A stretch of 64,000 nucleotides of DNA from Escherichia coli 042. GTDB taxonomy: Bacteria > Pseudomonadota > Gammaproteobacteria > Enterobacterales > Enterobacteriaceae. The translations under genes were made by a program, and so were the position numbers. The notes beneath the pieces were generated by a model. The model ran no database searches, was not told where the DNA came from, and was given only the letters and a program-made list of their open reading frames with translations. Numbering within the stretch: the stretch's first letter is position 1; every line of letters starts with the position of its first letter. Positions 1 to 64,000 of the stretch are shown here, one piece after another. The stretch is from assembly GCF_000027125.1 (NCBI RefSeq), contig NC_017626.1. The stretch is one strand, 5' to 3'.

Positions 1-435
1 CGCCAGACCCGTCGCCGGGCGGGGCCGCTACAAGCCGTCACACAAATCGTCGCTGTCGTGGGCATCGCATTGTGTGTCGCCAGCTTTCTGTTGAAAACGC
101 ACCAGCTACTGCTGTTTTACCCGGTAGTGGTTAACGCGATCATGCTGGCGGTTTTTGGCGGTTCGCTGTGGTCGACAATGCCGATAGTTGAGCGGCTGGC
201 ACGTTTGCAGGAGCCAGACCTCCCGGAAAAGGGCGTGCGCTATACCCGCCGTGTCACGCAAATCTGGTGCGGCTTTTTCATCATTAACGGCGGAATTGCC
301 CTCTTTACCGCGCTTTATGGCGATATGTCGTTATGGACCGCCTGGAACGGCATGATTGCTTATTTTTTGATGGGAACGTTAATGGCAGGTGAATGGCTGG
401 TGCGCCGTCAGGTGATAAAAAGAGATCGCTCATGA
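1..435 (+). CDS. Small integral membrane protein of the APE cluster, probably 5'-truncated by the window edge (first in-window ATG at 58)
   Basis: Frame 1 is open from base 1 with no stop; the translation shows an arginine-rich stretch followed by hydrophobic helices; stop overlaps the next gene start (ATGA at 432-435). Position corresponds to apeG in the described ape gene order. Confidence 0.5.
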   Translation, partial: RQTRRRAGPLQAVTQIVAVVGIALCVASFLLKTHQLLLFYPVVVNAIMLAVFGGSLWSTMPIVERLARLQEPDLPEKGVRYTRRVTQIWCGFFIINGGIALFTALYGDMSLWTAWNGMIAYFLMGTLMAGEWLVRRQVIKRDRS

Positions 436-1793
436 AGCAGACCTTACCGCTTGCACGCTGGCTGACTGCGCCACGCCCTGATGACACGCCCATTGCGTGG
501 CTGGACGAAAGCTCGTGGACACTGGGCGATTTGCGTCACGATGTCGCGCAACTTATCTGCCGCTTGCAGCAACAGCCGGGTGAACGCTGGGCGCTGTGCT
601 TTGAGAACAGTTATTTGTTTATCGTTGCCCTGCTTGCCACGCTACACGCCGGAAAAACGCCGGTGCTTCCGGGGCATAACCGTGTCATCCAGCTTAATGA
701 ACAACGTGAACTGTTCGATGGTGTACTTAGCGACAGCGATCTTAACTGGCAAGGTTCATTGCTGTTGGTAGCAAGTTCCCCACAAGTCGCGACACAATCA
801 TTCACCTTTGCCGCTATAGCGCCAGACGCTTATATCGAGCTATTTACCTCCGGTTCTACGGGGCAGCCAAAGCGGGTAATTAAACCTGTTCATTTGCTGG
901 ACCGTGAAGCAGAACTGCTGGCTGAACGATTAGGCGCACGTCTTGCCGGATGTCGTGTCGTCGGTTCCGTATTGCCGCAGCATCTGTACGGCCTGACTTT
1001 TCGCGTTTTCCTGCCAATGGCGCTGGGATTACCGCTGCACGCCGCCATGCTCTGGTATGTCGAACAGTTTGCCGCATTGAGTCACCAGCATCGCTATATC
1101 TTCATCAGCAGCCCGGCATTTTTGAAACGGCTGGATACCCAGCTTTCTCCGCCGCCCGTTCAGGTGCTTCTCTCTGCTGGCGGTGAGCTGCCGTGGCAGG
1201 ACGTAAAACACACCGCGAGCTGGCTGCGCGTCTGGCCTGATGAAATCTACGGCAGCACGGAAACCGGCGTCATTGCCTGGCGTTACCGCGAACAAGAGCA
1301 ACGCCGCTGGCTGCCCTTTCCAGGTATGCACTTCCAGGCCGAAGGTGAAGCATTTCGTCTCTTTTCACCGCTGATAGCGGAAGATAACGGCCTGTTACTC
1401 GATGATCTCTTGCAGTTTAGCCAGGACGGTCAGTTCCATCTGATGGGGCGTCGTGGGCGCATCGTTAAGATTGAAGAAAAACGTATGTCTCTGCAGGAAG
1501 TAGAACAACGTCTGCTGGCGCTGGACGGCATTCGCGAGGCGGCGGCAGTTCCCGTTACGCGCGGCGGGCGTCAGAGCATCGGCGTTTTGCTGGTGCTGGA
1601 TGACGAAGCTCGCCTGCAATGGCAGAACGGCGGCGGGCATAGCCAGGAAATGACCTGGCGGCGATTACTGCGCCCGACGCTGGAGCCAGTTGCTATTCCG
1701 CGTTACTGGCGCGTTATTGATGAAATGCCAGTAAACAGTATGAACAAGCGTGTCTATGCGCAATTACAGGAGTTATTTCATGAAGCCCCATGA
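432..1793 (+). CDS. apeH: AMP-dependent synthetase/ligase (acyl-ACP synthetase-like starter activating enzyme) of the APE cluster
   Basis: ORF 393-1793; likely start ATG 432 (MKQTLPL). Contains the adenylate-forming motif FTSGSTGQPKRV. Gene order matches the described ape cluster. Confidence 0.75.
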   Translation: MKQTLPLARWLTAPRPDDTPIAWLDESSWTLGDLRHDVAQLICRLQQQPGERWALCFENSYLFIVALLATLHAGKTPVLPGHNRVIQLNEQRELFDGVLSDSDLNWQGSLLLVASSPQVATQSFTFAAIAPDAYIELFTSGSTGQPKRVIKPVHLLDREAELLAERLGARLAGCRVVGSVLPQHLYGLTFRVFLPMALGLPLHAAMLWYVEQFAALSHQHRYIFISSPAFLKRLDTQLSPPPVQVLLSAGGELPWQDVKHTASWLRVWPDEIYGSTETGVIAWRYREQEQRRWLPFPGMHFQAEGEAFRLFSPLIAEDNGLLLDDLLQFSQDGQFHLMGRRGRIVKIEEKRMSLQEVEQRLLALDGIREAAAVPVTRGGRQSIGVLLVLDDEARLQWQNGGGHSQEMTWRRLLRPTLEPVAIPRYWRVIDEMPVNSMNKRVYAQLQELFHEAP

Positions 1794-2133
1794 AATCGAG
1801 CGCCATCAGGCACAAGCGAATCACCTTGAGATTGTTTTGCATCTCAGGGCAGATCTGTTCTGGTTTCGCGGCCATTTTGCCGTGCAGCCGTTACTCCCAG
1901 GAGTTGCACAAATCGACTGGGCGATGAGCTACGCGCTCACTCTGCTCGCGCCTGGCTGGCGTTTTCACTCTATTCAGAACATCAAATTCCAGTCCCCGTT
2001 GCTGCCGGACAACCGCGTCACGCTCACGCTTAACTGGCAGGAAGAACGCCAGATTCTGAGCTTTAGCTATCAGCGTCACGACGGTGACGCCCGCCACACC
2101 GCCAGTAGCGGGAAGATCCGCCTATGTCGGTAA
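1780..2133 (+). CDS. apeI: Hotdog-fold 3-hydroxyacyl-ACP dehydratase-like protein (FabZ/FabA-like)
   Basis: ORF 1750-2133; probable start ATG 1780 (MKPHEIERH) overlapping upstream stop. FabZ-like motif FRGHFAVQPLLPGVAQIDW. Confidence 0.65.
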   Translation: MKPHEIERHQAQANHLEIVLHLRADLFWFRGHFAVQPLLPGVAQIDWAMSYALTLLAPGWRFHSIQNIKFQSPLLPDNRVTLTLNWQEERQILSFSYQRHDGDARHTASSGKIRLCR

Positions 2134-3800
2134 ACTTTTCTCCCTGCGTGTTGATCCCCTGCTACAACCACGGCGCGATGATGCCGGGCGTGCTGGCGCG
2201 TCTTAAGCCATTTAATCTGCCCTGTATTGTAGTGGATGACGGCAGCGATGCCGCCACGCAACAGCAACTGGATAATCTGGTTGCCGAACAGCCTGGCGTG
2301 ACCTTAATTCGCCTGGCAGAAAACGCAGGCAAAGGCGCGGCAGTGATGCGTGGCTTACAGGCAGCGGCAGACGCGGGCTTCAGCCATGCGGTGCAGGTGG
2401 ATGCTGACGGTCAGCACGCGATTGAAGACATCCCTAAACTGCTGGCACTCGCTGAACAGCAGCCTGCGGCGCTGATCTCCGGCCAGCCGATTTACGATGA
2501 CTCCATCCCCCGCTCACGGCTGTACGGGCGCTGGGTCACCCACGTGTGGGTATGGATCGAAACGCTCTCCCTGCAACTGAAAGACAGTATGTGCGGCTTT
2601 CGCGTTTATCCGGTTGCGCCAACGCTGCAACTGGCAAAATACGCTACCATCGGCAAGCGGATGGATTTTGACACCGAAGTGATGGTGCGCCTCTACTGGC
2701 AGGGAAATACCAGTTATTTCGTGCCGACCCGCGTCACCTATCCGCTGGACGGGCTTTCGCATTTTGATGCCCTGAAAGATAACGTCCGCATCTCGCTGAT
2801 GCACACACGTCTGTTTTTCGGCATGTTGCCGCGTATTCCTTCACTGCTGATGCGCCACTCTTCCAGCCACTGGGCGCGGCAGAGCGAAGTGAAAGGGTTA
2901 TGGGGAATGCGCCTGATGCTGCTGGTCTGGCGTCTGCTGGGAAGAACTGCGTTTACCGCGCTGCTTTACCCGGTGGTGGGCGTCTACTGGCTCACCGCTG
3001 CTCGTGCACGTAAAGCGTCGCAAGACTGGCTCGCCCGTGTGCGCCAACAACAACCACAGGCAGCAAAACTCAACAGCTATCAGCATTTTCTACGTTTCGG
3101 CAACGCCATGCTCGACAAAATCGCCAGCTGGCGCGGCGAGCTGCAACTCGGGCGTGATGTGCTGTTTGCACCAGGCGCAGAAGCGGCACTTAACGTCAGC
3201 GATCCGCGCGGCAAATTGCTGCTGGCCTCGCATCTTGGCGATGTGGAAGTGTGCCGGGCGCTGGCAAAAATTCAGGGCTACAAAACCATTAACGCGCTGG
3301 TGTTTAGCGAAAACGCCCAACGCTTTAAACAGATAATGCAGGAGATGGCCCCGCAGGCAGGCATCAACCTGCTCCCGGTAACAGATATCGGCCCGGAAAC
3401 CGCCATCCTGCTGAAAGAGAAGCTGGATAACGGCGAATGGGTGGCGATTGTCGGTGACCGCATCGCCGTCAACCCGCAACGCGGCGGCGACTGGCGCGTC
3501 TGCTGGAGTCCGTTTATGGGCCAGCCTGCGCCTTTCCCACAGGGGCCGTTTATTCTTGCGTCTATTTTGCGCTGCCCGGTGAATCTGATTTTCGCCCTGC
3601 GCCAGCACGGCAAGCTGCATATTCACTGCGAAACCTTTGCCGACCCGCTGCTGTTGCCGCGTGGCGAACGCCAGCAGGCGCTGCAAAACGCTATCGATCA
3701 TTACGCCGCGCGTCTGGAACATTACGCGCTCCAGTCGCCCCTCGACTGGTTTAATTTTTTCGATTTCTGGCAACTGCCGGAAGTCCAGGACAAGGAGTAA
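2124..3800 (+). CDS. apeJ: Fused family-2 glycosyltransferase / lysophospholipid-type acyltransferase
   Basis: 558 aa ORF; N-terminal GT2-like region (CVLIPCYNHG ... IVVDDGSDA), long C-terminal acyltransferase-like domain. Confidence 0.75.
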   Translation: MSVNFSPCVLIPCYNHGAMMPGVLARLKPFNLPCIVVDDGSDAATQQQLDNLVAEQPGVTLIRLAENAGKGAAVMRGLQAAADAGFSHAVQVDADGQHAIEDIPKLLALAEQQPAALISGQPIYDDSIPRSRLYGRWVTHVWVWIETLSLQLKDSMCGFRVYPVAPTLQLAKYATIGKRMDFDTEVMVRLYWQGNTSYFVPTRVTYPLDGLSHFDALKDNVRISLMHTRLFFGMLPRIPSLLMRHSSSHWARQSEVKGLWGMRLMLLVWRLLGRTAFTALLYPVVGVYWLTAARARKASQDWLARVRQQQPQAAKLNSYQHFLRFGNAMLDKIASWRGELQLGRDVLFAPGAEAALNVSDPRGKLLLASHLGDVEVCRALAKIQGYKTINALVFSENAQRFKQIMQEMAPQAGINLLPVTDIGPETAILLKEKLDNGEWVAIVGDRIAVNPQRGGDWRVCWSPFMGQPAPFPQGPFILASILRCPVNLIFALRQHGKLHIHCETFADPLLLPRGERQQALQNAIDHYAARLEHYALQSPLDWFNFFDFWQLPEVQDKE

Positions 3801-3803
3801 AGG

Positions 3804-4226
3804 GTGCTTAACGATCCCCGATTTACCGCTGAAGTCGAGCTGACCATTCCCTTTCACGACGTCGATATGATGGGCGTGGCCTGGCACGGTAACTATTTTC
3901 GCTACTTTGAAGTGGCCCGCGAGGCGCTGCTCAACCAGTTCAATTACGGCTATCGGCAGATGAAAGAGTCCGGTTATTTGTGGCCAGTGGTCGATGCGCG
4001 GGTGAAATATCGCCACGCCCTCACCTTTGAGCAACGCATCCGCGTGCGTGCACATATCGAAGAGTTCGAAAACCGTCTGCGGATTGGCTATCAGATTTTC
4101 GATGCCGAAACGGGCAAACGCGCCACCACCGGATACACCATTCAGGTCGCGGTCGACGAGCAAAGCCGCGAACTGTGCTTTGTCAGCCCCGATATTTTGT
4201 TTGAACGCATGGGAGTCAAACCATGA
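3804..4226 (+). CDS. apeK: Hotdog-fold acyl-CoA/ACP thioesterase (4-hydroxybenzoyl-CoA thioesterase / YbgC-like)
   Basis: 140 aa ORF with GTG start; FHDVDMMGVAWHGNYFRYFEVAREALL resembles the YbgC/4HBT thioesterase core. Confidence 0.7.
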   Translation: MLNDPRFTAEVELTIPFHDVDMMGVAWHGNYFRYFEVAREALLNQFNYGYRQMKESGYLWPVVDARVKYRHALTFEQRIRVRAHIEEFENRLRIGYQIFDAETGKRATTGYTIQVAVDEQSRELCFVSPDILFERMGVKP

Positions 4227-4828
4227 AATTTTTACCACTGCTGGCGCTGCTGATTAGCCCGTTTGTGAGCGCCCTGAACCTGGACGATCTTCAGCAACGC
4301 TTTACCGAACAGCCGGTGATCCGCGCTCATTTCGATCAAACCCGGACGATTAAAGATCTGCCGCAGCCGCTACGATCTCAGGGCCAGATGTTGATCGCCC
4401 GCGACCAGGGGCTGTTGTGGGATCAAACCTCACCATTTCCCATGCAACTATTGCTGGACGATAAACGCATGGTGCAGGTGATCAACGGTCAGCCGCCGCA
4501 AATCATCACGGCAGAAAATAACCCGCAGATGTTCCAGTTTAACCACCTGCTGCGCGCGCTGTTCCAGGCCGATCGCAAAGTGCTGGAACAAAATTTCCGC
4601 GTCGAATTTGCTGACAAAGGCGAAGGCCGCTGGACACTGCGCCTGACGCCGACCACCACGCCGCTGGATAAAATTTTCAACACCATCGATCTCGCCGGGC
4701 AAACCTATCTGGAGAGCATTCAGCTTAATGATAAACAGGGCGATCGCACCGATATCGCTCTTACCCAACATCAACTGACGCCAGCGCAACTGACCGATGA
4801 CGAACGCCAACGTTTTGCCGCCCAGTAA
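4223..4828 (+). CDS. apeL: LolA-like periplasmic lipoprotein-carrier family protein
   Basis: 201 aa ORF with N-terminal signal peptide (MKFLPLLALLISPFVSALN); start overlaps apeK stop. Confidence 0.7.
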   Translation: MKFLPLLALLISPFVSALNLDDLQQRFTEQPVIRAHFDQTRTIKDLPQPLRSQGQMLIARDQGLLWDQTSPFPMQLLLDDKRMVQVINGQPPQIITAENNPQMFQFNHLLRALFQADRKVLEQNFRVEFADKGEGRWTLRLTPTTTPLDKIFNTIDLAGQTYLESIQLNDKQGDRTDIALTQHQLTPAQLTDDERQRFAAQ

Positions 4829-7115
4829 ACGCCCGGCGCTGTTATGGGGGATCGTCTGCCTGGTCATGGCGGCGGCGTTGCTGATCCTGTTGCCGCAATC
4901 ACGACTGAACAGTAGCGTGCTGGCTATGTTACCCAAACAGGCGATGGGCGATATTCCTCCAGCGCTGAATGACGGCTTTATGCAGCGTCTGGACCGCCAA
5001 CTGGTGTGGCTGGTCAGCCCCGGTAAAGAGGCTAATCCCAGGGTGGCTCAGGAGTGGCTGACGCTGCTGCAAAAATCCGCTGCGCTCGGCGACGTTAAAG
5101 GGCCAATGGATGCCGCCAGCCAGCAGGCGTGGGGAGCGTTTTTCTGGCAGCACCGCAACGGCCTGGTTGACCCCGACACCCGCGCGCGCCTGCAAAACGG
5201 CGGCGAAGCGCAGGCGCAGTGGATCCTCTCCCAGCTTTATTCTGCGTTCTCCGGGGTAAGCGGTAAGGAGCTGCAAAACGATCCGCTGATGTTAATGCGT
5301 GGCTCGCAGCTGGCGATGGCGAAAAACGGCCAGCGTTTGCGGCTGATGGACGGCTGGCTGGTGACGCAGGATCCCCAGGGCAACTACTGGTATCTGCTGC
5401 ACGGCGAACTGGCGGGATCGTCGTTTGATATGCAGCAAACCCACCAGCTCATCACGACCCTGAATACGCTGGAAAAGGATCTGAAAACGCGTTACCCGCA
5501 GGCGCAGTTGCTCTCGCGCGGCACGGTGTTTTACAGCGATTACGCCAGCCAACAGGCGAAGCAGGATATCTCCAACCTGGGCGTGGCAACGCTGCTGGGG
5601 GTGATATTACTGATTGTGGCGGTGTTCCGCTCTTTACGCCCATTGCTGCTTTGCGTGATTTCCATCGGCATCGGCGCGCTGGCGGGAACGGTCGCCACCT
5701 TGTTGATTTTCGGCGAATTACACCTGATGACGCTGGTGATGAGCATGAGCGTTATCGGCATTTCCGCTGACTACACGCTCTATTACCTCACCGAGCGGAT
5801 GGTGCACGGCAATGACGTTTCGCCGTGGCAAAGCCTGGCGAAAGTGCGCAATGCCCTGCTGCTGGCGCTGCTCACCACCGTGGCGGCGTATCTGATTATG
5901 ATGCTCGCCCCCTTCCCCGGCATTCGCCAGATGGCGATTTTTGCCGCCGTCGGGTTGAGCGCCTCCTGTCTGACCGTCCTGTTCTGGCATCCGTGGCTGT
6001 GCCGTGGCCTGCCGGTGCGTCCGGTTCCGGCGATGGCGCTGATGCTGCGCTGGCTGGCTGCGTGGCGGCGTAATAAAAAACTGTCGCTGGGTCTGCCCGT
6101 CGCGCTGGCGCTGTTTTCGCTGGCGGGGATGTCAATGCTGCGCGTCGACGACGATATCTCGCAGTTACAGGCGCTACCGCAGCATATTCTGGCCCAGGAG
6201 AAAGCCATTACCGCCCTGACCGGACAAAGCGTCGATCAAAAATGGTTTGTAGTTTACGGCGACTCTCCACAGCAAACATTGCGGCGGCTGGAGAAATTTA
6301 CCGCCTCGCTGGAGAATGCGAAAAAAGAGGGGCTTATCAGCAACTACCGCACCATTCCGCTGAACTCCCTGGCGCGGCAGGAGGAAGATTTACATCTGCT
6401 GAAAACGGCTGCCCCGACAGTAACAAAAGCACTGCAAAATGCCGGGCTGGCGGCAGTGAATCCGGATCTCAACGCCATGCCAGTGAAGGTCGATGAATGG
6501 CTGGCAAGCCCCGCCAGTGAAGGCTGGCGTCTGCTGTGGCTGACGCTGAAAAACGGCGAAAGCGGCGTACTGGTGCCGGTTGAAGGGGTTAAAAGTAGCG
6601 CGTTGTTGCAGGAAATCGCCAGCGATTACCCTGGCGGCATTGCCTGGGTTGATCGCAAAAGCACCTTTGATGAGTTGTTCGCACTTTACCGCTACGTCTT
6701 AACCGGTTTGTTGCTGGTGGCGCTGGCGGTGATTGCCTGCGGCGCAGTGGCCCGCCTCGGCTGGCGCAAAGGGCTTATCAGCCTGGTGCCTTCGGTACTT
6801 TCGCTGGGCTGCGGTCTGGCAGTGCTGGCGATGAGCGGGCAGGCGGTGAATCTCTTTTCGCTACTGGCGCTGGTGCTGGTGCTTGGCATCGGCATCAATT
6901 ACACGCTGTTTTTCAGTAATCCGCGCGGTACACCGTTAACTTCCCTACTGGCGATCACGCTGGCAATGCTCACCACCTTGCTGGCGCTGGGAATGCTGGT
7001 ATTCAGCGCCACCCAGGCCATCAGCAGTTTTGGCATTGTGCTGGTGAGCGGTATTTTCACCGCCTTCCTGCTTTCGCCGCTGGCTATGCCCGATAAAAAG
7101 AGAACAAAAAAATGA
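4797..7115 (+). CDS. apeM: MMPL/RND-superfamily membrane exporter
   Basis: 772 aa ORF with two blocks of multiple hydrophobic helices separated by large soluble domains (RND/MMPL topology). Confidence 0.75.
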   Translation: MTNANVLPPSKRPALLWGIVCLVMAAALLILLPQSRLNSSVLAMLPKQAMGDIPPALNDGFMQRLDRQLVWLVSPGKEANPRVAQEWLTLLQKSAALGDVKGPMDAASQQAWGAFFWQHRNGLVDPDTRARLQNGGEAQAQWILSQLYSAFSGVSGKELQNDPLMLMRGSQLAMAKNGQRLRLMDGWLVTQDPQGNYWYLLHGELAGSSFDMQQTHQLITTLNTLEKDLKTRYPQAQLLSRGTVFYSDYASQQAKQDISNLGVATLLGVILLIVAVFRSLRPLLLCVISIGIGALAGTVATLLIFGELHLMTLVMSMSVIGISADYTLYYLTERMVHGNDVSPWQSLAKVRNALLLALLTTVAAYLIMMLAPFPGIRQMAIFAAVGLSASCLTVLFWHPWLCRGLPVRPVPAMALMLRWLAAWRRNKKLSLGLPVALALFSLAGMSMLRVDDDISQLQALPQHILAQEKAITALTGQSVDQKWFVVYGDSPQQTLRRLEKFTASLENAKKEGLISNYRTIPLNSLARQEEDLHLLKTAAPTVTKALQNAGLAAVNPDLNAMPVKVDEWLASPASEGWRLLWLTLKNGESGVLVPVEGVKSSALLQEIASDYPGGIAWVDRKSTFDELFALYRYVLTGLLLVALAVIACGAVARLGWRKGLISLVPSVLSLGCGLAVLAMSGQAVNLFSLLALVLVLGIGINYTLFFSNPRGTPLTSLLAITLAMLTTLLALGMLVFSATQAISSFGIVLVSGIFTAFLLSPLAMPDKKRTKK

Positions 7116-7696
7116 TCAAACCCACATTCTGGCGAGCGTTCGCCCTGACCGCTACGCTTATCCTCACCGGCTGTAGCCACTCGCAACCGGAACAGGAAGG
7201 TCGCCCACAGGCGTGGCTGCAACCTGGCACGCGCATCACGCTGCCGGCACCAGGGATTTCGCCCGCCGTTAATTCCCAGCAACTATTGAGCGGCAGCTTC
7301 AACGGCAAAACCCAGTCTCTGCTAGTGATGCTTAACGCCGACGACCAGAAAATCACCCTTGCCGGGCTGTCGTCGGTCGGCATTCGTCTGTTTCTGGTGA
7401 CCTACGATGCGCAAGGGCTACGCGCCGAGCAATCCATCGTCGTCCCACAGTTGCCGCCCGCAAGTCAGGTGCTGGCTGACGTGATGCTTAGCCACTGGCC
7501 GATTAGCGCCTGGCAACCGCAACTCCCCGCTGGATGGACGCTTCGCGACAACGGTGACAAACGCGAACTGCGTAACGCCAGCGGCAAACTGGTCACGGAA
7601 ATCACCTATCTGAATCGCCAGGGAAAACGCGTGCCAATCAGCATTGAACAGCATGTCTTTAAATACCACATCACCATTCAATATTTAGGTGACTGA
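7112..7696 (+). CDS. apeN: Lipoprotein of unknown function (APE-cluster)
   Basis: 194 aa ORF; signal peptide with lipobox LILTGC; start overlaps apeM stop. Confidence 0.65.
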   Translation: MIKPTFWRAFALTATLILTGCSHSQPEQEGRPQAWLQPGTRITLPAPGISPAVNSQQLLSGSFNGKTQSLLVMLNADDQKITLAGLSSVGIRLFLVTYDAQGLRAEQSIVVPQLPPASQVLADVMLSHWPISAWQPQLPAGWTLRDNGDKRELRNASGKLVTEITYLNRQGKRVPISIEQHVFKYHITIQYLGD

Positions 7697-7697
7697 T

Positions 7698-8867
7698 ATG
7701 ATTTACATTTCCGCCGTCGGCATGATCAACGCCCTGGGAAATAACCTTGACGATATCGCAGCCAACCTGACTCGCGGTGTCGCTCCCGGCATGCGCCCGC
7801 GCGCAGGCTGGTTGCAGGGGCATCCGCAGGCGGTCCTGGCTGGCGTGGATGGCGAGCTTCCGGTTATCCCGGAAAAATTCGCTGCGCACCGCTCGCGCAA
7901 CAATCAGATCCTGCTGGCGGCGCTGGCGCAGATCCAGCCGCAGGTTGATGACGCTATTGCGAAATATGGCCGCGAGCGCATCGCGATTGTGCTTGGCACC
8001 AGCACCTCCGGCCTGCATGAAGGCGACACGCACGTTAACCTGCGCACCCACGGGCAGCCGAGCACCACGTGGCACTATGCACAACAAGAGCTCGGCGATC
8101 CGTCGCGTTTTCTCAGCCACTGGCTGGCGCTCGACGGCCCAGCTTATACCCTTTCAACCGCCTGCTCCTCCAGTGCCAGAGCGATGATCAGCGGGCGCAG
8201 GCTTATCGAGGCGGGGCTGGTCGATGCCGCCATTGTGGGTGGTGCAGACACCCTGAGCCGAATGCCGATTAACGGTTTTCACAGCCTCGAATCGCTCTCG
8301 CCAACCTTATGTCAGCCGTTTGGTCGTGACCGCGCGGGCATCACCATTGGCGAAGGTGCGGGGCTGATGCTGTTGACCCGCGAACCGCAGCCCATCGCCT
8401 TGCTGGGCGTCGGTGAATCGAGCGACGCTTATCATATTTCGGCCCCGCATCCACAGGGCGAAGGCGCAATTCGCGCCATTAACCAGGCGCTGGCTGATGC
8501 GCAGCTTACGCCGGATGAGGTGGGCTATATCAACCTGCACGGCACCGCCACACAACTCAACGACCAGATTGAATCGATGGTGGTAAACGCCCTGTTTGGC
8601 GAACGCGTACCGTGCAGCTCCACCAAACATTTGACCGGACACACGCTGGGCGCAGCGGGCATTACCGAAGCGGCAATCAGTATGTTGATCTTAGAGCGTG
8701 ATTTACCGCTGCCCGCTCAGGACTTCAGCCTGTCGCCGCGCGATCCCACGCTGCCACCGTGCGGCATTATCGAACAACCACAGCCGCTGGCACGTCCGGT
8801 GATCCTGTCCAATTCCTTCGCCTTTGGCGGCAATAACGCCAGCATTCTGCTCGGGAGGGTTTCGTGA
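7698..8867 (+). CDS. apeO: Beta-ketoacyl-ACP synthase (KS) of APE cluster
   Basis: ORF 7689-8867; ATG at 7698 follows upstream stop (7694-7696). Active-site-Cys context TLSTACSSS and HGTAT motif, thiolase fold. Confidence 0.8.
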   Translation: MIYISAVGMINALGNNLDDIAANLTRGVAPGMRPRAGWLQGHPQAVLAGVDGELPVIPEKFAAHRSRNNQILLAALAQIQPQVDDAIAKYGRERIAIVLGTSTSGLHEGDTHVNLRTHGQPSTTWHYAQQELGDPSRFLSHWLALDGPAYTLSTACSSSARAMISGRRLIEAGLVDAAIVGGADTLSRMPINGFHSLESLSPTLCQPFGRDRAGITIGEGAGLMLLTREPQPIALLGVGESSDAYHISAPHPQGEGAIRAINQALADAQLTPDEVGYINLHGTATQLNDQIESMVVNALFGERVPCSSTKHLTGHTLGAAGITEAAISMLILERDLPLPAQDFSLSPRDPTLPPCGIIEQPQPLARPVILSNSFAFGGNNASILLGRVS

Positions 8868-9328
8868 GCCACTATTTATCCCCCGGCGCTTATCTGCCCC
8901 ACGACGCGCCCATGTTACTGCTGGAAGAAGTGGTGAGCGTCAGCGATGACAGCGCGGTGTGCCGTGTAACGGTCTCGCCCAGTGGCGTACTGGCACCGTT
9001 TCTCGACCCGGACGGCAATCTCCCTGGCTGGTTTGCCCTTGAATTGATGGCGCAAACCGTCGGCGTCTGGTCTGGCTGGCATCGCCACCAGCAGGGCAAA
9101 AACAGTATTGAGTTAGGGATGGTACTGGGCGCACGTGAATTGCTTTGCGCCGCTGGCATTCTGCCCGCAGGCCAGACGCTGACCATTACCGTCAAACTCC
9201 TGATGCAAGACGATCGCTTCGGCAGTTTTGAGTGCAGCATCAACAACGGCACGGCAACGGGCCGCATTAACACCTTCCAGCCGACCGCGGAAGAACTTAC
9301 CACCCTGTTTCAACAAGGAGCGTCCTGA
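8864..9328 (+). CDS. apeP: Hotdog-fold dehydratase (FabA/FabZ-like)
   Basis: 154 aa ORF, GTG start overlapping apeO stop; LPHDAPMLLLEEV N-terminus typical of hotdog dehydratases. Confidence 0.65.
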   Translation: MSHYLSPGAYLPHDAPMLLLEEVVSVSDDSAVCRVTVSPSGVLAPFLDPDGNLPGWFALELMAQTVGVWSGWHRHQQGKNSIELGMVLGARELLCAAGILPAGQTLTITVKLLMQDDRFGSFECSINNGTATGRINTFQPTAEELTTLFQQGAS

Positions 9329-10059
9329 TGAGTCGTTCAGTTCTGGTTACTGGTGCCAGCAAAGGCATTGGTCGCGCCATCGCCTGCCAACTGGCGGCAG
9401 ACGGCTTTAATATTGGCGTTCACTATCACCGTGACGCCACAGGCGCTCAGGAAACGCTAAATGCCATTGTCGCCAACGGGGGTAACGGGCGTTTGCTCAG
9501 TTTCGACGTCGCAAACCGCGAACAGTGTCGGGAAGTGCTGGAGCACGAAATCGCGCAAAACGGTGCCTGGTACGGCGTGGTTAGTAACGCCGGGATCGCC
9601 CGCGATGCCGCTTTTCCGGCTTTAAGCGATGACGACTGGGATGCGGTGATCCACACCAATCTCGACAGTTTCTACAACGTTATTCAGCCGTGCATTATGC
9701 CGATGATCGGCACACGCCAGGGTGGACGCATCATCACGCTGTCCTCGGTTTCCGGCGTGATGGGCAATCGCGGACAGGTGAACTACAGCGCTGCCAAAGC
9801 CGGAATTATCGGCGCAACAAAAGCACTGGCTATCGAACTCGCGAAGCGCAAAATCACCGTCAACTGCATCGCGCCGGGGCTTATTGATACCGGGATGATC
9901 GAAATGGAAGAGAGCGCCCTGAAAGAGGCAATGTCGATGATCCCCATGAAACGCATGGGCCAGGCGGAAGAAGTTGCCGGGCTTGCCAGCTATTTAATGT
10001 CTGATATTGCGGGTTACGTCACCCGCCAGGTTATTTCCATCAACGGAGGGATGTTATGA
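9328..10059 (+). CDS. apeQ: 3-oxoacyl-ACP reductase (FabG-like SDR)
   Basis: 243 aa; Rossmann motif VLVTGASKGIGRAIA, catalytic YSAAK, NAG motif. Confidence 0.85.
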   Translation: MSRSVLVTGASKGIGRAIACQLAADGFNIGVHYHRDATGAQETLNAIVANGGNGRLLSFDVANREQCREVLEHEIAQNGAWYGVVSNAGIARDAAFPALSDDDWDAVIHTNLDSFYNVIQPCIMPMIGTRQGGRIITLSSVSGVMGNRGQVNYSAAKAGIIGATKALAIELAKRKITVNCIAPGLIDTGMIEMEESALKEAMSMIPMKRMGQAEEVAGLASYLMSDIAGYVTRQVISINGGML

Positions 10060-11285
10060 CACGTCGCGTAGTGATTACAGGAATGGGCGGCGTGACTGCC
10101 TTTGGTGAAAACTGGCAGGACGTTTCCGCGCGTCTGCTGGCGTATGAGAATGCAGTGCGCAAAATGCCGGAGTGGCAGGTCTACGATGGTCTGCACACCC
10201 TGCTTGGCGCGCCTGTTGATGATTTCACGCTACCGGAGCACTACACCCGCAAGCGTATCCGTGCGATGGGCCGCGTGTCGCAAATGTCGACCCGTGCCAG
10301 CGAGCTGGCGTTAGAGCAGGCAGGATTGATTGGCGATCCGATATTAACCAGCGGCGAAACGGGCATTGCGTACGGTTCATCGACCGGCAGTACCGGTCCG
10401 GTGAGCGAATTTGCCACCATGCTGACGGAAAAGCACACCAATAACATCACCGGCACCACCTATGTACAGATGATGCCGCACACCACCGCCGTTAATACCG
10501 GTCTGTTTTTCGGCCTGCGCGGGCGGGTGATCCCGACCTCCAGCGCCTGTACCTCCGGCAGCCAGGCGATCGGTTATGCGTGGGAAGCCATTCGCCACGG
10601 TTATCAAACGGTGATGGTTGCTGGTGGTGCCGAAGAGTTATGCCCTTCAGAAGCAGCGGTATTTGATACACTTTTCGCCACCAGCCAGCACAATGATGCG
10701 CCGAAAACCACACCTTCACCGTTCGATGAAAACCGCGACGGGCTGGTGATTGGTGAAGGCGCAGGTACGCTGATTCTTGAAGAACTGGAGCACGCCAAAG
10801 CGCGCGGCGCGACCATTTACGGTGAAATCGTCGGCTTTGCGACTAACTGCGACGCGGCACATATTACCCAGCCTCAGCGTGAGACCATGCAATATTGTAT
10901 GGAAAAATCGTTAAAAATCGCCGGGTTAAGTGCAAGTGATATCGGCTATATTTCGGCGCATGGTACGGCGACCGATCGTGGTGATATGGCAGAAAGTCTG
11001 GCGACAGCAACCATTTACGGTGATAATGTGCCGCTCTCCTCGCTGAAAAGTTATTTTGGTCATACGCTTGGTGCCTGTGGCGCGCTCGAAGCCTGGATGA
11101 GTCTGCAAATGATGCGCGAAGGTTGGTTTGCGCCTACGCTAAACCTGAATAAACCAGACCCGAACTGTGGCGCGCTGGATTACATCATGCATGAAGCCCG
11201 CAAGGTTGATTGTGAGTTTTTGCAGAGTAACAACTTTGCCTTTGGCGGCATTAATACATCCATCATCATTAAACGTTGGCCCTGA
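10056..11285 (+). CDS. apeR: Beta-ketoacyl-ACP synthase I/II-like (FabB/FabF family)
   Basis: 409 aa; active-site Cys context SSACTSGSQAIG, HGTAT and GHTLGACGA motifs. Confidence 0.85.
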   Translation: MTRRVVITGMGGVTAFGENWQDVSARLLAYENAVRKMPEWQVYDGLHTLLGAPVDDFTLPEHYTRKRIRAMGRVSQMSTRASELALEQAGLIGDPILTSGETGIAYGSSTGSTGPVSEFATMLTEKHTNNITGTTYVQMMPHTTAVNTGLFFGLRGRVIPTSSACTSGSQAIGYAWEAIRHGYQTVMVAGGAEELCPSEAAVFDTLFATSQHNDAPKTTPSPFDENRDGLVIGEGAGTLILEELEHAKARGATIYGEIVGFATNCDAAHITQPQRETMQYCMEKSLKIAGLSASDIGYISAHGTATDRGDMAESLATATIYGDNVPLSSLKSYFGHTLGACGALEAWMSLQMMREGWFAPTLNLNKPDPNCGALDYIMHEARKVDCEFLQSNNFAFGGINTSIIIKRWP

Positions 11286-11286
11286 T

Positions 11287-11874
11287 ATGTATCGGATAGT
11301 TCTGGGGAAAGTTTCGACCTTAAGCGCAGCTCCACTGCCACCGGCTTTACGCGATCAAGCACCGCAAGGTCCACGACGCGAACGCTGGCTGGCGGGGCGT
11401 GCATTACTTTCGCACACGCTTTCCCCGCTACCGGAGATCATCTATGGCGAACAAGGCAAACCGGCATTCGCGCCGGAAACGCCGCTATGGTTCAACTTAA
11501 GCCATAGCGGTGACGATATCGCCCTGCTGTTGAGCGATGAAGGCGAAGTCGGCTGCGATATCGAAGTGATTCGCCCGCGCGCCAACTGGCGCTGGCTGGC
11601 GAACGCCGTGTTCAGCCTCGGGGAACACGCTGAGATGGACGCCGTGCATCCCGATCAGCAACTGGAAATGTTCTGGCGCATCTGGACGCGCAAAGAAGCC
11701 ATCGTTAAACAGCGTGGCGGCAGCGCCTGGCAAATCGTCAGCGTAGACAGCACCTATCACTCATCACTGTCAGTCAGCCATTGTCAGCTAGAAAATTTAA
11801 GCCTGGCGATCTGCACCCCTACCCCCTTTACGCTCTCCGCCGACAGTGTGCAATGGATCGATTCAGTTAACTGA
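11287..11874 (+). CDS. acpT: 4'-phosphopantetheinyl transferase AcpT
   Basis: ORF 11167-11874; ATG 11287 gives a 195 aa product (MYRIVLGKVSTLSAAPLP...) matching E. coli AcpT as recalled; immediately downstream of the ape genes. Confidence 0.85.
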   Translation: MYRIVLGKVSTLSAAPLPPALRDQAPQGPRRERWLAGRALLSHTLSPLPEIIYGEQGKPAFAPETPLWFNLSHSGDDIALLLSDEGEVGCDIEVIRPRANWRWLANAVFSLGEHAEMDAVHPDQQLEMFWRIWTRKEAIVKQRGGSAWQIVSVDSTYHSSLSVSHCQLENLSLAICTPTPFTLSADSVQWIDSVN

Positions 11875-11898
11875 TCCGCCCACCCGACTGCCCATCTA

Positions 11899-11912
11899 TT
11901 GATCCAGAACAG
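11899..11912 (+). promoter_or_regulatory. FNR-like half-palindrome (TTGAT-N4-AACAG) upstream of nikA
   Basis: ttgatccagaacag read in the acpT-nikA intergenic region; nik is known to be anaerobically induced via FNR. Imperfect match. Confidence 0.3.
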
Positions 11913-11919
11913 GTAATCA

Positions 11920-11947
11920 GTATGACGAATACTTAAAATCGTCATAC
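11920..11947 (+). promoter_or_regulatory. NikR operator (GTATGA-N16-TCATAC)
   Basis: Exact dyad gtatga cgaatacttaaaatcg tcatac read directly, about 40 bp upstream of the nikA start; matches the known NikR recognition pattern. Confidence 0.8.
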
Positions 11948-11984
11948 TTATTTCCGCCATCTATTTTAATCCATTGGGGTTACC

Positions 11985-13559
11985 ATGTTCTCTACACTCC
12001 GCCGCACTCTATTTGCGCTGCTGGCTTGTGCGTCTTTTATCGTCCATGCCGCTGCACCAGATGAAATCACCACCGCCTGGCCGGTGAATGTCGGGCCACT
12101 AAACCCGCACCTTTACACGCCTAACCAGATGTTCGCCCAGAGCATGGTTTATGAACCATTGGTGAAATATCAGGCAGACGGTTCGGTGATCCCGTGGCTG
12201 GCAAAAAGCTGGACCCATTCGGAAGATGGCAAAACCTGGACCTTCACCCTGCGTGATGACGTGAAATTCTCCAACGGCGAACCGTTTGATGCAGAGGCGG
12301 CGGCAGAAAACTTCCGCGCAGTGCTCGATAACCGTCAACGTCACGCCTGGCTGGAGCTGGCAAACCAGATTGTTGATGTCAAAGCACTCAGTAAAACAGA
12401 GCTGCAAATCACCCTGAAAAGCGCCTACTATCCTTTCCTGCAAGAACTGGCCCTGCCACGCCCTTTCCGTTTTATCGCCCCCTCGCAGTTTAAAAACCAT
12501 GAAACCATGAACGGAATTAAAGCGCCGATTGGCACCGGGCCGTGGGTTTTGCAGGAATCGAAACTGAATCAGTACGATGTCTTCGTCCGTAACGAAAACT
12601 ACTGGGGCGAAAAGCCGGCGATTAAGAAGATCACTTTTAACGTGATCCCGGACCCGACTACCCGCGCGGTGGCGTTTGAAACTGGCGATATTGACCTGCT
12701 GTACGGAAACGAAGGGTTATTACCGCTCGATACCTTCGCCCGCTTTAGCCAGAACCCGGCTTACCACACCCAACTGTCACAGCCGATCGAAACCGTGATG
12801 CTGGCGCTCAATACCGCCAAAGCCCCCACCAACGAGCTGGCAGTACGTGAAGCTCTTAATTACGCGGTAAACAAAAAATCGCTGATTGATAACGCGTTGT
12901 ATGGCACCCAGCAGGTCGCCGACACCCTGTTTGCTCCTTCTGTGCCCTATGCCAACCTCGGCCTGAAACCGCGCCAGTACGATCCGCAGAAAGCGAAAGC
13001 GTTGCTGGAAAAAGCCGGTTGGACGTTGCCTGCGGGCAAAGACATCCGCGAGAAAAATGGTCAGCCGCTGCGCATTGAACTGTCGTTCATCGGCACCGAT
13101 GCGTTAAGCAAATCGATGGCGGAAATCATTCAGGCTGATATGCGCCAGATTGGCGCAGATGTCTCACTGATTGGCGAAGAAGAGAGCAGTATCTATGCTC
13201 GTCAGCGCGACGGTCGTTTTGGCATGATTTTCCATCGCACCTGGGGCGCGCCATACGATCCACACGCCTTCCTGAGTTCAATGCGCGTACCGTCGCACGC
13301 TGATTTCCAGGCACAGCAAGGATTAGCCGACAAGCCGCTGATTGATAAAGAGATCGGCGAAGTGCTGGCAACCCATGACGAAACGCAACGTCAGGCGCTG
13401 TATCGCGACATTCTGACCCGTCTGCATGACGAGGCGGTTTATCTGCCTATCAGTTACATCTCAATGATGGTGGTATCAAAACCGGAGCTGGGTAACATCC
13501 CCTACGCGCCGATCGCCACCGAAATTCCGTTCGAACAGATTAAACCGGTGAAACCTTAA
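11985..13559 (+). CDS. nikA: Periplasmic nickel-binding protein NikA
   Basis: 524 aa ORF with signal peptide; family-5 solute-binding protein; first gene of the nik operon. Confidence 0.95.
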
Positions 13560-14499
13560 TGTTGCGTTACGTATTACGCCGCTTTCTGCTGCTGATCCCG
13601 ATGGTGCTCGCCGCCTCGGTGATCATTTTTCTGATGCTGCGCCTCGGCACCGGCGACCCGGCGCTCGATTATCTGCGTCTGTCTAACCTGCCGCCGACGC
13701 CGGAGATGCTGGCCTCTACACGCACCATGCTGGGGCTGGATCAGCCGCTGTATGTCCAGTACGGCACCTGGTTGTGGAAGGCGCTGCATCTTGACTTTGG
13801 TATCTCATTCGCCAGCCAACGCCCGGTGCTGGACGATATGCTGAACTTCCTGCCCGCCACGCTGGAACTTGCAGGTGCCGCGCTGGTATTAATTCTGCTC
13901 ACTTCCGTACCGCTCGGTATCTGGGCGGCGCGCCATCGCGATCGTCTGCCGGATTTCGCCGTACGTTTCATCGCGTTTCTCGGCGTGTCGATGCCCAACT
14001 TCTGGCTGGCGTTTTTGCTGGTGATGGCGTTTTCGGTATATCTGCAATGGCTACCCGCGATGGGCTACGGCGGCTGGCAGCACATCATTTTGCCTGCGGT
14101 TTCCATTGCCTTTATGTCGCTGGCGATTAATGCACGGCTACTGCGCGCCAGCATGCTGGACGTCGCCGGTCAGCGTCACGTGACCTGGGCGCGGCTACGC
14201 GGCCTGAATGACAAACAGACCGAGCGTCGTCATATTCTGCGCAATGCCTCGCTGCCGATGATCACCGCCGTGGGGATGCACATTGGCGAACTGATTGGCG
14301 GGACGATGATTATCGAAAACATCTTTGCCTGGCCGGGCGTCGGGCGCTATGCGGTGTCGGCGATTTTTAACCGTGACTATCCGGTGATCCAGTGCTTTAC
14401 GCTGATGATGGTGGTGGTTTTTGTGGTCTGTAATTTGATTGTTGATTTGCTCAACGCCGCGCTGGACCCGCGCATTCGTCGTCATGAAGGAGCCCACGC

Positions 14500-14503
<4 letters not shown>
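13559..14503 (+). CDS. nikB: Nickel ABC transporter permease NikB
   Basis: 314 aa polytopic permease; translationally coupled to nikA. Confidence 0.95.
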
Positions 14504-17306
<2,803 letters not shown>

Positions 17307-17504
17307 CACCTCCCAACGCGCCGTTATTTCCTGACGGCGCAGTAGACTTCTGCCAAATATCGACTCACGTCACATTTTTTTGATCACGATTTAGTCCCCT
17401 AAAATGTGAGACGCTTCGATCCTCTTTTTCGCCTGTTCACCTACTATACGCTTGAAGTTGTCCATGATTGTCCATAGACAACTGTAAATGTTCAGGTGCG
17501 CGCC

Positions 17505-18251
17505 ATGAAATCATTGAGTAAGTCGTCACAAATACCGCTCTATCAACAAGTGGTGGAGTGGATAAGAGAAAATATTTATACCGGGGATCTGGTGGAAGAC
17601 GATCGCATTCCTTCGGAATACCAGATTATGGATATGCTGGAAGTGAGTCGGGGAACCGTTAAAAAAGCTGTCGCCCAACTGGTAAAACAAGGCGTGTTGA
17701 TTCAGGTCCAGGGGAAGGGAACATTTGTCAAAAAAGAGAACGTGGCATATCCGTTAGGTGAAGGATTATTGTCATTCGCGGAATCGCTGGAAAGCCAGAA
17801 AATACACTTTACCACTGAAGTTATTACGTCACGGATTGAACCGGCTAATCGTTATGTGGCAGAGAAATTAAGAATAACGCCCGGTCAGGATATTCTTTAC
17901 CTTGAGCGTTTACGTTCAATTGGTGATGAAAAAGCGATGCTGATAGAGAACCGTATCAATATTGAGCTATGCCCCGGCATCGTGGAAATCGATTTTAATC
18001 AACACAATTTATTTCCAACAATAGAAAGTTTGTCGAAAAGAAAAATTCGTTACTCGGAAAGTCGCTATGCCGCGCGATTAATTGGTAATGAACGCGGTCA
18101 TTTTTTAGATATCTGTGAAGATGCACCCGTTTTGCATCTGGAGCAATTAGTCTTTTTCTCCCGAGAGTTACCCGTTGAGTTTGGCAACGTCTGGTTAAAA
18201 GGAAATAAATATTATCTGGGCACCGTGCTGCAACGGCGGGAATTGAGTTAA
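17505..18251 (+). CDS. GntR-family transcriptional regulator (HTH + UTRA effector domain)
   Basis: ORF 17496-18251; HTH segment EYQIMDMLEVSRGTVKKAVAQLVKQGVL; precedes the PTS genes. Confidence 0.75.
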   Translation: MKSLSKSSQIPLYQQVVEWIRENIYTGDLVEDDRIPSEYQIMDMLEVSRGTVKKAVAQLVKQGVLIQVQGKGTFVKKENVAYPLGEGLLSFAESLESQKIHFTTEVITSRIEPANRYVAEKLRITPGQDILYLERLRSIGDEKAMLIENRINIELCPGIVEIDFNQHNLFPTIESLSKRKIRYSESRYAARLIGNERGHFLDICEDAPVLHLEQLVFFSRELPVEFGNVWLKGNKYYLGTVLQRRELS

Positions 18252-18275
18252 ATACACTTTTTTATGAGGAATAAA

Positions 18276-18749
18276 ATGCAAGGCATACAGTTTCAGGAAA
18301 ATTATATTCAACGACTTCCGGCAGGGTTAAGCGTTGAACAGATCATCCGTCAGTTAGCGCAACCGTTGGTTGCTGCTGAGCTGGTGGTCCCTGATTTTGC
18401 CGATCACGTACTGAAACGTGAGGCGACGTACCCAACGGGGCTGCCTACCGAACCACCGTGCGTCGCCATTCCGCACACGGACCATAAATATGTCAGGCAC
18501 AATGCAATTGCCGTCGGCATCCTTCCGGAACCGGTAGAGTTTGCCGATATGGGCGGCGATCCTGACCCCGTACATGTCAGGGTGATTTTTTTGCTCGCCT
18601 TAAGTGAAAGTAATAAACAATTAAATGCCCTGGGCTGGATTATGGAGATGATTCAGGATACGCCCTTTATGCGCGCCCTGCTTACGATGGAAACAACAGA
18701 AATACACACAGTAATCTTAAACAAAATGAAAGAACGAGGTGAAATATGA
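18276..18749 (+). CDS. PTS EIIA component (fructose/mannitol/galactitol type)
   Basis: ORF 18264-18749; ATG 18276 has a GAGGA RBS; phosphorylatable His context AIPHTDH. Confidence 0.75.
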   Translation: MQGIQFQENYIQRLPAGLSVEQIIRQLAQPLVAAELVVPDFADHVLKREATYPTGLPTEPPCVAIPHTDHKYVRHNAIAVGILPEPVEFADMGGDPDPVHVRVIFLLALSESNKQLNALGWIMEMIQDTPFMRALLTMETTEIHTVILNKMKERGEI

Positions 18750-19027
18750 GTCAAACCATTTTATTTGTCTGCGCCACGGGTATAGCCACATCCACGGCGG
18801 TAACAGAAAAAGTCATGGAATATTGTAAAGAGCACGGTCTTAACGTCAATTATTCCCAAACCAACGTTGCCTCTTTACCTGGAAATACTGACGGCGTAGC
18901 ACTGGTAGTCTCAACGACTAAAGTGCCTTATGAACTCGACGTCCCGGTGGTTAACGGCTTGCCGATTATTACCGGTATTGGCGAAGAGAAAGTACTGGCG
19001 CAAATTGTTTCGATCCTTAAAAAGTAA
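18746..19027 (+). CDS. PTS EIIB component (galactitol type, Cys-phosphorylated)
   Basis: 93 aa; N-terminal ILFVCATGIATS motif typical of GatB-like EIIB. Confidence 0.8.
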   Translation: MSQTILFVCATGIATSTAVTEKVMEYCKEHGLNVNYSQTNVASLPGNTDGVALVVSTTKVPYELDVPVVNGLPIITGIGEEKVLAQIVSILKK

Positions 19028-19103
19028 TTAATAATAATTAATTTCAACCCACTCCATCAGGCGCTAACGCGAGGTGCGCTCTCGCCTGAAAAAGAGGTTT
19101 ATT

Positions 19104-20462
19104 ATGAACGATATCGCGCATACCCTCTATAATATTGTGCAATATATATTGGGATTTGGTCCCACGGTAATGTTGCCGTTGGTGTTATTTATTCTTGCTC
19201 TCTTTTTTAAAGTAAAACCCGCTAAAGCCTTACGTTCGTCATTAACGGTCGGCATTGGTTTTGTCGGTATTTATGCCATTTTCGATATTCTTACCAGCAA
19301 TGTCGGGCCAGCGGCCCAGGCGATGGTTGAACGCACCGGAATTAATTTACCGGTGGTGGATTTAGGCTGGCCGCCGCTTTCCGCTATTACATGGGGTTCG
19401 CCAATTGCCCCGTTTGTTATTCCCCTGACTATTCTGATTAACGTGGCGATGCTGGCGTTAAATAAAACCCGCACCGTTGACGTAGATATGTGGAACTACT
19501 GGCATTTTGCCCTTGCCGGTACGCTGGTTTATTACAGCACCGGCAGCCTGTTCTTTGGTTTGCTGGCAGCGGCGATTGCTGCGGTGGTAGTACTTAAACT
19601 CGCCGACTGGTCTGCGCCACTGGTACAAAAATACTTTGGCCTGGAAGGGATCTCTTTGCCGACGCTCTCTTCGGTGGTGTTCTTTCCGGTCGGTCTGTTG
19701 GTCGACAAAATCATCGACCATATCCCCGGCCTCAATCGTATTCATATCGATCCGGAAACCGTACAGAAAAAGTTTGGCATATTCGGCGAACCGATGATGG
19801 TTGGTACTATTCTGGGCATTCTGCTCGGCGTAATTGCCGGATACGATTTCAAAAAAGTCTTGCTGCTTGGCATCAGCATTGGCGGTGTGATGTTCATCCT
19901 GCCACGCATGGTTCGCATTCTGATGGAAGGTTTATTACCGCTGTCTGAAGCCATTAAAAAGTATCTCAATGCCAAATACCCTGACCGTGACGATCTCTAT
20001 ATCGGCCTGGATATCGCCGTTGCCGTAGGTAACCCAGCGATTATCTCCACCGCCCTGCTGCTGACGCCAATCTCGGTCTTTATCGCGTTTGTCCTTCCGG
20101 GTAATGAAGTCCTGCCGCTTGGCGACCTTGCCAACCTGGCGGTAATGGCGTCGATGATTGCTTTAGCCAGCCGTGGCAACATTTTCCGCACCGTTCTGGC
20201 GGCGATTCCGGTGATTATTGCCGATCTGTGGATTGCGACTAAAATCGCGCCGTTTATTACCGGAATGGCGAAAGACGTTAATTTCAAATTTGCCGAAGGC
20301 TCCAGCGGCCAGGTCTCCAGTTTCCTTGATGGCGGTAACCCGTTCCGCTTCTGGCTGCTGGAAATCTTCAACGGCAATCTCATCGCCATTGGTCTGGTGC
20401 CGGTTATCGCCCTGGTACTGTATGGTATTTTCCGAATGACGCGGAGCACGGTTTATGCCTGA
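19104..20462 (+). CDS. PTS EIIC permease (galactitol/GatC-like)
   Basis: ORF 19074-20462; ATG 19104 preceded by AAGAGG RBS; polytopic membrane protein. Confidence 0.8.
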   Translation: MNDIAHTLYNIVQYILGFGPTVMLPLVLFILALFFKVKPAKALRSSLTVGIGFVGIYAIFDILTSNVGPAAQAMVERTGINLPVVDLGWPPLSAITWGSPIAPFVIPLTILINVAMLALNKTRTVDVDMWNYWHFALAGTLVYYSTGSLFFGLLAAAIAAVVVLKLADWSAPLVQKYFGLEGISLPTLSSVVFFPVGLLVDKIIDHIPGLNRIHIDPETVQKKFGIFGEPMMVGTILGILLGVIAGYDFKKVLLLGISIGGVMFILPRMVRILMEGLLPLSEAIKKYLNAKYPDRDDLYIGLDIAVAVGNPAIISTALLLTPISVFIAFVLPGNEVLPLGDLANLAVMASMIALASRGNIFRTVLAAIPVIIADLWIATKIAPFITGMAKDVNFKFAEGSSGQVSSFLDGGNPFRFWLLEIFNGNLIAIGLVPVIALVLYGIFRMTRSTVYA

Positions 20463-21963
20463 TAACAGCGCAGCTATCGTTATCGATATTGGCACCACCA
20501 ATTGCAAAGTCACCTGCTTTTCCTGCCTGGACGCAACGACGTTGGGCGCGCATAAATTCGTGACGGCAAAACAGATCTCCCCACAGGGCAATGTCGATTT
20601 CGATATCGACGCCCTCTGGCAGGAGGTCCGCCAGGCGATAGCGCAACTGAACGCCGCTTCGCCGCTGCCAGTCAGGCGGATAAGCATTGCCAGTTTTGGC
20701 GAGTCAGGCGTGTTCCTTGACGAGCATGGCGAGATCCTGACGCCAATGCTGGCATGGTATGACCGTCGCGGTGAAGAGTATCTGGCTACACTTAGCGAGG
20801 CAGACAGTGCGGCACTTTATGACATTTGCGGGTTACCGCTGCACAGCAATTACTCTGCCTTCAAAATGCGTTGGTTGCTGGAACATTACCCACTGCGTAA
20901 TCGCCGCGGCCTGCGTTGGCTACATGCGCCGGAAGTACTGCTCTGGCGGCTGACCGGCGAACAGCGCACGGATATCACCTTAGCCAGCCGCACGCTGTGT
21001 CTTGACGTGCGCAAAGGCGAATGGTCAGCGAAAGCGGCGGCGTTGTTACACGTTCCCTGTTCAGCATTTGCGCCATTGGTGCAGCCAGGCGAACACGCCG
21101 GATGGGTCAGCGAGTCGCTCTGCAAAACGCTTGGGTTCTCGCAACCGGTCAGCGTGACGCTGGCCGGACATGACCATATGGTGGGTGCGCGAGCGTTGCA
21201 GATGATGCCGGGCGATATCCTTAACTCGACGGGGACCACAGAAGGCATTCTGCAACTGGATACACAACCGACGCTGGATGAACAGGCCAAACGTGACAAG
21301 CTGGCAAACGGCTGTTATTCGCTTGCAAACCAGTTCACCCTGTTTGCGTCGCTGCCCGTGGGCGGTTTCGCTCTGGAGTGGCTGCGTAACACGTTCCGGC
21401 TAACCGATGAGGAGATCGCCGCATCACTTACTCGCGGACATGCGGATTACCTGGCGGGGAACTGGTCGCTCGATGACATTCCCCTCTTTATTCCACATCT
21501 TCGCGGTTCGGGTTCGCCCTATAAAAATCGCCATACTCGTGGATTATTTTATGGGCTTGGCGATACGTTAAATATCGACATGTTAATTGCCAGCGTCTCA
21601 CTGGGATTAACCATGGAATTTGCCAACTGCTTCGCCTGTTTTAATGTGCCTGGCACCAGCGCGTTAAAAGTGATAGGTCCGGCAACCCAAAATCCCCTTT
21701 GGCTGCAATTAAAAGCGGATATTTTACAGCGTCCGGTTGAAGCAATTGCATTTAACGAGGCGGTTTCTGTCGGAGCATTATTAACTGCCGCACCGGATAT
21801 TCCACCGCCGCAAGTTACCATAGCCCAACGTTTGTTACCGAATCGGGCGAGATACCATCAATTACAGCGTTATCAGCACAAATGGAAAAGCTGGTATCAG
21901 TTGAAATTACAGCAAGAAGGCGTGATGCCATTACACCATCGGGAGGAGCACTATGTTGAGTAA
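20455..21963 (+). CDS. FGGY-family carbohydrate kinase (xylulokinase-like)
   Basis: 502 aa; N-terminal AIVIDIGTTNCKV ATPase motif of FGGY kinases; overlaps EIIC stop. Confidence 0.75.
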   Translation: MPDNSAAIVIDIGTTNCKVTCFSCLDATTLGAHKFVTAKQISPQGNVDFDIDALWQEVRQAIAQLNAASPLPVRRISIASFGESGVFLDEHGEILTPMLAWYDRRGEEYLATLSEADSAALYDICGLPLHSNYSAFKMRWLLEHYPLRNRRGLRWLHAPEVLLWRLTGEQRTDITLASRTLCLDVRKGEWSAKAAALLHVPCSAFAPLVQPGEHAGWVSESLCKTLGFSQPVSVTLAGHDHMVGARALQMMPGDILNSTGTTEGILQLDTQPTLDEQAKRDKLANGCYSLANQFTLFASLPVGGFALEWLRNTFRLTDEEIAASLTRGHADYLAGNWSLDDIPLFIPHLRGSGSPYKNRHTRGLFYGLGDTLNIDMLIASVSLGLTMEFANCFACFNVPGTSALKVIGPATQNPLWLQLKADILQRPVEAIAFNEAVSVGALLTAAPDIPPPQVTIAQRLLPNRARYHQLQRYQHKWKSWYQLKLQQEGVMPLHHREEHYVE

Positions 21964-22222
21964 AACCGTGGAGGTCAGAAACAGTACTGGCCTGCATGCA
22001 CGTCCGGCGGCGTGTCTGGTGAAAGCCGCCAAAAAGTTTAGCTGTAAAGTGACGCTGCATTATGAGGGTAATGATATTAATGCCACCAGCATGATGAATA
22101 TTATGCGCGCCGGAATAAAAGGCGGCAAAACGGTGGAAATACGCTGCGAAGGCGATGATGAAAATGAGGCAATACAAACTCTCACCGCCTTATTTCGTGA
22201 TCGCTTCGGTGAAGCTGAATAA
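21953..22222 (+). CDS. HPr-like phosphocarrier protein paralog
   Basis: 89 aa; GLHARPAA motif containing the phosphorylatable His of HPr-family proteins. Confidence 0.75.
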   Translation: MLSKTVEVRNSTGLHARPAACLVKAAKKFSCKVTLHYEGNDINATSMMNIMRAGIKGGKTVEIRCEGDDENEAIQTLTALFRDRFGEAE

Positions 22223-22252
22223 TTAACTGATATTAAAAGATGAGGTTTTCAA

Positions 22253-23104
22253 ATGCCATTAGTTAATGGACGGATACTGCTCGACCGCATTCAGGAAAAA
22301 CGGGTATTAGCGGGCGCGTTTAATACCACCAATCTGGAGACGACGATTTCAATTTTAAACGCCATTGAGCGTTCAGGATTACCCAACTTCATTCAGATTG
22401 CGCCCACCAATGCACAACTCTCGGGATACGATTACATTTATGAAATCGTGAAACGTCACGCCGATAAAATGGATGTTCCGGTCAGTCTTCATCTGGATCA
22501 CGGGAAAACTCAGGAGGATGTTAAACAGGCGGTGCGCGCGGGCTTTACCTCGGTCATGATTGACGGTGCCGCATTATCTTTTGAAGAGAATATCGCTTTC
22601 ACCCAGGAAGCTGTCGATTTCTGTAAATCCTATGGCGTACCGGTTGAAGCGGAGCTGGGGGCGATTCTCGGCAAAGAAGATGATCACGTCAGCGAAGCCG
22701 ATTGCAAAACGGAACCGGAAAAGGTGAAGACCTTTGTCGAGCGCACCGGTTGCGACATGCTGGCAGTTTCTATTGGCAACGTTCATGGCCTGGACGATAT
22801 ACCGCGTATCGATATCCCCCTGCTGAAGCGCATTGCCGAAGTCTGCCCGGTGCCGCTGGTTATTCACGGCGGCTCCGGTATCGCCCCGGAAATATTACGC
22901 AGCTTTGTTAATTATCGCGTCGCTAAAGTAAATATCGCCAGCGATCTGCGCAAAGCGTTTATCACCGCCGTCGGCAAAGCGTATGTGAATAATCACAACG
23001 AGGCGAATCTGGCACGAGTGATGGCATCAGCAAAAAACGCCGTCGAGGAAGATGTGTATAGCAAAATCCTGATGATGAATGAGGGGCATCGGTTGGTTAA
23101 GTAA
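22253..23104 (+). CDS. Class II ketose-bisphosphate aldolase (GatY/KbaY/fructose-bisphosphate aldolase family)
   Basis: 283 aa; HLDHG zinc-binding motif, family-typical length. Confidence 0.8.
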   Translation: MPLVNGRILLDRIQEKRVLAGAFNTTNLETTISILNAIERSGLPNFIQIAPTNAQLSGYDYIYEIVKRHADKMDVPVSLHLDHGKTQEDVKQAVRAGFTSVMIDGAALSFEENIAFTQEAVDFCKSYGVPVEAELGAILGKEDDHVSEADCKTEPEKVKTFVERTGCDMLAVSIGNVHGLDDIPRIDIPLLKRIAEVCPVPLVIHGGSGIAPEILRSFVNYRVAKVNIASDLRKAFITAVGKAYVNNHNEANLARVMASAKNAVEEDVYSKILMMNEGHRLVK

Positions 23105-23110
23105 ATCTTC

Positions 23111-33706: not shown

Positions 33707-34909
33707 TCAGGACGACTTCGCTGCAATCAAATCCTGCGCACAAGCCCATGCACTCGACCACGCCCACTGGAAGTTATAGCCCCCCAGCCAGCCGGTGACG
33801 TCCATCACTTCGCCGATGAAGTACAGCCCAGGCACTTTGCGCGCTTCCATCGTCCGTGAAGAGAGTTCGTTGGTGTCCACGCCGCCGAGCGTCACTTCGG
33901 CAGTGCGATAGCCTTCAGTGCCGTTGGGTTGTACGCGCCAGTCGGTCAATGTGCTAATCAGTGCCTGTTGGTCACGCACGTTGAGCTGTTTTAGCGAGAC
34001 ATCCGGGATTTGCCCGAGTTGTTGTAAACGTTCAACCAACCGCTTCGGTAGATGAACCGCCAGAGTGTTTTTCAGGCTCTGATTCGGATGTGCATTACGC
34101 TGCTCATTCAGGAAGGTTTCGAGGTCCACATCCGGTAGCAGATTGATACTGACAAATTCACCCGGTTGCCAGTAGCTGGAAATTTGCAACACCGCCGGTC
34201 CAGATAAGCCGCGGTGGGTGAAGAGTAAGTTCTCACGGAAAACGGTGCCGTTTTCAGCGGTAATCACGGAAGGCACCGCCACGCCCGCCAGCACCTGTAA
34301 CTCTTCGAGCAACGGTTTATGCAGAGTGAATGGCACCAGGCCCGCGCGGGTCGGCAGCACGTTGAGGCCAAATTGTTCGGCAATCTTATAACCAAACGGC
34401 GACGCGCCCAGCCCCGGCATTGACAGTCCACCGGTCGCGATGACCAGCTTTTCGCAACCGACAGTCATGCCGTTCAGTTCAAGCGTGAAGCCTGTTTCAT
34501 CCTTCGCCACACTCAGCACTTCGCTACGCAATCTGAAGGCCACATTGCCCTTCTCGCACTCATCCACCAGCATGTCGACAATCTGCTGCGCGGAGTCATC
34601 GCAGAAGAGTTGCCCTAACGTTTTCTCGTGCCAGGCGATGCCGTGTTTATTGACCAGATCAATGAAATCCCACTGGGTAAAACGCGCGAGTGCAGACTTA
34701 CAAAAATGCGGATTCTGGCTCAGATAAGCGCCCGGTTCGACATAAAGGTTGGTAAAGTTGCAGCGCCCACCGCCAGACATGAGGATTTTGCGCCCTGGTT
34801 TTTTACCATTATCGATCAGCAGAACCCGGCATCCTGCCTGACCTGCCAGCGCAGAACAGAACATACCTGCCGCACCAGCGCCTATAATAATGGCATCAAA
34901 CCTTTCCAC
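33707..34909 (-). CDS. yhiN: FAD-dependent flavoprotein YhiN (HI0933 family)
   Basis: 400 aa; N-terminal dinucleotide-binding motif DAIIIGAGAAGMFCS. Confidence 0.9.
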   Translation of the reverse strand: MERFDAIIIGAGAAGMFCSALAGQAGCRVLLIDNGKKPGRKILMSGGGRCNFTNLYVEPGAYLSQNPHFCKSALARFTQWDFIDLVNKHGIAWHEKTLGQLFCDDSAQQIVDMLVDECEKGNVAFRLRSEVLSVAKDETGFTLELNGMTVGCEKLVIATGGLSMPGLGASPFGYKIAEQFGLNVLPTRAGLVPFTLHKPLLEELQVLAGVAVPSVITAENGTVFRENLLFTHRGLSGPAVLQISSYWQPGEFVSINLLPDVDLETFLNEQRNAHPNQSLKNTLAVHLPKRLVERLQQLGQIPDVSLKQLNVRDQQALISTLTDWRVQPNGTEGYRTAEVTLGGVDTNELSSRTMEARKVPGLYFIGEVMDVTGWLGGYNFQWAWSSAWACAQDLIAAKSS

Positions 34910-35140
34910 GTTGCGCTCCTCTAAGAAAAAACGGGCGTGAATTGTAAAGATTCCTCAGTGGTCGCACCAGCATCAATATTACTAAAAGGAAGTATTTACC
35001 TGAATTATATAAGATAATTATTTTTTGAGTGAAATCCATACAGGAGGCAAATCAAAAAAAGTCTATATTTCACTTTGCCCGCGCCGCGAAAGTCACTGAT
35101 AATGCGCCGCGTTCATGTCCTCAAAATGGCGTAACGTCCT

Positions 35141-36640
35141 ATGCTACATTTGTTTGCTGGCCTGGATTTGCATACCGGGCTGTTATTATTGCTTGCACTG
35201 GCTTTTGTGCTGTTCTACGAAGCCATCAATGGTTTCCATGACACAGCCAACGCCGTGGCAACCGTTATCTATACCCGCGCGATGCGTTCTCAGCTCGCCG
35301 TGGTTATGGCGGCGGTGTTCAACTTTTTGGGTGTTTTGCTGGGTGGTCTGAGTGTTGCCTATGCCATTGTGCATATGCTGCCGACGGATCTGCTGCTTAA
35401 TATGGGATCGTCTCATGGCCTTGCCATGGTGTTCTCTATGTTGCTGGCGGCGATTATCTGGAACCTGGGTACCTGGTACTTTGGTTTACCTGCATCCAGC
35501 TCTCATACGCTGATTGGCGCGATCATCGGGATTGGTTTAACCAATGCGTTGATGACCGGGACGTCAGTGGTGGATGCACTCAATATCCCGAAAGTATTAA
35601 GTATTTTCGGTTCTCTGATCGTTTCCCCTATTGTCGGCCTGGTGTTTGCTGGCGGTCTGATTTTCTTGCTGCGTCGCTACTGGAGCGGCACCAAGAAACG
35701 CGCCCGTATCCACCTGACCCCAGCGGAGCGTGAAAAGAAAGACGGCAAGAAAAAGCCGCCGTTCTGGACGCGTATTGCGCTGATCCTTTCCGCTATCGGC
35801 GTGGCGTTTTCGCACGGCGCGAACGATGGTCAGAAAGGCATTGGTCTGGTTATGTTGGTATTGATTGGTGTCGCACCAGCAGGCTTCGTGGTGAACATGA
35901 ATGCCACTGGCTACGAAATCACCCGTACCCGTGATGCCATCAACAACGTGGAAGCTTACTTTGAGCAGCACCCTGCGCTGCTGAAACAGGCTACCGGTGC
36001 TGATCAGTTAGTACCGGCTCCGGAAGCTGGCGCAACGCAACCTGCGGAGTTCCATTGCCATCCGTCGAATACCATTAACGCGCTCAACCGCCTGAAAGGC
36101 ATGTTGACTACCGATGTGGAAAGCTACGACAAGCTGTCGCTTGATCAACGTAGCCAGATGCGCCGCATTATGCTGTGCGTTTCTGACACTATCGACAAAG
36201 TGGTGAAGATGCCTGGTGTGAGTGCTGACGATCAGCGCCTGTTGAAGAAACTGAAGTCCGACATGCTTAGCACCATCGAGTATGCACCGGTGTGGATCAT
36301 CATGGCGGTCGCGCTGGCGTTAGGTATCGGTACGATGATTGGCTGGCGTCGTGTGGCAACGACTATCGGTGAGAAAATCGGTAAGAAAGGCATGACCTAC
36401 GCTCAGGGGATGTCTGCCCAGATGACGGCGGCAGTGTCCATCGGCCTGGCGAGTTATACCGGGATGCCGGTTTCCACCACTCACGTACTCTCCTCTTCTG
36501 TCGCGGGGACGATGGTGGTAGATGGCGGCGGCTTACAGCGTAAAACCGTGACCAGTATTCTGATGGCCTGGGTGTTTACCCTTCCGGCTGCGGTACTGCT
36601 TTCCGGCGGGCTGTACTGGCTCTCCTTGCAGTTCCTGTAA
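35141..36640 (+). CDS. pitA: Low-affinity inorganic phosphate transporter PitA
   Basis: 499 aa polytopic protein with the two [17 protein letters not shown] PiT-family signature regions. Confidence 0.95.
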
Positions 36641-36656
36641 TCGCACGCACCAAAAC

Positions 36657-36687
36657 GAGCGGGTCAGTTTACTGGCCCGCTTTTTTT
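36657..36687 (+). terminator. Rho-independent terminator after pitA (bidirectional; also downstream of convergent uspB)
   Basis: gagcgggtcag...ctggcccgc stem followed by a run of seven T. Confidence 0.7.
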
Positions 36688-36710
36688 ATGCGTTATTTTT
36701 GCTGAAGTGC

Positions 36711-37046
36711 TTAATGCCAAATCATCAATGCAATCAGACTGACCACCACCAGACCACACAATGCGCTGGTCAGAATAAACTGCCGACGCACCCGCTCACA
36801 GCGGCGAATAAACTCATCATCGTGATGATCGCGATAACGTTGGGCATAGATATACCAAACGAGACGCACCTGTTTGTTGGGTTGGCCATGTGAGGTAAAA
36901 AAGCCCCCTCCATCAACATATTGATAGAGCAATGGATCGCAGTTACGCAGTACCACTAACAACGCGCGTAGTGATGAGAAATAGCGCGCCATGTTAACAA
37001 TGCAAACGACACATAAAGCCCAAAATAATGCGACGGTGCTTATCAT
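36711..37046 (-). CDS. uspB: Universal stress protein B
   Basis: 111 aa small membrane protein, divergent from uspA. Confidence 0.9.
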
Positions 37047-37436
37047 ACCTCCTCCCCGGCGACCTGCCCGCGGAGTTCCACCCCGGGGCTACCGCTCCCG
37101 ATACGCTGCCAATCAGTTAACACCAGGTCCTGGAGAAACCGCTTTTGTGGTGACCAACATCCGAGCGGCTCTATAGATAGTGTAGGAGATCAGGTTGTTT
37201 TTTTTCCAGAAGGTTAACCACTATCAATATATTCATGTCGAAAATTTGTTTATCTAACGGGTAAGCAAGGCGGATTGACGGATCATCCGGGTCGCTATAA
37301 GGTAAGGATGGTCTTAACACTGAATCTTTACGGCTGGGTTAGCCCCGCGCACGTAGTTCGCAGGACGCGGGTGACGTAACGGCACAAGAAACGCTAGCTG
37401 GCCAGTCATCGACAACTTTATGGAAGGAGTAACACT

Positions 37437-37871
37437 ATGGCTTATAAACACATTCTCATCGCGGTCGATCTCTCCCCGGAAAGCAAAGTTCTGGTAGAGA
37501 AAGCAGTCTCTATGGCTCGCCCCTACAATGCGAAAGTTTCTCTGATCCACGTAGATGTAAACTACTCTGACCTATACACCGGGCTTATTGATGTGAATCT
37601 GGGTGATATGCAGAAACGCATCTCTGAAGAGACACATCATGCGCTGACCGAGCTTTCCACTAATGCAGGCTACCCAATCACTGAAACCCTGAGCGGCAGC
37701 GGCGACCTGGGCCAGGTTCTGGTCGATGCAATCAAGAAATACGATATGGATTTGGTGGTTTGTGGTCACCACCAGGACTTCTGGAGCAAACTGATGTCTT
37801 CCGCACGTCAGCTGATCAACACCGTTCACGTTGATATGCTGATTGTTCCGCTGCGCGACGAAGAAGAATAA
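37437..37871 (+). CDS. uspA: Universal stress protein A
   Basis: 144 aa [30 protein letters not shown]... Confidence 0.95.
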
Positions 37872-37896
37872 TCTTCCCTCTACGACGTGTTCCTGA

Positions 37897-37927
37897 ACGC
37901 CCGCATATGCGGGCGTATTGCTTTTTG
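37897..37927 (+). terminator. Rho-independent terminator after uspA
   Basis: acgcccgcatatgcgggcgt perfect palindrome followed by a T-rich run. Confidence 0.7.
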
Positions 37928-38186
37928 GCGCGCCTTGTTAACTTGCAGCGTAAACACCTTATCTGGCCTACGGTCTGCGTACGCAATCAAAATCCCCTGC
38001 CAATACAACATTTAACACCATCATATTTTCCATCATTAGTGTGATCAGCTGGTTATTTTCTGTTGTAATAGTGTATTAATCTATTCACCGCATCAATATT
38101 AAGAATCTCTGACAGATGTAAACTTTTTCGCGCGTTATCCCTTACGCGTTCATACTTTTCAGGATGGTATTGGAAGGTTAATAAAT

Positions 38187-39656
38187 ATGAATACAACAAC
38201 ACCCATGGGGATGCTGCAGCAACCTCGCCCATTTTTCATGATCTTTTTTGTCGAGTTATGGGAGCGATTCGGCTACTACGGCGTGCAGGGCGTACTGGCG
38301 GTTTTCTTCGTTAAGCAGCTTGGATTCTCGCAAGAACAGGCTTTTGTCACTTTTGGTGCTTTTGCTGCGCTGGTCTATGGCCTCATTTCCATTGGCGGCT
38401 ATGTCGGCGACCACCTGCTGGGGACCAAACGCACCATTGTTCTCGGAGCACTTGTGCTGGCGATTGGCTACTTCATGACCGGCATGTCGCTACTTAAGCC
38501 TGACCTGATTTTCATCGCCCTGGGGACTATCGCTGTCGGTAACGGCCTGTTTAAAGCTAACCCAGCCAGCTTGCTTTCGAAGTGCTATCCACCGAAAGAT
38601 CCGCGGCTTGATGGCGCATTCACCCTGTTCTATATGTCGATCAACATCGGCTCGTTGATAGCGTTATCGCTGGCCCCTGTGATCGCTGATAGATTCGGCT
38701 ATTCAGTCACCTACAACCTGTGCGGTGCGGGATTAATTATCGCGCTATTGGTTTACATCGCCTGTCGCGGAATGGTGAAAGACATTGGTTCTGACCCCGA
38801 CTTCCGGCCGATGAGCTTCAGCAAACTGTTGTACGTGTTACTTGGCAGCGTGGTGATGATCTTCGTCTGTGCATGGCTGATGCACAACGTAGAAGTCGCC
38901 AATCTGGTGCTGATTGTTCTCTCCATCGTCGTCACCATCATTTTCTTTCGTCAGGCATTCAAGCTGGATAAAACCGGGCGCAATAAAATGTTTGTCGCCT
39001 TTGTCCTGATGCTCGAAGCGGTGGTGTTTTACATTCTCTACGCCCAGATGCCAACGTCACTGAACTTCTTTGCCATCAACAACGTGCATCATGAAATTCT
39101 CGGCTTTTCCATCAACCCGGTCAGCTTCCAGGCGCTTAACCCTTTCTGGGTGGTACTCGCCAGTCCAATACTGGCAGGCATTTACACGCATCTGGGTAAC
39201 AAAGGCAAAGACCTCTCGATGCCGATGAAATTTACTCTCGGCATGTTTATGTGCTCGCTGGGCTTTCTTACAGCCGCCGCTGCGGGAATGTGGTTTGCTG
39301 ATGCACAAGGACTGACATCGCCGTGGTTTATTGTGCTGGTTTACTTATTCCAGAGCCTGGGTGAACTGTTTATTAGCGCCCTTGGCCTGGCGATGATTGC
39401 TGCCCTGGTGCCGCAGCATTTGATGGGCTTTATTCTCGGGATGTGGTTCCTGACGCAGGCTGCCGCGTTCTTGCTGGGCGGCTATGTGGCAACATTTACC
39501 GCAGTACCAGACAACATTACCGATCCGCTTGAGACGTTGCCCGTCTATACCAACGTGTTTGGTAAGATTGGCCTGGTTACGCTGGGCGTTGCGGTGGTGA
39601 TGCTGCTGATGGTGCCGTGGCTGAAACGAATGATTGCGACGCCCGAAAGCCATTAA
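38187..39656 (+). CDS. dtpB: Proton-dependent di/tripeptide permease DtpB (POT family)
   Basis: 489 aa; [20 protein letters not shown]2-family motif. Confidence 0.95.
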
Positions 39657-39670
39657 TTATTCTTGCAGAA

Positions 39671-39706
39671 AGCAGGGTAGCGATAACGCTACCCTGCTTT
39701 ACTTTT
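39671..39706. terminator. Bidirectional rho-independent terminator between convergent dtpB and rsmJ
   Basis: agcagggtagcg-ataa-cgctaccctgct perfect 12-bp stem flanked by A/T runs. Confidence 0.7.
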
Positions 39707-40457
39707 ACACCGGCGTTCCGGCATAAATATCAAAGCGATGCCCTTTGGTCACTACCGCGTTTGGCGTGGCGACATTCGCCAGCGGCGGCGCGTAGTCCGG
39801 GCGCTTTACCACCACGCGTTTGGTCGCCAGCAAGCGTGCAGGCTCCAGCAATCCATCAGCGTCGAGATCCGGCCCCACCAGCGACTGGAACACGCGCATC
39901 TCTTTTTTCACCAGCGCGCTTTTCTGCTTATGCGGGAACATCGGGTCGAGATAGACCACCTGCGGGCGTGGGGTAATATCGGTCAGCGCCGTCAGGCTGG
40001 AGGCGTGAATTAACTGCAACCGCTCCTGCAACCAGCCGCCGATTTCCGCATCCGCATAACCACGCGCCAGGCCGTCGTCGAGCAATGCAGCAACCACCGG
40101 ATTACGCTCCAGCATCCGCACGCGGCAGCCGACTGAAGCCAGCACAAAGGCATCGCGCCCCAGCCCTGCGGTGGCGTCCACCACGTCCGGGAGATAATCG
40201 CCTTTAATGCCCACCGCTTTTGCCACCGCCTCACCGCGACCACCGCCGAATTTGCGACGGTGCGCCATCGCTCCGCCAACAAAATCAACAAAGATGCCAC
40301 CAAGCTTCGGCTCATCACGCTTGCGCAGTTCCAGATGCTCCGGTGTTAACACCAGCGCCATCAGGTTGTCTTCATCATGTTCCAGCCCCCAGCGAGCCGC
40401 CAGAACAGATAAGGCACCGTCTCCGGTGCCTGTTTCATCAATTAAGCAGATTTTCAC
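39705..40457 (-). CDS. rsmJ: 16S rRNA m2G1516 methyltransferase RsmJ
   Basis: ORF 39705-40562; GTG at 40457 gives 250 aa starting (M)[24 protein letters not shown]... Confidence 0.85.
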
Positions 40458-40464
40458 TGAATGA

Positions 40465-42507
40465 TCAGCCCTTAATGCCGTAATGCTCCAGCATCGCATC
40501 CAGTTGCGGTTCACGACCACGGAAGCGTTTGAACAGATCCATCGGCTCTTCTGAACCGCCACGGCTCAGAATGTTGTCGAGGAACGACTGTCCGGTTTCA
40601 CGATTGAAAATGCCCTCTTCCTCAAAACGCGAGAAGGCATCTGCCGCCAGCACGTCGGCCCACAGGTAACTGTAGTAACCTGCGGCATAACCACCGGCGA
40701 AAATATGGCTGAAAGCGTGCGGGAAACGGCCCCATGACGGAGAAGGTACCACGGCAACCAGTTTCTTGATTTCTGCCAGAGTTTCGAGGATTTTCGCTCC
40801 CTGATCCGGGCGGAACTCGGCATGGAGGCGGAAATCGAACAGGCCGAACTCCAGCTGGCGCAGAATAAACAGTGCCGCCTGGTAGTTTTTCGCTGCCAGC
40901 ATTTTATCCAGCAGCTCCTTCGGCAGCGGTTCGCCGGTTTCATAGTGACCGGAGATAAACGCCAGCGCCTCAGGCTCCCAGCACCAGTTTTCCATAAACT
41001 GACTCGGCAGTTCGACCGCATCCCACGGCACCCCGCTGATCCCGGAAACACCAGCGGTTTCAATGCGGGTCAGCATATGGTGCAGACCATGACCGAACTC
41101 GTGGAACAGGGTGATCACTTCGTCGTGAGTAAACAGTGCCGGTTTACCATTTACCGGGCGGTTGAAGTTACAGGTCAGATACGCGACCGGTTTTTGCAGC
41201 GAACCGTCGGCTTTACGCATCTGGCCTACGCAGTCATCCATCCACGCCCCGCCGCGCTTGTTTTCACGGGCATACAGGTCGAGGTAGAAGCTGCCGCGCA
41301 GTTCGTTGTTCTCGTCATACAGTTCGAAGAAACGTACATCCGGATGCCAGACATCAACATCTTTACGCTCTTTAGCGGTGATGCCGTAAATACGTTTCAC
41401 CACTTCAAACAAGCCGTTAACCGCTTTGTTTTCCGGGAAGTACGGACGCAGTTGTTCGTCACTGATGCTGTAGAGGTGCTGTTTTTGTTTTTCACTGTAG
41501 TACGCGATATCCCACGGCTGCAACTCATCCACGCCAAATTCGGCTTTAGCGAAGGCACGCAGTTGCGCCAGCTCTTTTTCACCTTGCGGACGCGCGCGTT
41601 TTGCCAGATCGGTTAAGAAATCAAGCACCTGCTGCGGATTTTCTGCCATTTTAGTGGCAAGGGATTTAAAGGCGTAGTTTTCAAAACCCAGCAGTTGCGC
41701 CAGTTCGTGACGCAGCGCGAGGATCTCTTCCATCACCTTGCTGTTGTCCCACTTACCGGCGTTCGGACCTTGATCGGAGGCGCGGGTGCTGTAAGCACGA
41801 TACATCTCTTCGCGCAGAGCCTGGTTGTCGCAGTAGGTCATTACCGGCAGGTAGCTTGGGATATCCAGCGTCAGCAGGTAGCCTTCAAGTTCTTTCGCTT
41901 CAGCCTGGGCTTTTGCCGCAGCCAGCGCGCTTTCTGGCATCCCCGCCAGCTCCGCTTCGTCGGTAACGAGTTTGGTCCAGCCCATTGTCGCATCGAGGAC
42001 GTTGTTGCTGTACTGGTTGCCCAGCTCGGAAAGACGAGTGGCAATCTCACCGTAACGCTGCTGTTTCTCTTTTGGCAGACCGATGCCAGAGAGTTCGAAG
42101 TCGCGCAGTGCGTTATCAACCGCTTTCTTCTGCGCCGTGTTCAGCGTGGCGTAATGATCGCCATCGCGCAGGTCGCGATATGCTTTATACAGCCCTTCAT
42201 GTTGTCCTACCCAGGTGCTGTATTCTGACAGCAGCGGCAGGGTTTGTTCGTACGCTTCACGCAGTTCCGGACTATTTTTCACCGAGTTCAGATGGCTGAC
42301 CGGGGAGAAGATACGCCCCAGCACATCGTCCACTTCCGCCAGCGGCTGGCAGAGATTTTCCCAGGTGTACGGTGCCCCCTGCGCTACTACGCGCTCCACA
42401 TTTTCGCGGCAGTCGTTCAGCGCCTTAGTCACGGCTGGAACGACATGTTCCGGGAGAATTTTAGAAAACGGAGGCAATTCAAAGGGAGTCAGTAACGGAT
42501 TCGTCAT
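40465..42507 (-). CDS. prlC: Oligopeptidase A (M3 zinc metallopeptidase)
   Basis: ORF 40465-42546; ATG at 42507 gives 680 aa (MTNPLLTPF...); HEFGH zinc-binding motif. Confidence 0.95.
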
Positions 42508-42709
42508 TAGCGCAGTCCTGGTTAAAGAGGTTAAGGAAGCGCTCAACAGGCGCTTTACATAATGTTTGTAGCATGGGGTTAAGTGTAGTGAATTTCAATG
42601 AGAAACGTTACGCTTTCGCGGCGGCGGCCTCTTTTCGGTATACTGTCCTGATAGGCTTTTGTGCGCCCCGAATACGGGCCGATTTTTACTTACCGGAACA
42701 CCTTTACCC

Positions 42710-43552
42710 ATGCTCAGTTATCGCCACAGCTTTCACGCTGGCAACCACGCCGACGTCCTTAAACATACCGTTCAGAGCCTGATCATCGAGTCGCTGAAAG
42801 AGAAAGATAAACCGTTTCTCTATCTCGATACCCACGCAGGGGCCGGGCGTTATCAGTTAGGCAGCGAACATGCCGAGCGTACCGGCGAATATCTCGAAGG
42901 CATCGCCCGTATCTGGCAGCAAGACGATTTGCCTGCAGAGCTGGAGGCGTACATCAATGTGGTAAAACACTTTAACCGTAGCGGTCAGTTGCGTTACTAC
43001 CCCGGTTCACCGTTGATTGCCCGTCAGTTACTGCGTGAACAGGACAGCCTGCAACTAACCGAACTGCACCCGAGCGATTACCCGTTGCTACGTTCTGAAT
43101 TTCAGAAAGACAGCCGTGCGCGCGTGGAAAAAGCCGACGGTTTCCAGCAGCTTAAGGCCAAGCTGCCGCCGGTTTCCCGCCGTGGTTTAATCCTTATCGA
43201 CCCGCCGTATGAAATGAAAACCGACTATCAGGCGGTGGTCAGCGGGATAGCAGAAGGTTACAAACGTTTCGCCACTGGCACTTACGCACTGTGGTATCCG
43301 GTGGTGCTGCGCCAGCAAATTAAGCGCATGATCCACGACCTGGAAGCGACCGGCATTCGCAAAATTCTGCAAATTGAACTGGCGGTACTGCCAGACAGCG
43401 ATCGCCGTGGCATGACCGCTTCCGGCATGATTGTGATTAATCCGCCGTGGAAGCTGGAACAGCAGATGAATAACGTGCTGCCGTGGCTGCACAGCAAACT
43501 GGTTCCGGCTGGTACCGGGCACGCCACCGTAAGCTGGATCGTGCCGGAGTAA
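42710..43552 (+). CDS. rlmJ: 23S rRNA m6A2030 methyltransferase RlmJ
   Basis: ORF 42659-43552; ATG 42710 gives 280 aa MLSYRHSFHAGNHADVLKH... Confidence 0.9.
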   Translation: MLSYRHSFHAGNHADVLKHTVQSLIIESLKEKDKPFLYLDTHAGAGRYQLGSEHAERTGEYLEGIARIWQQDDLPAELEAYINVVKHFNRSGQLRYYPGSPLIARQLLREQDSLQLTELHPSDYPLLRSEFQKDSRARVEKADGFQQLKAKLPPVSRRGLILIDPPYEMKTDYQAVVSGIAEGYKRFATGTYALWYPVVLRQQIKRMIHDLEATGIRKILQIELAVLPDSDRRGMTASGMIVINPPWKLEQQMNNVLPWLHSKLVPAGTGHATVSWIVPE

Positions 43553-43623
43553 TTGCAGCCATTGCTGGCACCTATTACGTCTCGCGCTACAATCGCGGTA
43601 ATCAACGATAAGGACACTCTGTC

Positions 43624-44976
43624 ATGACTAAACACTATGATTACATCGCCATCGGCGGCGGCAGCGGCGGTATCGCCTCCATCAACCGCGCGGCTATGTA
43701 CGGCCAGAAATGCGCGCTGATTGAAGCCAAAGAGCTGGGCGGCACCTGCGTGAACGTCGGCTGCGTACCGAAGAAAGTGATGTGGCACGCGGCGCAAATC
43801 CGTGAAGCGATCCACATGTACGGTCCGGATTATGGTTTCGATACCACTATAAATAAATTCAACTGGGAAACGTTGATCGCCAGCCGTACCGCCTATATCG
43901 ACCGTATTCATACTTCCTATGAAAACGTGCTCGGTAAAAATAACGTTGATGTAATCAAAGGCTTTGCCCGCTTCGTTGATGCCAAAACGCTGGAGGTAAA
44001 CGGCGAAACCATCACGGCCGATCATATTCTGATCGCCACCGGCGGTCGTCCGAGCCACCCGGATATTCCGGGCGTGGAATACGGTATTGATTCTGATGGC
44101 TTCTTCGCCCTTCCTGCTTTGCCAGAGCGCGTGGCGGTTGTTGGCGCGGGTTACATCGCCGTTGAGCTGGCGGGCGTGATTAACGGCCTCGGCGCGAAAA
44201 CGCATCTGTTTGTGCGTAAACATGCGCCGCTGCGCAGCTTCGACCCGATGATCTCTGAAACGCTGGTCGAAGTGATGAACGCCGAAGGCCCGCAGCTGCA
44301 CACCAACGCCATCCCGAAAGCGGTGGTGAAAAATGCTGATGGCAGCCTGACGCTGGAGCTGGAAGATGGTCGCAGTGAAACGGTAGATTGCCTGATTTGG
44401 GCGATTGGTCGCGAGCCTGCCAATGACAACATCAACCTGGAAGCCGCTGGTGTAAAAACCAACGAAAAAGGCTATATCGTCGTCGATAAATATCAAAACA
44501 CCAACGTTGAAGGTATTTACGCGGTGGGCGATAACACGGGTGCAGTGGAACTGACACCGGTGGCAGTTGCAGCGGGTCGCCGTCTCTCTGAACGCCTGTT
44601 TAATAACAAGCCTGATGAGCATCTGGATTACAGCAACATTCCGACCGTGGTCTTCAGCCATCCGCCGATTGGTACTGTTGGTTTAACGGAACCGCAGGCG
44701 CGCGAGCAGTACGGCGACGATCAGGTGAAAGTGTATAAATCCTCTTTCACCGCGATGTATACCGCCGTCACCACTCACCGCCAGCCGTGCCGCATGAAAC
44801 TGGTATGCGTTGGACCGGAAGAGAAGATTGTCGGAATTCACGGCATTGGTTTTGGTATGGATGAAATGTTGCAGGGCTTCGCGGTGGCGCTGAAGATGGG
44901 GGCGACCAAAAAAGACTTCGACAATACCGTCGCCATTCACCCGACGGCGGCAGAAGAGTTCGTGACCATGCGTTAA
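43624..44976 (+). CDS. gor: Glutathione reductase
   Basis: 450 aa; FAD-binding GGGSGG, redox-active [13 protein letters not shown] disulfide motif. Confidence 0.95.
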
Positions 44977-45029
44977 ATGTTAAAGGGCAAAGAGTGGTGT
45001 GCTCTTTGCCCTTAGTTACGTTTCCGCTA

Positions 45030-45113
45030 TCAGTTCAGAAGCTGAAGCAGAAAGCGGATCAGTTCCAGCAGCGCAATTAACGCCCCAAGAACGATGATTG
45101 CTTTATCAATCAC
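45030..45113 (-). CDS. dinQ: SOS-inducible membrane toxin peptide DinQ (27 aa, GTG start)
   Basis: Minus-strand translation from GTG at 45113 reads MIDKAIIVLGALIALLELIRFLLQLLN then stop. Below the 60 aa ORF-track cut-off; found by manual translation. Confidence 0.8.
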   Translation of the reverse strand: MIDKAIIVLGALIALLELIRFLLQLLN

Positions 45114-45304
45114 CCGTTTTCTCCATGCGATGGAGTGAGAATGCATCCGCTTACTCATCCACTGCCTGTCACGGCGCATGTCTCATTGTTAGATAAGAAC
45201 TCTCTCACTCCGGCCAGAGCATCAGTTAACGGCACCACCCGTACTTCTGACCAGGACTTTGAAAGCGTTTATGCGCATTACCAGAGTGAAAATGCCTCAG
45301 AGCT

Positions 45305-45324
45305 AACTGGATAATCATACAGTA
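45305..45324 (-). promoter_or_regulatory. LexA box of dinQ (TACTGTATGATTATCCAGTT on minus strand)
   Basis: Reverse complement of 45305-45324 has the CTGT-N8-CCAG SOS-box architecture, upstream of dinQ. Confidence 0.75.
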
Positions 45325-45387
45325 CATGCAGGTTATAAAACCAGCACGTCCTTGCAATAGTTTCAGTATGGTATTAGCATTGATGCG

Positions 45388-45470
45388 TTAGATGATGGCA
45401 TTCTCACTCCAGCCAGAGCCACCAACTCAGGGCTGAAGAGTAAAAAAACCGACGCAAAGTCGGTTTTTTT
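45388..45470 (+). ncRNA. agrA: agrA-like small RNA (dinQ-homologous repeat with own promoter and terminator)
   Basis: -35 TTGCAA (45352-45357), 17-bp spacer, -10 TAGCAT (45375-45380); body shares tctcactccagccagagc with the dinQ leader; ends in hairpin ccgacgcaaagtcgg plus T-run. Exact ends approximate. Confidence 0.55.
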
Positions 45471-45618
45471 ACATCCGGATTCGGACAAGGCTTAATATGA
45501 CGATGACCCAGTGAAAGTATATAAATCGTCACTGCGATATATACCGAAGTGCTCCCTCCGCCAGCTGAAGAAACCGCTAATTCTTGCAATGTTAGCCACT
45601 GGCTAATAGTATTGAACC

Positions 45619-45703
45619 GTTAGATAAGAGCTCTCTCACTCCAGCCAGAGCCACCAACTCAGGGCTGGAAAGTAAAAAACCGACGCAAAGTCGGTTTTTT
45701 TAC
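45619..45703 (+). ncRNA. agrB: agrB-like small RNA (antisense-type regulator of dinQ)
   Basis: -35 TTGCAA (45584-45589), 17-bp spacer, -10 TAGTAT (45607-45612); body gttagataagagctctctcactccagccagagc nearly identical to dinQ leader segment 45188-45220; same terminator hairpin. Exact ends approximate. Confidence 0.55.
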
Positions 45704-45853
45704 GTCCTGATTCAGACCTCCTTTCAAATGAATACCCAACGCTTAATTCACACCTATTACCTTCCTCTGCACATACACATTCGTTAAACCATATATGTTT
45801 TTGACTTATCCGCTTCGAAGAGAGACACTACCTGCAACAATCAGGAGCGCAAT

Positions 45854-64000: not shown

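Follow-up and report, generated by a model that had tools for sequence, protein, structure and literature searches.

Positions 1–11285 of the window, by which we mean the whole 64,000-nucleotide stretch of Escherichia coli 042 DNA analysed here (contig NC_017626.1), almost certainly comprise the distal 12 of the 18 genes of the E. coli aryl polyene (APE) lipid cluster, lying at its native site between yhhT and acpT and with acpT as terminal gene. The cluster is already known, having been described in E. coli CFT073 and in Xenorhabdus, and a 2006 publication linked it to AcpT in O157:H7; as judged from sequence comparison, the window cluster is of this O157:H7 type, the one described with AcpT. 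By analogy with the literature, from which substrates, product and physiological role are taken, it would produce a yellow membrane aryl-polyene lipid.

Gene array and protein families

The region consists of 12 tightly packed, co-directional genes on the + strand, from a partial apeG to apeR, followed by acpT:

1..435, +, apeG, COG4648 membrane protein (3' 144 of 193 codons; 5' end outside the window)
432..1793, +, apeH, predicted adenylating enzyme for aryl starter loading (FTSGSTGQPK motif; 4-coumarate-CoA ligase match)
1780..2133, +, apeI, hotdog dehydratase (Pfam ApeI-like PF22818)
2124..3800, +, apeJ, fusion of GT2 and PatA/LpxM-type acyltransferase (PF00535, profile, fold)
3804..4226, +, apeK, 4HBT/YbgC-type thioesterase (TIGR00051)
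4223..4828, +, apeL, periplasmic LolA-like carrier (TIGR00547, flexirubin LolA2)
4797..7115, +, apeM, MMPL/RND-superfamily inner-membrane exporter (HAE3, HpnN, MMPL matches)
7112..7696, +, apeN, DUF3261 lipoprotein, LolB-like (lipobox; DUF3261 annotation of homologues)
7698..8867, +, apeO, elongating ketosynthase (NF006618; active-site motifs)
8864..9328, +, apeP, hotdog dehydratase (Pfam ApeP-like PF22817)
9328..10059, +, apeQ, FabG2-type ketoreductase (TIGR01831)
10056..11285, +, apeR, initiating ketosynthase (NF006587; active-site motifs)
11287..11874, +, acpT, Sfp-type 4'-phosphopantetheinyl transferase (NF007676)
300..2100, +, block diverging from CFT073: apeG 3' end, apeH, apeI (sliding-window nucleotide identity)
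11266..11286, +, deletion-scar stretch: final ~20 nt of apeR and the spacer base (persists 5' of acpT in cluster-less E. coli)

Nine of the 11 ape-ape junctions overlap, by 1–32 nt, and the other two are gaps of 1 and 3 nt; the apeR stop is separated from the acpT start by a single nucleotide (TGAtATG). All of the window ape genes are intact except apeG, which is cut by the window edge. The initial annotation had described these as twelve co-directional, mostly coupled genes making up the distal two-thirds of the cluster, running from apeG to apeR and followed immediately by AcpT. The arrangement is as described, and content and order agree gene for gene with Table 1 of Johnston et al. 2021 (PMC8253772); 'two-thirds' is correct by gene count (12 of 18), while the share by length is ~75% and the first gene is incomplete. 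Because a sequence scan of the region gave no promoter or terminator signals exceeding chance, we infer operon structure from gene packing, and by its tight terminal juxtaposition acpT would in effect be the last gene of the ape unit.

Every function named in the initial annotation is supported by a family model, a motif or a fold. In NCBIfam searches the two ketosynthases exceed their family cut-offs (ApeR, 777 bits to NF006587, cut-off 470; ApeO, 557 bits to NF006618, cut-off 407), and each has its active-site cysteine (Cys156 in a TAC context in ApeO, Cys165 in SAC in ApeR) followed by two histidine motifs (His246 and His281; His269 and His302). The FabG-like reductase ApeQ scores 474 bits to FabG2 TIGR01831 (cut-off 339), and AcpT has a full-length, equivalog-level match to NF007676 (395.5 bits, cut-off 174). 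The hotdog dehydratases match the dedicated Pfam families, ApeI over its full length (PF22818, 1.6e-40) and ApeP at 4.3e-41 (PF22817), while the thioesterase ApeK resembles YbgC/FadM enzymes (TIGR00051, 1.3e-16). ApeH carries the AMP-binding core motif FTSGSTGQPK at residues 138–147; its top NCBIfam match is 4-coumarate-CoA ligase (3e-24, under the cut-off of that family), a homologue contains Pfam AMP-binding, and it is predicted to be an aryl-acid adenylating enzyme.

The export module comprises the MMPL/RND protein ApeM, the LolA-like ApeL and the DUF3261 lipoprotein ApeN. ApeL has a signal-like N-terminus and matches both LolA TIGR00547 (1.5e-16) and flexirubin LolA2 (6.5e-15). ApeM is similar to HAE3, HpnN and MMPL transporters and is annotated as an MMPL family transporter in the near-identical genome of E. 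coli CB6837, and ApeN has an LTGC lipobox at residues 18–21, with counterparts in CB6837 and C. rodentium annotated DUF3261. ApeG matched no NCBIfam family above threshold, and neither for it nor for ApeN did the searches find a family model with known function; the CB6837 counterpart of apeG (L001 11854-12435) is annotated 'COG4648 family protein'.

Upstream genes and the deletion in K-12

CB6837 is identical at 12,499 of 12,500 compared bases (1 difference), and upstream of the window it contains yhhT and apeA, followed by genes for a methyltransferase, for a chain-length factor, for a lysophospholipid acyltransferase and for two carrier proteins, as well as the 5' portion of apeG. The initial annotation had placed the carrier proteins and remaining genes upstream, and this is where they lie; the case it named as refuting its reading, upstream DNA without ACPs and a CLF partner, is thereby excluded. 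ApeC, annotated 'beta-ketoacyl synthase chain length factor', occupies L001 9814-10536 outside the window, and PF13723 is present in its C. rodentium homologue. Likewise outside the window, ApeE and ApeF, the two carrier proteins, are encoded in tandem (L001 11329-11586 and 11598-11849), and both contain the DSID serine motif.

In K-12 the site consists of yhhT, 54 nt and acpT, and the cluster is therefore absent there, as had been stated. CATTAAACGTTGGCCCTGAT-ATG precedes acpT in K-12 and CFT073 alike, and among the matches listed every genome with no cluster at this site begins matching at query base 481, equivalent to window position 11267. In K-12 the last 20 nt of apeR remain before acpT, the mark of a deletion.

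ApeJ and the proposed route to APE lipid

ApeJ is a two-domain protein. Residues 8–130 form a GT2 domain (PF00535, 9e-20), and in NCBIfam the best match is to PpgS, a polyprenyl-phospho-GalNAc synthase. Profile, motif and predicted (AF2) fold together identify the C-terminal ~320 residues as a PatA/LpxM-type acyltransferase, a domain that occurs both on its own (~310 aa) and in fusions (~560 aa). In a Pfam search PF03279 is not detected in E. coli ApeJ itself; in an alignment of 71 sequences, comprising the ApeJ C-terminus and 70 stand-alone homologues, 62 match this family (best 3.9e-19), and the family profile matches LpxM (5KN7) at 2.6e-7. SHLGDVE at ApeJ 369–375 aligns with the catalytic HFGTWE of LpxM, an H-x4-E motif, and its His and Gly are invariant in 71/71 sequences. 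The AF2 model (pLDDT 88.8) has PatA or LpxM as all of its best 14 PDB folds in Foldseek (E ~1e-10, probability 1.00, target-normalised TM 0.56–0.71).

The ApeJ C-terminus thus has its fold and catalytic motif in common with the mycobacterial PIM acyltransferase PatA, which acylates a sugar 6-OH, and with the lipid A secondary acyltransferase LpxM, although sequence identity is only 15–19%. Unlike these, the ApeJ domain is fused to GT2, and it presumably takes its acyl group from an aryl polyene bound to ACP; ApeJ has been proposed to act on GalNAc as PatA does on its sugar (bioRxiv 10.1101/2020.12.19.423268).

These same likenesses, of the C-terminal domain to lipid A secondary acyltransferases and of the GT2 domain to polyprenyl-phosphate glycosyltransferases, would suit the alternative that the initial annotation itself raised, in which the genes serve some other fatty-acid-like pathway, for instance modification of lipid A or of O-antigen lipid, but we give this next to no credence: a chain-length factor, two carrier proteins and a methyltransferase are present upstream, the dedicated ApeI-like and ApeP-like Pfam families match at 1e-40, and the genes are colinear with the APE-producing CFT073 cluster, most proteins being 94–100% identical. 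In practice such a pathway is refuted by the genes found upstream and by how nearly identical the genes are to that characterised cluster.

For an APE lipid, the steps can be drawn from homologous clusters; mechanism and lipid structure come from work on Xenorhabdus doucetiae, and the structure and the roles of ApeJ and ApeD are given in bioRxiv 10.1101/2020.12.19.423268. AcpT would add phosphopantetheine to ApeE and ApeF, and ApeH would adenylate an aryl acid (4-hydroxybenzoate, as in Xenorhabdus) for loading on a carrier protein. ApeR would then carry out the first condensation, after which ApeO and its chain-length factor ApeC, together with ApeQ as reductase and ApeI and ApeP as dehydratases, would extend the chain with malonyl units into the conjugated polyene, with ring methylation by ApeB. 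ApeD and ApeJ would build the lipid anchor, the GT2 half of ApeJ providing GalNAc-phosphate chemistry and the PatA/LpxM-like half joining polyene and sugar through an ester. ApeK may serve to release intermediates or to proofread them, and transport to the outer membrane would fall to ApeG, ApeM, ApeL and ApeN; there the lipid would protect against oxidative stress and support biofilm formation. Since APE lipids have these two effects in Gram-negatives, the intact cluster is a modest fitness and virulence marker here.

Two E. coli cluster types and related systems

Among 5,426 complete E. coli genomes, 569 have the acpT-linked type and about 250–260 the CFT073-type island cluster; the former accounts for about two-thirds of APE-positive complete genomes. 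The CFT073 APE_Ec cluster (c1186-c1204; Cimermancic 2014, Johnston 2021 PMC8253772) agrees with it in all 18 genes and in their order, again with reading frames that overlap, and 14 of the 18 proteins are 94–100% identical to those of the window type (e.g. ApeK 100%, ApeR 99%), in contrast to ApeA (64%), ApeG (82%), ApeH (67%) and ApeI (72%). Whereas the window copy adjoins acpT, the CFT073 copy is on an island flanked by an integrase, about 2.9 Mb away from acpT, and stops exactly at the apeR stop, without a PPTase gene; the native yhhT-acpT site of CFT073 carries the K-12-type deletion scar. It is this island copy, not the acpT-linked one, that has been characterised chemically and genetically in E. 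coli, a point missed in the initial annotation. APE production was shown by heterologous expression, and deletion phenotypes are reported (PMC8253772).

Because the CFT073 cluster differs substantially in ApeH, ApeI, ApeA and ApeG, we can only infer the identity of the product of the window copy. The different lineage of its loading enzyme and dehydratase raises the possibility of an aryl-polyene lipid chemically distinct from that of CFT073 (e.g. in aryl starter, methylation or chain length), which we nevertheless consider improbable. The divergent block is sharply bounded, at about 300 and 2100: within it nucleotide identity to CFT073 is 58–76%, and the block is closer to C. rodentium, while apeJ-apeR is 88–100% identical (mostly 92–100%); moreover the two apeH types divide E. 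coli genomes 566 to 259, in step with the two chromosomal locations. However, ApeH is the fastest-diverging ape gene between genera too, at 67–75% in every pairing, and yet Xenorhabdus and CFT073 make an identical 4-hydroxy-3-methylphenyl hexaene chromophore (bioRxiv 10.1101/2020.12.19.423268); the two E. coli types also share 94–99% identity in the chain-length factor, the ketosynthases and the methyltransferase. We regard as similarly doubtful a reading in which the acpT-linked cluster represents the ancestral form in enterobacteria and may differ from the island copy in what it makes or loads, its starter-loading block (apeH-apeI, with apeA and the apeG 3' end) deriving from a lineage no closer than another genus. 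If true, there would be two functionally distinct E. coli APE systems divided by lineage, with O157, O145 and the group of 042 on one side and CFT073 and Nissle on the other.

An APE lipid cluster could also be intact in 042 but silent under ordinary conditions, contributing little to phenotype. The Xenorhabdus counterpart is silent in the laboratory and required an inserted promoter (bioRxiv 10.1101/2020.12.19.423268), a 2026 CFT073 study compared wild type with a constitutive expresser and reported induction under chronic oxidative stress, and strong sigma-70 promoter-like sites were not found within the window part of the cluster. Against this, none of the genes is disrupted and the set is conserved at the acpT-linked locus in 569 genomes, which argues for selection, and we think silence rather unlikely, though well short of negligible.

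Among the closest known systems is also the O157:H7 cluster, which occupies the same position beside acpT in a different E. coli lineage a few percent diverged in nucleotide sequence (97.4% identity at the apeR-acpT junction, 94.9% in apeH). The cluster of the O157 lineage was identified as APE by antiSMASH (PMC9205054), and AcpT is reported to modify both carrier proteins of the O157:H7 cluster (De Lay and Cronan 2006, as cited in PMC8253772). Citrobacter rodentium has the same yhhT-apeA..apeR-acpT order and the same apeR-acpT junction, Klebsiella huaxiensis shares the yhhT-ape arrangement, and the ape cluster of Xenorhabdus doucetiae (Grammbitter 2019, 2020), from another genus, is alike in its apeA-R nomenclature and functions. 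Results from the experimental model CFT073 are usually extrapolated to all E. coli, whereas the majority type has a clearly diverged loading enzyme and an immediately downstream, co-oriented PPTase gene.

The ape cluster, its upstream genes and acpT

The window is E. coli chromosome, and its bases 1-12500 are 100.0% identical to several complete genomes. Twelve + strand genes, the distal part of the aryl-polyene (APE) cluster, occupy the whole of 1-11285; they and acpT are laid out as follows.

Features of the ape-acpT region (window coordinates, strand, gene)
ends at 435, +, apeG (3' 144 of 193 codons)
432-1793, +, apeH
1780-2133, +, apeI
2124-3800, +, apeJ
3804-4226, +, apeK
4223-4828, +, apeL
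4797-7115, +, apeM
7112-7696, +, apeN
7698-8867, +, apeO
8864-9328, +, apeP
9328-10059, +, apeQ
10056-11285, +, apeR
11287-11874, acpT, with nikABCDE-nikR as its 3' neighbours

Nine of the eleven ape junctions are overlaps of 1-32 nt and the remaining two are gaps of 1 and 3 nt; the apeR stop and the acpT start are one base apart (junction TGAtATG). All these reading frames are intact, with lengths equal to those of the copies in other genomes. In a consensus scan of 1-12500 for promoters and terminators, promoter-like sites were less frequent than in shuffled sequence and the only terminator-like hairpins were weak ones located inside genes; the scan is uninformative as to transcription units.

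The initial annotation had proposed that these genes belong to an APE cluster whose carrier proteins and other missing members should lie upstream of the window. In CB6837, an E. coli genome differing from window 1-12500 by one base, the 12 kb 5' of the window carry yhhS and yhhT, and an AT-rich spacer of 391 nt then separates yhhT from the lipoprotein gene apeA. Next come genes for a methyltransferase, a chain-length factor, a lysophospholipid acyltransferase and two carrier proteins, and last the 5' part of apeG. The predicted carrier proteins and the chain-length factor are therefore both present, and the APE interpretation is supported: the genes match one by one those listed for APE_Ec, the characterised cluster of strain CFT073, in Table 1 of Johnston et al. 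2021 (PMC8253772). The same upstream gene content rules out an O-antigen or lipid-modification pathway. The spacer between yhhT and apeA (7878-8268 in the CB6837 locus, L001) has 34% GC compared to 55% for the cluster and shows no sequence relationship to the DNA 5' of apeA in CFT073; it is probably where the cluster's promoter and regulatory sequences lie.

Functions of the encoded proteins and the ApeJ fusion

Family models, motifs and predicted fold bear out the gene content originally described. ApeH carries FTSGSTGQPK at residues 138-147 and has its best family match in the 4-coumarate-CoA ligase type (NCBIfam). ApeO (557 bits) and ApeR (777 bits) each exceed the curated cut-off of a specific ketosynthase model, and in each the active-site Cys is accompanied by two His motifs. 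ApeQ is identified as FabG2 (474 bits, cut-off 339), and AcpT scores 395 bits (cut-off 174). NCBIfam gave only weak FabZ matches for ApeI and ApeP, both of which were settled by Pfam (ApeI-like and ApeP-like respectively, each at about 1e-40). Family matches identify ApeK as a YbgC/4HBT thioesterase, ApeL as LolA-like and ApeM as MMPL/HAE3-like. ApeG and ApeN had no NCBIfam match; ApeN, annotated as DUF3261, contains the lipobox LTGC. The mechanistic roles of the ape genes are taken from the CFT073 study (PMC8253772) and work on Xenorhabdus (bioRxiv 10.1101/2020.12.19.423268).

With full-length ApeJ, the sole Pfam match was a GT2 domain (residues 8-130; best NCBIfam match polyprenyl-phospho-GalNAc synthase), and a PDB sequence search likewise matched the GT2 half alone, leaving the C-terminal half without a match. 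The latter required a profile of distant homologues and a predicted structure. All homologues from an initial search were close relatives (82-97% identity), unsuited to profile building. Residues 235-558 were used as query against a representative protein library, in which the domain occurs both stand-alone (about 310 aa) and fused (about 560 aa). In an alignment of the ApeJ C-terminus with 70 stand-alone homologues (71 sequences), the His and Gly of a SHLG(D/N)xE motif and a GDR motif are invariant, and 62 of the 71 match the lipid A acyltransferase family PF03279. The profile matched Acinetobacter LpxM (5KN7) at 2.6e-7, with the motif opposite the catalytic HFGTWE, and PatA at 0.015. An AlphaFold model (pLDDT 88.8) had exclusively PatA and LpxM among its best 14 PDB folds (E about 1e-10). 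Profile and predicted fold thus uphold the GT2/acyltransferase fusion first read from the sequence, and indicate that ApeJ is a genuine fusion with a predicted acyltransferase half of PatA/LpxM type. It has been proposed that ApeJ first adds GalNAc, onto which the aryl polyene is then esterified (bioRxiv 10.1101/2020.12.19.423268). Our domain assignment is consistent with this proposal. PatA catalyses the same kind of sugar 6-O-acylation.

Other loci in the window

A seven-gene island occupies 17505-23104, in the nikR to yhhJ interval (GntR regulator, galactitol-type PTS IIA, IIB and IIC, FGGY kinase, HPr and class II aldolase). In K-12 its place is taken by rhsB-yhhH-yhhI, and CFT073 has the same island with a frameshifted kinase; the annotation of one near-identical strain gives a partial IIB gene. 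Two neighbouring paralogous DUF4049 genes (yhiJ-like, each about 530-540 aa) lie at 28484-31957 on the - strand.

The five-gene ars operon at 45854-50156 has arsD and arsA between the regulator and arsB-arsC; the K-12 operon is known to consist of arsRBC only, and CFT073 keeps arsC alone at this position. Two Rfam AgrB-family matches (45388-45472 and 45620-45703; 94 and 108 bits) adjoin the type I toxin gene dinQ (about 45030-45113), and together these look like the known agrA/agrB-dinQ locus. At 52276-53392, the closest annotated genome has a frameshifted hypothetical gene between an ArsR/SmtB-permease pair and slp. Beyond dctR, 55054-64000 holds the chu/shu heme-uptake cluster (chuS, chuA, chuT, W, X, Y, U), with a match to the Rfam shuA/chuA 5' UTR thermoregulator (58111-58142, - strand) 5' of chuA; it scores 60 bits, the gathering score being 58.

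Loss of the cluster and two cluster types in E. coli

The cluster had been described as absent from K-12 at this position, and in MG1655 yhhT is indeed followed by 54 nt and then acpT. In K-12 the final 20 nt of apeR (CATTAAACGTTGGCCCTGAT) stand directly before the acpT start codon, and CFT073, of another phylogroup, has the same scar. All genomes lacking the cluster at this site, among those listed in a junction search, begin matching at the same base. The 35-nt filler between the yhhT stop and the apeR remnant (7916-7950 in the K-12 locus, L002; 21570-21604 in the CFT073 locus, L009) shares no 14-mer with the ape cluster or with any part of the window. Citrobacter rodentium has the order yhhQ-dcrB-yhhS-yhhT-apeA..apeR-acpT with the same TGAtATG junction as the window, and Klebsiella huaxiensis has yhhT-ape with no acpT after apeR. 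From the common scar and starting base, together with gene order in these two species, we infer that the arrangement in the window is ancestral and that most E. coli lost the cluster through one shared deletion, in agreement with De Lay and Cronan 2006, as judged by its title and by its summary in PMC8253772.

The APE_Ec cluster of CFT073 (c1186-c1204), stated in PMC8253772 to yield pigment on heterologous expression, lies at a different locus (1.14-1.16 Mb), on an island that also carries an integrase and remnants of IS elements, and ends exactly at the apeR stop with no adjoining acpT. Among 5,426 complete E. coli genomes, an ape cluster occurs at any position in 821 and apeR is joined to acpT in 569, while apeH is of the window type in 566 and of the CFT073/Nissle type in 259. 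Fourteen proteins are 94-100% identical between the two types, the exceptions being ApeA (64%), ApeG (82%), ApeH (67%) and ApeI (72%); sliding-window comparison placed the second divergent block at about 300-2100 of the window. In both blocks C. rodentium is nearer to the window type than to the CFT073 type. It is improbable that the window type makes a different product from that of CFT073, since ApeH is the most variable ape gene between genera also. The APE cluster and its association with AcpT are already known, the latter having been published in 2006; to these we add the distinction of locus types, the scar common to K-12 and CFT073, and fold-level confirmation of the acyltransferase half of ApeJ.

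Follow-up and report, generated by a model that had tools for sequence, protein, structure and literature searches.

The window analysed in this work is a stretch of 64,000 nucleotides from contig NC_017626.1 of Escherichia coli 042. An open reading frame with exact coordinates 2124..3800 on the plus strand, taken from the ORF list and its translation, begins with ATG, comprises 558 codons and ends with a TAA stop. It is identical, base for base, to the RefSeq/PGAP coding sequence WP_000115628.1 of E. coli 118UI, annotated there as a ‘glycosyltransferase family 2 protein’ (positions 10001-11677 of the PGAP-annotated record L001). In total, 823 of 5,426 complete E. coli genomes carry this gene, which is 100% identical in many strains. 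The published qPCR primers for apeJ/c1194 match the sequence with 0 mismatches at positions 3287-3307 (plus strand) and 3415-3434 (minus strand); the identity with c1194 was judged from these two primers within the ORF, for which the expected number of chance matches is 0. Thus, the ORF is apeJ, a gene of the E. coli aryl-polyene (APE) pigment cluster.

The gene is located between apeI, encoding a 3-hydroxyacyl-ACP dehydratase (1780..2133, plus strand, mapped from PGAP coordinates; PF22818 ApeI-like, 2e-40), and apeK, encoding a 4HBT-type thioesterase (3804..4226, plus strand; PF13279, 1.1e-16), which PGAP names an ‘acyl-CoA thioesterase’. The 3' end of apeI overlaps the start of apeJ by 10 nt, and the two genes are probably translationally coupled; the stop of apeJ is separated from the start of apeK by 4 nt. 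Scans with Pfam and NCBIfam models identified ApeI-like, ApeP-like, LolA, MMPL, DUF3261, KS and FabG2 proteins among the neighbours, in agreement with the first-pass annotation, which had placed the ORF inside an APE cluster. The cluster comprises KS/CLF, ACP, ApeP and FabG2 genes together with the LolA/MMPL/DUF3261 export genes, and in the identical E. coli locus the PGAP annotation has apeA-F upstream of apeJ. Two acyltransferases, ApeD of the PF01553 type and the C-terminal half of ApeJ, and two ACPs are encoded in it. A 382-aa antisense ORF at 3090-4238 (minus strand) and two smaller, likewise overlapping ORFs had no family match and were dismissed as genes. The acpT gene is reportedly linked to the APE island (O-island 138); this linkage was not used as evidence.

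The N-terminal region of ApeJ (aa 1-245; 2124..2858, plus strand) is a GT-A/GT2 glycosyltransferase domain of the Dpm1/GtrB/ArnC/PpgS-like lipid-phosphate class. This assignment, which bears out the GT2-type region proposed earlier for the 558-aa product, is based on a PF00535 match at aa 8-130 (E = 5e-20; 72.5 bits against a cutoff of 23.3), on profile searches of the PDB and on Foldseek. A profile built from GT-only homologues and compared with the PDB placed DPMS (6.4e-12), GtrB (1.2e-11) and ArnC (1e-10) at the top, with E-values ranging to 2e-10, and Foldseek with the full ApeJ model returned ArnC, GtrB and DPMS at approximately 1e-10. The top NCBIfam match was PpgS (1.5e-14), and no equivalog-level match to PpgS or ArnC was reached (54 bits against a cutoff of 370 and 25 bits against 529, respectively). 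Two motifs of the class are present. The DDGS motif (D38-D39-G40-S41; 2235..2246, plus strand), a predicted nucleotide-sugar binding site, is aligned with ‘VVDDDS’ of DPMS and ‘IDDGS’ of ArnC; D39 is found in all 45 fused homologues, and position 38 is occupied by either D or N. The DADGQH motif (D93-A-D95-G-Q97-H98; 2400..2417, plus strand), a predicted DXD metal/diphosphate site, is aligned with ‘DADLQH’ of DPMS and ‘DADLQN’ of ArnC, and its residues D93, D95, Q97 and H98 are conserved in 45 of 45 fused homologues. The sequence alignment with the polyprenyl-phosphate enzymes ends at approximately residue 120-136, and aa 120-245, the acceptor half of the GT2 domain, have no sequence match in them. 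Since only the donor-binding half is alignable, the acceptor of ApeJ is proposed below from mutant data rather than from homology.

The C-terminal half (aa 249-558; 2868..3797, plus strand) is an acyltransferase domain of the LpxL/PatA type, related to PF03279, as indicated by transitive homology, predicted fold and motif conservation. In Pfam scans of aa 251-558 and aa 201-558 with E-values up to 10, neither PF03279 nor any other acyltransferase family was matched, the NCBIfam PatA model reached E = 9e-4 (18 bits against a cutoff of 209), and a phmmer search of the PDB sequences with full-length ApeJ recovered GT2 relatives only, with no match to the C-terminal half. Because the E. coli protein lies under all Pfam and NCBIfam acyltransferase thresholds, the assignment relies on transitive homology combined with the predicted structure. 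Homologues that are 45-47% identical to ApeJ across the whole C-terminal domain (E approximately 1e-80) match PF03279, as do 13 of 26 aligned members of the C-terminal family (best E = 1e-12), and weak matches were found in distant fused homologues. The predicted structure of this half has the alpha/beta acyltransferase fold of the LpxL/LpxM/PatA family. Two matches were set aside: that of VpsR to the C-terminal half (E = 0.13-0.19), which is meaningless, and that of LpxM in a comparison of the C-terminal family profile with the PDB (E = 0.11), which appeared beside spurious DARPin matches, was not taken as homology and served for the register of the motifs alone.

In this register, the HX4E motif of ApeJ (H370-L-G-D-V-E375; 3231..3248, plus strand), predicted to be catalytic, coincides with ‘HFGTWE’ of LpxM, and the title of the PDB entry 5knk describes E127A as a substitution of a catalytic residue. 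H370 is present in 45 of 45 homologues, and position 375 is occupied by Glu in 39 and by Asp in 6 of them; this HX4(D/E) pattern, together with the PF03279 relatives and the predicted fold, upholds the acyltransferase-like C-terminal domain suggested by the first-pass annotation. The pair D445-R446 (3456..3461, plus strand) in the acyltransferase core is invariant in all 45 fused and all 26 C-terminal homologues, and the Asp in the LpxM sequence ‘ilpDh’ is the counterpart of D445 in the alignment; we only infer a functional role for this pair. The acyltransferase domain opens with a single predicted helix (aa 256-291; 2889..2996, plus strand), long and hydrophobic to amphipathic, with moderate hydrophobicity (maximal Kyte-Doolittle mean of approximately 1.4) and embedded Arg residues. 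This helix is a predicted membrane-association element, which may either span the membrane or lie on its surface; apart from the acyltransferase core, aa 263-293 are the only segment whose Kyte-Doolittle mean over 19 residues is at least 1.2.

The two domains meet at a Ser-Ser-Ser linker (aa 246-248; 2859..2867, plus strand). In the split proteins of Methylobacter, the GT2 alignment stops at ApeJ residue 245 and the acyltransferase alignment starts at residue 249, and the AlphaFold model of ApeJ has a low-confidence stretch at approximately aa 245-260, so that the domain boundary can be set at aa 245/249. The stand-alone Methylobacter GT2 protein is 55% identical to aa 8-245 of ApeJ. An exhaustive homologue search returned 991 cluster representatives at E <= 1e-30, more than 100 of which were aligned end to end; with such numbers the two-domain observation is far beyond chance. 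Split and super-fused variants exist among the homologues, and the GT2 and acyltransferase parts are fused or adjacent in all contexts examined. ApeJ is a genuine sugar-transferase/acyl-transferase fusion. One of its domains might be a degenerate, non-catalytic remnant whose sole function is scaffolding or membrane anchoring, as the position of the E. coli C-terminal half under every curated family threshold could suggest. This explanation is extremely improbable and was rejected on account of the catalytic residues, which in both domains are invariant among 45 homologues down to approximately 30% identity; moreover, the prediction is of high confidence for both domains (overall pLDDT of 90), and each is also conserved as a gene of its own.

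What follows on the structure of the product and on mutant phenotypes comes from the literature. In Xenorhabdus, the APE lipid has been solved as an ester of the APE on O-6 of GalNAc-1-phosphate-diacylglycerol, and ApeJ was proposed for both the glycosyl and the acyl transfer steps (Grammbitter 2020). The Xenorhabdus apeJ deletion accumulates acyl-cFA-G3P (a diacyl-G3P) and still makes a lipid with a conjugated fatty acyl chain at sn-2, while the APE-bearing lipid is absent. In E. coli, where ApeJ was listed as a ‘glycosyltransferase/acyltransferase’, the mature APE lipid is lost in the apeJ deletion (Johnston 2021), which is described as having partial pigment and late intermediates; the APE anchor in E. 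coli was stated by Johnston et al. to be ‘still not known’. The published Xenorhabdus lipid and the deletions in both organisms support the earlier suggestion of a pigment bound to a glycolipid anchor. Both the ApeJ fusion and the glycolipid-bound product are therefore already published, and the gene studied here is the same as that of E. coli CFT073 (c1194) and Xenorhabdus doucetiae, as the primers, the apeI-apeK position and the annotation agree; there is no difference in substance from the published ApeJ. In their accessible parts, the APE papers base the assignment of both activities on annotation and on the lipid profiles of mutants, and our literature search found no biochemical assay of either activity.

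Taken together with the domain analysis, these data make it probable that ApeJ is a membrane-associated bifunctional enzyme for the last two steps of APE lipid assembly, namely the formation of a sugar-phosphate lipid anchor and then of the pigment ester. The enzyme would act on the cytoplasmic side of the inner membrane. In the first step, the GT2 domain would transfer a sugar from UDP-HexNAc (GalNAc in Xenorhabdus) to the phosphate monoester of diacyl-glycerol-3-phosphate, supplied by ApeD, yielding glycosyl-1-phosphate-diacylglycerol. In the second step, the acyltransferase domain with its putative His370/Glu375 dyad would shift the finished aryl-polyene acyl chain from its carrier protein, ApeE, to a sugar hydroxyl, which is O-6 in the Xenorhabdus lipid and matches the O-6 acylation of mannose by PatA. 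The fusion of the domains may pass the product of the first step straight to the second. In this scheme, we infer which sugar and which acceptor E. coli uses, that glycosyl transfer comes before acyl transfer, and that the acyl chain is donated by ACP and not by CoA.

The nearest relatives of aa 1-245 in sequence and fold, DPMS/Dpm1, GtrB, ArnC and PpgS, share the DDGS and DADxQH motifs with ApeJ and form sugar-1-phosphate-lipids by sugar transfer to the phosphate monoester of a lipid. All these top matches are polyprenyl-phosphate glycosyltransferases, whereas the acceptor of ApeJ is probably diacylglycerol phosphate. Their common specificity would favour a scheme in which the GT2 domain loads a sugar on polyprenyl phosphate for use elsewhere, for example on the periplasmic side, with a separate substrate for the acyltransferase domain. 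We give this scheme very little credence: by Pfam, NCBIfam and PGAP the cluster has no GT-C-type or other consumer of a polyprenyl-phosphate sugar, the sugar-1-phosphate-lipid bond is kept in the final product, and diacyl-G3P builds up in the apeJ deletion, as expected if it is the acceptor. In addition, aa 120-245 are unaligned to the polyprenyl-phosphate enzymes, and ApeJ lacks their C-terminal transmembrane hairpin, having the acyltransferase domain in its place.

Another alternative concerns LpxL, LpxM and LpxP (PF03279; LpxM structures 5kn7 and 5knk), the lipid A secondary acyltransferases: the C-terminal domain would be an enzyme of this type, and the E. coli pigment would be placed on lipid A itself or on a glucosamine lipid resembling it, instead of a GalNAc-phosphoglycerolipid. 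This is very unlikely, since the highly similar Xenorhabdus cluster yields a GalNAc-phosphate-glycerolipid and no lipid A derivative, and the obligatorily linked GT2 domain would be left without a role. The acceptor of ApeJ is likely not lipid A; its acyl chain is an aryl polyene, in contrast to the laurate or myristate of the Lpx enzymes, and the E. coli domain itself, unlike them, has no PF03279 match. Furthermore, enzymes of the PF03279 fold reach beyond lipid A, as the substrate of PatA is a phosphoinositol mannoside. PatA, the mycobacterial phosphatidylinositol mannoside acyltransferase (PDB 7ojt, 5f2t and 5oce), is 15-18% identical to ApeJ; it has no fused glycosyltransferase and uses acyl-CoA, whereas acyl-ACP is proposed for ApeJ.

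The presence of two acyltransferases and two ACPs in the cluster is also compatible with an exchange of roles, the C-terminus of ApeJ adding the conjugated or ordinary fatty acyl chain and ApeD adding the aryl polyene. Such an exchange is highly improbable given that the Xenorhabdus apeJ deletion retains the sn-2 conjugated fatty acyl lipid and loses the one bearing the APE, and that ApeD belongs to the glycerol-acylating PlsC/GPAT family, while the ApeJ domain resembles the sugar-acylating PatA. For ApeJ as the enzyme that attaches the polyene to its anchor, the conversion of a carrier-bound polyene to a membrane lipid makes this protein a logical point for blocking or re-engineering pigment display. 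What this analysis adds is modest: evidence from structure and evolution for the catalytic competence of both domains, with the position of their boundary, the candidate residues D93/D95 and H370/E375, homologues in split and super-fused form, the parallel with PatA in acylating O-6 of a sugar, and an inconsistency between the anomeric configuration of the product and the class of the glycosyltransferase.

The Dpm1-like class of CAZy family GT2 inverts the anomeric centre, and UDP-alpha-GalNAc should therefore yield a beta-phosphate linkage. A preprint on the Xenorhabdus product reports the alpha anomer, with J(H1,H2) = 2.8 Hz, which conflicts with inversion from a UDP-alpha-sugar and is the opposite of what is expected for the DPMS/GtrB/ArnC/PpgS class. 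It is conceivable, if unlikely, that the GT domain is a Dpm1-like GT2 enzyme whose acceptor has been switched from polyprenyl phosphate to diacylglycerol phosphate (of the phosphatidic acid type) and which acts with net retention, provided that the alpha-GalNAc-1-phosphate structure is correct. If so, either retention would be unprecedented in an otherwise inverting clade, or the sugar-phosphate would be added in a way that differs from the present proposal.

The plus-strand ORF at 2124-3800 (558 codons, ATG start and TAA stop according to the ORF list and the translation) coincides at 100% identity with the RefSeq CDS WP_000115628.1 ('glycosyltransferase family 2 protein'), which is present in many strains. 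Both published qPCR primers for E. coli CFT073 apeJ (c1194) match perfectly within this ORF, one at 3287-3307 (+) and the other at 3415-3434 (-); therefore, the ORF is the published apeJ gene and belongs to the published ApeJ family. The first-pass annotation had described a GT2-type N-terminal region joined to a large C-terminal acyltransferase-like domain in this single ORF, and the observation is confirmed by a PF00535 match, transitive homology to PF03279, the predicted fold and an HX4E motif. Since both the fusion and a glycolipid-bound product are described in the literature (Johnston et al., 2021; Grammbitter, 2020), the finding as such is already known.

The N-terminal half of ApeJ is a member of the GT2 family. 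In the Pfam scan, PF00535 (Glycos_transf_2) covers residues 8-130 (E = 5e-20), and each of the most specific glycosyltransferase (GT) similarities points to an enzyme that adds a sugar to a lipid phosphate: the NCBIfam model PpgS (polyprenyl-phospho-GalNAc synthase) matches at 1.5e-14, far under its equivalog cutoff, and the PDB sequence matches are dolichol-phosphate mannose synthase (DPMS), ArnC and GtrB. The same structures are retrieved by a profile of stand-alone GT2 homologues (DPMS, 6.4e-12; GtrB, 1.2e-11; ArnC, 1e-10) and are the best GT matches (E about 1e-10) in a Foldseek search with the full-length AlphaFold model (pLDDT 90.0, pTM 0.79), followed by the retaining enzyme GpgS (1.4e-8). 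The DDGS (residues 38-41) and DADGQH (93-98) motifs align with VVDDDS and DADLQH of DPMS, and all 45 fused homologues compared, with identities down to ~30%, retain D39, D93, D95, Q97 and H98. The alignment with the solved enzymes ends at about residue 120-136, and the acceptor half (residues 120-245; window positions 2483-2858) does not align by sequence with DPMS, GtrB or ArnC. This half carries family-specific invariant residues (P129, R132, R136, G158, R160 and Y206) and nearly invariant ones (D154, D183, S212, D219 and N220), all of them candidates for setting specificity towards a lipid-phosphate acceptor other than a polyprenyl one.

The C-terminal half of ApeJ gave no Pfam match even at E <= 10, and the NCBIfam model PatA (phosphatidylinositol mannoside acyltransferase) scored only 18 bits (E = 9e-4). 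PF03279 ('bacterial lipid A biosynthesis acyltransferase') is thus not matched directly but is reached through homologues: a search with residues 251-558 retrieved unfused homologues 310-315 aa long (E about 1e-80, 45-47% identity) that carry precomputed PF03279, and individual scans of 26 aligned members of the C-terminal family gave PF03279 matches in 13 (best E = 1e-12). The HX4E motif, H370-L-G-D-V-E375, is in register with HFGTWE of LpxM in the profile alignment, and the title of entry 5knk names the Glu of the latter as a catalytic residue. Its His is conserved in 45/45 homologues, as is the acidic residue (39 Glu, 6 Asp), and D445 and R446 are also invariant. With invariant catalytic residues in both halves of ApeJ, a degenerate domain is ruled out. 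Because transitive homology, fold and catalytic motif are three independent lines of evidence, the C-terminal half is assigned as an LpxL/PatA-type acyltransferase, a remote member of the PF03279 fold family. The first-pass annotation had named the lack of an acyltransferase fold in this half as a refutation; such a fold is predicted, and the claim is not refuted. At the start of the domain lies a long helix of moderate hydrophobicity (residues 256-291), the sole such segment outside the acyltransferase core; it probably mediates membrane association, as seen in LpxM and PatA. The similarity to LpxM is also consistent with lipid A as the acceptor of the aryl polyene (APE) in E. coli, a suggestion raised by Johnston et al. 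(2021) that would leave the GT domain of ApeJ without a role and that we consider improbable.

In Methylobacter, each domain has its own gene; the two genes share a 4-nt overlap and occupy the equivalent place in an APE-type cluster. The GT2 protein (244 aa) aligns with ApeJ residues 8-245 (55% identity) and the acyltransferase (315 aa) with residues 249-558 (45% identity); as these alignments end at 245 and begin at 249, the join in ApeJ is the tripeptide SSS (246-248), which falls on a low-confidence linker of the model. At E <= 1e-30, an exhaustive search with ApeJ yielded 991 cluster representatives, of which over 100 are fused proteins of 540-600 aa aligned end to end; GT-only (about 250 aa) and acyltransferase-only (about 310-335 aa) forms also occur among the relatives. 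Named family members include those of Vibrio, Enterobacter, Paraferrimonas, Anaerobiospirillum and a verrucomicrobial Opitutaceae strain. The genes apeH, apeI and apeJ are separate in E. coli; in the Methylobacter locus (7564-10948), a fused ApeH-ApeI protein of 569 aa precedes the split GT2 and acyltransferase, and a complete APE cluster on a metagenome contig encodes, at 10001-13558, a 1,185-aa protein composed of ApeH, ApeI, GT and acyltransferase. Such variation in how adjacent genes are fused argues for tightly coupled function. The 1,185-aa protein brings AMP-ligase, dehydratase, GT2 and acyltransferase domains together in one lineage. Further along the Methylobacter locus (10938-19043), in place of apeK-R, the APE-like genes are followed by an aromatic ammonia-lyase (PF00221), a protein of aminotransferase class V and an NRPS-like A-PCP-C protein of 1,391 aa; the product may thus be a hybrid or have a variant starter unit.

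The account proposed for Xenorhabdus is the best supported for ApeJ, and the fold evidence adds detail to it. Dpm1-like GT2 enzymes transfer a sugar onto a lipid phosphate monoester, the bond type of GalNAc-1-phosphate-diacylglycerol; PatA transfers an acyl group to O-6 of a sugar in a glycan linked to a phosphoglycerolipid, and the donors of LpxL-family enzymes are acyl-ACPs, so that the relatives of each domain fit the respective step. The GT2 domain of ApeJ would place the sugar on the lipid phosphate monoester, giving this bond type, and the acyltransferase domain would then transfer ApeE-bound APE to the sugar; for E. coli, we infer the sugar and acceptor, the step order and the ACP donor. 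The published APE lipid of Xenorhabdus has a glycerol-phosphate-GalNAc backbone. Its GalNAc bears the aryl polyene as an ester at O-6, sn-2 is occupied by a conjugated C26:5 acyl group, and there is also a saturated acyl chain. Deletion of apeJ leads to a build-up of diacyl-G3P, and in the authors' proposal ApeJ attaches GalNAc before acylating this sugar with the APE bound to ApeE (Grammbitter, 2020). In the E. coli apeJ deletion strain, pigment is partly retained, the main APE-lipid peak is missing and late intermediates build up (Johnston et al., 2021). This literature on the product and the mutants supports the glycolipid-anchored pigment suggested in the first-pass annotation. A swap of roles between ApeD and ApeJ is countered by the Xenorhabdus deletion and is disfavoured. 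Loading of a polyprenyl-phosphate carrier by the GT domain is likewise disfavoured, because the cluster has no enzyme consuming such a product and the intermediate of the apeJ mutant speaks against it.

Within the account of GalNAc transfer to a glycerolipid phosphate, the stereochemistry of the sugar phosphate is the sole element able to surprise a specialist. The Dpm1/GtrB/ArnC class of CAZy family GT2 is inverting at the anomeric centre, and a UDP-alpha-GalNAc donor should therefore yield a beta-linked phosphate. In contrast, the linkage is described as alpha in the Xenorhabdus preprint, where the anomeric signal is a doublet of doublets with J = 7.6 and 2.8 Hz (Grammbitter, 2020), an unexplained mismatch.

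Gene coordinates of the APE cluster were mapped to the window from the PGAP annotation of an identical E. coli locus. apeJ (2124-3800, +) is preceded by apeG (ending at 435, its 5' part beyond the window start), apeH (432-1793) and apeI (1780-2133), and is followed by apeK (3804-4226), apeL (4223-4828), apeM (4797-7115), apeN (7112-7696), apeO (7698-8867), apeP (8864-9328), apeQ (9328-10059) and apeR (10056-11285), and then by acpT and nikA. As the window begins inside apeG (1-435), whose PGAP start lies 146 nt before it, apeA-F (lipoprotein, methyltransferase, CLF, ApeD acyltransferase and two ACPs) fall outside. An antisense GTG-start ORF of 382 aa (3090-4238, -) across the apeJ/apeK boundary matched no Pfam family; most likely, it arose by chance in GC-rich coding DNA. 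The mechanical ORFs of apeH (393-1793), apeI (1750-2133), apeO (7689-8867) and acpT (11167-11874) are longer than annotated, the annotated starts being 432, 1780, 7698 and 11287, respectively. In the long acpT ORF, the alignment to the NCBIfam AcpT profile starts only at residue 41, in agreement with the shorter start, which sits directly after the apeR stop. The window sequence is E. coli chromosome, and the apeJ ORF was found, chromosomal every time, in 823 of 5,426 complete E. coli genomes (~15%), with at least 95% identity in all but 1 of 824 records; by implication, only ~15% of complete E. coli genomes carry the APE island between yhhT and acpT.

Follow-up and report, generated by a model that had tools for sequence, protein, structure and literature searches.

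In E. coli 042 the three adjacent genes apeL, apeM and apeN are, as judged from protein identity and gene order, the known transport genes that the aryl-polyene (APE) cluster of E. coli carries. We analyzed them within a window of 64,000 nucleotides of the chromosome (contig NC_017626.1), to which all positions below refer. With moderate confidence, we favor as the likeliest mechanism a relay of three steps, in which the finished APE-lipid would pass from ApeM to ApeL and from ApeL to ApeN. This hypothesis is already in print (Johnston et al. 2021; Grammbitter et al. 2020), and our results add nothing to the question.

Identity, setting and spread of the genes

A sequence-only reading of this DNA had described three consecutive genes at positions 4223 to 7696, coding for a LolA-like protein, an MMPL transporter of 772 aa and a lipobox lipoprotein. 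Its coordinates were exact, all three genes are on the plus strand, and the Pfam scores exceed the cut-offs. In identical DNA of E. coli 118UI, RefSeq names the products “LolA family protein,” “MMPL family transporter” and “DUF3261 domain-containing protein.” The same reading had the genes embedded in a biosynthetic cluster, which the annotation bore out, with GT2, thioesterase, ketosynthase, dehydratase, ketoreductase and ACP genes flanking apeLMN. The whole APE gene set, read from the RefSeq annotation of identical DNA and compared with Table 1 of PMC8253772, was present in the published order (KS, CLF, two ACPs, two DH, KR, aryl-ACP synthetase, acyltransferases and ApeL/M/N).

The APE_Ec cluster of strain CFT073 has been described by Johnston et al. 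2021 (PMC8253772; Cimermancic et al. 2014 is cited therein), and the gene order and neighbors of apeLMN are identical in the two strains (Table 1 of PMC8253772). Protein identities to CFT073 were 98.5% for ApeL (c1192), 96.5% for ApeM (c1191) and 96.4% for ApeN (c1190), while the DNA was 95% identical across apeI-apeR and much less so in apeG and apeH. They are the same genes, and the transport hypothesis published for them (PMC8253772, Table 1 and Fig. 8) applies here too. The chromosomal site is different: in strain 042 the cluster is flanked by yhhT and acpT/nikA on the E. coli chromosome, unlike APE_Ec of CFT073, which is found in an integrase-flanked island adjoining pgaA/dgcT. The window begins inside apeG, leaving its 3' part (positions 1 to 435, plus strand, from the annotation of the identical record); the product, a COG4648 membrane protein, is a fourth transport component in the literature (PMC8253772).

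The stop of the thioesterase gene apeK (positions 3804 to 4226, plus strand, from ORF and annotation) overlaps the start of apeL in an ATGA, as is also the case at apeM/apeN. The overlap between apeL and apeM is 32 nt, and the ATG of the ketosynthase gene apeO (positions 7698 to 8867, plus strand, from annotation) is one base past the stop of apeN, where the biosynthetic genes continue directly. Together, these ATGA and 32-nt overlaps and the one-base gap indicate that the genes form one operon.

The order apeJ-K-L-M-N-O-P was colinear in 78 of 81 loci, and the remaining three were cut by contig ends. It was also kept in loci where ApeN was just 34 to 40% identical and in a metagenomic locus (L090, see below). 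In a distant locus on a 5.8-kb contig (L084), the DUF3261 gene heads the KS/DH genes and has neither an RND nor a LolA gene immediately before it. A search with one genome per species gave 219 stretches encoding a relative, the best 80 of which came from Citrobacter, Klebsiella, Enterobacter, Kluyvera, Raoultella, Serratia, Pectobacterium, Brenneria, Pantoea, Edwardsiella, Hafnia and others. The module was present in 825 of 5426 complete E. coli genomes and was found in dozens of Enterobacterales genera. It is thus common, and the earlier statement that it is one of the few Lol paralog systems in Enterobacteria does not hold as regards its rarity.

Predicted properties of the three proteins

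ApeL (positions 4223 to 4828, plus strand, 201 aa) was assigned as a predicted periplasmic protein of the LolA family from its ORF, Pfam, a PDB match, the RefSeq name and the identity to CFT073. It scored 44.9 bits against the LolA family PF03548 (gathering threshold, 23.6) and 43.7 against LolA_3 PF19574 (threshold, 23), and in the PDB it matched a solved “LolA family protein” (8t5j; E, 1e-22). Narrower assignments were ruled out, both to the housekeeping LolA (60.4 bits versus an equivalog cut-off of 112, NCBIfam TIGR00547) and to the flexirubin LolA2 equivalog (55 bits versus 125, NCBIfam NF053544), and phmmer against the PDB did not reach E. coli LolA from ApeL at an E value of ≤1. Residues 1 to 17, MKFLPLLALLISPFVSA (positions 4223 to 4273, plus strand), read as a predicted Sec signal peptide, in which cleavage would follow A17, the next residues being LN, with V-S-A at −3 to −1 and no lipobox in the sequence. 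A17 and L20 were invariant among 17 ApeL homologues. Given that the N-terminal signal sequence is found in the E. coli protein as well as in homologues, a periplasmic ApeL is more likely than the “cytoplasmic” one of the Grammbitter et al. 2020 preprint (bioRxiv 10.1101/2020.12.19.423268), which speaks of an “APPE” RND transporter family.

ApeM (positions 4797 to 7115, plus strand, 772 aa) is a predicted inner-membrane transporter of the RND/MMPL type, according to Pfam, hydropathy, an AF2 model, Foldseek and a family profile. The Pfam MMPL family PF03176 matched with 32.4 bits (gathering threshold, 20.5), and hydropathy and the helix pattern of the AF2 model (pLDDT, 88.3) agreed on 12 TM helices with large periplasmic loops or domains between TM1 and TM2 and between TM7 and TM8. 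The best Foldseek match of the model was HpnN (E, 1.4e-19; TM, 0.63), followed by MmpL4/5, with AcrB also matched, and the family profile found HpnN with an E value of 1.3e-34. Membership in the HpnN or HAE3 families was ruled out, the scores against TIGR03480, NF052374 and TIGR00921 being far below the curated cut-offs (48.6 versus 751.85, 19.5 versus 1100 and 49.6 versus 351.9 bits, respectively), so that ApeM is a relative only. Xanthomonas MMPL transporters fall within the ApeM family. Conservation and the alignment with HpnN point to D325 and Y326 in TM4 (codons at positions 5769 to 5774, plus strand) as candidate proton-relay residues. Among homologues including those of Xanthomonas, D325 was conserved in 51 of 51 and Y326 in 50 of 51, H309 and G321 were also invariant, and the D325-Y326 motif aligned with the “GVDF” segment of HpnN. 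The helix-4 Asp of HpnN was reportedly identified by Kumar et al. in 2017 as a functional proton-relay residue. At the equivalent position of TM10, E. coli ApeM has Asn, and the family is divided between Asn (29 sequences) and Asp (22 sequences).

ApeN (positions 7112 to 7696, plus strand, 194 aa) is a DUF3261 lipoprotein (PF11659, 133.5 bits versus 22.3) with a predicted LolB-like fold. Its lipobox, L18-T-G-C21 (positions 7163 to 7174, plus strand), was read from the sequence and from conservation, the Cys being kept in 96 of 97 diverse homologues. The residue at +2, here Ser, was never Asp in the 81 homologues with a recognizable lipobox pattern. Under the Lol sorting rule, a +2 residue other than Asp targets lipoproteins of Enterobacteria to the outer membrane, and the Ser predicts this destination for ApeN. 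The model of ApeN (pLDDT, 93) gave as top matches, with two independent programs, the LolB proteins of V. cholerae, E. coli and Xanthomonas, at Foldseek TM-scores of just 0.41 to 0.47. The predicted structure is an unclosed beta-barrel with internal helices, that is, a LolA/LolB fold. At the sequence level, Pfam at an E value of ≤1 yielded DUF3261 and a subthreshold lipoprotein-site match and no LolB, neither the single sequence nor a 97-sequence profile found LolB in the PDB, and hhalign of the ApeN and ApeL families (probability, 0.6%) detected no homology. In E. coli LolB, a protruding loop with the exposed hydrophobic Leu68 is needed for membrane insertion.

The proposed relay and its alternatives

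In the relay, ApeM would work as a proton-motive-force-driven transporter of the HpnN/MmpL type that extracts the APE-lipid from the inner membrane and displays it at the periplasmic side, probably after direct handover by the membrane-bound acyltransferase domain of ApeJ. ApeL, as a soluble periplasmic protein with the LolA fold, would shield the acyl and polyene chains during the crossing of the periplasm. ApeN, a LolB-fold lipoprotein predicted to be anchored by the housekeeping Lol system in the inner leaflet of the outer membrane, would accept and insert the lipid. The data computed here, namely the families, folds, signal peptide and lipobox, operon coupling, synteny, helix-4 Asp and a gene fusion, are consistent with the relay; we infer what the cargo is, in which direction it is transferred, that ApeM contacts ApeL and ApeL contacts ApeN, and where ApeN is located. 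The sequence-only reading had also predicted a Lol-like export of the product to the outer membrane, which is the published ApeL/M/N model and agrees with our data, while still being a prediction. Along similar lines, xanthomonadin and flexirubin are reported or thought to be outer-membrane pigments, with LolA-like and exporter genes present in the corresponding clusters.

In the papers that we read on ApeL, ApeM and ApeN, we found no report of APE-lipid binding by ApeL or ApeN and none of mislocalization in a mutant. Extracts of an E. coli apeM deletion had no detectable APE metabolites, rather than mislocalized pigment, and the published series did not yield clean deletions of apeL or apeN (PMC8253772). 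For these reasons, the localization of the product in export-module mutants is a confounded criterion. Counting against the relay, pigment production in Lysobacter persists in a mutant of the LolA-like ORF10 (production, not location, was examined). HpnN is not known to need a soluble carrier, which also counts against it, as do the apeM deletion result, the arrangement in L084, the lack of sequence homology between ApeN and LolB or ApeL, and the low TM-scores of ApeN to LolB.

It is unlikely, in our view, that ApeM alone brings the APE-lipid to the outer membrane, as proposed for HpnN and hopanoids, with ApeL and ApeN accessory or otherwise employed, be it in assembly scaffolding or quality control or in an enzymatic or product-holding role like that of the LolA-fold enzyme VioE. 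Wherever a locus is of sufficient length, the three genes are neighbors in the same order, down to 34 to 40% ApeN identity; the signal peptide and lipobox would put ApeL and ApeN outside the cytoplasm, away from ACP-bound chemistry; and the best fold matches are to carriers and receptors rather than enzymes. The constant adjacency of apeM and apeN and their ATGA overlap would also suit an ApeN that serves as a periplasmic adaptor on ApeM (cf. the MmpS and lipoprotein partners of mycobacterial MmpL pumps), while ApeL brings the cargo to a different acceptor or into the membrane directly, and the MmpL4/5 structures matched by ApeM are complexes with small partner proteins. Nevertheless, the lack of Asp at +2 in all 81 homologues, which predicts outer-membrane sorting in Enterobacteria, and the best fold matches, to the outer-membrane receptor LolB, make such an adaptor improbable.

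A further proposal, raised in PMC8253772, has ApeL and ApeN trafficking a lipoprotein (ApeA, or a protein anchored by APE) instead of free APE-lipid. LolA/LolB folds classically carry lipoprotein acyl chains, and the cluster does encode the lipoprotein ApeA (PMC8253772). However, an apeA deletion retains wild-type pigmentation (PMC8253772), the cluster has no LolCDE-type extractor, and the APE-lipid from Xenorhabdus was isolated as a free molecule of the glycolipid type, which is not a protein anchor (bioRxiv 10.1101/2020.12.19.423268), leaving lipoprotein cargo very improbable.

As to how the relay from ApeM through ApeL to ApeN might be loaded, the C-terminal acyltransferase half of ApeJ (residues 246 to 553; positions 2859 to 3782, plus strand; located by BLASTP) was 37% identical over 312 aa (E, 7e-57) to a metagenomic fusion protein (P0387) that contains Pfam Lip_A_acyltrans. 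In this locus, L090, the ApeJ-type acyltransferase domain is joined to the C-terminus of an ApeM homologue, and the fusion physically links the last step of lipid assembly to the exporter. Since its domain is fused to the exporter in this relative, the ApeJ acyltransferase probably supplies the lipid for export. A tentative extension, possible and on balance doubtful, is that ApeM receives the nascent APE-lipid at the cytoplasmic face by direct transfer from the ApeJ-type acyltransferase and that ApeM-ApeL-ApeN is a hybrid pathway moving a free glycolipid, rather than a lipoprotein, to the E. coli outer membrane. The putative acyltransferase-exporter coupling is the sole new element with respect to the printed relay, its basis being this single metagenomic fusion; if true, it would explain why pigment is lost, rather than trapped, when the exporter is deleted.

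Relation to known systems and significance

In order to put ApeLMN into perspective, we compared it with other systems. The ApeL/M/N proteins of Xenorhabdus doucetiae belong to the same cluster type, with the same proposed roles (ApeM as RND exporter, ApeL as LolA-like and the DUF3261 protein ApeN as LolB-like; Grammbitter et al. 2020). The closest solved structure and sequence relative of ApeM is HpnN of Burkholderia (PDB 5khn, 5khs and 6wu0). Shared features are 12 TM helices, two periplasmic domains and a helix-4 Asp within G-x-x-D-[YF], and both are lipid cargo pumps (in ApeM, by prediction) encoded beside biosynthetic genes, although ApeM is only 17% identical and about 100 residues shorter. 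HpnN is not known to have dedicated LolA/LolB-like partners. RND lipid exporters with periplasmic or outer-membrane lipid-binding partners are also found in the BstA/BstB/BstC sterol and mycobacterial MmpL systems; ApeM matched the BstA and MMPL models weakly, with scores far below the equivalog cut-offs, and resembled MmpL4/5 in structure. The folds of BstB/BstC and of the mycobacterial MmpL partner proteins are unrelated to those of ApeL and ApeN.

With the Lol pathway (LolCDE, LolA and LolB), the Ape system shares a soluble LolA-fold carrier and a LolB-fold lipoprotein in a two-step periplasmic relay, as predicted here. Unlike in Lol, the inner-membrane engine is an RND pump and the presumed cargo a free lipid; no ABC transporter is annotated in the cluster, where the RND protein is the sole transporter. 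Given this pump in place of LolCDE, ApeLMN is not a full Lol paralogue, as the earlier label of Lol paralog system would have it, and ApeL falls below the LolA cut-off and ApeN lacks sequence similarity to LolB. A LolA-like/LolB-like pair inside an aryl-polyene-type (flexirubin) pigment locus is likewise found in Flavobacterium johnsoniae, where LolA2/LolB2 are dispensable for general lipoprotein functions and proposed to move pigment (De Smet et al. 2025, PMC11885536).

[quoted passage not shown] The crossing of the periplasm by a very hydrophobic lipid is a general problem. The LolB-like fold of DUF3261, the likeness to HpnN, the invariant D325/H309 and near-invariant Y326, and the exporter-acyltransferase fusion give modest support for the design of experiments. 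If the published model is true, ApeLMN would be a clean case of LolA/LolB folds reused for nonprotein cargo and driven by an RND pump. If the hybrid pathway is also true, this RND engine with its LolA/LolB-fold carriers would constitute a way of moving lipid between membranes that is separate from Lol, Lpt and Mla.

Gene content, distribution and chromosomal site of the export genes

The three genes at 4223 to 7696 of the window, all on the plus strand, encode ApeL (4223 to 4828, 201 aa), ApeM (4797 to 7115, 772 aa) and ApeN (7112 to 7696, 194 aa), the putative export proteins for aryl-polyene (APE) lipid. All three had Pfam matches above the curated cut-offs, namely, LolA/LolA_3 for ApeL, MMPL for ApeM and DUF3261 for ApeN. 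Together with the open reading frames, signal sequence, lipobox and topology, these domains fully bear out the sequence-only reading of a secreted LolA-like protein, a 772-aa MMPL/RND-type transporter and a lipobox lipoprotein. The ATGA overlaps at both the apeK/apeL and apeM/apeN junctions, the 32-nt overlap between apeL and apeM, and the downstream ketosynthase gene starting one base after the apeN stop indicate translational coupling.

The annotated gene order was methyltransferase, CLF, LPLAT, two ACPs, AMP-binding enzyme, FabZ-like dehydratase, GT2 and thioesterase, then LolA, MMPL and DUF3261, followed by KS, ApeP dehydratase, FabG2 and KS. Around the module, this is the order that Johnston et al. 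2021 (PMC8253772) tabulated for the APE cluster (their Table 1). Identities to the E. coli CFT073 proteins were 98.5% (ApeL/c1192), 96.5% (ApeM/c1191) and 96.4% (ApeN/c1190). When window positions 1 to 11285 were compared at the DNA level with the CFT073 cluster (NC_004431.1, 1143727 to 1158748), identity was 95.1% over apeI-apeR and 78.8% for apeG, and blastn found no match over most of apeH (683 to 1678), a pattern that makes the 5' part of the cluster look mosaic.

In CFT073, the APE cluster lies on an integrase-flanked island beside pgaA/dgcT, whereas that of the window lies between yhhT and acpT/nikA; within E. coli, the same cluster is therefore found at two separate places on the chromosome. 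Immediately after the last APE gene comes acpT (4'-phosphopantetheinyl transferase, 11287 to 11874), whose product, as PMC8253772 cites from De Lay and Cronan 2006, activates the O157:H7 counterparts of ApeE/ApeF. Given this position and this activity, the locus looks like an arrangement in which the PPTase adjoins its substrates.

Elsewhere in the window, there are two low-GC patches (0.34 to 0.40, against a background of 0.50 to 0.58), one at ca. 28000 to 32000 with yhiJ and a second DUF4049 gene and the other at ca. 52000 to 54000 with a gene for a hypothetical protein of 407 aa, upstream of slp. Horizontal acquisition is probable for the two patches. The ars operon (ca. 45850 to 50160) has the order regulator-arsD-arsA-arsB-arsC; that of K-12 is the shorter arsRBC, without arsD and arsA. 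The window closes with the chu/shu heme-uptake locus (ca. 55050 to 64000).

The 3.5-kb module segment was 100% identical in E. coli chromosomes such as that of strain 118UI. Its abundance did not agree with the earlier description of the module as one of the few such systems in Enterobacteria: 825 of the 5426 complete E. coli genomes (15%) carried it, on the chromosome every time and, in at least one genome, with two matching places, and a locus search with one genome per species, using a 15-sequence ApeN alignment as the query, gave 219 stretches encoding a relative, the best 80 of which cover several dozen Enterobacterales genera. All of these best 80 were titled Enterobacterales except for one Tolumonas and one Chryseobacterium record, and a protein search with the ApeN profile gave Enterobacterales throughout among the matches listed. 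In the record titled Chryseobacterium sp. 18061, the apeJ-apeP block is of the Enterobacterales type, with an ApeN of 80% identity, and hardly differs from that in a record titled Citrobacter sp. 18056; mislabelling or contamination of the assembly is the probable explanation.

Folds and targeting signals of the three proteins

ApeM has RND topology, with 12 TM helices and two periplasmic domains. The best match of its AlphaFold model (pLDDT 88.3) was the hopanoid transporter HpnN (E 1.4e-19, TM 0.63), followed by MmpL4/5 and then AcrB-type pumps, and a profile of the ApeM family (51 sequences) matched HpnN with an E value of 1.3e-34. Within these 51 sequences, D325 (TM4), H309 and G321 were invariant, and Y326 was kept in 50. 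The counterpart of this TM4 Asp-Tyr pair in the second half is N701-Y702 in TM10 (6897 to 6902); the family is split at the position matching D325 (N in 29 sequences, as in E. coli, versus D in 22), while HpnN has Ala-Phe in place of N701-Y702. The proton relay of ApeM may be asymmetric, as in HpnN. Given that D325 is invariant and its TM10 counterpart is either N or D, the conservation pattern fits a proton-driven RND mechanism with a single essential Asp, and the ATP- or pyrophosphate-driven step via ApeG suggested in the literature is not required to explain the ApeM evidence.

The N-terminus of ApeL, MKFLPLLALLISPFVSA followed by LN, reads as a typical Sec signal (4223 to 4273) with predicted cleavage before LN, in which A17 was invariant among the homologues compared. 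Although ApeL was termed "cytoplasmic" in the preprint by Grammbitter et al. 2020, a periplasmic location is more plausible, since 16 homologues share the N-terminal signal sequence of the E. coli protein. The solved LolA-family relative is PDB 8t5j (E 1e-22), for which a literature search found no relevant paper.

ApeN has the lipobox LTGC with Ser at +2. The lipobox Cys was kept in 96 of 97 diverse homologues, and none of the 81 with a recognisable lipobox had Asp at +2; by the Lol sorting rule, ApeN is thus predicted to be sorted to the outer membrane. No sequence similarity to LolB, LolA or ApeL was detected in PDB, Pfam and hhalign comparisons, and searches of the PDB by phmmer and with the 97-sequence profile gave chance matches only. 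ApeN and ApeL as detectable paralogues were rejected at the sequence level (hhalign probability of 0.6%). The putative link between ApeN and LolB comes via fold comparison only: Foldseek, run with an AlphaFold model built from the 97 homologues (pLDDT 93), independently ranked LolB first (E 1.5e-5, TM 0.41 to 0.47).

The module had also been read as a paralogous Lol system, which did not stand. The cluster has no LolCDE equivalent, ApeL is not a LolA orthologue, scoring well under the equivalog cut-offs of both housekeeping LolA and flexirubin LolA2, and ApeN falls outside the LolB family by sequence.

Synteny and an exporter-acyltransferase fusion

The order apeJ-K-L-M-N-O-P was colinear in 78 of 81 loci, the remaining three ending at contig edges, and was the same at ApeN identities of only 34 to 40% (L085 and L087). 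In distant phyla, synteny was sampled through only a few metagenomic contigs, of which L085, L087 and L090 were informative, whereas several others, of 1 to 2 kb, were not. L090, a JGI metagenome contig, encodes a 1115-aa protein (P0387, 2369 to 5716) combining a full-length ApeM homologue (31% identity to ApeM, window 4797 to 7115; E 5e-77) with a C-terminal acyltransferase domain of the ApeJ type (37% over 312 aa to the C-terminal half of ApeJ, window 2859 to 3782; E 7e-57). The GT2 gene of the L090 cluster is short, and a stand-alone acyltransferase gene is absent; in E. coli, the acyltransferase domain is fused to GT2. Between the GT2 and thioesterase genes, L085 and L087 each have a gene of 342 or 316 aa without a Pfam match, which we take by its position to be a putative stand-alone acyltransferase domain. 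The P0387 fusion would tie the exporter to the final acylation, with the limited weight of a single contig.

A proposed relay to the outer membrane and its alternatives

Johnston et al. 2021 (PMC8253772) gave the three proteins as "LolA-like molecular chaperone" (ApeL), "RND family transporter" (ApeM) and "DUF3261 - LolB-like membrane protein" (ApeN), drew them in their Fig. 8 as a dedicated pathway for export to the outer membrane, and reported ApeGLMN to be conserved across APE clusters. Grammbitter et al. 2020 (10.1101/2020.12.19.423268) made the same proposal for Xenorhabdus, placing ApeM in the "APPE" family of RND transporters. Along similar lines, the Flavobacterium LolA2/LolB2 pair (PMC11885536), located inside the flexirubin locus and dispensable for general lipoprotein functions, has been proposed to move pigment. 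Our initial interpretation, Lol-like shuttling of the pigment to the outer membrane, is thus the rediscovery of a standing hypothesis. LolA-like and exporter genes had been seen in xanthomonadin-type and flexirubin clusters in the earlier literature. The outer-membrane localisation of xanthomonadin was reportedly treated by Goel et al. in 2002.

We regard as reasonably probable a relay in which ApeM, powered by the proton gradient, would pull the finished APE-lipid out of the inner membrane, ApeL would cover it during the periplasmic crossing, and ApeN, anchored in the outer membrane, would take it and insert it. The families, folds, targeting signals, operon coupling and synteny found here support this relay; its cargo, its protein-protein contacts and the location of ApeN are what we infer. 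Against it stand the apeM deletion, which lost APE metabolites and showed no mislocalisation (PMC8253772), a Lysobacter LolA-like mutant that was still pigmented, and one distant contig with DUF3261 and no adjoining RND gene, as well as the fact that no localisation experiments bearing on the relay were found in the papers covered. Since clean deletions of apeL and apeN were not obtained (PMC8253772) and loss of apeM removes the metabolites themselves, pigment localisation in export mutants is a confounded test.

That ApeM might act alone, in the manner of HpnN, with ApeL and ApeN as accessories, seems unlikely but is the strongest of the alternatives. An adaptor role for ApeN, bound to the pump, is improbable, and it is more doubtful still that ApeL and ApeN move a lipoprotein such as ApeA, an explanation weakened by the fact that deleting apeA leaves pigmentation at the wild-type level (PMC8253772). 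With the relay as the preferred reading, the module is real, was described correctly and was already known at the level claimed, and its mechanism stands as a proposal; rather than a new finding, this analysis adds supporting details to a known system.

Follow-up and report, generated by a model that had tools for sequence, protein, structure and literature searches.

The Locus and Its Neighborhood

The nickel-uptake operon nikABCDE-nikR of Escherichia coli 042 is embedded in a chromosomal neighborhood that differs from that of K-12 on both sides. A reading of this DNA from sequence alone had placed a perfect NikR operator and an adjacent FNR-like element in front of nikA. We analyzed both elements, the genes around them, and their orthologs within and beyond E. 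coli; "the window" refers to the whole stretch of 64,000 nucleotides under analysis. Both elements lie in the 110-bp intergenic region between acpT and nikA (11875-11984), and the FNR site begins 24 bp past the end of the acpT stop codon. The genes concerned are:

11287..11874, + strand: acpT, 4'-phosphopantetheinyl transferase (NCBIfam equivalog NF007676, 395 bits; named acpT in strain 118UI and in K-12)
11985..13559, + strand: nikA, periplasmic nickel-binding protein (ORF of 524 codons with ATG at 11985; NCBIfam TIGR02294, 840 bits)
13559-14503, + strand: nikB, intact ORF, 0 differences from K-12
14500-15333, + strand: nikC, intact ORF, 0 differences from K-12
15333-16097, + strand: nikD, intact ORF, 5 differences from K-12
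16094-16900, + strand: nikE, intact ORF, 7 differences from K-12
16905..17306, + strand: nikR, nickel-responsive repressor, 133 aa (NCBIfam equivalogs NF002815 and TIGR02793)

All six nik genes are intact: The span of nikBCDE (13559..16900) is free of internal stops, in agreement with the annotation of strain 118UI, which is ~99.4% identical to window positions 1-26100, and NikA differs from its K-12 counterpart by 3 amino acids. NikR is identical to K-12 NikR and has the same sequence as the crystallized protein (PDB 1q5v, 2hza, 2hzv, and 3od2). The fnr gene is absent from the 64-kb window.

On either side of this block the gene content departs from K-12. Where K-12 has the yhhT side 5' of acpT, window positions 1-11266 hold an Ape-like (aryl-polyene/lipid) biosynthesis cluster, which according to the 118UI annotation comprises ketosynthases, FabG2, an ApeP dehydratase, an MMPL transporter, and LolA-like and acyl-carrier proteins. 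It occurs in 825 of 5426 complete E. coli genomes, O157:H7 among them, and is lacking in K-12. With O157:H7 among its matches, we link the cluster to O-island 138 of O157:H7 (De Lay & Cronan 2006); a literature search on acpT and O-island 138 returned unrelated papers only. Where K-12 has rhsB 3' of nikR, window positions 17496-26100 contain genes for a GntR-family regulator, PTS IIA/IIB/IIC components, an FGGY kinase, an HPr-like protein, and a class II aldolase, followed by yhhJ (118UI annotation). Homology to K-12 restarts at window position 11267. Since this breakpoint lies just 5' of acpT and the adjacency of acpT and nikA is as in K-12, the promoter is untouched by the change of neighborhood; the earlier remark that the upstream surroundings (APE cluster) differ from K-12 is correct but has no bearing on the promoter.

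Between acpT and nikA, the sequence is 100% identical to that of K-12 (MG1655 and EMG2). Every base is shared, from both sites and the -10 hexamer to the 5' UTR, as are the gene order nikABCDE-nikR and the NikR protein. Of 5426 complete E. coli genomes, 5425 matched a 401-bp query around the site, each time with acpT and nikA as the flanking genes, and 5198 of these 5425 share ≥99% identity in the intergenic region. Two divergent variants (99.1% and, at the bottom of the ranking, 98.0% identity) carry changes 5' of TTGAT or in the 5' UTR, which hit neither site. The segment is the textbook nikA promoter, already characterized in K-12, and its identification is correct but not new.

The NikR Operator

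The operator is located as follows:

11920..11947, no strand assigned: NikR operator GTATGA-N16-TCATAC (exact match; spans about -26 to +2)

At these positions the window reads gtatgacgaatacttaaaatcgtcatac (= GTATGACGAATACTTAAAATCGTCATAC), so that the exact dyad described earlier is indeed there, is unique in the window, and is identical to that of the K-12 promoter. The exact motif occurs once in 64 kb, and 100 dinucleotide-preserving shuffles contain no copy of it. When ≤3 mismatches are allowed, the search yields 20 matches versus 19.7 expected, and all others in the window carry 3 mismatches. The dyad is significant by itself, whereas the FNR-like motif by itself is not.

Ni(II)-NikR binds the palindrome GTATGA-N16-TCATAC of the nikABCDE promoter with nanomolar affinity (review PMC7055735, citing Chivers & Sauer 2000/2002 and Bloom & Zamble 2004), and a comparative study gives GTATGAT-N13/14-ATCATAC as the consensus of enterobacterial NikR operators (PMC545781). 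Judged by its sequence, the dyad and the NikR operator published for E. coli are one and the same. With the operators of other Enterobacterales (PMC545781) it shares the half-sites, the 16-bp gap between the 6-mers, the placement over an invariant TAnAAT, and a TTGAT 21 bp 5'; it differs in the base after the left half-site, which is C in Escherichia (GTATGAC) and T in most other genera (GTATGAT). The attributes of an E. coli-type operator are found together, i.e. a 16-bp-spaced repeat, a location in the core promoter of a nickel-uptake operon, and an intact cognate NikR. Nickel-dependent NikR binding and repression have been reported for the identical K-12 sequence (PMC7055735; PMC9434800) and, by analogy, presumably apply here.

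The dyad ends 37 bp before the nikA ATG and encloses the -10 hexamer as well as the putative start site. Rather than lying far from the promoter core, an arrangement that would have spoken against the assignment, it covers the -10 region from -26 to +2, given a start at ~11946.

The Proposed FNR Site and the Promoter Geometry

The remaining promoter elements are:

11899..11912, no strand assigned: putative FNR site TTGATccagAACAG (8/10 matches to TTGAT-N4-ATCAA; centre at 11905.5, i.e. -40.5 from the putative start)
11911..11916, + strand: hexamer AGGTAA at the -35 position (2/6 matches; poor and variable among 69 loci)
11934..11939, + strand: -10 hexamer TAAAAT (5/6 matches to TATAAT; -12 to -7, inside the operator spacer)
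11946, + strand: putative transcription start (centre 11905.5 plus the published 40.5; 39 nt 5' of the ATG)

At 11899-11912 the window reads ttgatccagaacag (= TTGATCCAGAACAG). The left half-site is perfect, and the right half-site is AACAG where the consensus has ATCAA (3/5). With ≤2 mismatches to TTGAT-N4-ATCAA the window contains 58 matches versus 33 expected, and taken alone the FNR-like motif is indistinguishable from chance. The significance of the site derives from its position, its conservation, and published ChIP data, not from the motif.

In a genome-scale ChIP-seq study of K-12, Myers et al. classify nikABCDE as directly FNR-activated (category 1) with one FNR site at -40.5, and list more sigma-70 occupancy and more expression without O2 (PMC3688515, Table 1). 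The FNR peak at nik was found by 4 of 4 peak callers (PMC3688515, Table S5). From the aerobic to the anaerobic condition the sigma-70 peak rises from 68.7 to 1896.9, i.e. ~28-fold, and the aerobic/anaerobic expression ratio of nikA is 0.030, which corresponds to a ~33-fold anaerobic increase (PMC3688515, supplement Tables S2 and S12). Moreover, nikA is described as repressed by NikR as nickel rises and as Fnr-dependent under anaerobic conditions (PMC9434800). Full-text searches of the literature for the literal sequence of the FNR site, and for texts joining nikA, NikR, and FNR with a transcription start, gave no match.

The published peaks can be placed on the window by way of the K-12 chromosome, where the nikA ATG is position 3,613,667 in NC_000913.3. 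The older U00096.2 used by Myers et al. is taken to be ~1,977 bp shorter 5' of this point, a value checked approximately, against the nirB site. With this offset the centre of the FNR-like element, 79.5 bp 5' of the ATG, converts to ~3,611,610.5 in the old coordinates. The published centres of the nik FNR peaks are 3,611,605 and 3,611,593 (PMC3688515), within about 6-18 bp of the element. For calibration, the perfect FNR box of nirB lies ~25 bp off its listed peak, so that the agreement at nikA is within the error of the method. With the same offset, the anaerobic-specific sigma-70 peak at 3,611,651 falls about 39 bp 5' of the nikA ATG, which is window position 11946. The coincidence of the TTGAT element with the single K-12 ChIP-seq FNR site at -40.5 is thus supported, and from the published table value and the ChIP peak we infer a transcription start at about 11946. 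The FNR-like TTGAT-N4-AACAG that the sequence-only reading had pointed out just 5' of the dyad matches this site.

Counted from its centre, the FNR site is 28.5 bp away from the first base of the -10 hexamer (11905.5 to 11934), which corresponds to the published -40.5. Relative to the putative start, the site falls within the class II range of -41.5 ± 4 and is accompanied by a weak -35. A scan for a sigma-70 consensus promoter and for terminators between 11700 and 12100 found none; the lack of a consensus promoter and the poor -35 are what an activator-dependent promoter would be expected to show. The arrangement is shared with the class II FNR promoters of nirB, dmsA, and narG, in which FNR is centred ~41 bp 5' of the start, the -35 is poor, and sigma-70 is anaerobic-specific (PMC3688515). 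Two features set nikA apart: its right half-site (AACAG) is weak, with a PWM ln(p) of -9.55 versus -16.52 for nirB, and, unlike in these three promoters, the operator of a metal-sensing repressor is stacked directly 3' of the FNR site.

Elsewhere in the window, the sole perfect FNR consensus (TTGATAAAAATCAA) is located at 58676-58689, ~110 bp 5' of the heme-transport gene shuT/chuT, and a Fur-box-like sequence, GATAATCATGATCATTCTC, follows ~80 bp 3' of it. We know of no report of anaerobic control of the shuT/chuT heme-uptake promoter.

Phylogenetic Footprint of the nikA Promoter

A search with NikA yielded 80 loci from distinct species, 68 of which are dyad-bearing loci of Enterobacterales. 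Together with the window these constitute the footprint set of 69 promoters (67 distinct sequences), which were aligned without gaps and anchored on the dyad. Outside the window, the dyad has 0-1 mismatch in 67 of the 68 Enterobacterales loci and 2 mismatches in the remaining one (L027); all of them have a spacing of 16. The distance from the start of TTGAT to the dyad is exactly 21 bp in 65 of the 67 distinct promoters, the exceptions being L053 and L063. Inside the operator spacer, TAnAAT (T, A, A, A, T) is invariant throughout the 67 distinct promoters. The columns of TTGATCC carry 1.4-2.0 bits, and in the right half of the FNR site 76% of the promoters have C at position 12 and 100% have A at position 13. 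Taken together, TTGATCC, C12/A13, both half-sites of the dyad, and TAnAAT range from 1.2 to 2.0 bits, the flanking columns from ~0 to 0.6 bits, and at the -35 position the 69 loci show no conserved hexamer. The alignment confirms that, across Enterobacterales, the predicted FNR site keeps a constant register with the -10 hexamer and the NikR operator. This register supports the class II reading of the FNR site and argues against a chance match.

Beyond Enterobacterales, the nikA loci of Rhizobiales and Halomonas (L069-L075 and L077) have a GTATGA-N15/16-TCATAC dyad 5' of nikA with 0-1 mismatch, and TTGAT is absent from these loci at the enterobacterial offset. This distribution suggests that the coupling to FNR is specific to Enterobacterales and that nikA of Rhizobiales and Halomonas has a different promoter layout without it. 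Several of these loci have a TTGAC motif a few bases 3' instead.

Conservation within the FNR site is unevenly distributed. In the 67 promoters, the N4 spacer and the adjoining base (window 11901-11907, TTGATCCAG) show C in 96%, C in 87%, A in 78%, and G in 79%. The spacer is conserved more than the right half-site, and no constraint from FNR would be expected at these bases. As a result, the FNR half-site contains a conserved GATC (Dam) site.

Proposed Regulation and Alternative Explanations

The segment is very probably the core promoter of nikABCDE-nikR, unchanged from K-12, activated by FNR in the absence of oxygen and repressed by NikR in the presence of nickel. Without oxygen, FNR would bind TTGATccagAACAG at -40.5, the class II position that overlaps the missing -35, and would recruit sigma-70 RNA polymerase to TAAAAT, with transcription starting at ~11946. 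Ni-NikR is a tetramer with two ribbon-helix-helix DNA-binding domains. Once nickel is sufficient, Ni-NikR would bind both GTATGA half-sites, 16 bp apart; stretching from -26 to +2, the bound repressor would cover the -10 hexamer and the start, so that polymerase is presumably excluded by occlusion and synthesis of the transporter stops. Repression would be partly autoregulatory because nikR is the last gene of its own operon. Of this scheme, the present analysis provides the sequences, the identity to K-12, the conservation, the geometry, and the intactness of the nik genes. For NikR binding, FNR occupancy, and FNR-dependent expression under anaerobiosis we rely on published work on the K-12 promoter, whose sequence is identical; where exactly transcription starts and how occlusion works are deductions. 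The earlier claim that the locus confirms intact nickel-responsive and anaerobic control is consequently right in both of its assignments, nikR being identical to K-12, yet it overstates what a sequence can show.

We weighed this scheme against two other explanations of the TTGAT element. According to one of them, TTGATC (11899-11904) is, or doubles as, the -35 hexamer of an FNR-independent sigma-70 promoter with the left NikR half-site as its -10 (TATGAC, 11921-11926), a 16-bp spacer, and a start near 11933; NikR would still repress such a promoter by covering its -10. The combination TTGATC-N16-TATGAT (4/6 and 5/6 to consensus) is present in 49 of the 69 orthologous loci, and nikA responds to nickel under aerobic conditions as well (PMC9434800), so that some FNR-independent transcription exists. 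Escherichia, though, has TATGAC, in which the critical final T is missing, and the consensus scan gave no promoter. Nor would a plain -35 account for the conserved C at 11910 and the invariant A at 11911 or for a TAnAAT that never varies, and it disagrees with the ~28-fold higher anaerobic sigma-70 occupancy, with the cross-linking of FNR at the nik promoter (PMC3688515), and with the published FNR position of -40.5, which implies a start downstream of ~11933. We regard this explanation as distinctly improbable for the promoter as a whole; a minor FNR-independent contribution from TTGATC-N16-TATGAC is possible.

The other explanation holds that TTGAT-N4-AACAG resembles an FNR site by chance and that anaerobic induction of nik is indirect or proceeds via another site. 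The frequency of matches of equal quality (58 versus 33 expected) and the weak right half-site (3/5) would fit a chance resemblance; the offset of TTGAT from the dyad, by contrast, is fixed in all but 2 of 67 distinct promoters amid near-random flanks, the ChIP-seq peak is centred ~6-18 bp away from the site, inside the nirB-calibrated error, and the site sits at the canonical class II distance from a conserved -10. We rejected the chance match on the phylogenetic footprint and consider it hardly credible. The FNR-activated, NikR-repressed promoter is therefore the explanation we retain. The strain carries the standard nickel-uptake control region, a result of little significance beyond annotation; as a consequence, the supply of nickel to [NiFe] hydrogenases should be regulated as in K-12 despite the different flanking clusters.

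A Candidate NarL Site

A further element overlaps the right NikR half-site and the putative start:

11945..11951, + strand: candidate NarL heptamer TACTTAT (7/7 matches to TACYYMT)

Repression of nikA by NarL has been reported, with the site neither mapped nor detected (PMC2718512). Counting both strands, the 64 kb contain 23 perfect TACYYMT heptamers (a simple count of 0.36 per kb), and TACTTAT is perfect in 23 of the 69 orthologous loci. Four further NarL heptamers with 1 mismatch lie in or near the nikA core promoter, and a search for a 7-2-7 inverted pair of NarL heptamers at the nikA promoter found none. We consider it rather unlikely that the reported nitrate repression of nikABCDE acts through TACTTAT as the NarL operator not yet mapped; if it does, FNR, NikR, and NarL would be stacked in the nikA core promoter within 55 bp.

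Altered nikA Promoters in Other Escherichia Strains

Two of the orthologous loci have undergone larger changes 5' of nikA. In Escherichia sp. MOD1-EC7003 (L007, ~2350-2480), an insertion of ~112 bp separates the operator from the ribosome-binding site in the nikA 5' UTR, so that the dyad lies 177 bp 5' of the ATG as opposed to 65 bp without the insertion; in our estimation the insert resembles an ERIC/IRU repeat. In Escherichia sp. E1V33 (L004, 2200-2511), tandem GC-rich repeats (CCCCTCGCCCCTCTGGGGAGAGGG...) replace the region upstream of nikA: The FNR site, the left half-site of the dyad, and the -10 hexamer are missing, and nikA itself is 99% identical. This locus may represent a natural disruption of the nikA promoter.

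What the first reader, a model, noticed from the sequence alone, without database searches (positions are those of the whole stretch)
17330..23110. Accessory galactitol-like PTS island with its own kinase, HPr paralog and class II aldolase at the K-12 rhsB position
Between nikR and yhhJ, where K-12 carries the rhsB element, this window instead has a GntR/UTRA regulator, EIIA, EIIB (CATGIATS Cys motif), GatC-like EIIC, an FGGY kinase, an HPr-like protein and a GatY/KbaY-like aldolase. A PTS combined with an ATP-dependent FGGY kinase is unusual, because a PTS already delivers a phosphorylated sugar. It implies either a second phosphorylation to a bisphosphate that the aldolase then cleaves, or a non-phosphorylated second substrate. 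The substrate is not deducible from sequence.
Basis: partly seen in the sequence, partly recalled or inferred. Interest (0 to 1): 0.5.

Follow-up and report, generated by a model that had tools for sequence, protein, structure and literature searches.

The report
Uncharacterised sugar PTS–kinase–aldolase operon
Between nikR and yhhJ this E. coli carries an intact seven-gene operon for importing and splitting a still unidentified sugar; the same unit occurs in about 30% of E. coli, in Salmonella and in distant bacteria, and gene-neighbourhood comparison suggests the sugar is phosphorylated twice.

Summary
Window 17305-23109 replaces the K-12 rhsB-yhhH-yrhC-yhhI segment. It holds seven intact, co-oriented genes: a GntR/HutC regulator, EIIA, EIIB, a Gat-family EIIC, an FGGY kinase, an HPr paralog and a class II aldolase.

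It is not the gat operon. Identity to GatA/B/C/Y is 24-44%, and there is no GatD or GatZ. No paper in the searchable library assigns a substrate. The Salmonella ortholog STM3779-3785 is called an island for an unknown carbohydrate.

All seven genes are under purifying selection (dN/dS 0.01-0.16 against O157 Sakai).

The main new result comes from 80 species-level loci. In 65, the kinase sits next to a Gat-type EIIC. In 13 actinobacterial loci without a PTS, it sits next to the same aldolase plus a second, XylB-like FGGY kinase. No locus has both and no complete locus has neither. So the PTS phosphorylation and a second kinase appear interchangeable, which implies two phosphorylations per sugar.

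The best reading is ketose, then ketose phosphate, then ketose bisphosphate, then two triose phosphates. Cleaving first and then phosphorylating the aldehyde is not excluded. A promoter conserved across 16 genera has CRP-like sites and a HutC-type operator. The substrate remains unknown. This is a new variant of a known kind, of moderate interest.

The parts
17305..23109 (+). Whole strain-variable segment, bounded by the end of nikR on the left and by the sequence upstream of the yhhJ 3' end that is shared with K-12 on the right.
   Evidence: blastn against K-12 L006: homology ends at 17304 and resumes at 23110. G+C falls to 0.42-0.47 in the 5' third, against about 0.55 in the flanks.
17359..17374 (.). 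CRP-like site 1 (ATCGACTCACGTCACA). The TCACA half-site is conserved. Its centre is about -87 from the inferred transcription start.
   Evidence: Inverted repeat with 17401-17420. TCAC is nearly invariant across 16 genera. Its function is inferred, not shown.
17405..17420 (.). CRP-like site 2 (TGTGAGACGCTTCGAT). AAAnTGTGA is invariant. The centre at 17412.5 is about -41.5 from the inferred transcription start, which is class II geometry.
   Evidence: Invariant columns A36-A38 and G41-A44 of alignment A2; coordinates. Assigning the site to CRP is an inference from the consensus TGTGA-N6-TCACA.
17442..17447 (+). Candidate -10 hexamer (TACTAT; TATcAT in most orthologs).
   Evidence: Conserved TAtnATA block in A2. 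The generic promoter scan did not list it, so this is an inference.
17456..17483 (.). Candidate operator for the GntR/HutC-type regulator: AGTTGTCCATGATTGTCCATAGACAACT. It consists of overlapping palindromes, including TTGTC(C/T)ATAGACAA.
   Evidence: Arms are 91% complementary. It is almost invariant in 16 genera whose kinases are only 61-80% identical, while the surrounding sequence varies. It is the only match in the 64 kb window.
17505..18251 (+). GntR-family (HutC subfamily, UTRA effector domain) transcriptional regulator, 248 aa.
   Evidence: NCBIfam hits to HutC-subfamily members PhnF, TreR and HutC, all below their cut-offs. The Salmonella ortholog carries PF00392 and PF07702. The ATG at 17505 is conserved and is the RefSeq start.
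18276..18749 (+). PTS EIIA (PTS_EIIA_2 type), 157 aa.
   Evidence: NCBIfam hit to galactitol IIA, 54.5 bits against a cut-off of 139. 24% identical to GatA. The ortholog carries PF00359.
18746..19027 (+). PTS EIIB, 93 aa, with Cys9 in VCATGIATS. It overlaps the end of EIIA by 4 nt.
   Evidence: NCBIfam hit to galactitol IIB, 60.2 bits against a cut-off of 95. 37% identical to GatB over the full length. Sequence read.
19104..20462 (+). PTS EIIC of the galactitol (Gat) family, 452 aa.
   Evidence: TIGR00827 EIIC-GAT, 475.6 bits against a cut-off of 542. 44% identical to the readable part of K-12 GatC. 72-77% identical to the EIIC of Enterococcus, Listeria, Pectinatus and Selenomonas cassettes.
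20455..21963 (+). FGGY-family carbohydrate kinase, 502 aa, of a distinct subfamily. Its start overlaps the EIIC stop by 8 nt.
   Evidence: Below the cut-off of every NCBIfam equivalog: XylB 146.8/380, GlpK 129/590, FucK 120.6/471. Catalytic and ATP-binding positions align with E. coli GlpK: D10, E84, W103, D245, G266-T267 and G411. dN/dS is 0.056.
21953..22222 (+). HPr-family phosphocarrier paralog, 89 aa. Its start overlaps the kinase stop by 11 nt.
   Evidence: TIGR01003, 105.9 bits against a cut-off of 47.9. His15 motif GLHARPA. Present in the enterobacterial and some Bacillus cassettes, absent from most Firmicute ones.
22253..23104 (+). Class II (zinc, TIM-barrel) ketose-phosphate aldolase of the PRK07998 family, 283 aa.
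   Evidence: NF005943 PRK07998, 556.7 bits against a cut-off of 364. GatY, KbaY and FBA models all score below their cut-offs. 37% identical to GatY. Residues equivalent to AgaY D82, H83, E142, H180, H208, K228 and N230 are invariant in 77 family members.
23141..23195 (.). Inverted repeat between the convergent aldolase and yhhJ genes, shared with K-12. Probably the terminator region.
   Evidence: Arms 23141-23161 and 23175-23195. The sequence is present in K-12 L006 around 9620-9680.

Best explanation
The segment is a single, self-contained catabolic operon for an unidentified ketose, most plausibly a ketohexose of the tagatose, psicose or sorbose kind.

Proposed steps:
1. Phosphoryl groups pass from the dedicated HPr paralog to EIIA, then to Cys9 of EIIB.
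2. The Gat-family EIIC imports the sugar, and it is phosphorylated at one terminal hydroxyl during uptake.
3. The FGGY kinase is translationally coupled to EIIC. It uses ATP to phosphorylate the other end, giving a ketose 1,omega-bisphosphate.
4. The zinc-dependent class II aldolase cleaves this into dihydroxyacetone phosphate and a second triose phosphate, both of which enter glycolysis directly.

Transcription starts upstream of the regulator gene. The promoter has CRP-like sites and is shut by the HutC-type repressor at a palindromic operator until a pathway intermediate accumulates.

Shown here: the gene content, their intactness and purifying selection, conservation of the module, the mutual exclusivity of PTS and second kinase, and conservation of the promoter motifs.

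Inferred: that the kinase acts on the PTS product, which hydroxyl each step targets, that CRP and the repressor bind the conserved motifs, and the identity of the sugar.
For: 1. The module is conserved. Among 80 loci from different species that encode this kinase subfamily, 77 of the 78 on complete contigs have the PRK07998-type aldolase within 7 kb. Of these, 65 have a Gat-type EIIC, and in the ORF maps that EIIC lies immediately upstream of the kinase in nearly all of them.
2. The displacement test is clean. None of the 65 PTS loci has a second FGGY kinase. All 13 PTS-less actinobacterial loci have an ABC or MFS transporter, the aldolase, this kinase and a second kinase that is XylB-like (TIGR01312, 317 bits; cut-off 380). 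No complete locus has neither a PTS nor a second kinase. So the PTS phosphorylation can be replaced by a transporter plus a kinase, which means two phosphorylations per sugar.
3. No isomerase, dehydrogenase or hydrolase is present in the E. coli, Salmonella, Enterococcus or Listeria version. The imported compound must therefore already be a ketose that the aldolase can use after phosphorylation.
4. Sister variants add Zn-dependent alcohol dehydrogenases, which would make a polyol version of the same route analogous to GatD in the gat pathway.
5. The kinase keeps the FGGY catalytic base and ATP-binding positions. The aldolase keeps all zinc and catalytic residues.
6. All seven genes show dN/dS of 0.01-0.16.
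7. The genes are expressed in gut material. Z4875-Z4877 and Z4879 are up-regulated in bovine rumen, small-intestine and rectum contents relative to M9-glucose (PMC6199705). STM3780-85 is induced in a permissive chicken caecal community (PMC11000858).
8. The promoter is conserved across 16 genera.
9. PRK07998-family aldolases also pair with other PTS types plus one FGGY kinase: a glucitol-type PTS with a TIM paralog (L096), and a mannose-type PTS (L037).
Against: - To my knowledge, no FGGY-family enzyme is known to accept a phosphorylated sugar.
- Two canonical ligands of the distal phosphate in class IIb aldolases are not kept. AgaY T50 is Ala in 71 of 77 family members. AgaY R257 aligns with Ala, Ile or Val, with Arg or Lys at the next position in only 56 of 77.
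- The kinase and EIIA are the fastest-evolving parts. Between E. coli and the Firmicute cassettes the kinase is 36-40% identical, against 72-77% for EIIC and 49-69% for the aldolase. This is unexplained.
- The displacement pattern proves two phosphorylations but not their order relative to cleavage.
- There are no growth, enzymatic or effector-binding data.
- Induction in gut contents relative to glucose medium could be mere relief of catabolite repression.
Confidence: 0.5

Rival explanations
1. Cleave first, phosphorylate second. The PTS delivers a ketose 1-phosphate. The class II aldolase cleaves this monophosphate to DHAP plus a free aldehyde such as glyceraldehyde. The FGGY kinase, acting like a glycerol kinase or triokinase, phosphorylates that product. 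This resembles the mammalian fructose 1-phosphate route.
For: - It also needs exactly two phosphorylations, so it fits the exclusivity of PTS and second kinase.
- The family profile matches glycerol kinases about as well as anything in the PDB (about 171 bits). The Glu84, Trp103 and Asp245 equivalents of GlpK are kept.
- The canonical distal-phosphate ligands of class IIb aldolases are not conserved in this aldolase family.
- From established knowledge, the PF01116 family does include monophosphate-cleaving members, YdjI and IolJ. YdjI appears among the PDB hits at 147.7 bits.
Against: - GlpK Arg83 and Tyr135, which bind glycerol, are replaced by an invariant Gly and Asn.
- In nearly all PTS loci the kinase gene follows EIIC directly, and in this window the two overlap, whereas the position of the aldolase gene varies. 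This fits a kinase that acts on the transporter's product.
- A kinase for one universal small product would be expected to be well conserved, yet it is among the least conserved components.
- Free glyceraldehyde is a reactive intermediate for which bacteria rarely have dedicated kinases (established knowledge).
Confidence: 0.2
2. The kinase serves a second, non-PTS substrate. A free sugar that enters by another route, or is released inside the cell, is phosphorylated by the FGGY kinase. It joins the PTS-derived sugar phosphate at a common intermediate.
For: - All characterised FGGY kinases act on unphosphorylated sugars or polyols (established knowledge).
- In Actinobacteria the kinase works alongside non-phosphorylating ABC or MFS transporters.
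Against: - A monophosphate made by either enzyme alone would not be a substrate for bisphosphate-type cleavage.
- No enzyme is encoded that could merge two entry routes.
- Every PTS-less locus needs a second kinase, and no PTS locus has one. Two independent entry routes would not predict this.
- EIIC and kinase adjacency holds in nearly all PTS loci.
Confidence: 0.12
3. It is simply an ortholog of an already characterised galactitol, D-tagatose or L-sorbose operon, so the substrate can be assigned by orthology.
For: - RefSeq names EIIC 'PTS galactitol transporter subunit IIC', and some records call the kinase L-fuculokinase or the aldolase gatY.
- Family-level similarity to GatABC and GatY is real.
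Against: - Identity to K-12 GatA, GatB, GatC and GatY is only 24, 37, 44 and 37%.
- All equivalog models for GatA, GatB, GatY, KbaY, FBA, XylB, FucK and GlpK score below their curated cut-offs.
- There is no GatD and no GatZ.
- From established knowledge, the characterised tagatose routes use PfkB or PfkA kinases. The E. coli Nissle tag cluster uses an ABC transporter and lies at another locus (PMC9720028).
- Papers that mention the Salmonella ortholog call its substrate unknown (PMC3604774 from 2013; PMC11000858 from 2024).
Confidence: 0.05
4. It is a decaying or silent remnant with no current function.
For: The Salmonella ortholog is reported to be repressed by H-NS (PMC3604774). No phenotype is known.
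Against: - All seven reading frames are intact.
- dN/dS is 0.01-0.16, with dS like that of the flanking core genes.
- 1635 of 1637 E. coli copies cover at least 80% of the segment.
- Transcripts are induced in gut contents.
Confidence: 0.02

Closest known systems
Salmonella enterica STM3779-STM3785 (and E. coli O157 ECs4349-4355 / Z4874-Z4880)
   Same: Orthologous cassette with the same seven gene families. Protein identity to the window genes is 44% (HPr) to 90% (aldolase), with the kinase at 63%. The O157 copy is the same locus at 96.6% nucleotide identity.
   Different: In Salmonella it lies next to uhpT rather than nikR, and the order of the aldolase and HPr genes is swapped. It is itself uncharacterised: 'complete PTS with unknown specificity' (PMC3604774) and 'unknown sugars' (PMC11000858).
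E. coli galactitol pathway, gatYZABCD (GatABC PTS, GatD, PfkA, GatYZ)
   Same: Same PTS family. Same overall logic: a PTS phosphate, then a second phosphorylation to a ketohexose 1,6-bisphosphate, then class II aldolase cleavage. The variants of this module that carry a dehydrogenase mirror the GatD step.
   Different: Only 24-44% identity. There is no GatD or GatZ. The module has its own kinase, of the FGGY family, where the gat pathway relies on housekeeping PfkA. It also has its own HPr, and a GntR/HutC rather than a DeoR-type regulator.
D-tagatose PTS pathway of Klebsiella oxytoca, Salmonella (STM3253-5) and Bacillus licheniformis; fructose FruBKA (from established knowledge)
   Same: A ketose is taken up by a PTS, phosphorylated a second time by a dedicated ATP-dependent kinase encoded in the operon, and cleaved by a class II aldolase. 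FruB also provides a dedicated HPr-like domain.
   Different: Those systems use fructose-family EII and PfkB-family 1-phosphate kinases (TagK, FruK). Here the EII is Gat-family and the kinase is FGGY. The regiochemistry is unknown.
E. coli Nissle / B2 phylogroup tag cluster (PMC9720028)
   Same: A strain-variable E. coli cluster that routes a rare ketohexose through a 1,6-bisphosphate to a class II aldolase.
   Different: It uses an ABC transporter, a tagatose kinase and host PfkA. It lies at the accC/yhdT locus and is mostly found in B2 and F strains. It shares no genes with this island.
Monophosphate-cleaving PF01116 aldolases YdjI and IolJ (from established knowledge; YdjI structure 6OFU)
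   Same: Same fold and zinc site. They show that the family is not restricted to bisphosphates, which keeps the cleave-first rival alive.
   Different: Their substrates carry a distal carboxylate or are deoxy-keto acids, and their operons encode PfkB or other kinases and no PTS. The PDB sequence search scored YdjI at 147.7 bits, below AgaY at 165.4.

Membership tests
PTS galactitol (Gat) family, EIIA/EIIB/EIIC as separate proteins | An EIIC with the EIIC-GAT domain | tested here: met
   TIGR00827, 475.6 bits, E 1e-142, covering the full length. This is below the subfamily cut-off of 542. The orthologs carry PF03611. The protein is 44% identical to GatC.
PTS galactitol (Gat) family, EIIA/EIIB/EIIC as separate proteins | An EIIB with an N-terminal phosphorylatable Cys, and a PTS_EIIA_2-type EIIA | tested here: met
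   Cys9 in VCATGIATS aligns end to end with GatB. The EIIA matches the galactitol and fructose IIA models and contains the IPH motif. Phosphotransfer itself cannot be tested here.
Galactitol operon (gat) orthology, i.e. galactitol as substrate | Equivalog-level similarity to GatA, GatB and GatY | tested here: not met
   GatA model 54.5 bits against 139, GatB 60.2 against 95, GatY 239.8 against 383. Identities are 24-44%.
Galactitol operon (gat) orthology, i.e. galactitol as substrate | Presence of galactitol-1-phosphate dehydrogenase GatD and the GatZ subunit | tested here: not met
   There is no dehydrogenase gene and no GatZ-like gene between nikR and yhhJ.
FGGY carbohydrate kinase family | Two FGGY domains, with the catalytic Asp and the phosphate- and adenosine-binding motifs | tested here: met
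   PF00370 and PF02782 are recorded for all listed homologs. D11, E83, W101, D240, G260-T261 and G408 align with GlpK D10, E84, W103, D245, G266-T267 and G411. These positions are invariant in 18 family members.
Named FGGY specificities (xylulokinase, glycerol kinase, L-fuculokinase, rhamnulokinase, gluconokinase, ribulokinase, AI-2 kinase) | A score above the curated equivalog cut-off | tested here: not met
   The best scores are XylB 146.8 against 380, GlpK 129 against 590 and FucK 120.6 against 471, the last covering the N-terminal part only. The 'L-fuculokinase' label in some records is not supported.
Class II (metal-dependent) fructose/tagatose-bisphosphate aldolase family, PF01116 | A TIM-barrel aldolase with three His zinc ligands and the catalytic Asp and Glu | tested here: met
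   The equivalents of AgaY D82, H83, E142, H180, H208, K228 and N230 are invariant in 77 family members. TIGR00167 ketose-bisphosphate aldolase scores 220.9 against a cut-off of 215.6.
Class II (metal-dependent) fructose/tagatose-bisphosphate aldolase family, PF01116 | The canonical distal (C6) phosphate ligands of class IIb enzymes, AgaY T50 and R257 | tested here: inconclusive
   T50 is Ala in 71 of 77 members. R257 aligns to Ala, Ile or Val, but the next residue is Arg or Lys in 56 of 77, and the loop alignment could be off by one position.
NCBIfam PRK07998 'class II aldolase' (no substrate assigned) | A score above the equivalog cut-off | tested here: met
   556.7 bits against a cut-off of 364. 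Aldolases in the Enterococcus Gut-PTS and Man-PTS clusters also pass, at 442.8 and 426.9 bits.
HPr phosphocarrier family | An HPr fold with the His15 phosphorylation site | tested here: met
   TIGR01003 scores 105.9 against 47.9. The protein scores below the cut-offs for E. coli PtsH and for NPr. The GLHARPA motif is present.
GntR family, HutC subfamily repressors | An N-terminal winged helix plus a C-terminal UTRA effector domain, with a palindromic operator near its own promoter | tested here: met
   The ortholog carries PF00392 and PF07702. NCBIfam hits are to PhnF, TreR and HutC. The conserved palindrome TTGTC(C/T)ATAGACAA lies 24 nt upstream of the ATG in 16 genera. Binding was not tested.

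The most novel reading that the evidence does not exclude
The kinase defines an FGGY subfamily whose natural substrate is a sugar phosphate, that is, a ketose-phosphate kinase that makes a ketose 1,omega-bisphosphate. As far as I know this reaction type has not been described for the FGGY family.

Together with the PRK07998 aldolase it would form a previously undescribed and widely distributed catabolic route for a gut-available rare ketose, and for its polyols in the sister variants. The route is fixed in Salmonella enterica subspecies I and present in about 30% of E. coli, including O157:H7.
Probability: 0.4. Interest if true: 0.65.

Novelty: new variant of a known kind. Interest (0 to 1): 0.5.

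Why it matters
- About 30% of complete E. coli genomes carry this intact, selected operon, including O157:H7. According to PMC3604774, so does the whole of Salmonella enterica subspecies I. Its nutrient is unknown.
- It is switched on in bovine and chicken gut material (PMC6199705, PMC11000858), so it may define a nutrient niche relevant to colonisation and to competition between strains.
- Identifying the sugar would fill a gap in strain-specific metabolic models.
- If the kinase does act on a sugar phosphate, this would extend the known chemistry of the FGGY family.
- The census gives a concrete, testable rule: a PTS plus one FGGY kinase is equivalent to a transporter plus two FGGY kinases.
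- It also provides a ready set of orthologs and of variants with a dehydrogenase for substrate screening.

Tried and rejected
1. Literature. No substrate assignment was found. The only mentions were transcriptomic, or descriptions as an 'unknown carbohydrate'. The FGGY/tagatose hit on sulfoglycolysis was irrelevant.
2. Solved structures. There is no close relative of the kinase (best about 90 bits, glycerol kinases) or of the aldolase (best about 165 bits, AgaY and Thermus FBA).
3. The dehydrogenase in the variants. I tried to decide whether the one next to the kinase is GatD-like, meaning that it acts on a polyol phosphate. It scores equally with threonine and scyllo-inosose dehydrogenases, so this is undecided. 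A second dehydrogenase in Pantoea is closer to GatD, at 238 bits.
4. The aldolase's distal-phosphate ligands. I tried to use them to choose between bisphosphate and monophosphate cleavage. The result was inconclusive.
5. The XylB-like kinases. I tried to argue a consistent role for those in the Enterococcus and the actinobacterial clusters. They are only 22% identical, so the argument was dropped.
6. The palindrome TTGTCNNNNGACAA alone is not statistically remarkable in the window: 1 match found against 1.6 expected with one mismatch allowed. Its significance rests on cross-genus conservation.
7. The generic promoter and terminator scan gave counts no higher than shuffled controls.
8. Rfam gave no hit on either strand.
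9. EDL933 accession NC_002655.2 is not in the collection.
10. Structure prediction was not run. The tools return no coordinates, so the binding pockets could not have been inspected.

Full report
**1. Is it there?**

Yes. Seven co-oriented ORFs lie between nikR (stop at 17306) and the convergent yhhJ (23195-24319, minus strand):
- regulator, 17505-18251
- EIIA, 18276-18749
- EIIB, 18746-19027
- EIIC, 19104-20462
- FGGY kinase, 20455-21963
- HPr, 21953-22222
- aldolase, 22253-23104

Three gene pairs overlap: EIIA/EIIB by 4 nt, EIIC/kinase by 8 nt and kinase/HPr by 11 nt. The largest gap is 76 nt, so the anatomy is that of one operon.

The Cys motif VCATGIATS and the HPr His15 motif are present.

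blastn against K-12 fixes the borders at 17304/17305 and 23109/23110. K-12 has rhsB-yhhH-yrhC'-yhhI in that interval. G+C falls to 0.42-0.47 in the 5' third of the segment, against about 0.55 in the flanks.

**2. How common and how old is it?**

- The segment is in 1637 of 5426 complete E. coli genomes, always chromosomal, at 95-100% identity.
- The nikR-island junction is in 1634 genomes and the K-12-type nikR-rhsB junction in 2113. The remaining genomes, about 1680, have some third state.
- O157:H7 Sakai carries it as ECs4349-4355, with a hicAB pair added downstream.
- Against Sakai, every gene has dN/dS of 0.01-0.16 (kinase 0.056). dS is 0.06-0.20, like the flanking nikE and nikR at 0.145-0.17.
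- Escherichia whittamii and Citrobacter amalonaticus have the cassette between the same flanking genes.

So the genes are functional. The segment has been at this locus for as long as the strains have diverged. 'Accessory' is right, but 'recent' is not.

**3. Is it a known operon?**

No.
- Identity to K-12 GatA, GatB, GatC and GatY is 24, 37, 44 and 37%.
- All equivalog models (GatA, GatB, GatY, KbaY, FBA, XylB, GlpK, FucK) score below their curated cut-offs. Only the unnamed aldolase family PRK07998 (556.7 against 364) and the generic HPr family pass.
- There is no GatD and no GatZ.
- No close solved structure exists.

The Salmonella ortholog (kinase 63%, EIIC 89%, aldolase 90% identical) is STM3779-3785. 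It is described as:
- an AT-rich, H-NS-repressed island gained by subspecies I, encoding 'a complete PTS with unknown specificity' (PMC3604774);
- activated by ArcA (PMC3075218);
- still listed under 'unknown sugars' in 2024, and induced in a permissive chicken caecal community (PMC11000858).

In EDL933, Z4875-77 and Z4879 are up-regulated in bovine rumen, small-intestine and rectum contents relative to M9-glucose (PMC6199705).

The E. coli Nissle D-tagatose cluster is a different, ABC-based cluster at another locus. That study showed K-12, B and W strains to be Tag-minus but did not test carriers of this island (PMC9720028).

**4. The module is conserved far beyond E. coli**

Kinase homologs fall into two groups: enterobacterial orthologs at 61-98% identity, and a broad set at 32-40% in Firmicutes, other Enterobacterales and Actinobacteria.

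ORF clustering was run on 80 loci from GTDB species genomes plus the loci fetched earlier (92 in all). Co-location with the kinase was as follows:

| Partner | Loci |
|---|---|
| aldolase | 77 |
| EIIC | 75 |
| EIIA | 72 |
| EIIB | 69 |
| GntR regulator | 69 |
| HPr | 37 |
| Zn-dependent alcohol dehydrogenase | 33 |

Three architectures recur:
- (i) Minimal: regulator, aldolase, EIIA, EIIB, EIIC and kinase. Found in Escherichia, Citrobacter, Salmonella, Klebsiella oxytoca, Cedecea, Rahnella, Enterococcus, Listeria immobilis, Selenomonas, Pectinatus and lactobacilli.
- (ii) The same plus one to three Zn-dependent dehydrogenases, often with a SurE or histidine phosphatase. Found in Pantoea, Erwinia, Raoultella, Enterobacter, Serratia, Gilliamella, Bacillus and Staphylococcus pseudoxylosus.
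- (iii) Actinobacteria, with no PTS at all.

**5. The displacement test**

A tblastn census that does not depend on gene calling classified the 80 species loci as follows:

| Class | Loci |
|---|---|
| Gat-type EIIC within 7 kb of the kinase | 65 |
| of these, with the aldolase | 64 |
| of these, with a second FGGY kinase | 0 |
| No EIIC (all actinobacterial) | 13 |
| of these, with the aldolase and a second, XylB-like FGGY kinase | 13 |
| Truncated contigs, uninformative | 2 |

GC3-guided gene calls show the order aldolase, then this kinase, then the XylB-like kinase in 8 of those 13 loci. In three others the same three genes are adjacent in a different order. The tblastn census finds both partners in all 13. 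These loci also carry a GntR regulator and a ribose-type ABC, polyol-type ABC or MFS transporter. The second kinase scores 317 bits on TIGR01312, below the cut-off of 380.

So wherever uptake does not phosphorylate, a second kinase is present, and wherever a PTS is present it is absent. This is the strongest evidence obtained. It argues against the idea that the kinase serves an independent second substrate.

**6. What the test does not settle**

Two orders are compatible with the census:
- (A) PTS phosphate, then kinase, then bisphosphate, then cleavage.
- (B) PTS phosphate, then cleavage of the monophosphate, then phosphorylation of the free aldehyde.

For A:
- The kinase gene follows EIIC directly in nearly all PTS loci, and the two overlap in this window. 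The position of the aldolase gene varies.
- GlpK's glycerol ligands Arg83 and Tyr135 are replaced by an invariant Gly and Asn.
- The actinobacterial partner is XylB-like. By homology it should be a distal-hydroxyl kinase of a 2-ketose, whose product would need a phosphate at C1 before a DHAP-type aldolase could cleave it (inference).
- The polyol variants parallel the gat pathway, in which the dehydrogenase yields a ketose 6-phosphate (established knowledge).

For B:
- No FGGY enzyme is known to take a phosphosugar.
- The family profile matches glycerol kinases about as well as anything in the PDB.
- The class IIb distal-phosphate ligands are not kept. AgaY T50 is Ala. AgaY R257 is Ala, Ile or Val, with Arg or Lys at the next position in 73% of members.

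I put A at about 0.5 and B at about 0.2.

**7. Catalytic competence**

- The kinase aligns with E. coli GlpK at D10, E84, W103, D245 (the catalytic base, in the family motif GHDH), G266-T267 and G411.
- Its adenosine motif is IG(P/A)(A/V)xxN rather than GGG, which is a hallmark of this family.
- The aldolase keeps the equivalents of D82, H83, E142, H180, H208, K228 and N230 in all 77 members examined.

**8. Regulation**

The 140 nt upstream of the regulator gene contain blocks that are almost invariant in 16 genera, while the rest of the region varies:
- TCACA at 17370-17374 and AAAnTGTGA at 17401-17409. Each is the good half of a CRP-like site, ATCGA-N6-TCACA (17359-17374) and TGTGA-N6-TCGAT (17405-17420). 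The two sites form an inverted repeat.
- A TAtnAT -10 box at 17442-17447.
- The 28-bp element AGTTGTCCATGATTGTCCATAGACAACT at 17456-17483. It contains the HutC-type palindrome TTGTC(C/T)ATAGACAA.
- A conserved Shine-Dalgarno sequence and the ATG at 17505.

With a transcription start near 17454, the proximal CRP-like site is centred at -41.5 (class II geometry) and the operator covers +3 to +30. Binding is inferred, not shown.

This architecture predicts catabolite repression plus inducer-dependent de-repression. The gut-content induction measured against glucose medium may therefore partly reflect relief of catabolite repression.

**9. Substrate**

The minimal cassette has no isomerase, dehydrogenase or hydrolase, so the imported compound must itself be a ketose.
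- Pentuloses and sedoheptulose would already be pentose-phosphate-pathway intermediates after one phosphorylation.
- Tetruloses cannot yield DHAP plus a second phosphorylated fragment, since only one carbon would remain.
- Fructose has its own routes.

A D-ketohexose such as tagatose, psicose or sorbose therefore fits best, yielding DHAP and glyceraldehyde 3-phosphate. The dehydrogenase variants would take the corresponding hexitols. This is inference only. Salmonella already has a separate tagatose locus (STM3253-5), which argues mildly against tagatose.

EIIC is 72-77% identical between E. coli and the Firmicute minimal cassettes, but only 55-61% identical to the dehydrogenase variants. This is consistent with one substrate for the minimal type and another for the polyol type.

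**10. Verdict**

- It is a new variant of a known kind: a ketose-bisphosphate-type PTS pathway in which an FGGY kinase takes the place of a PfkB or PfkA kinase. It has been noticed in the literature but is uncharacterised.
- Interest is moderate. It would be higher if the kinase proves to be a sugar-phosphate kinase, or if the nutrient turns out to matter for gut colonisation.

Noticed in passing
L007 29577-30208 (O157:H7 Sakai), corresponding to the gap after window 23104: O157 Sakai has a hicB-hicA toxin-antitoxin pair inserted between the aldolase gene and yhhJ. The window strain lacks it. The Sakai aldolase is also annotated 3 codons longer.
   Followed up: partly
E. coli genome collection, nikR 3' junction: Only 1634 genomes have the nikR-island junction and 2113 the K-12 nikR-rhsB junction. 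About 1680 of 5426 genomes must therefore carry a third, unexamined state at this site.
   Followed up: no
L096 3463-9834 (Enterococcus sp. AZ163): A PRK07998-family aldolase, 62% identical to the island's, sits with a glucitol-type PTS (EIIA-gut, EII-GUT, EIIBC-GUT, GutM), a XylB-like FGGY kinase (348 bits) and an archaeal-type triose-phosphate isomerase paralog. This is a different pairing of PTS family and FGGY kinase with the same aldolase.
   Followed up: partly
L037 10896-19104, also L038 and L039 (Enterococcus raffinosus, malodoratus and avium): Directly after the Gat-type cassette comes a second cluster. It has another PRK07998 aldolase, a PRD-type regulator, a mannose-type PTS (four components), a Zn-dependent dehydrogenase and a XylB-like FGGY kinase.
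   Followed up: partly
E. coli window versus L003, L009, L004, L032, L002: The kinase and EIIA evolve much faster than the rest of the cassette. E. coli versus Enterococcus: kinase 37%, EIIA 40%, EIIC 76%, aldolase 69%. E. coli versus Salmonella: kinase 63%, EIIC 89%, aldolase 90%. The HPr paralog is lower still between enterobacteria (40-46%). Unexplained.
   Followed up: no
L052 and L089 (Herbiconiux MAG, Schumannella): Two of the PTS-less actinobacterial loci also encode a SIS-domain protein resembling 6-phospho-3-hexuloisomerase (TIGR03127, 146 bits against a cut-off of 160). This hints at hexulose 6-phosphate intermediates.
   Followed up: no
L008 11687-12475; L010 10005-10643; L097 15148-15786: The cassettes that carry a dehydrogenase often include a phosphatase, either SurE-type or of the histidine-phosphatase family. 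Its role in a pathway that adds two phosphates is unclear.
   Followed up: no
window 17383-17387 and alignment A2 columns 16-20: A further nearly invariant TGATC block lies between the two CRP-like sites. Together with the upstream TCAC it reads ATCAC-N7-TGATC. No regulator is assigned.
   Followed up: no
window about 19058-19088 (EIIB-EIIC spacer): The only sizeable intergenic gap in the operon (76 nt) contains a G+C-rich inverted repeat, CAGGCG...CGCCTG. It could be an mRNA processing or stability element, or an attenuator.
   Followed up: no
window 23111-23127: A REP-like sequence (GCCGGATGCGGCGTAAA) lies exactly at the right-hand border of the variable segment. K-12 has a related but different REP-like sequence at the same point.
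   Followed up: no
L016-L031 versus window: Gene order after the kinase differs between lineages: kinase-HPr-aldolase in Escherichia and C. amalonaticus, but kinase-aldolase-HPr in Salmonella, Klebsiella oxytoca, Cedecea, Rahnella and others. In Enterobacter cancerogenus and Pantoea sp. alder81 (kinase 70% identical), the aldolase sits before EIIA, as in Firmicutes.
   Followed up: no

Follow-up and report, generated by a model that had tools for sequence, protein, structure and literature searches.

Why does an accessory sugar PTS island of Escherichia coli 042 carry an HPr-type phosphocarrier gene of its own, and what part might this carrier play alongside the general HPr encoded by ptsH? 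The locus lies in the window, that is, the whole 64,000-nucleotide stretch of contig NC_017626.1 (assembly GCF_000027125.1) analyzed here, along which all the positions are given.

The island HPr gene and its operon

The island consists of a seven-gene accessory operon located between nikR and yhhJ, all the genes of which are on the + strand. The first gene (17505..18251; RefSeq start, profile matches) encodes a transcriptional regulator of the GntR/UTRA family and is followed by the genes for three PTS components: an EIIA of the PTS_EIIA_2 family (18276..18749; profile match, RefSeq) with a candidate phospho-histidine in the motif VAIPHT, an EIIB (18746..19027; profile match) with a candidate phospho-cysteine in FVCATGIATS, and an EIIC of the galactitol (Gat) family (19104..20462 on the basis of the RefSeq start, the mechanical ORF starting at 19074). 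These are followed by a 502-aa FGGY-family carbohydrate kinase (20455..21963), which matches FGGY_N and FGGY_C, by the HPr gene and by a 283-aa class II aldolase of the FBA/GatY type (22253..23104), which matches PF01116 with 275 bits and NF005943 with 557 bits (cutoff 364). The operon thus encodes EIIA, EIIB, and EIIC, but no EI. The kinase belongs to a distinct subfamily showing the motifs DIGTTNCK, AGHDHMVGA, LNSTGTTEG, PHLRGSGSP, and KVIGPA, and it falls under the cutoff of every equivalog model with which it was compared.

The HPr gene (21953..22222, + strand) codes for 89 amino acids plus a stop, and its translation, MLSKTVEVRNSTGLHARPAACLVKAAKKFSCKVTLHYEGNDINATSMMNIMRAGIKGGKTVEIRCEGDDENEAIQTLTALFRDRFGEAE, includes the motif GLHARPAA. 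This ORF, which had been picked out as HPr-like in a previous sequence-only reading, is present in the ORF list and matches both PF00381 (PTS-HPr; E 2.2e-30, 105 bits for a cutoff of 23, profile positions 2–80 of 81) and TIGR01003 (105.9 bits, cutoff 47.9) far beyond chance. In RefSeq, a genome with 100% identity carries the same ORF as the CDS WP_000949583.1, labeled "HPr family phosphocarrier protein". The coordinates agree with the placement proposed in that reading, between the kinase and the aldolase with the HPr start overlapping the kinase stop: since HPr starts with an ATG at 21953 and the kinase ends with a TAA at 21961–21963, the two genes share 11 nt (ATGTTGAGTAA, 21953..21963, + strand), which suggests translational coupling. 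A Shine-Dalgarno core read from the sequence, GGAGG (21942..21946, + strand), lies 6 nt before the ATG, within the kinase gene at its 3' end, and no internal promoter or terminator exceeding the shuffle background was detected near the HPr gene.

The active-site residues His15 (CAT, 21995–21997) and Arg17 (22001–22003) are present, as is Ser46 (AGC, 22088–22090), all on the + strand, the motif GLHARPAA fitting the pattern G-[LIM]-H-[AT]-R-P. The loss of the conserved histidine on alignment had been named as an outcome that would speak against an HPr, and His15 proved to be invariant in every relative examined. No substitution of G13, H15, R17, P18, or A19 occurs in 27 aligned relatives or in any of the 33 HPrs of the enterobacterial modules described below. 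The AlphaFold2 model (pLDDT 95.6) predicts a beta-alpha-beta-beta-alpha-beta-alpha order (E2-7, H16-26, E32-37, E40-43, H47-53, E60-66, and H70-82) forming an open-faced beta-sandwich. In Foldseek, this model superimposes on the Thermoanaerobacter HPr 3LFG with a TM score of 0.96 and an rmsd of 0.9, and the best 41 matches are to HPr, Crh, or NPr only. The additional HPr of the island is genuine, intact, and conserved, and it had been annotated by homology before.

Comparison with other HPr-type carriers

The island HPr and PtsH belong to the same family, with the same predicted fold, and have His15, Arg17, Lys24, Lys27, and Ser46 in common, but they are only 36% identical, and the island HPr scores 56.5 bits against the PtsH equivalog NF008104, the cutoff of which is 153. 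The two also differ in their context and occurrence, since the island HPr gene is part of the nikR–yhhJ island, does not adjoin ptsI and is accessory, whereas ptsH belongs to the ptsHI-crr operon and is universal. The best solved match is the Thermoanaerobacter HPr (80 bits, vs. 48 bits for the E. coli HPr). Judging from its sequence, the island HPr is closer to Bacillota-type HPrs than to the E. coli HPr and is no close paralog of the E. coli HPr, NPr, or FPr. It differs from Crh in having retained His15, where Crh has a glutamine.

The sequence-only reading had drawn an analogy with NPr (PtsO), which, like the island HPr, is an E. coli paralog of HPr that stands alone and measures about 90 aa. 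That the island HPr works, like NPr, in a nitrogen or regulatory PTS is hardly credible: the one argument in favor of this idea is that some HPr paralogs are regulatory, whereas the two proteins are 33% identical, the island HPr reaches 51.9 bits against the NPr model NF008146 (cutoff 119), the two stand on separate branches of the tree, and they have different residues at positions 20–27. The context differs as well, the K-12 npr gene being located in the rpoN-hpf-ptsN-rapZ-npr cluster and the island HPr gene in a sugar-PTS operon. At Lys24, Lys27, and the hydrophobic residues 47/48, which we take to form the EI-facing surface, the two lysines being probable determinants of EI specificity, the island HPr resembles the E. 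coli HPr, whereas NPr has Glu and Gln at positions 24 and 27. The analogy with NPr is therefore not supported, in view of the score, the identity, the lack of an rpoN/ptsN context, and the retention of the two lysines.

Pathway-private carriers provide a closer functional parallel. In E. coli, FruB has a C-terminal HPr-like domain, FPr, which sets a precedent for a private carrier in enteric bacteria. FPr and the island HPr both have the His15 and Arg17 motif, and both operons combine EII components with a kinase that phosphorylates the substrate a second time, ahead of aldol cleavage. FPr, however, shares its polypeptide with EIIA-Fru and a linker domain, while the island HPr is an 89-aa stand-alone ORF and the island EIIA is encoded separately, three genes upstream, so that the island HPr is not a fused carrier. 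The two sequences are distant and occupy separate branches of the tree (64 bits against FruB NF008319, cutoff 302). The kinases also differ: that of the fructose operon is annotated as the 1-phosphofructokinase FruK, whereas the island kinase is of the FGGY type; the tagatose-1-phosphate kinase, for its part, is PfkB-type. D-tagatose PTS clusters of Klebsiella (tagKTH) carry a IIA/HPr component (PMC10101011) and, by description, TPr likewise belongs to an enterobacterial accessory rare-ketose PTS, which comes with an HPr-type module of its own and with a dedicated kinase and class II aldolase (PMC10101011). TPr differs in being fused to EIIA and in serving a transporter of the fructose family, whereas the island transporter is of the Gat family. 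The likeness to FPr and TPr is functional only.

The reading we prefer, with a probability of about 0.62, is that the product of the gene is a working phosphocarrier of the HPr type, standing alone and reserved for the galactitol-family PTS of the island. We infer the phosphotransfer steps, EI as the donor, and insulation as the purpose. Enzyme I, encoded elsewhere, would phosphorylate His15 of the island HPr, and the phosphoryl group would then pass to the island EIIA, its presumed acceptor (at the histidine in VAIPHT), to EIIB (at the cysteine in FVCATG), and to the incoming sugar at EIIC. The FGGY kinase would phosphorylate the sugar phosphate a second time, and the class II aldolase would then cleave it. 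With a private HPr, the island would have its own branch from EI, such as FPr provides for fructose and TPr for tagatose, and the flux through the island would therefore neither depend on the general HPr pool nor drain it. Insulation from the general PTS, which had been suggested in the previous reading, is compatible with the evidence and is presumably part of this role.

Distribution and conservation of the island HPr

Among 5,426 complete E. coli genomes, the island HPr gene was found in 1,635 (approximately 30%), each match covering at least 80% of the gene, and ptsH in 5,425, which bears out the claim that this HPr is a private one occurring besides ptsH. The island HPr mostly shows 90–95% nucleotide identity among E. 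coli strains, while ptsH shows at least 99%. The gene is under purifying selection (dN/dS about 0.05–0.15), with values of 0.10 vs. Citrobacter amalonaticus and 0.12 vs. the O157:H7 allele.

Eighty loci carrying the same kinase subfamily were surveyed. An HPr gene is present within the module in 33/33 loci of Enterobacterales, in 4/26 of Bacillota, and in none of the 15 actinomycete loci, all of which keep the kinase and the aldolase and lack both the PTS and HPr. Since these PTS-less loci have no HPr, the latter tracks the PTS-containing module and not the kinase alone. A private HPr is absent from the module in 22 of the 26 Bacillota loci and in all those of Gilliamella (3/3) and Coriobacteriia (3/3), and the pathway therefore has no intrinsic need of one. 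Its presence in all the enterobacterial loci, together with a dN/dS of approximately 0.1, supports the conclusion that the island HPr is a conserved component of the module and no stray ORF.

In the tree, the island HPr, STM3779 of Salmonella, and the other enterobacterial module-linked HPrs form a clade of their own. The module HPrs of Bacillota appear to have been recruited independently, and a private HPr has apparently entered the module at least three times, the presumed recruitments being the enterobacterial A+B clade, the Bacillus-like copies of Bacillaceae, and a copy lacking Ser46 that directly follows the Paenibacillus kinase. The Salmonella locus of the survey (L010), the gene content of which indicates that it corresponds to STM3779–3785, has the same module (GntR, EIIA, EIIB, EIIC-Gat, an FGGY kinase 63% identical, and an aldolase 90% identical to those of the island) and an HPr of the same clade. 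STM3779 nevertheless differs in being only 44% identical to the island HPr, in having Gly46 where the latter has Ser46, and in being located 3' of the aldolase, whereas the island HPr overlaps the kinase. Ser46 is present in the island HPr and throughout type A, and since all the type B module HPrs have Gly at this position, it is not conserved across the clade. In Bacillota-type HPrs, Ser46 is the regulatory site phosphorylated by HprK/P; to our knowledge, E. coli has no HprK/P.

The idea that a foreign EIIA needs a compatible foreign HPr was also considered. The type B HPrs, which share approximately 78% identity, occur with EIIAs of two lineages between which identity is only approximately 30%, and this argues against tight co-adaptation between HPr and EIIA. 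These diverged EIIAs, along with the host-like private HPrs of Bacillaceae, weaken the idea.

The near-universal presence of ptsH in E. coli genomes speaks against a dedicated role, and PtsH might serve the island EIIA equally well, all the more so as a general HPr serves many EIIA types. The island HPr would then be a redundant passenger, able to carry phosphate but having no distinct role in E. coli. The private HPr is, in addition, missing from most of the non-enterobacterial versions of the module, and sporadic split variants of the gene exist. These variants, which were considered and rejected as signs of decay, are located at an A5 run and occur mostly in assemblies with many broken neighboring genes. 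Redundancy is unlikely, given that the gene has been kept in all the enterobacterial loci, in two gene orders and two module classes, with the low dN/dS and the gene coverage reported above.

A search of the literature on the island HPr or STM3779 yielded no functional study, only statements of "unknown specificity" and transcriptome tables. The Salmonella island has been described as a PTS of unknown specificity (PMC3604774), and a published analysis of Salmonella subspecies I counts it among the gains of the ancestor of that subspecies. The vpe locus, which was considered as a possible match, is a different island adjoining deoK. In E. coli EDL933, Z4879 ("phosphocarrier protein") was induced approximately 4- to 6-fold (log2FC 2.1–2.6) in bovine digestive contents, together with Z4875–Z4877, which are annotated as galactitol-type IIA, IIB, and IIC (PMC6199705). 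On the basis of the consecutive numbering and the annotations, these four genes probably belong to the EDL933 copy of the island, Z4879 being the presumed ortholog of the island HPr gene.

The neighboring kinase and the place of the island HPr in the PTS

Since HPr inhibits LsrK, and HPr~P activates the GlpK of Gram-positive bacteria, the island HPr might mainly or additionally regulate the adjacent FGGY kinase, its phosphorylated or unphosphorylated form binding to the enzyme and switching it, which would tie the second phosphorylation to PTS flux. The gene order is in keeping with this possibility in some genera: the HPr gene lies 3' of the kinase gene in E. coli, Citrobacter, and Pantoea, its start overlapping the kinase stop in all three (by 32 nt in Pantoea, and by 26 nt in a metagenomic enterobacterial locus beside nikR), and the Paenibacillus HPr, although independently derived, is directly 3' of the kinase. 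The gene is located 3' of the aldolase, however, in most of the enterobacterial loci, including those of Salmonella, Klebsiella oxytoca, Sodalis, and Rahnella and all the class 2 modules. The class 2 modules also contain two Zn-dehydrogenases, which points to a polyol/ketose pair. Since HPr follows the kinase in some genera and the aldolase in others, its position is not tied to the kinase, and the actinomycete loci with the kinase and without a PTS have no HPr.

The protein sequences are similarly divided on the matter of regulation. The three fastest-evolving proteins of the island are EIIA, the kinase, and HPr, and the island HPr has retained the hydrophobic residues Met47 and Met48. FGGY kinases are known PTS targets, as illustrated by the LsrK-HPr co-crystals 5YA0–5YA2, where contact occurs via HPr residues 47/48 and His15 (PMC8016206), and an accessory EIIA homologue is reported to have an effect on glycerol kinase in Klebsiella (PMC5770620). 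On the kinase side, the residues of the HPr pocket of LsrK seem not to be conserved in the island kinase: in an alignment that is weak (approximately 20–25% identity), E122, L123, I148, L151, L152, A155, Y162, M210, and A211 of LsrK correspond to T, L, A, M, R, L, N, L, and L, so that Glu122 is missing and only part of the pocket is hydrophobic. Nor is there any histidine matching the GlpK phosphorylation loop, the GlpK site being, as we understand it, a phosphorylatable His in a loop that precedes the catalytic Asp motif by about 13 residues: no His precedes GHDH in the loop of the island kinase, KTLGFSQPVSVTLAGHDH, and none is conserved there among 16 subfamily members. Taken as a main or additional function, regulation of the kinase is a minor possibility.

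A further proposal is that the pathway intrinsically needs its own HPr, the phosphorylation state of which would be a flux switch reporting transport to the FGGY kinase or the GntR regulator and gating the second phosphorylation or induction. This is quite unlikely; if true, it would mean that a mobile catabolic island carries a built-in, LsrK-like HPr-kinase control circuit.

It is also very improbable that the kinase takes its phosphoryl group directly from HPr instead of ATP, in the manner of a Dha kinase, and we know of no FGGY enzyme using a protein phosphodonor. On one metagenomic contig, an HPr 48% identical to that of the island is encoded directly 3' of DhaK-DhaL, beside a Gat-type PTS, and the GG found in the adenine pocket of GlpK and LsrK is replaced by IGP/IGA in the kinase subfamily. 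Against this, the kinase has kept the catalytic motifs GHDH and TGTT, and IGP and the other FGGY motifs are just as well conserved in homologues from Bacillota and actinomycetes that lack a private HPr or even the whole PTS. The IGP motif had also been considered as a sign of a degenerate ATP site, indicating either a pseudo-kinase or dependence on HPr, and this was rejected because the motif is invariant throughout the subfamily, even in the PTS-less actinomycetes. Separately, the 594-aa protein P0218, which in view of its length had been a candidate for a kinase-HPr fusion, turned out to be a Sel1-repeat protein with two HPr domains.

In enteric bacteria, the general phosphoryl pool controls catabolite repression, and private HPrs decide whether a PTS branch draws on this pool or is shielded from it. 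As a carrier dedicated to its own PTS, the island HPr would add a stand-alone example to the dedicated carriers FPr, TPr, and NPr, and it does not challenge the current understanding of the PTS. The island is present in about 30% of the complete E. coli genomes, including those of O157:H7 and ABU 83972, and identifying its substrate and the need for a private HPr would clarify a trait involved in niche adaptation.

The HPr gene and its genomic setting

In the chromosome of Escherichia coli 042, the nikABCDE-nikR genes end at position 17306 of the window and are followed by seven co-directional, closely packed genes on the plus strand, encoding a GntR/UTRA regulator (17505-18251), an EIIA (PTS_EIIA_2; 18276-18749), an EIIB (18746-19027), an EIIC of the Gat family (19104-20462), an FGGY kinase (20455-21963), an HPr (21953-22222) and a class II aldolase (22253-23104; NF005943, 557 bits). 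The yhhJ and rbbA genes lie 3' of the aldolase gene on the opposite strand. In O157:H7 strain F6321, a hicA/hicB toxin-antitoxin pair, absent from the window, is located between the aldolase gene and yhhJ (locus L002, 8865-9496).

The HPr gene has an ATG start and 89 codons, and its product is MLSKTVEVRNSTGLHARPAACLVKAAKKFSCKVTLHYEGNDINATSMMNIMRAGIKGGKTVEIRCEGDDENEAIQTLTALFRDRFGEAE. The kinase TAA is at 21961-21963 and the HPr ATG at 21953, 11 nt within the kinase gene; a GGAGG core (21942-21946) lies 6 nt 5' of this ATG. The product matches the Pfam PTS-HPr profile over nearly its full length (E = 2.2e-30) and the NCBIfam HPr family TIGR01003 with 105.9 bits (cutoff 47.9), and in a genome with 100% island identity, RefSeq calls the identical ORF "HPr family phosphocarrier protein." The description given in the sequence-only reading, a private HPr inside a PTS island with its start overlapping the kinase stop, was correct throughout. 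No promoter-like or terminator-like sites above the shuffle background were found flanking the gene, which is therefore taken to be internal to the operon.

The island is accessory in E. coli: the 6-kb segment and its HPr gene were identified in 1635 of the 5426 complete genomes, including those of O157:H7 and ABU 83972, and were chromosomal in every case. The ptsH gene is present in 5425 of these genomes (with at least 99% identity in 5420), so that the island HPr supplements PtsH and does not replace it.

An enterobacterial HPr subfamily and its module

The residues His15, Arg17, and Ser46 are all present in the island HPr, which shows 36, 33, and 39% identity to E. coli HPr, NPr, and Bacillus subtilis HPr, respectively. 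In the NCBIfam search, it scored below the equivalog cutoffs of all the models scored: 80 bits with the Bacillota-type HPr NF010352 (cutoff 110), 64 with FruB (302), 56.5 with PtsH (153), and 51.9 with NPr (119). NPr had previously been suggested as a regulatory parallel, which is not borne out by this last score, the level of identity, the different genomic context or the separate branch in the tree. The closest solved structure in terms of sequence is that of the Thermoanaerobacter tengcongensis HPr (80 bits, vs. 48 for E. coli HPr and 42 for NPr). The AlphaFold2 model (pLDDT 95.6) shows the canonical beta-alpha-beta-beta-alpha-beta-alpha order and a TM score of 0.96 with 3LFG. In an exhaustive HMMER search on 1.84 billion representatives, only orthologs of the island HPr exceeded approximately 50% identity, and ordinary HPrs formed a diffuse cloud at 48% or less. 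A 594-residue Sel1-repeat protein in the representative library (P0218) ends in a tandem pair of HPr domains, both containing the His15 motif.

The same module, with a near ortholog of the HPr, is found in Citrobacter, in Pantoea, and in a metagenomic enterobacterium, where it adjoins nikR; the kinase-HPr overlap is kept in all three. Using the FGGY kinase subfamily as a handle, we surveyed 80 named genome loci, which were annotated by phmmer. An HPr gene was present within the module at all 33 loci in Enterobacterales, 4 of the 26 in Bacillota, and none of those in Gilliamella (0/3), Coriobacteriia (0/3), and actinomycetes (0/15), the last of which have kept the aldolase and FGGY kinases and carry no PTS genes. 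Two enterobacterial types can be distinguished: type A (Ser46, signature SMMNIMRAGIKGG), encoded immediately 3' of the kinase in Escherichia, Citrobacter, Pantoea, and Enterobacter cancerogenus, and type B (Gly46, signature KGMMSILGAGVKGN), encoded 3' of the aldolase in Salmonella, K. oxytoca, Sodalis, Rahnella, Cedecea, and others. In a neighbor-joining tree based on distances only, without support values, the two types form a single clade that excludes E. coli HPr, NPr, the FPr domain, and Bacillus HPr. Within Bacillota, the HPr genes of the four positive loci appear to have been recruited independently: in three Bacillaceae loci, the cluster ends with a gene for a Bacillus-like HPr that has no EI gene next to it, and in Paenibacillus alkaliterrae, a divergent HPr with Asn replacing Ser46 is encoded immediately 3' of the kinase. 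The four genes are at L065 (12935-13204), L075 (14376-14642), L078 (near 14329-14643), and L058 (11519-11770).

Type B HPr was also found in all 13 class 2 modules, in which two Zn-dehydrogenase genes accompany a strongly divergent PTS and kinase (28-58% identity). At the Raoultella planticola locus (L060, 7664-15840) and 12 similar ones, the order is EIIA-EIIB-EIIC-kinase-ZnADH-GntR-aldolase-HPr-ZnADH, and the GntR-aldolase-HPr block closely resembles its E. coli counterpart (the aldolase is 82-90% identical). Class 2 clusters are mosaic in make-up and probably act on a polyol. At all 15 actinomycete loci (L054, L067, L069, L072-L074, L080, L085-L091, and L093), the aldolase gene adjoins an FGGY kinase gene of the same subfamily, and a GntR regulator and one or two additional FGGY kinases are also encoded; the arrangement resembles a version of the pathway that dispenses with the PTS, where a second FGGY kinase may take over the phosphorylation step.

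Comparisons between the E. coli island (17505-23104) and that of Enterococcus sp. 665A (L036) gave amino acid identities of 77% for EIIC, 68% for EIIB, and 69% for the aldolase, vs. only 38% for the kinase and 40% for EIIA. The similarity of the module across phyla is thus unusually high, and the pattern suggests that it was transferred horizontally and that its genes then diverged unevenly or were in part replaced. Among enterobacterial loci (L017, L005, the Salmonella locus L010, and others), EIIB, EIIC, the aldolase, and GntR are 81-96% identical to those of the island, while EIIA, the kinase, and HPr evolve several-fold faster (58-83%, with HPr as low as 40%); these could be co-evolving partners or merely proteins under weaker constraint.

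A proposed dedicated phosphocarrier and the alternatives

The most economical reading is that the island HPr is probably a dedicated phosphocarrier: phosphate would pass from EI to its His15, then to the EIIA His (VAIPHT), the EIIB Cys (FVCATG), and lastly the sugar at EIIC. All the residues required by this relay are visible in the island proteins. The first phosphate would be added by the PTS and the second by the FGGY kinase, and aldol cleavage would come last, as suggested by the PTS-less actinomycete clusters, where two or three FGGY kinases accompany the aldolase, and by the extra polyol-type dehydrogenases of the class 2 and Bacillaceae clusters. The lack of any dehydrogenase gene in the E. 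coli island points to a ketose as substrate. The design resembles those of the enteric fructose system (FruB/FPr) and the tagatose system with IIA/HPr.

A regulatory link of the HPr to the FGGY kinase is worth keeping in mind, since the PTS repeatedly targets FGGY kinases, as seen in the LsrK-HPr crystal structures (PMC8016206), and both the type A translational overlap and the position of the Paenibacillus gene point to a link with the kinase. However, the LsrK pocket residues and Glu122 do not appear to be conserved in the island kinase (in an alignment at only approximately 20-25% identity), and no GlpK-type His loop was found in the alignments of the island kinase and its subfamily. The occurrence of HPr follows that of the PTS within the module rather than that of the kinase by itself, and the position of its gene relative to the kinase varies across Enterobacterales, which favors a role in the PTS over a kinase-specific one. 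The apparently repeated recruitment of private HPrs hints at a pathway-intrinsic HPr switch that would control the kinase or the regulator, a reading that we consider improbable. At window positions 21670-21690 (kinase residues ~405-413), the adenine pocket contains a subfamily-invariant KVIGP(A), where GlpK has DGG and LsrK GGG.

A Dha-like donation of phosphate to the kinase is suggested only by a distant analog on a metagenomic contig (L099, 1110-8267), where an HPr 48% identical to that of the island is encoded immediately 3' of DhaK-DhaL; it is contradicted by the intact FGGY motifs of relatives without HPr. The L099 HPr, the neighborhood of which also includes a Gat-type PTS, a PRD regulator, and a PF00596 aldolase, may itself be a minimal DhaM-like donor.

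As to the purpose of a dedicated phosphocarrier, compatibility with a foreign EIIA is an unattractive explanation: type B HPrs are nearly identical although the EIIAs that they accompany share only approximately 30% identity, and the private HPrs of Bacillaceae resemble the host HPr. We therefore prefer an insulated EI branch.

Conservation and expression

The dN/dS ratio of the island HPr ranges from 0.05 to 0.15 in informative pairs (0.10 with C. amalonaticus, dS 1.19), and each of the 1635 matches in E. coli covers at least 80% of the gene. A role redundant with that of PtsH is possible, but sits uneasily with a dN/dS of about 0.1 and with the retention of HPr at 33/33 enterobacterial loci. 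Split versions (32 + 57 residues), broken at an A5 run (22031-22037, codons 27-28), recur in public assemblies, mostly those in which neighboring genes are also fragmented; in at least one contig (L095, 5906-6174), all the neighboring genes are intact, so that some of these versions may be true frameshifts.

Homology-based annotation and entries in transcriptome tables exist for this HPr; no functional study of it turned up in the literature searches. In strain EDL933, Z4879 ("hpR, phosphocarrier protein") is up-regulated (log2FC 2.1-2.6) in the contents of the bovine small intestine, rectum, and rumen, together with Z4875-Z4877, encoding galactitol-type IIA, IIB, and IIC (PMC6199705); from the consecutive tags and the annotations, we infer that Z4875-Z4877 and Z4879 belong to this island. 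Z4874, presumably the island regulator judging from the tag order, appears among the strongly RpoS-dependent genes (PMC2907692). The Salmonella counterpart has been described as an AT-rich island repressed by H-NS which "encodes a complete PTS with unknown specificity" (PMC3604774). In E. coli NCTC 86, a second region putatively encoding a PTS, 98% identical to one of O157:H7 Sakai and with no function assigned in 2017 (PMC5382810), could be this island or a different one.

The island HPr is a genuine, conserved accessory HPr, and an expressed one via the inferred identity of Z4879. It constitutes an enterobacterial subfamily of its own, bound to an uncharacterized Gat-PTS/FGGY-kinase/aldolase module, and is a pathway-private HPr.

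Follow-up and report, generated by a model that had tools for sequence, protein, structure and literature searches.

What occupies the spacer between gor and arsR in Escherichia coli 042, and which of the small RNAs encoded there would hold its toxin gene in check? A first-pass annotation, made from the sequence alone, had identified the spacer as the described dinQ-agrAB locus. We examined it within the window, by which we mean the whole 64,000-nucleotide stretch of 042 DNA that was analysed (Table 1). The identification is borne out: RefSeq, Rfam, NCBIfam, the K-12 annotation and the published accounts (Weel-Sneve 2013, PMC3567139; Kristiansen 2016, PMC5066626) concur, no sequence feature speaks against it, and we regard it as nearly certain that the spacer is the dinQ-agrAB type I toxin-antitoxin locus in a K-12-like functional configuration. 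As a correct manual rediscovery the 042 locus matters little on its own, and it shows that toxin genes of fewer than 60 aa and trans-antisense sRNAs are recognisable from raw sequence by a model reader. The one lead that deserves specialist attention is the alternation, among E. coli lineages, of the agr copy that matches the toxin mRNA.

Table 1. Coordinates of the features of the gor-arsR spacer and its flanks in the window
Feature	Position	Strand	Remarks
gor (glutathione reductase), left flank	43624..44976	+	450-aa ORF; gorA in identical genome
gor-arsR spacer	44977-45853		contains dinQ (-), LexA box, agrA (+), agrB (+)
Bidirectional terminator hairpin	44983..45013		common to gor (+) and dinQ (-); 14-bp stem
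dinQ CDS	45030..45113	-	DinQ peptide V, 27 aa, GTG start; stop codon included
GUG start	45111-45113	-	mRNA 195-197
dinQ 5' UTR	45114..45307	-	+1 = 45307; +44 processing site = 45264; +125 = 45183
Element 4	45121-45126	-	A182-G187; AUGGAG; SD GGAG at 45121-45124
Element 3	45130-45141	-	U167-U178; UUCUCACUCCAU; part of Shine-Dalgarno hairpin 45121..45141
AgrB target site	45189-45220	-	G88-A119; contains element 2 and variable block
9-nt variable block, leader	45195-45203		type B = AAGAACTCT on + strand
Element 2	45202-45214	-	G94-G106; inside AgrB target site
Element 1	45280-45292	-	U16-28; predicted to lock element 2 in inert +1 transcript
LexA operator 1	45305..45324	-	TACTGTATGATTATCCAGTT; overlaps -10-like TATGAT (45314-45319) and +1 site
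Weak second LexA operator (probable)	45327..45346	-	TGCTGGTTTTATAACCTGCA; CTG-N10-CTG
agrA promoter	45352..45380	+	TTGCAA, 17 nt, TAGCAT; identical to K-12
agrA sRNA gene	45388..45472	+	RF02891 94.1 bits; fold z = -5.6; poorly matched copy in 042
9-nt block, agrA	45394-45402
Decayed gor coding copy in agrA-agrB spacer	45496..45575	+	source gor 44710-44800
agrB promoter	45584..45612	+	TTGCAA, 17 nt, TAGTAT; hexamers identical to K-12
agrB sRNA gene	45620..45703	+	RF02891 108.1 bits; fold z = -5.0; matched antitoxin (predicted) in 042
9-nt block, agrB	45626-45634
arsR, right flank	45854..46207	+	first gene of arsRDABC operon here

Identity of the locus and its flanks

The dinQ/agrA/agrB locus is already known, annotated and experimentally characterised in K-12, where its organisation and mechanism have been described exactly as set out here (PMC3567139, PMC5066626). 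Its position between gor and arsR marks the 042 locus as chromosomal dinQ proper, as opposed to dql. An 881-bp region is 100% identical in several E. coli chromosomes in which gorA and the ars operon flank dinQ, and RefSeq names the product of the dinQ ORF in those genomes 'damage-inducible type I toxin DinQ'. More widely, the locus was matched in 5,422 of 5,426 complete E. coli genomes.

The annotation of K-12 MG1655 places dinQ, agrA and agrB at homologous positions, with gene order, orientation and gor/arsR flanks as in 042; the four mRNA elements and the AgrB site are likewise shared. The two spacers differ at 23 of 877 alignment columns (substitutions or indels); none of the differences falls in LexA box 1 or the promoter hexamers, and the DinQ amino acids are unchanged. 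In K-12, as in 042, AgrB is well matched to the toxin mRNA and AgrA is mismatched, the AgrA block being GATGGCATT in 042 and GATGGCTAT in K-12; the 042 AgrA terminator stem also carries one extra A. By analogy with the K-12 experiments, transcription, processing, translation, toxicity and repression by AgrB would be expected to proceed in 042 in the same way.

The flanks hold some features of their own. The ars operon is arsR-arsD-arsA-arsB-arsC here and arsRBC in K-12. ArsR equals the K-12 protein for its first 85 aa and then diverges (100/118 including the stop codon; 297/354 nt); the break in identity suggests a recombination breakpoint inside arsR. Elsewhere in the window, a match to the Rfam shuA/chuA 5' UTR thermoregulator (RF02597; 58111-58142, minus strand; 60.1 bits against a gathering score of 58) implies a chuA haem-uptake locus.

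The DinQ peptide

Translation of the dinQ ORF confirms the 27-aa minus-strand peptide with a GTG start that had been read manually from the sequence. It gives (M)IDKAIIVLGALIALLELIRFLLQLLN, identical to K-12 DinQ, and the single coding difference from K-12, at 45087, is synonymous. This identity and the score against NCBIfam NF041472 toxin_DinQ (54 bits, cut-off 30) place the peptide among the small hydrophobic single-transmembrane DinQ equivalogs. In K-12 the GTG start has been established experimentally, and experiments there with an identical DinQ and a near-identical AgrB have demonstrated that the peptide is toxic and that the sRNA represses it (PMC3567139, PMC5066626). The dinQ terminator is placed immediately past the gor stop codon in the K-12 paper (PMC3567139, PMC5066626); the 042 hairpin has A/T at 44989/45007, where K-12 has T/A, a compensatory change at paired positions.

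Two other coding assignments can be weighed here. The 27-aa frame is nested in a 49-aa ATG ORF (45030-45179, minus strand), and the true product might start at that ATG (45179) or at another upstream codon. The longer form was the original annotation, and longer constructs are likewise toxic. K-12, however, translates only the +44 transcript, giving a peptide of the 27-aa size; the Shine-Dalgarno (SD) GGAG sits 7 nt 5' of the GTG; the K4stop mutation abolishes the phenotype in K-12; and both RefSeq and NF041472 model the 27-aa form. We consider a longer product highly improbable and retain the 27-aa peptide.

On the plus strand, RefSeq lists a 'hypothetical protein' (57 aa) in several genomes at the place homologous to a 59-aa ORF of 042 (45135-45314). 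Were this the real gene, the repeats would be incidental. The ORF, however, has neither a promoter-like site nor a family match, covers the hypervariable 9-nt block and the LexA box, and is deleted in ~990 genomes, and the region is fully accounted for by known RNA features. We give its reality next to no weight: lying antisense to the leader, across the dinQ 5' UTR and LexA box, it was probably called in error.

Predicted SOS control of dinQ

The SOS box noted earlier upstream of dinQ is LexA operator 1, and it is unique in the window: the pattern TACTGT-N9-CAG occurs once in the 64 kb, against 0.14 expected. We rely on the published value for K-12 LexA operator 1, HI = 4.83 (PMC3567139, PMC5066626), because the 042 box is identical in sequence. 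A second LexA box, with an HI of 13.82, adjoins the first in K-12 (PMC3567139, PMC5066626), and the sequence of 042 points to the probable exact position of its counterpart given in Table 1. A predicted LexA operator overlapping the dinQ promoter is present in 042 by sequence identity to K-12, and the TATGAT within it is the putative -10 element of dinQ. LexA would repress dinQ through this operator, and DNA damage would lead to a dinQ transcript of ~330 nt, read from the minus strand and starting at 45307.

A proposed folding switch in the dinQ leader

To place the published leader elements we used the relation window = 45308 - n, anchored on the SD (G184-G187) in the numbering of Kristiansen 2016 (PMC5066626); every published boundary of a dinQ mRNA element then lands on the stated base. 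The sole change from K-12 in the mapped elements is C28 to U (45280), by which the pair with G94 becomes G.U. U28 in place of C28 slightly weakens the element 1 lock.

In the mechanism described for K-12 and carried over here, the +1 transcript would not be translatable, because element 1 pairs with element 2 while elements 3 and 4 sequester the SD. Removal of the first 43 nt would give the +44 form, in which element 2, once freed, pairs with element 3; this opens the SD, and the 27-aa DinQ can be translated from its GTG. DinQ would then insert in the inner membrane, with depolarisation and lowered ATP as the outcome.

Folding backs this four-element switch in part. The minimum free energy (MFE) structure of the +1 RNA (ViennaRNA) contains the 1:2 duplex over all of its 13 bp together with the SD hairpin formed by 3:4, and that of the 44-230 fragment contains the 2:3 duplex. 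In the predicted MFE structure of the full-length +44 RNA the 2:3 duplex was not seen, and the predicted accessibility of the SD changed only modestly; the support is partial on both counts.

The leader also shares a 14-nt perfect inverted repeat with agrA (45131-45144 against 45398-45411). The 042 AgrA RNA carries the sequence of element 3 of the dinQ mRNA (GCAUUCUCACUCCA) at its nt 11-24, so that element 3 and the Agr RNAs are predicted competitors for element 2 that use practically one sequence.

Two divergent small RNA genes

The two direct repeats of ~115 nt (45372-45486 and 45604-45717; 87% identity) each correspond to an sRNA gene. Both match Rfam AgrB (RF02891) over its full length, with scores well beyond its gathering score of 40 (Table 1), and the toxin gene beside them lies on the opposite strand, as in the AgrB family. 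The earlier description of a TTGCAA-17-TAG(C/T)AT promoter for each repeat is upheld at the positions in Table 1, each promoter ending 7 nt 5' of a TTAGAT start, and the hairpin CCGACGCAAAGTCGG followed by a T-run, noted in the same reading, is found in both repeats, in agreement with Rfam and folding. Both sRNAs fold into the Rfam structure, with compensatory changes at three base pairs across 14 homologs.

A consensus scan missed both the promoters and the terminators of the agr genes, the former because their -35 and -10 hexamers are below its thresholds, the latter because an A/T extension of the stem consumes the T-run. We treat the result as a limitation of the tool, since Rfam and folding show the terminators.

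One part of the first-pass annotation has to be corrected. It had the agr genes transcribed convergently with dinQ; by the coordinates, as by the paper (PMC3567139, PMC5066626), they are divergent. The agrA -35 begins at 45352, and transcription of dinQ from its +1 at 45307 heads to lower coordinates; seen from the dinQ promoter, both agr genes are upstream and are read in the outward direction.

AgrB as the matched antisense RNA in 042

That the repeats resemble the dinQ leader at 45188-45220 had been noticed from the sequence, and the resemblance is uneven: this 33-nt segment, a third copy of the repeat, is 94% identical to agrB (45619-45651) and 79% identical to agrA (45387-45419). The leader repeat shares the plus-strand orientation of the agr genes and dinQ is read from the minus strand; the agr RNAs are antisense to the dinQ mRNA for this reason, and the antisense relation claimed earlier holds in trans. 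Complementarity of ~31 nt between the 5' end of an sRNA and nt 88-119 of the dinQ mRNA is found in AgrB, which pairs there through 30 Watson-Crick pairs, one G.U and one A.C out of 32, the A.C mismatch being conserved. Position 11 of AgrB (45630) is G in 042 and A in K-12, which gives a G.U wobble and 30 Watson-Crick pairs against 31 in K-12. AgrA forms 25 Watson-Crick and four G.U pairs of 32 with the leader. The predicted duplex of the 5' 35 nt of AgrB has an energy of -58 kcal/mol, compared with -23.5 +/- 2.7 for shuffles; that of AgrA in 042 reaches -44 to -45 kcal/mol, well beyond shuffled controls.

In the resulting picture AgrB, an 84-nt RNA, would be made constitutively from a sigma-70 promoter of its own that faces away from dinQ. 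Pairing of the first 32 nt of AgrB with dinQ mRNA nt 88-119 would close the SD hairpin again and direct RNase III cleavage, and DinQ would thereby be kept off. AgrA, a tandem paralog with a mismatched 9-nt block, would not be expected to repress dinQ in 042.

Alternatively, both sRNAs may regulate dinQ in 042, with AgrA acting beside AgrB, for example on the full-length +1 transcript. Arguing for this case, deletion of agrA in K-12 raised full-length dinQ RNA 3-fold, the AgrA duplex lies well beyond its shuffled controls, and the agrA promoter, terminator and Rfam fold are intact. Counter to this, K-12 AgrA, likewise with 25/32 Watson-Crick pairs, left SHAPE reactivity at the SD unchanged and failed to inhibit translation of the +44 form in vitro, and the agrA deletion in K-12 had no UV phenotype. 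We find a joint action of the two RNAs unlikely and continue with AgrB as the probable antitoxin of 042.

Relation to other toxin-antitoxin systems

The tisB-istR-1 system of E. coli is unrelated to dinQ-agrAB in its sequences and peptide. IstR-1 acts by blocking a ribosome standby site. AgrB, unlike IstR-1, triggers a refolding that closes the SD hairpin (PMC5066626). The two systems are nevertheless alike in plan: tisB-istR-1 likewise has a LexA-controlled small inner-membrane toxin, an inert primary transcript that is activated by 5' processing, and a divergently encoded sRNA whose pairing site in the 5' UTR lies apart from the ribosome-binding site (PMC3567139).

Closer in sequence family are the dql (dinQ-like) loci of enterobacterial chromosomes and plasmids, for example agrB-dqlB of the IncX3 plasmid pOXA-484 (PMC5066626, PMC12317039). 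Their leaders are of one architectural family with that of dinQ, and they too have an Agr-type sRNA; their peptide sequences, variable blocks and genomic contexts differ from those of dinQ. At the dql loci of Hafnia and Citrobacter, Rfam AgrB scores 40-76 bits and the leader matches the adjacent agr copy.

Lineage differences in the matched agr copy

The 9-nt block in the dinQ target is polymorphic in E. coli, with at least three allelic types. Type B, with leader AAGAACTCT, is that of K-12, the 042 window, YL3 and 06-00048, and its matched copy is agrB (AAGA[A/G]CTCT). Type A, with leader GACGACTAT, is that of ATCC 11775, DE17, E69, E. albertii and others, and is matched by agrA (GATG[A/G]CTAT). 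Type C has the leaders AATGGCATT, AATGGTATT and AATAGCATT, occurs in O157:H7, O26:H11, STN0717-20 and others, and is also matched by agrA ([A/G]ATGGCATT). The typing covers a scan of species-representative genomes and sampled complete E. coli genomes, with ~25 loci inspected (those examined for the variable block being L002, L006, L036, L072 and L123-L139). For the species-representative genomes the search pattern specified 15 bases; six loci among the matches listed were relevant, and the rest were mostly chance hits in unrelated phyla.

Wherever the dinQ promoter is intact among the sampled loci, one of the agr copies forms 29-31 Watson-Crick pairs, at -50 to -57 kcal/mol, and the other copy, where present, gives -40 to -45 kcal/mol. 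For types A and C, as for E. albertii, the mismatched copy is AgrB, at about -40 to -45 kcal/mol, and the copy that reaches -50 to -57 is AgrA. All of the sampled loci that lack agrB (10/10) are of type A or C; agrB was lost from them by a 231-bp unequal crossover or by a deletion reaching into arsB. The co-variation of the leader and its matched agr copy extends across the E. coli types, E. albertii, Hafnia and Citrobacter. The dql blocks of Hafnia and Citrobacter are quite different, yet the leader equals the adjacent agr copy there, and Citrobacter adds a mismatched second copy.

The type counts are to be read as identity bands from queries with a 70-nt leader together with the ~25 inspected loci, and not as a full census. 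The type B leader was found at ≥99% identity in 1,671 genomes, a type-A-like leader in ~420-450 and a third leader group in 2,325, with no leader match in ~970. By haplotype, at ≥99%, 1,584 genomes carry that of K-12 and 1,251 the type C haplotype of STN0717. In such bands type B, which is K-12-like, comes to ~1,600-1,700 complete genomes, and types A and C to ~2,800, including O157:H7, O26, O111 and the E. coli type strain ATCC 11775.

These patterns suggest that the working antisense RNA, agrA or agrB, differs between E. coli lineages, and that AgrA may serve as the antitoxin in types A and C. AgrA and AgrB could then be two specificity variants, with the leader block changing over from one to the other, probably through gene conversion that involves the three repeats; we hold this explanation tentatively, at a little short of even. 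In the literature agrA has been called partly degenerated or non-binding, on the basis of K-12, and none of the literature that was searched mentions that the matched copy alternates. If it is true, the conclusion from K-12 that agrA is non-functional would fail to generalise, and agrA would be the antitoxin in most E. coli; the 'non-functional' label appears to be lineage-specific. The co-variation is also natural evidence for the pairing of AgrB or AgrA with dinQ and may interest those who work on type I toxin-antitoxin systems.

Probable origin of the agrA-agrB duplication

Between agrA and agrB lies a decayed copy of gor coding sequence, whose source is ~180-270 nt before the gor stop codon. 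Its local alignment score is 71, compared with 29 +/- 4 for shuffles (maximum 44; z ~10), and blastn within the window gives E = 0.001. The copy is less decayed in O157 (53/70 identical), and a divergent Escherichia genome keeps 61/82; in E. albertii its first 19 nt are joined to the last 30 nt of gor, including the stop codon. Decay has been independent among these three. Downstream similarity between agrA and agrB stops 14 nt past the terminator; a tandem duplication should have its junction, at which the right end meets the left, at this point. On the simplest view, an ancestral tandem duplication would have spanned the segment from the 3' part of gor through dinQ to agr. It would predate the split of E. 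coli and E. albertii, the second dinQ having been lost later.

Collapsed and rearranged loci

In ~990 of the 5,426 complete E. coli genomes, including O25b:H4-ST131, the leader repeat has recombined with an agr repeat. Lost in the collapse are 199 bp that contain leader nt 1-87, the dinQ promoter, the two LexA boxes and an agr promoter; what is left is a promoterless dinQ CDS, for which RefSeq keeps the dinQ annotation. Examples are AR_0086 (L128 2470-2600; dinQ L15Q) and FEA3 (L137). Major pathogen lineages such as ST131 thus carry a promoterless remnant of the locus. In one O169:H41 genome a TnpB-family element replaces dinQ.

We also considered whether the second BLAST place in each genome might be an extra copy of dinQ; cross-matching of agrA and agrB inside the same locus is the simpler explanation.

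Other rearrangements were seen outside E. coli. In Citrobacter werkmanii (L005, reverse complement, 846-1952) a dql locus is flanked by four AgrB-family copies in two tandem pairs; one is a collapsed leader-agr fusion like that of ST131, and one has an E. coli-like block that is mismatched to the local leader. An uncultured bacterium contig (L023, CAJMPC010000160.1) matches the window at 99.5-100% identity over the dinQ leader and LexA/promoter region, and its adjacent gor at only 82%; the dinQ-agr segment may have been exchanged horizontally, or the metagenome assembly may be chimeric.
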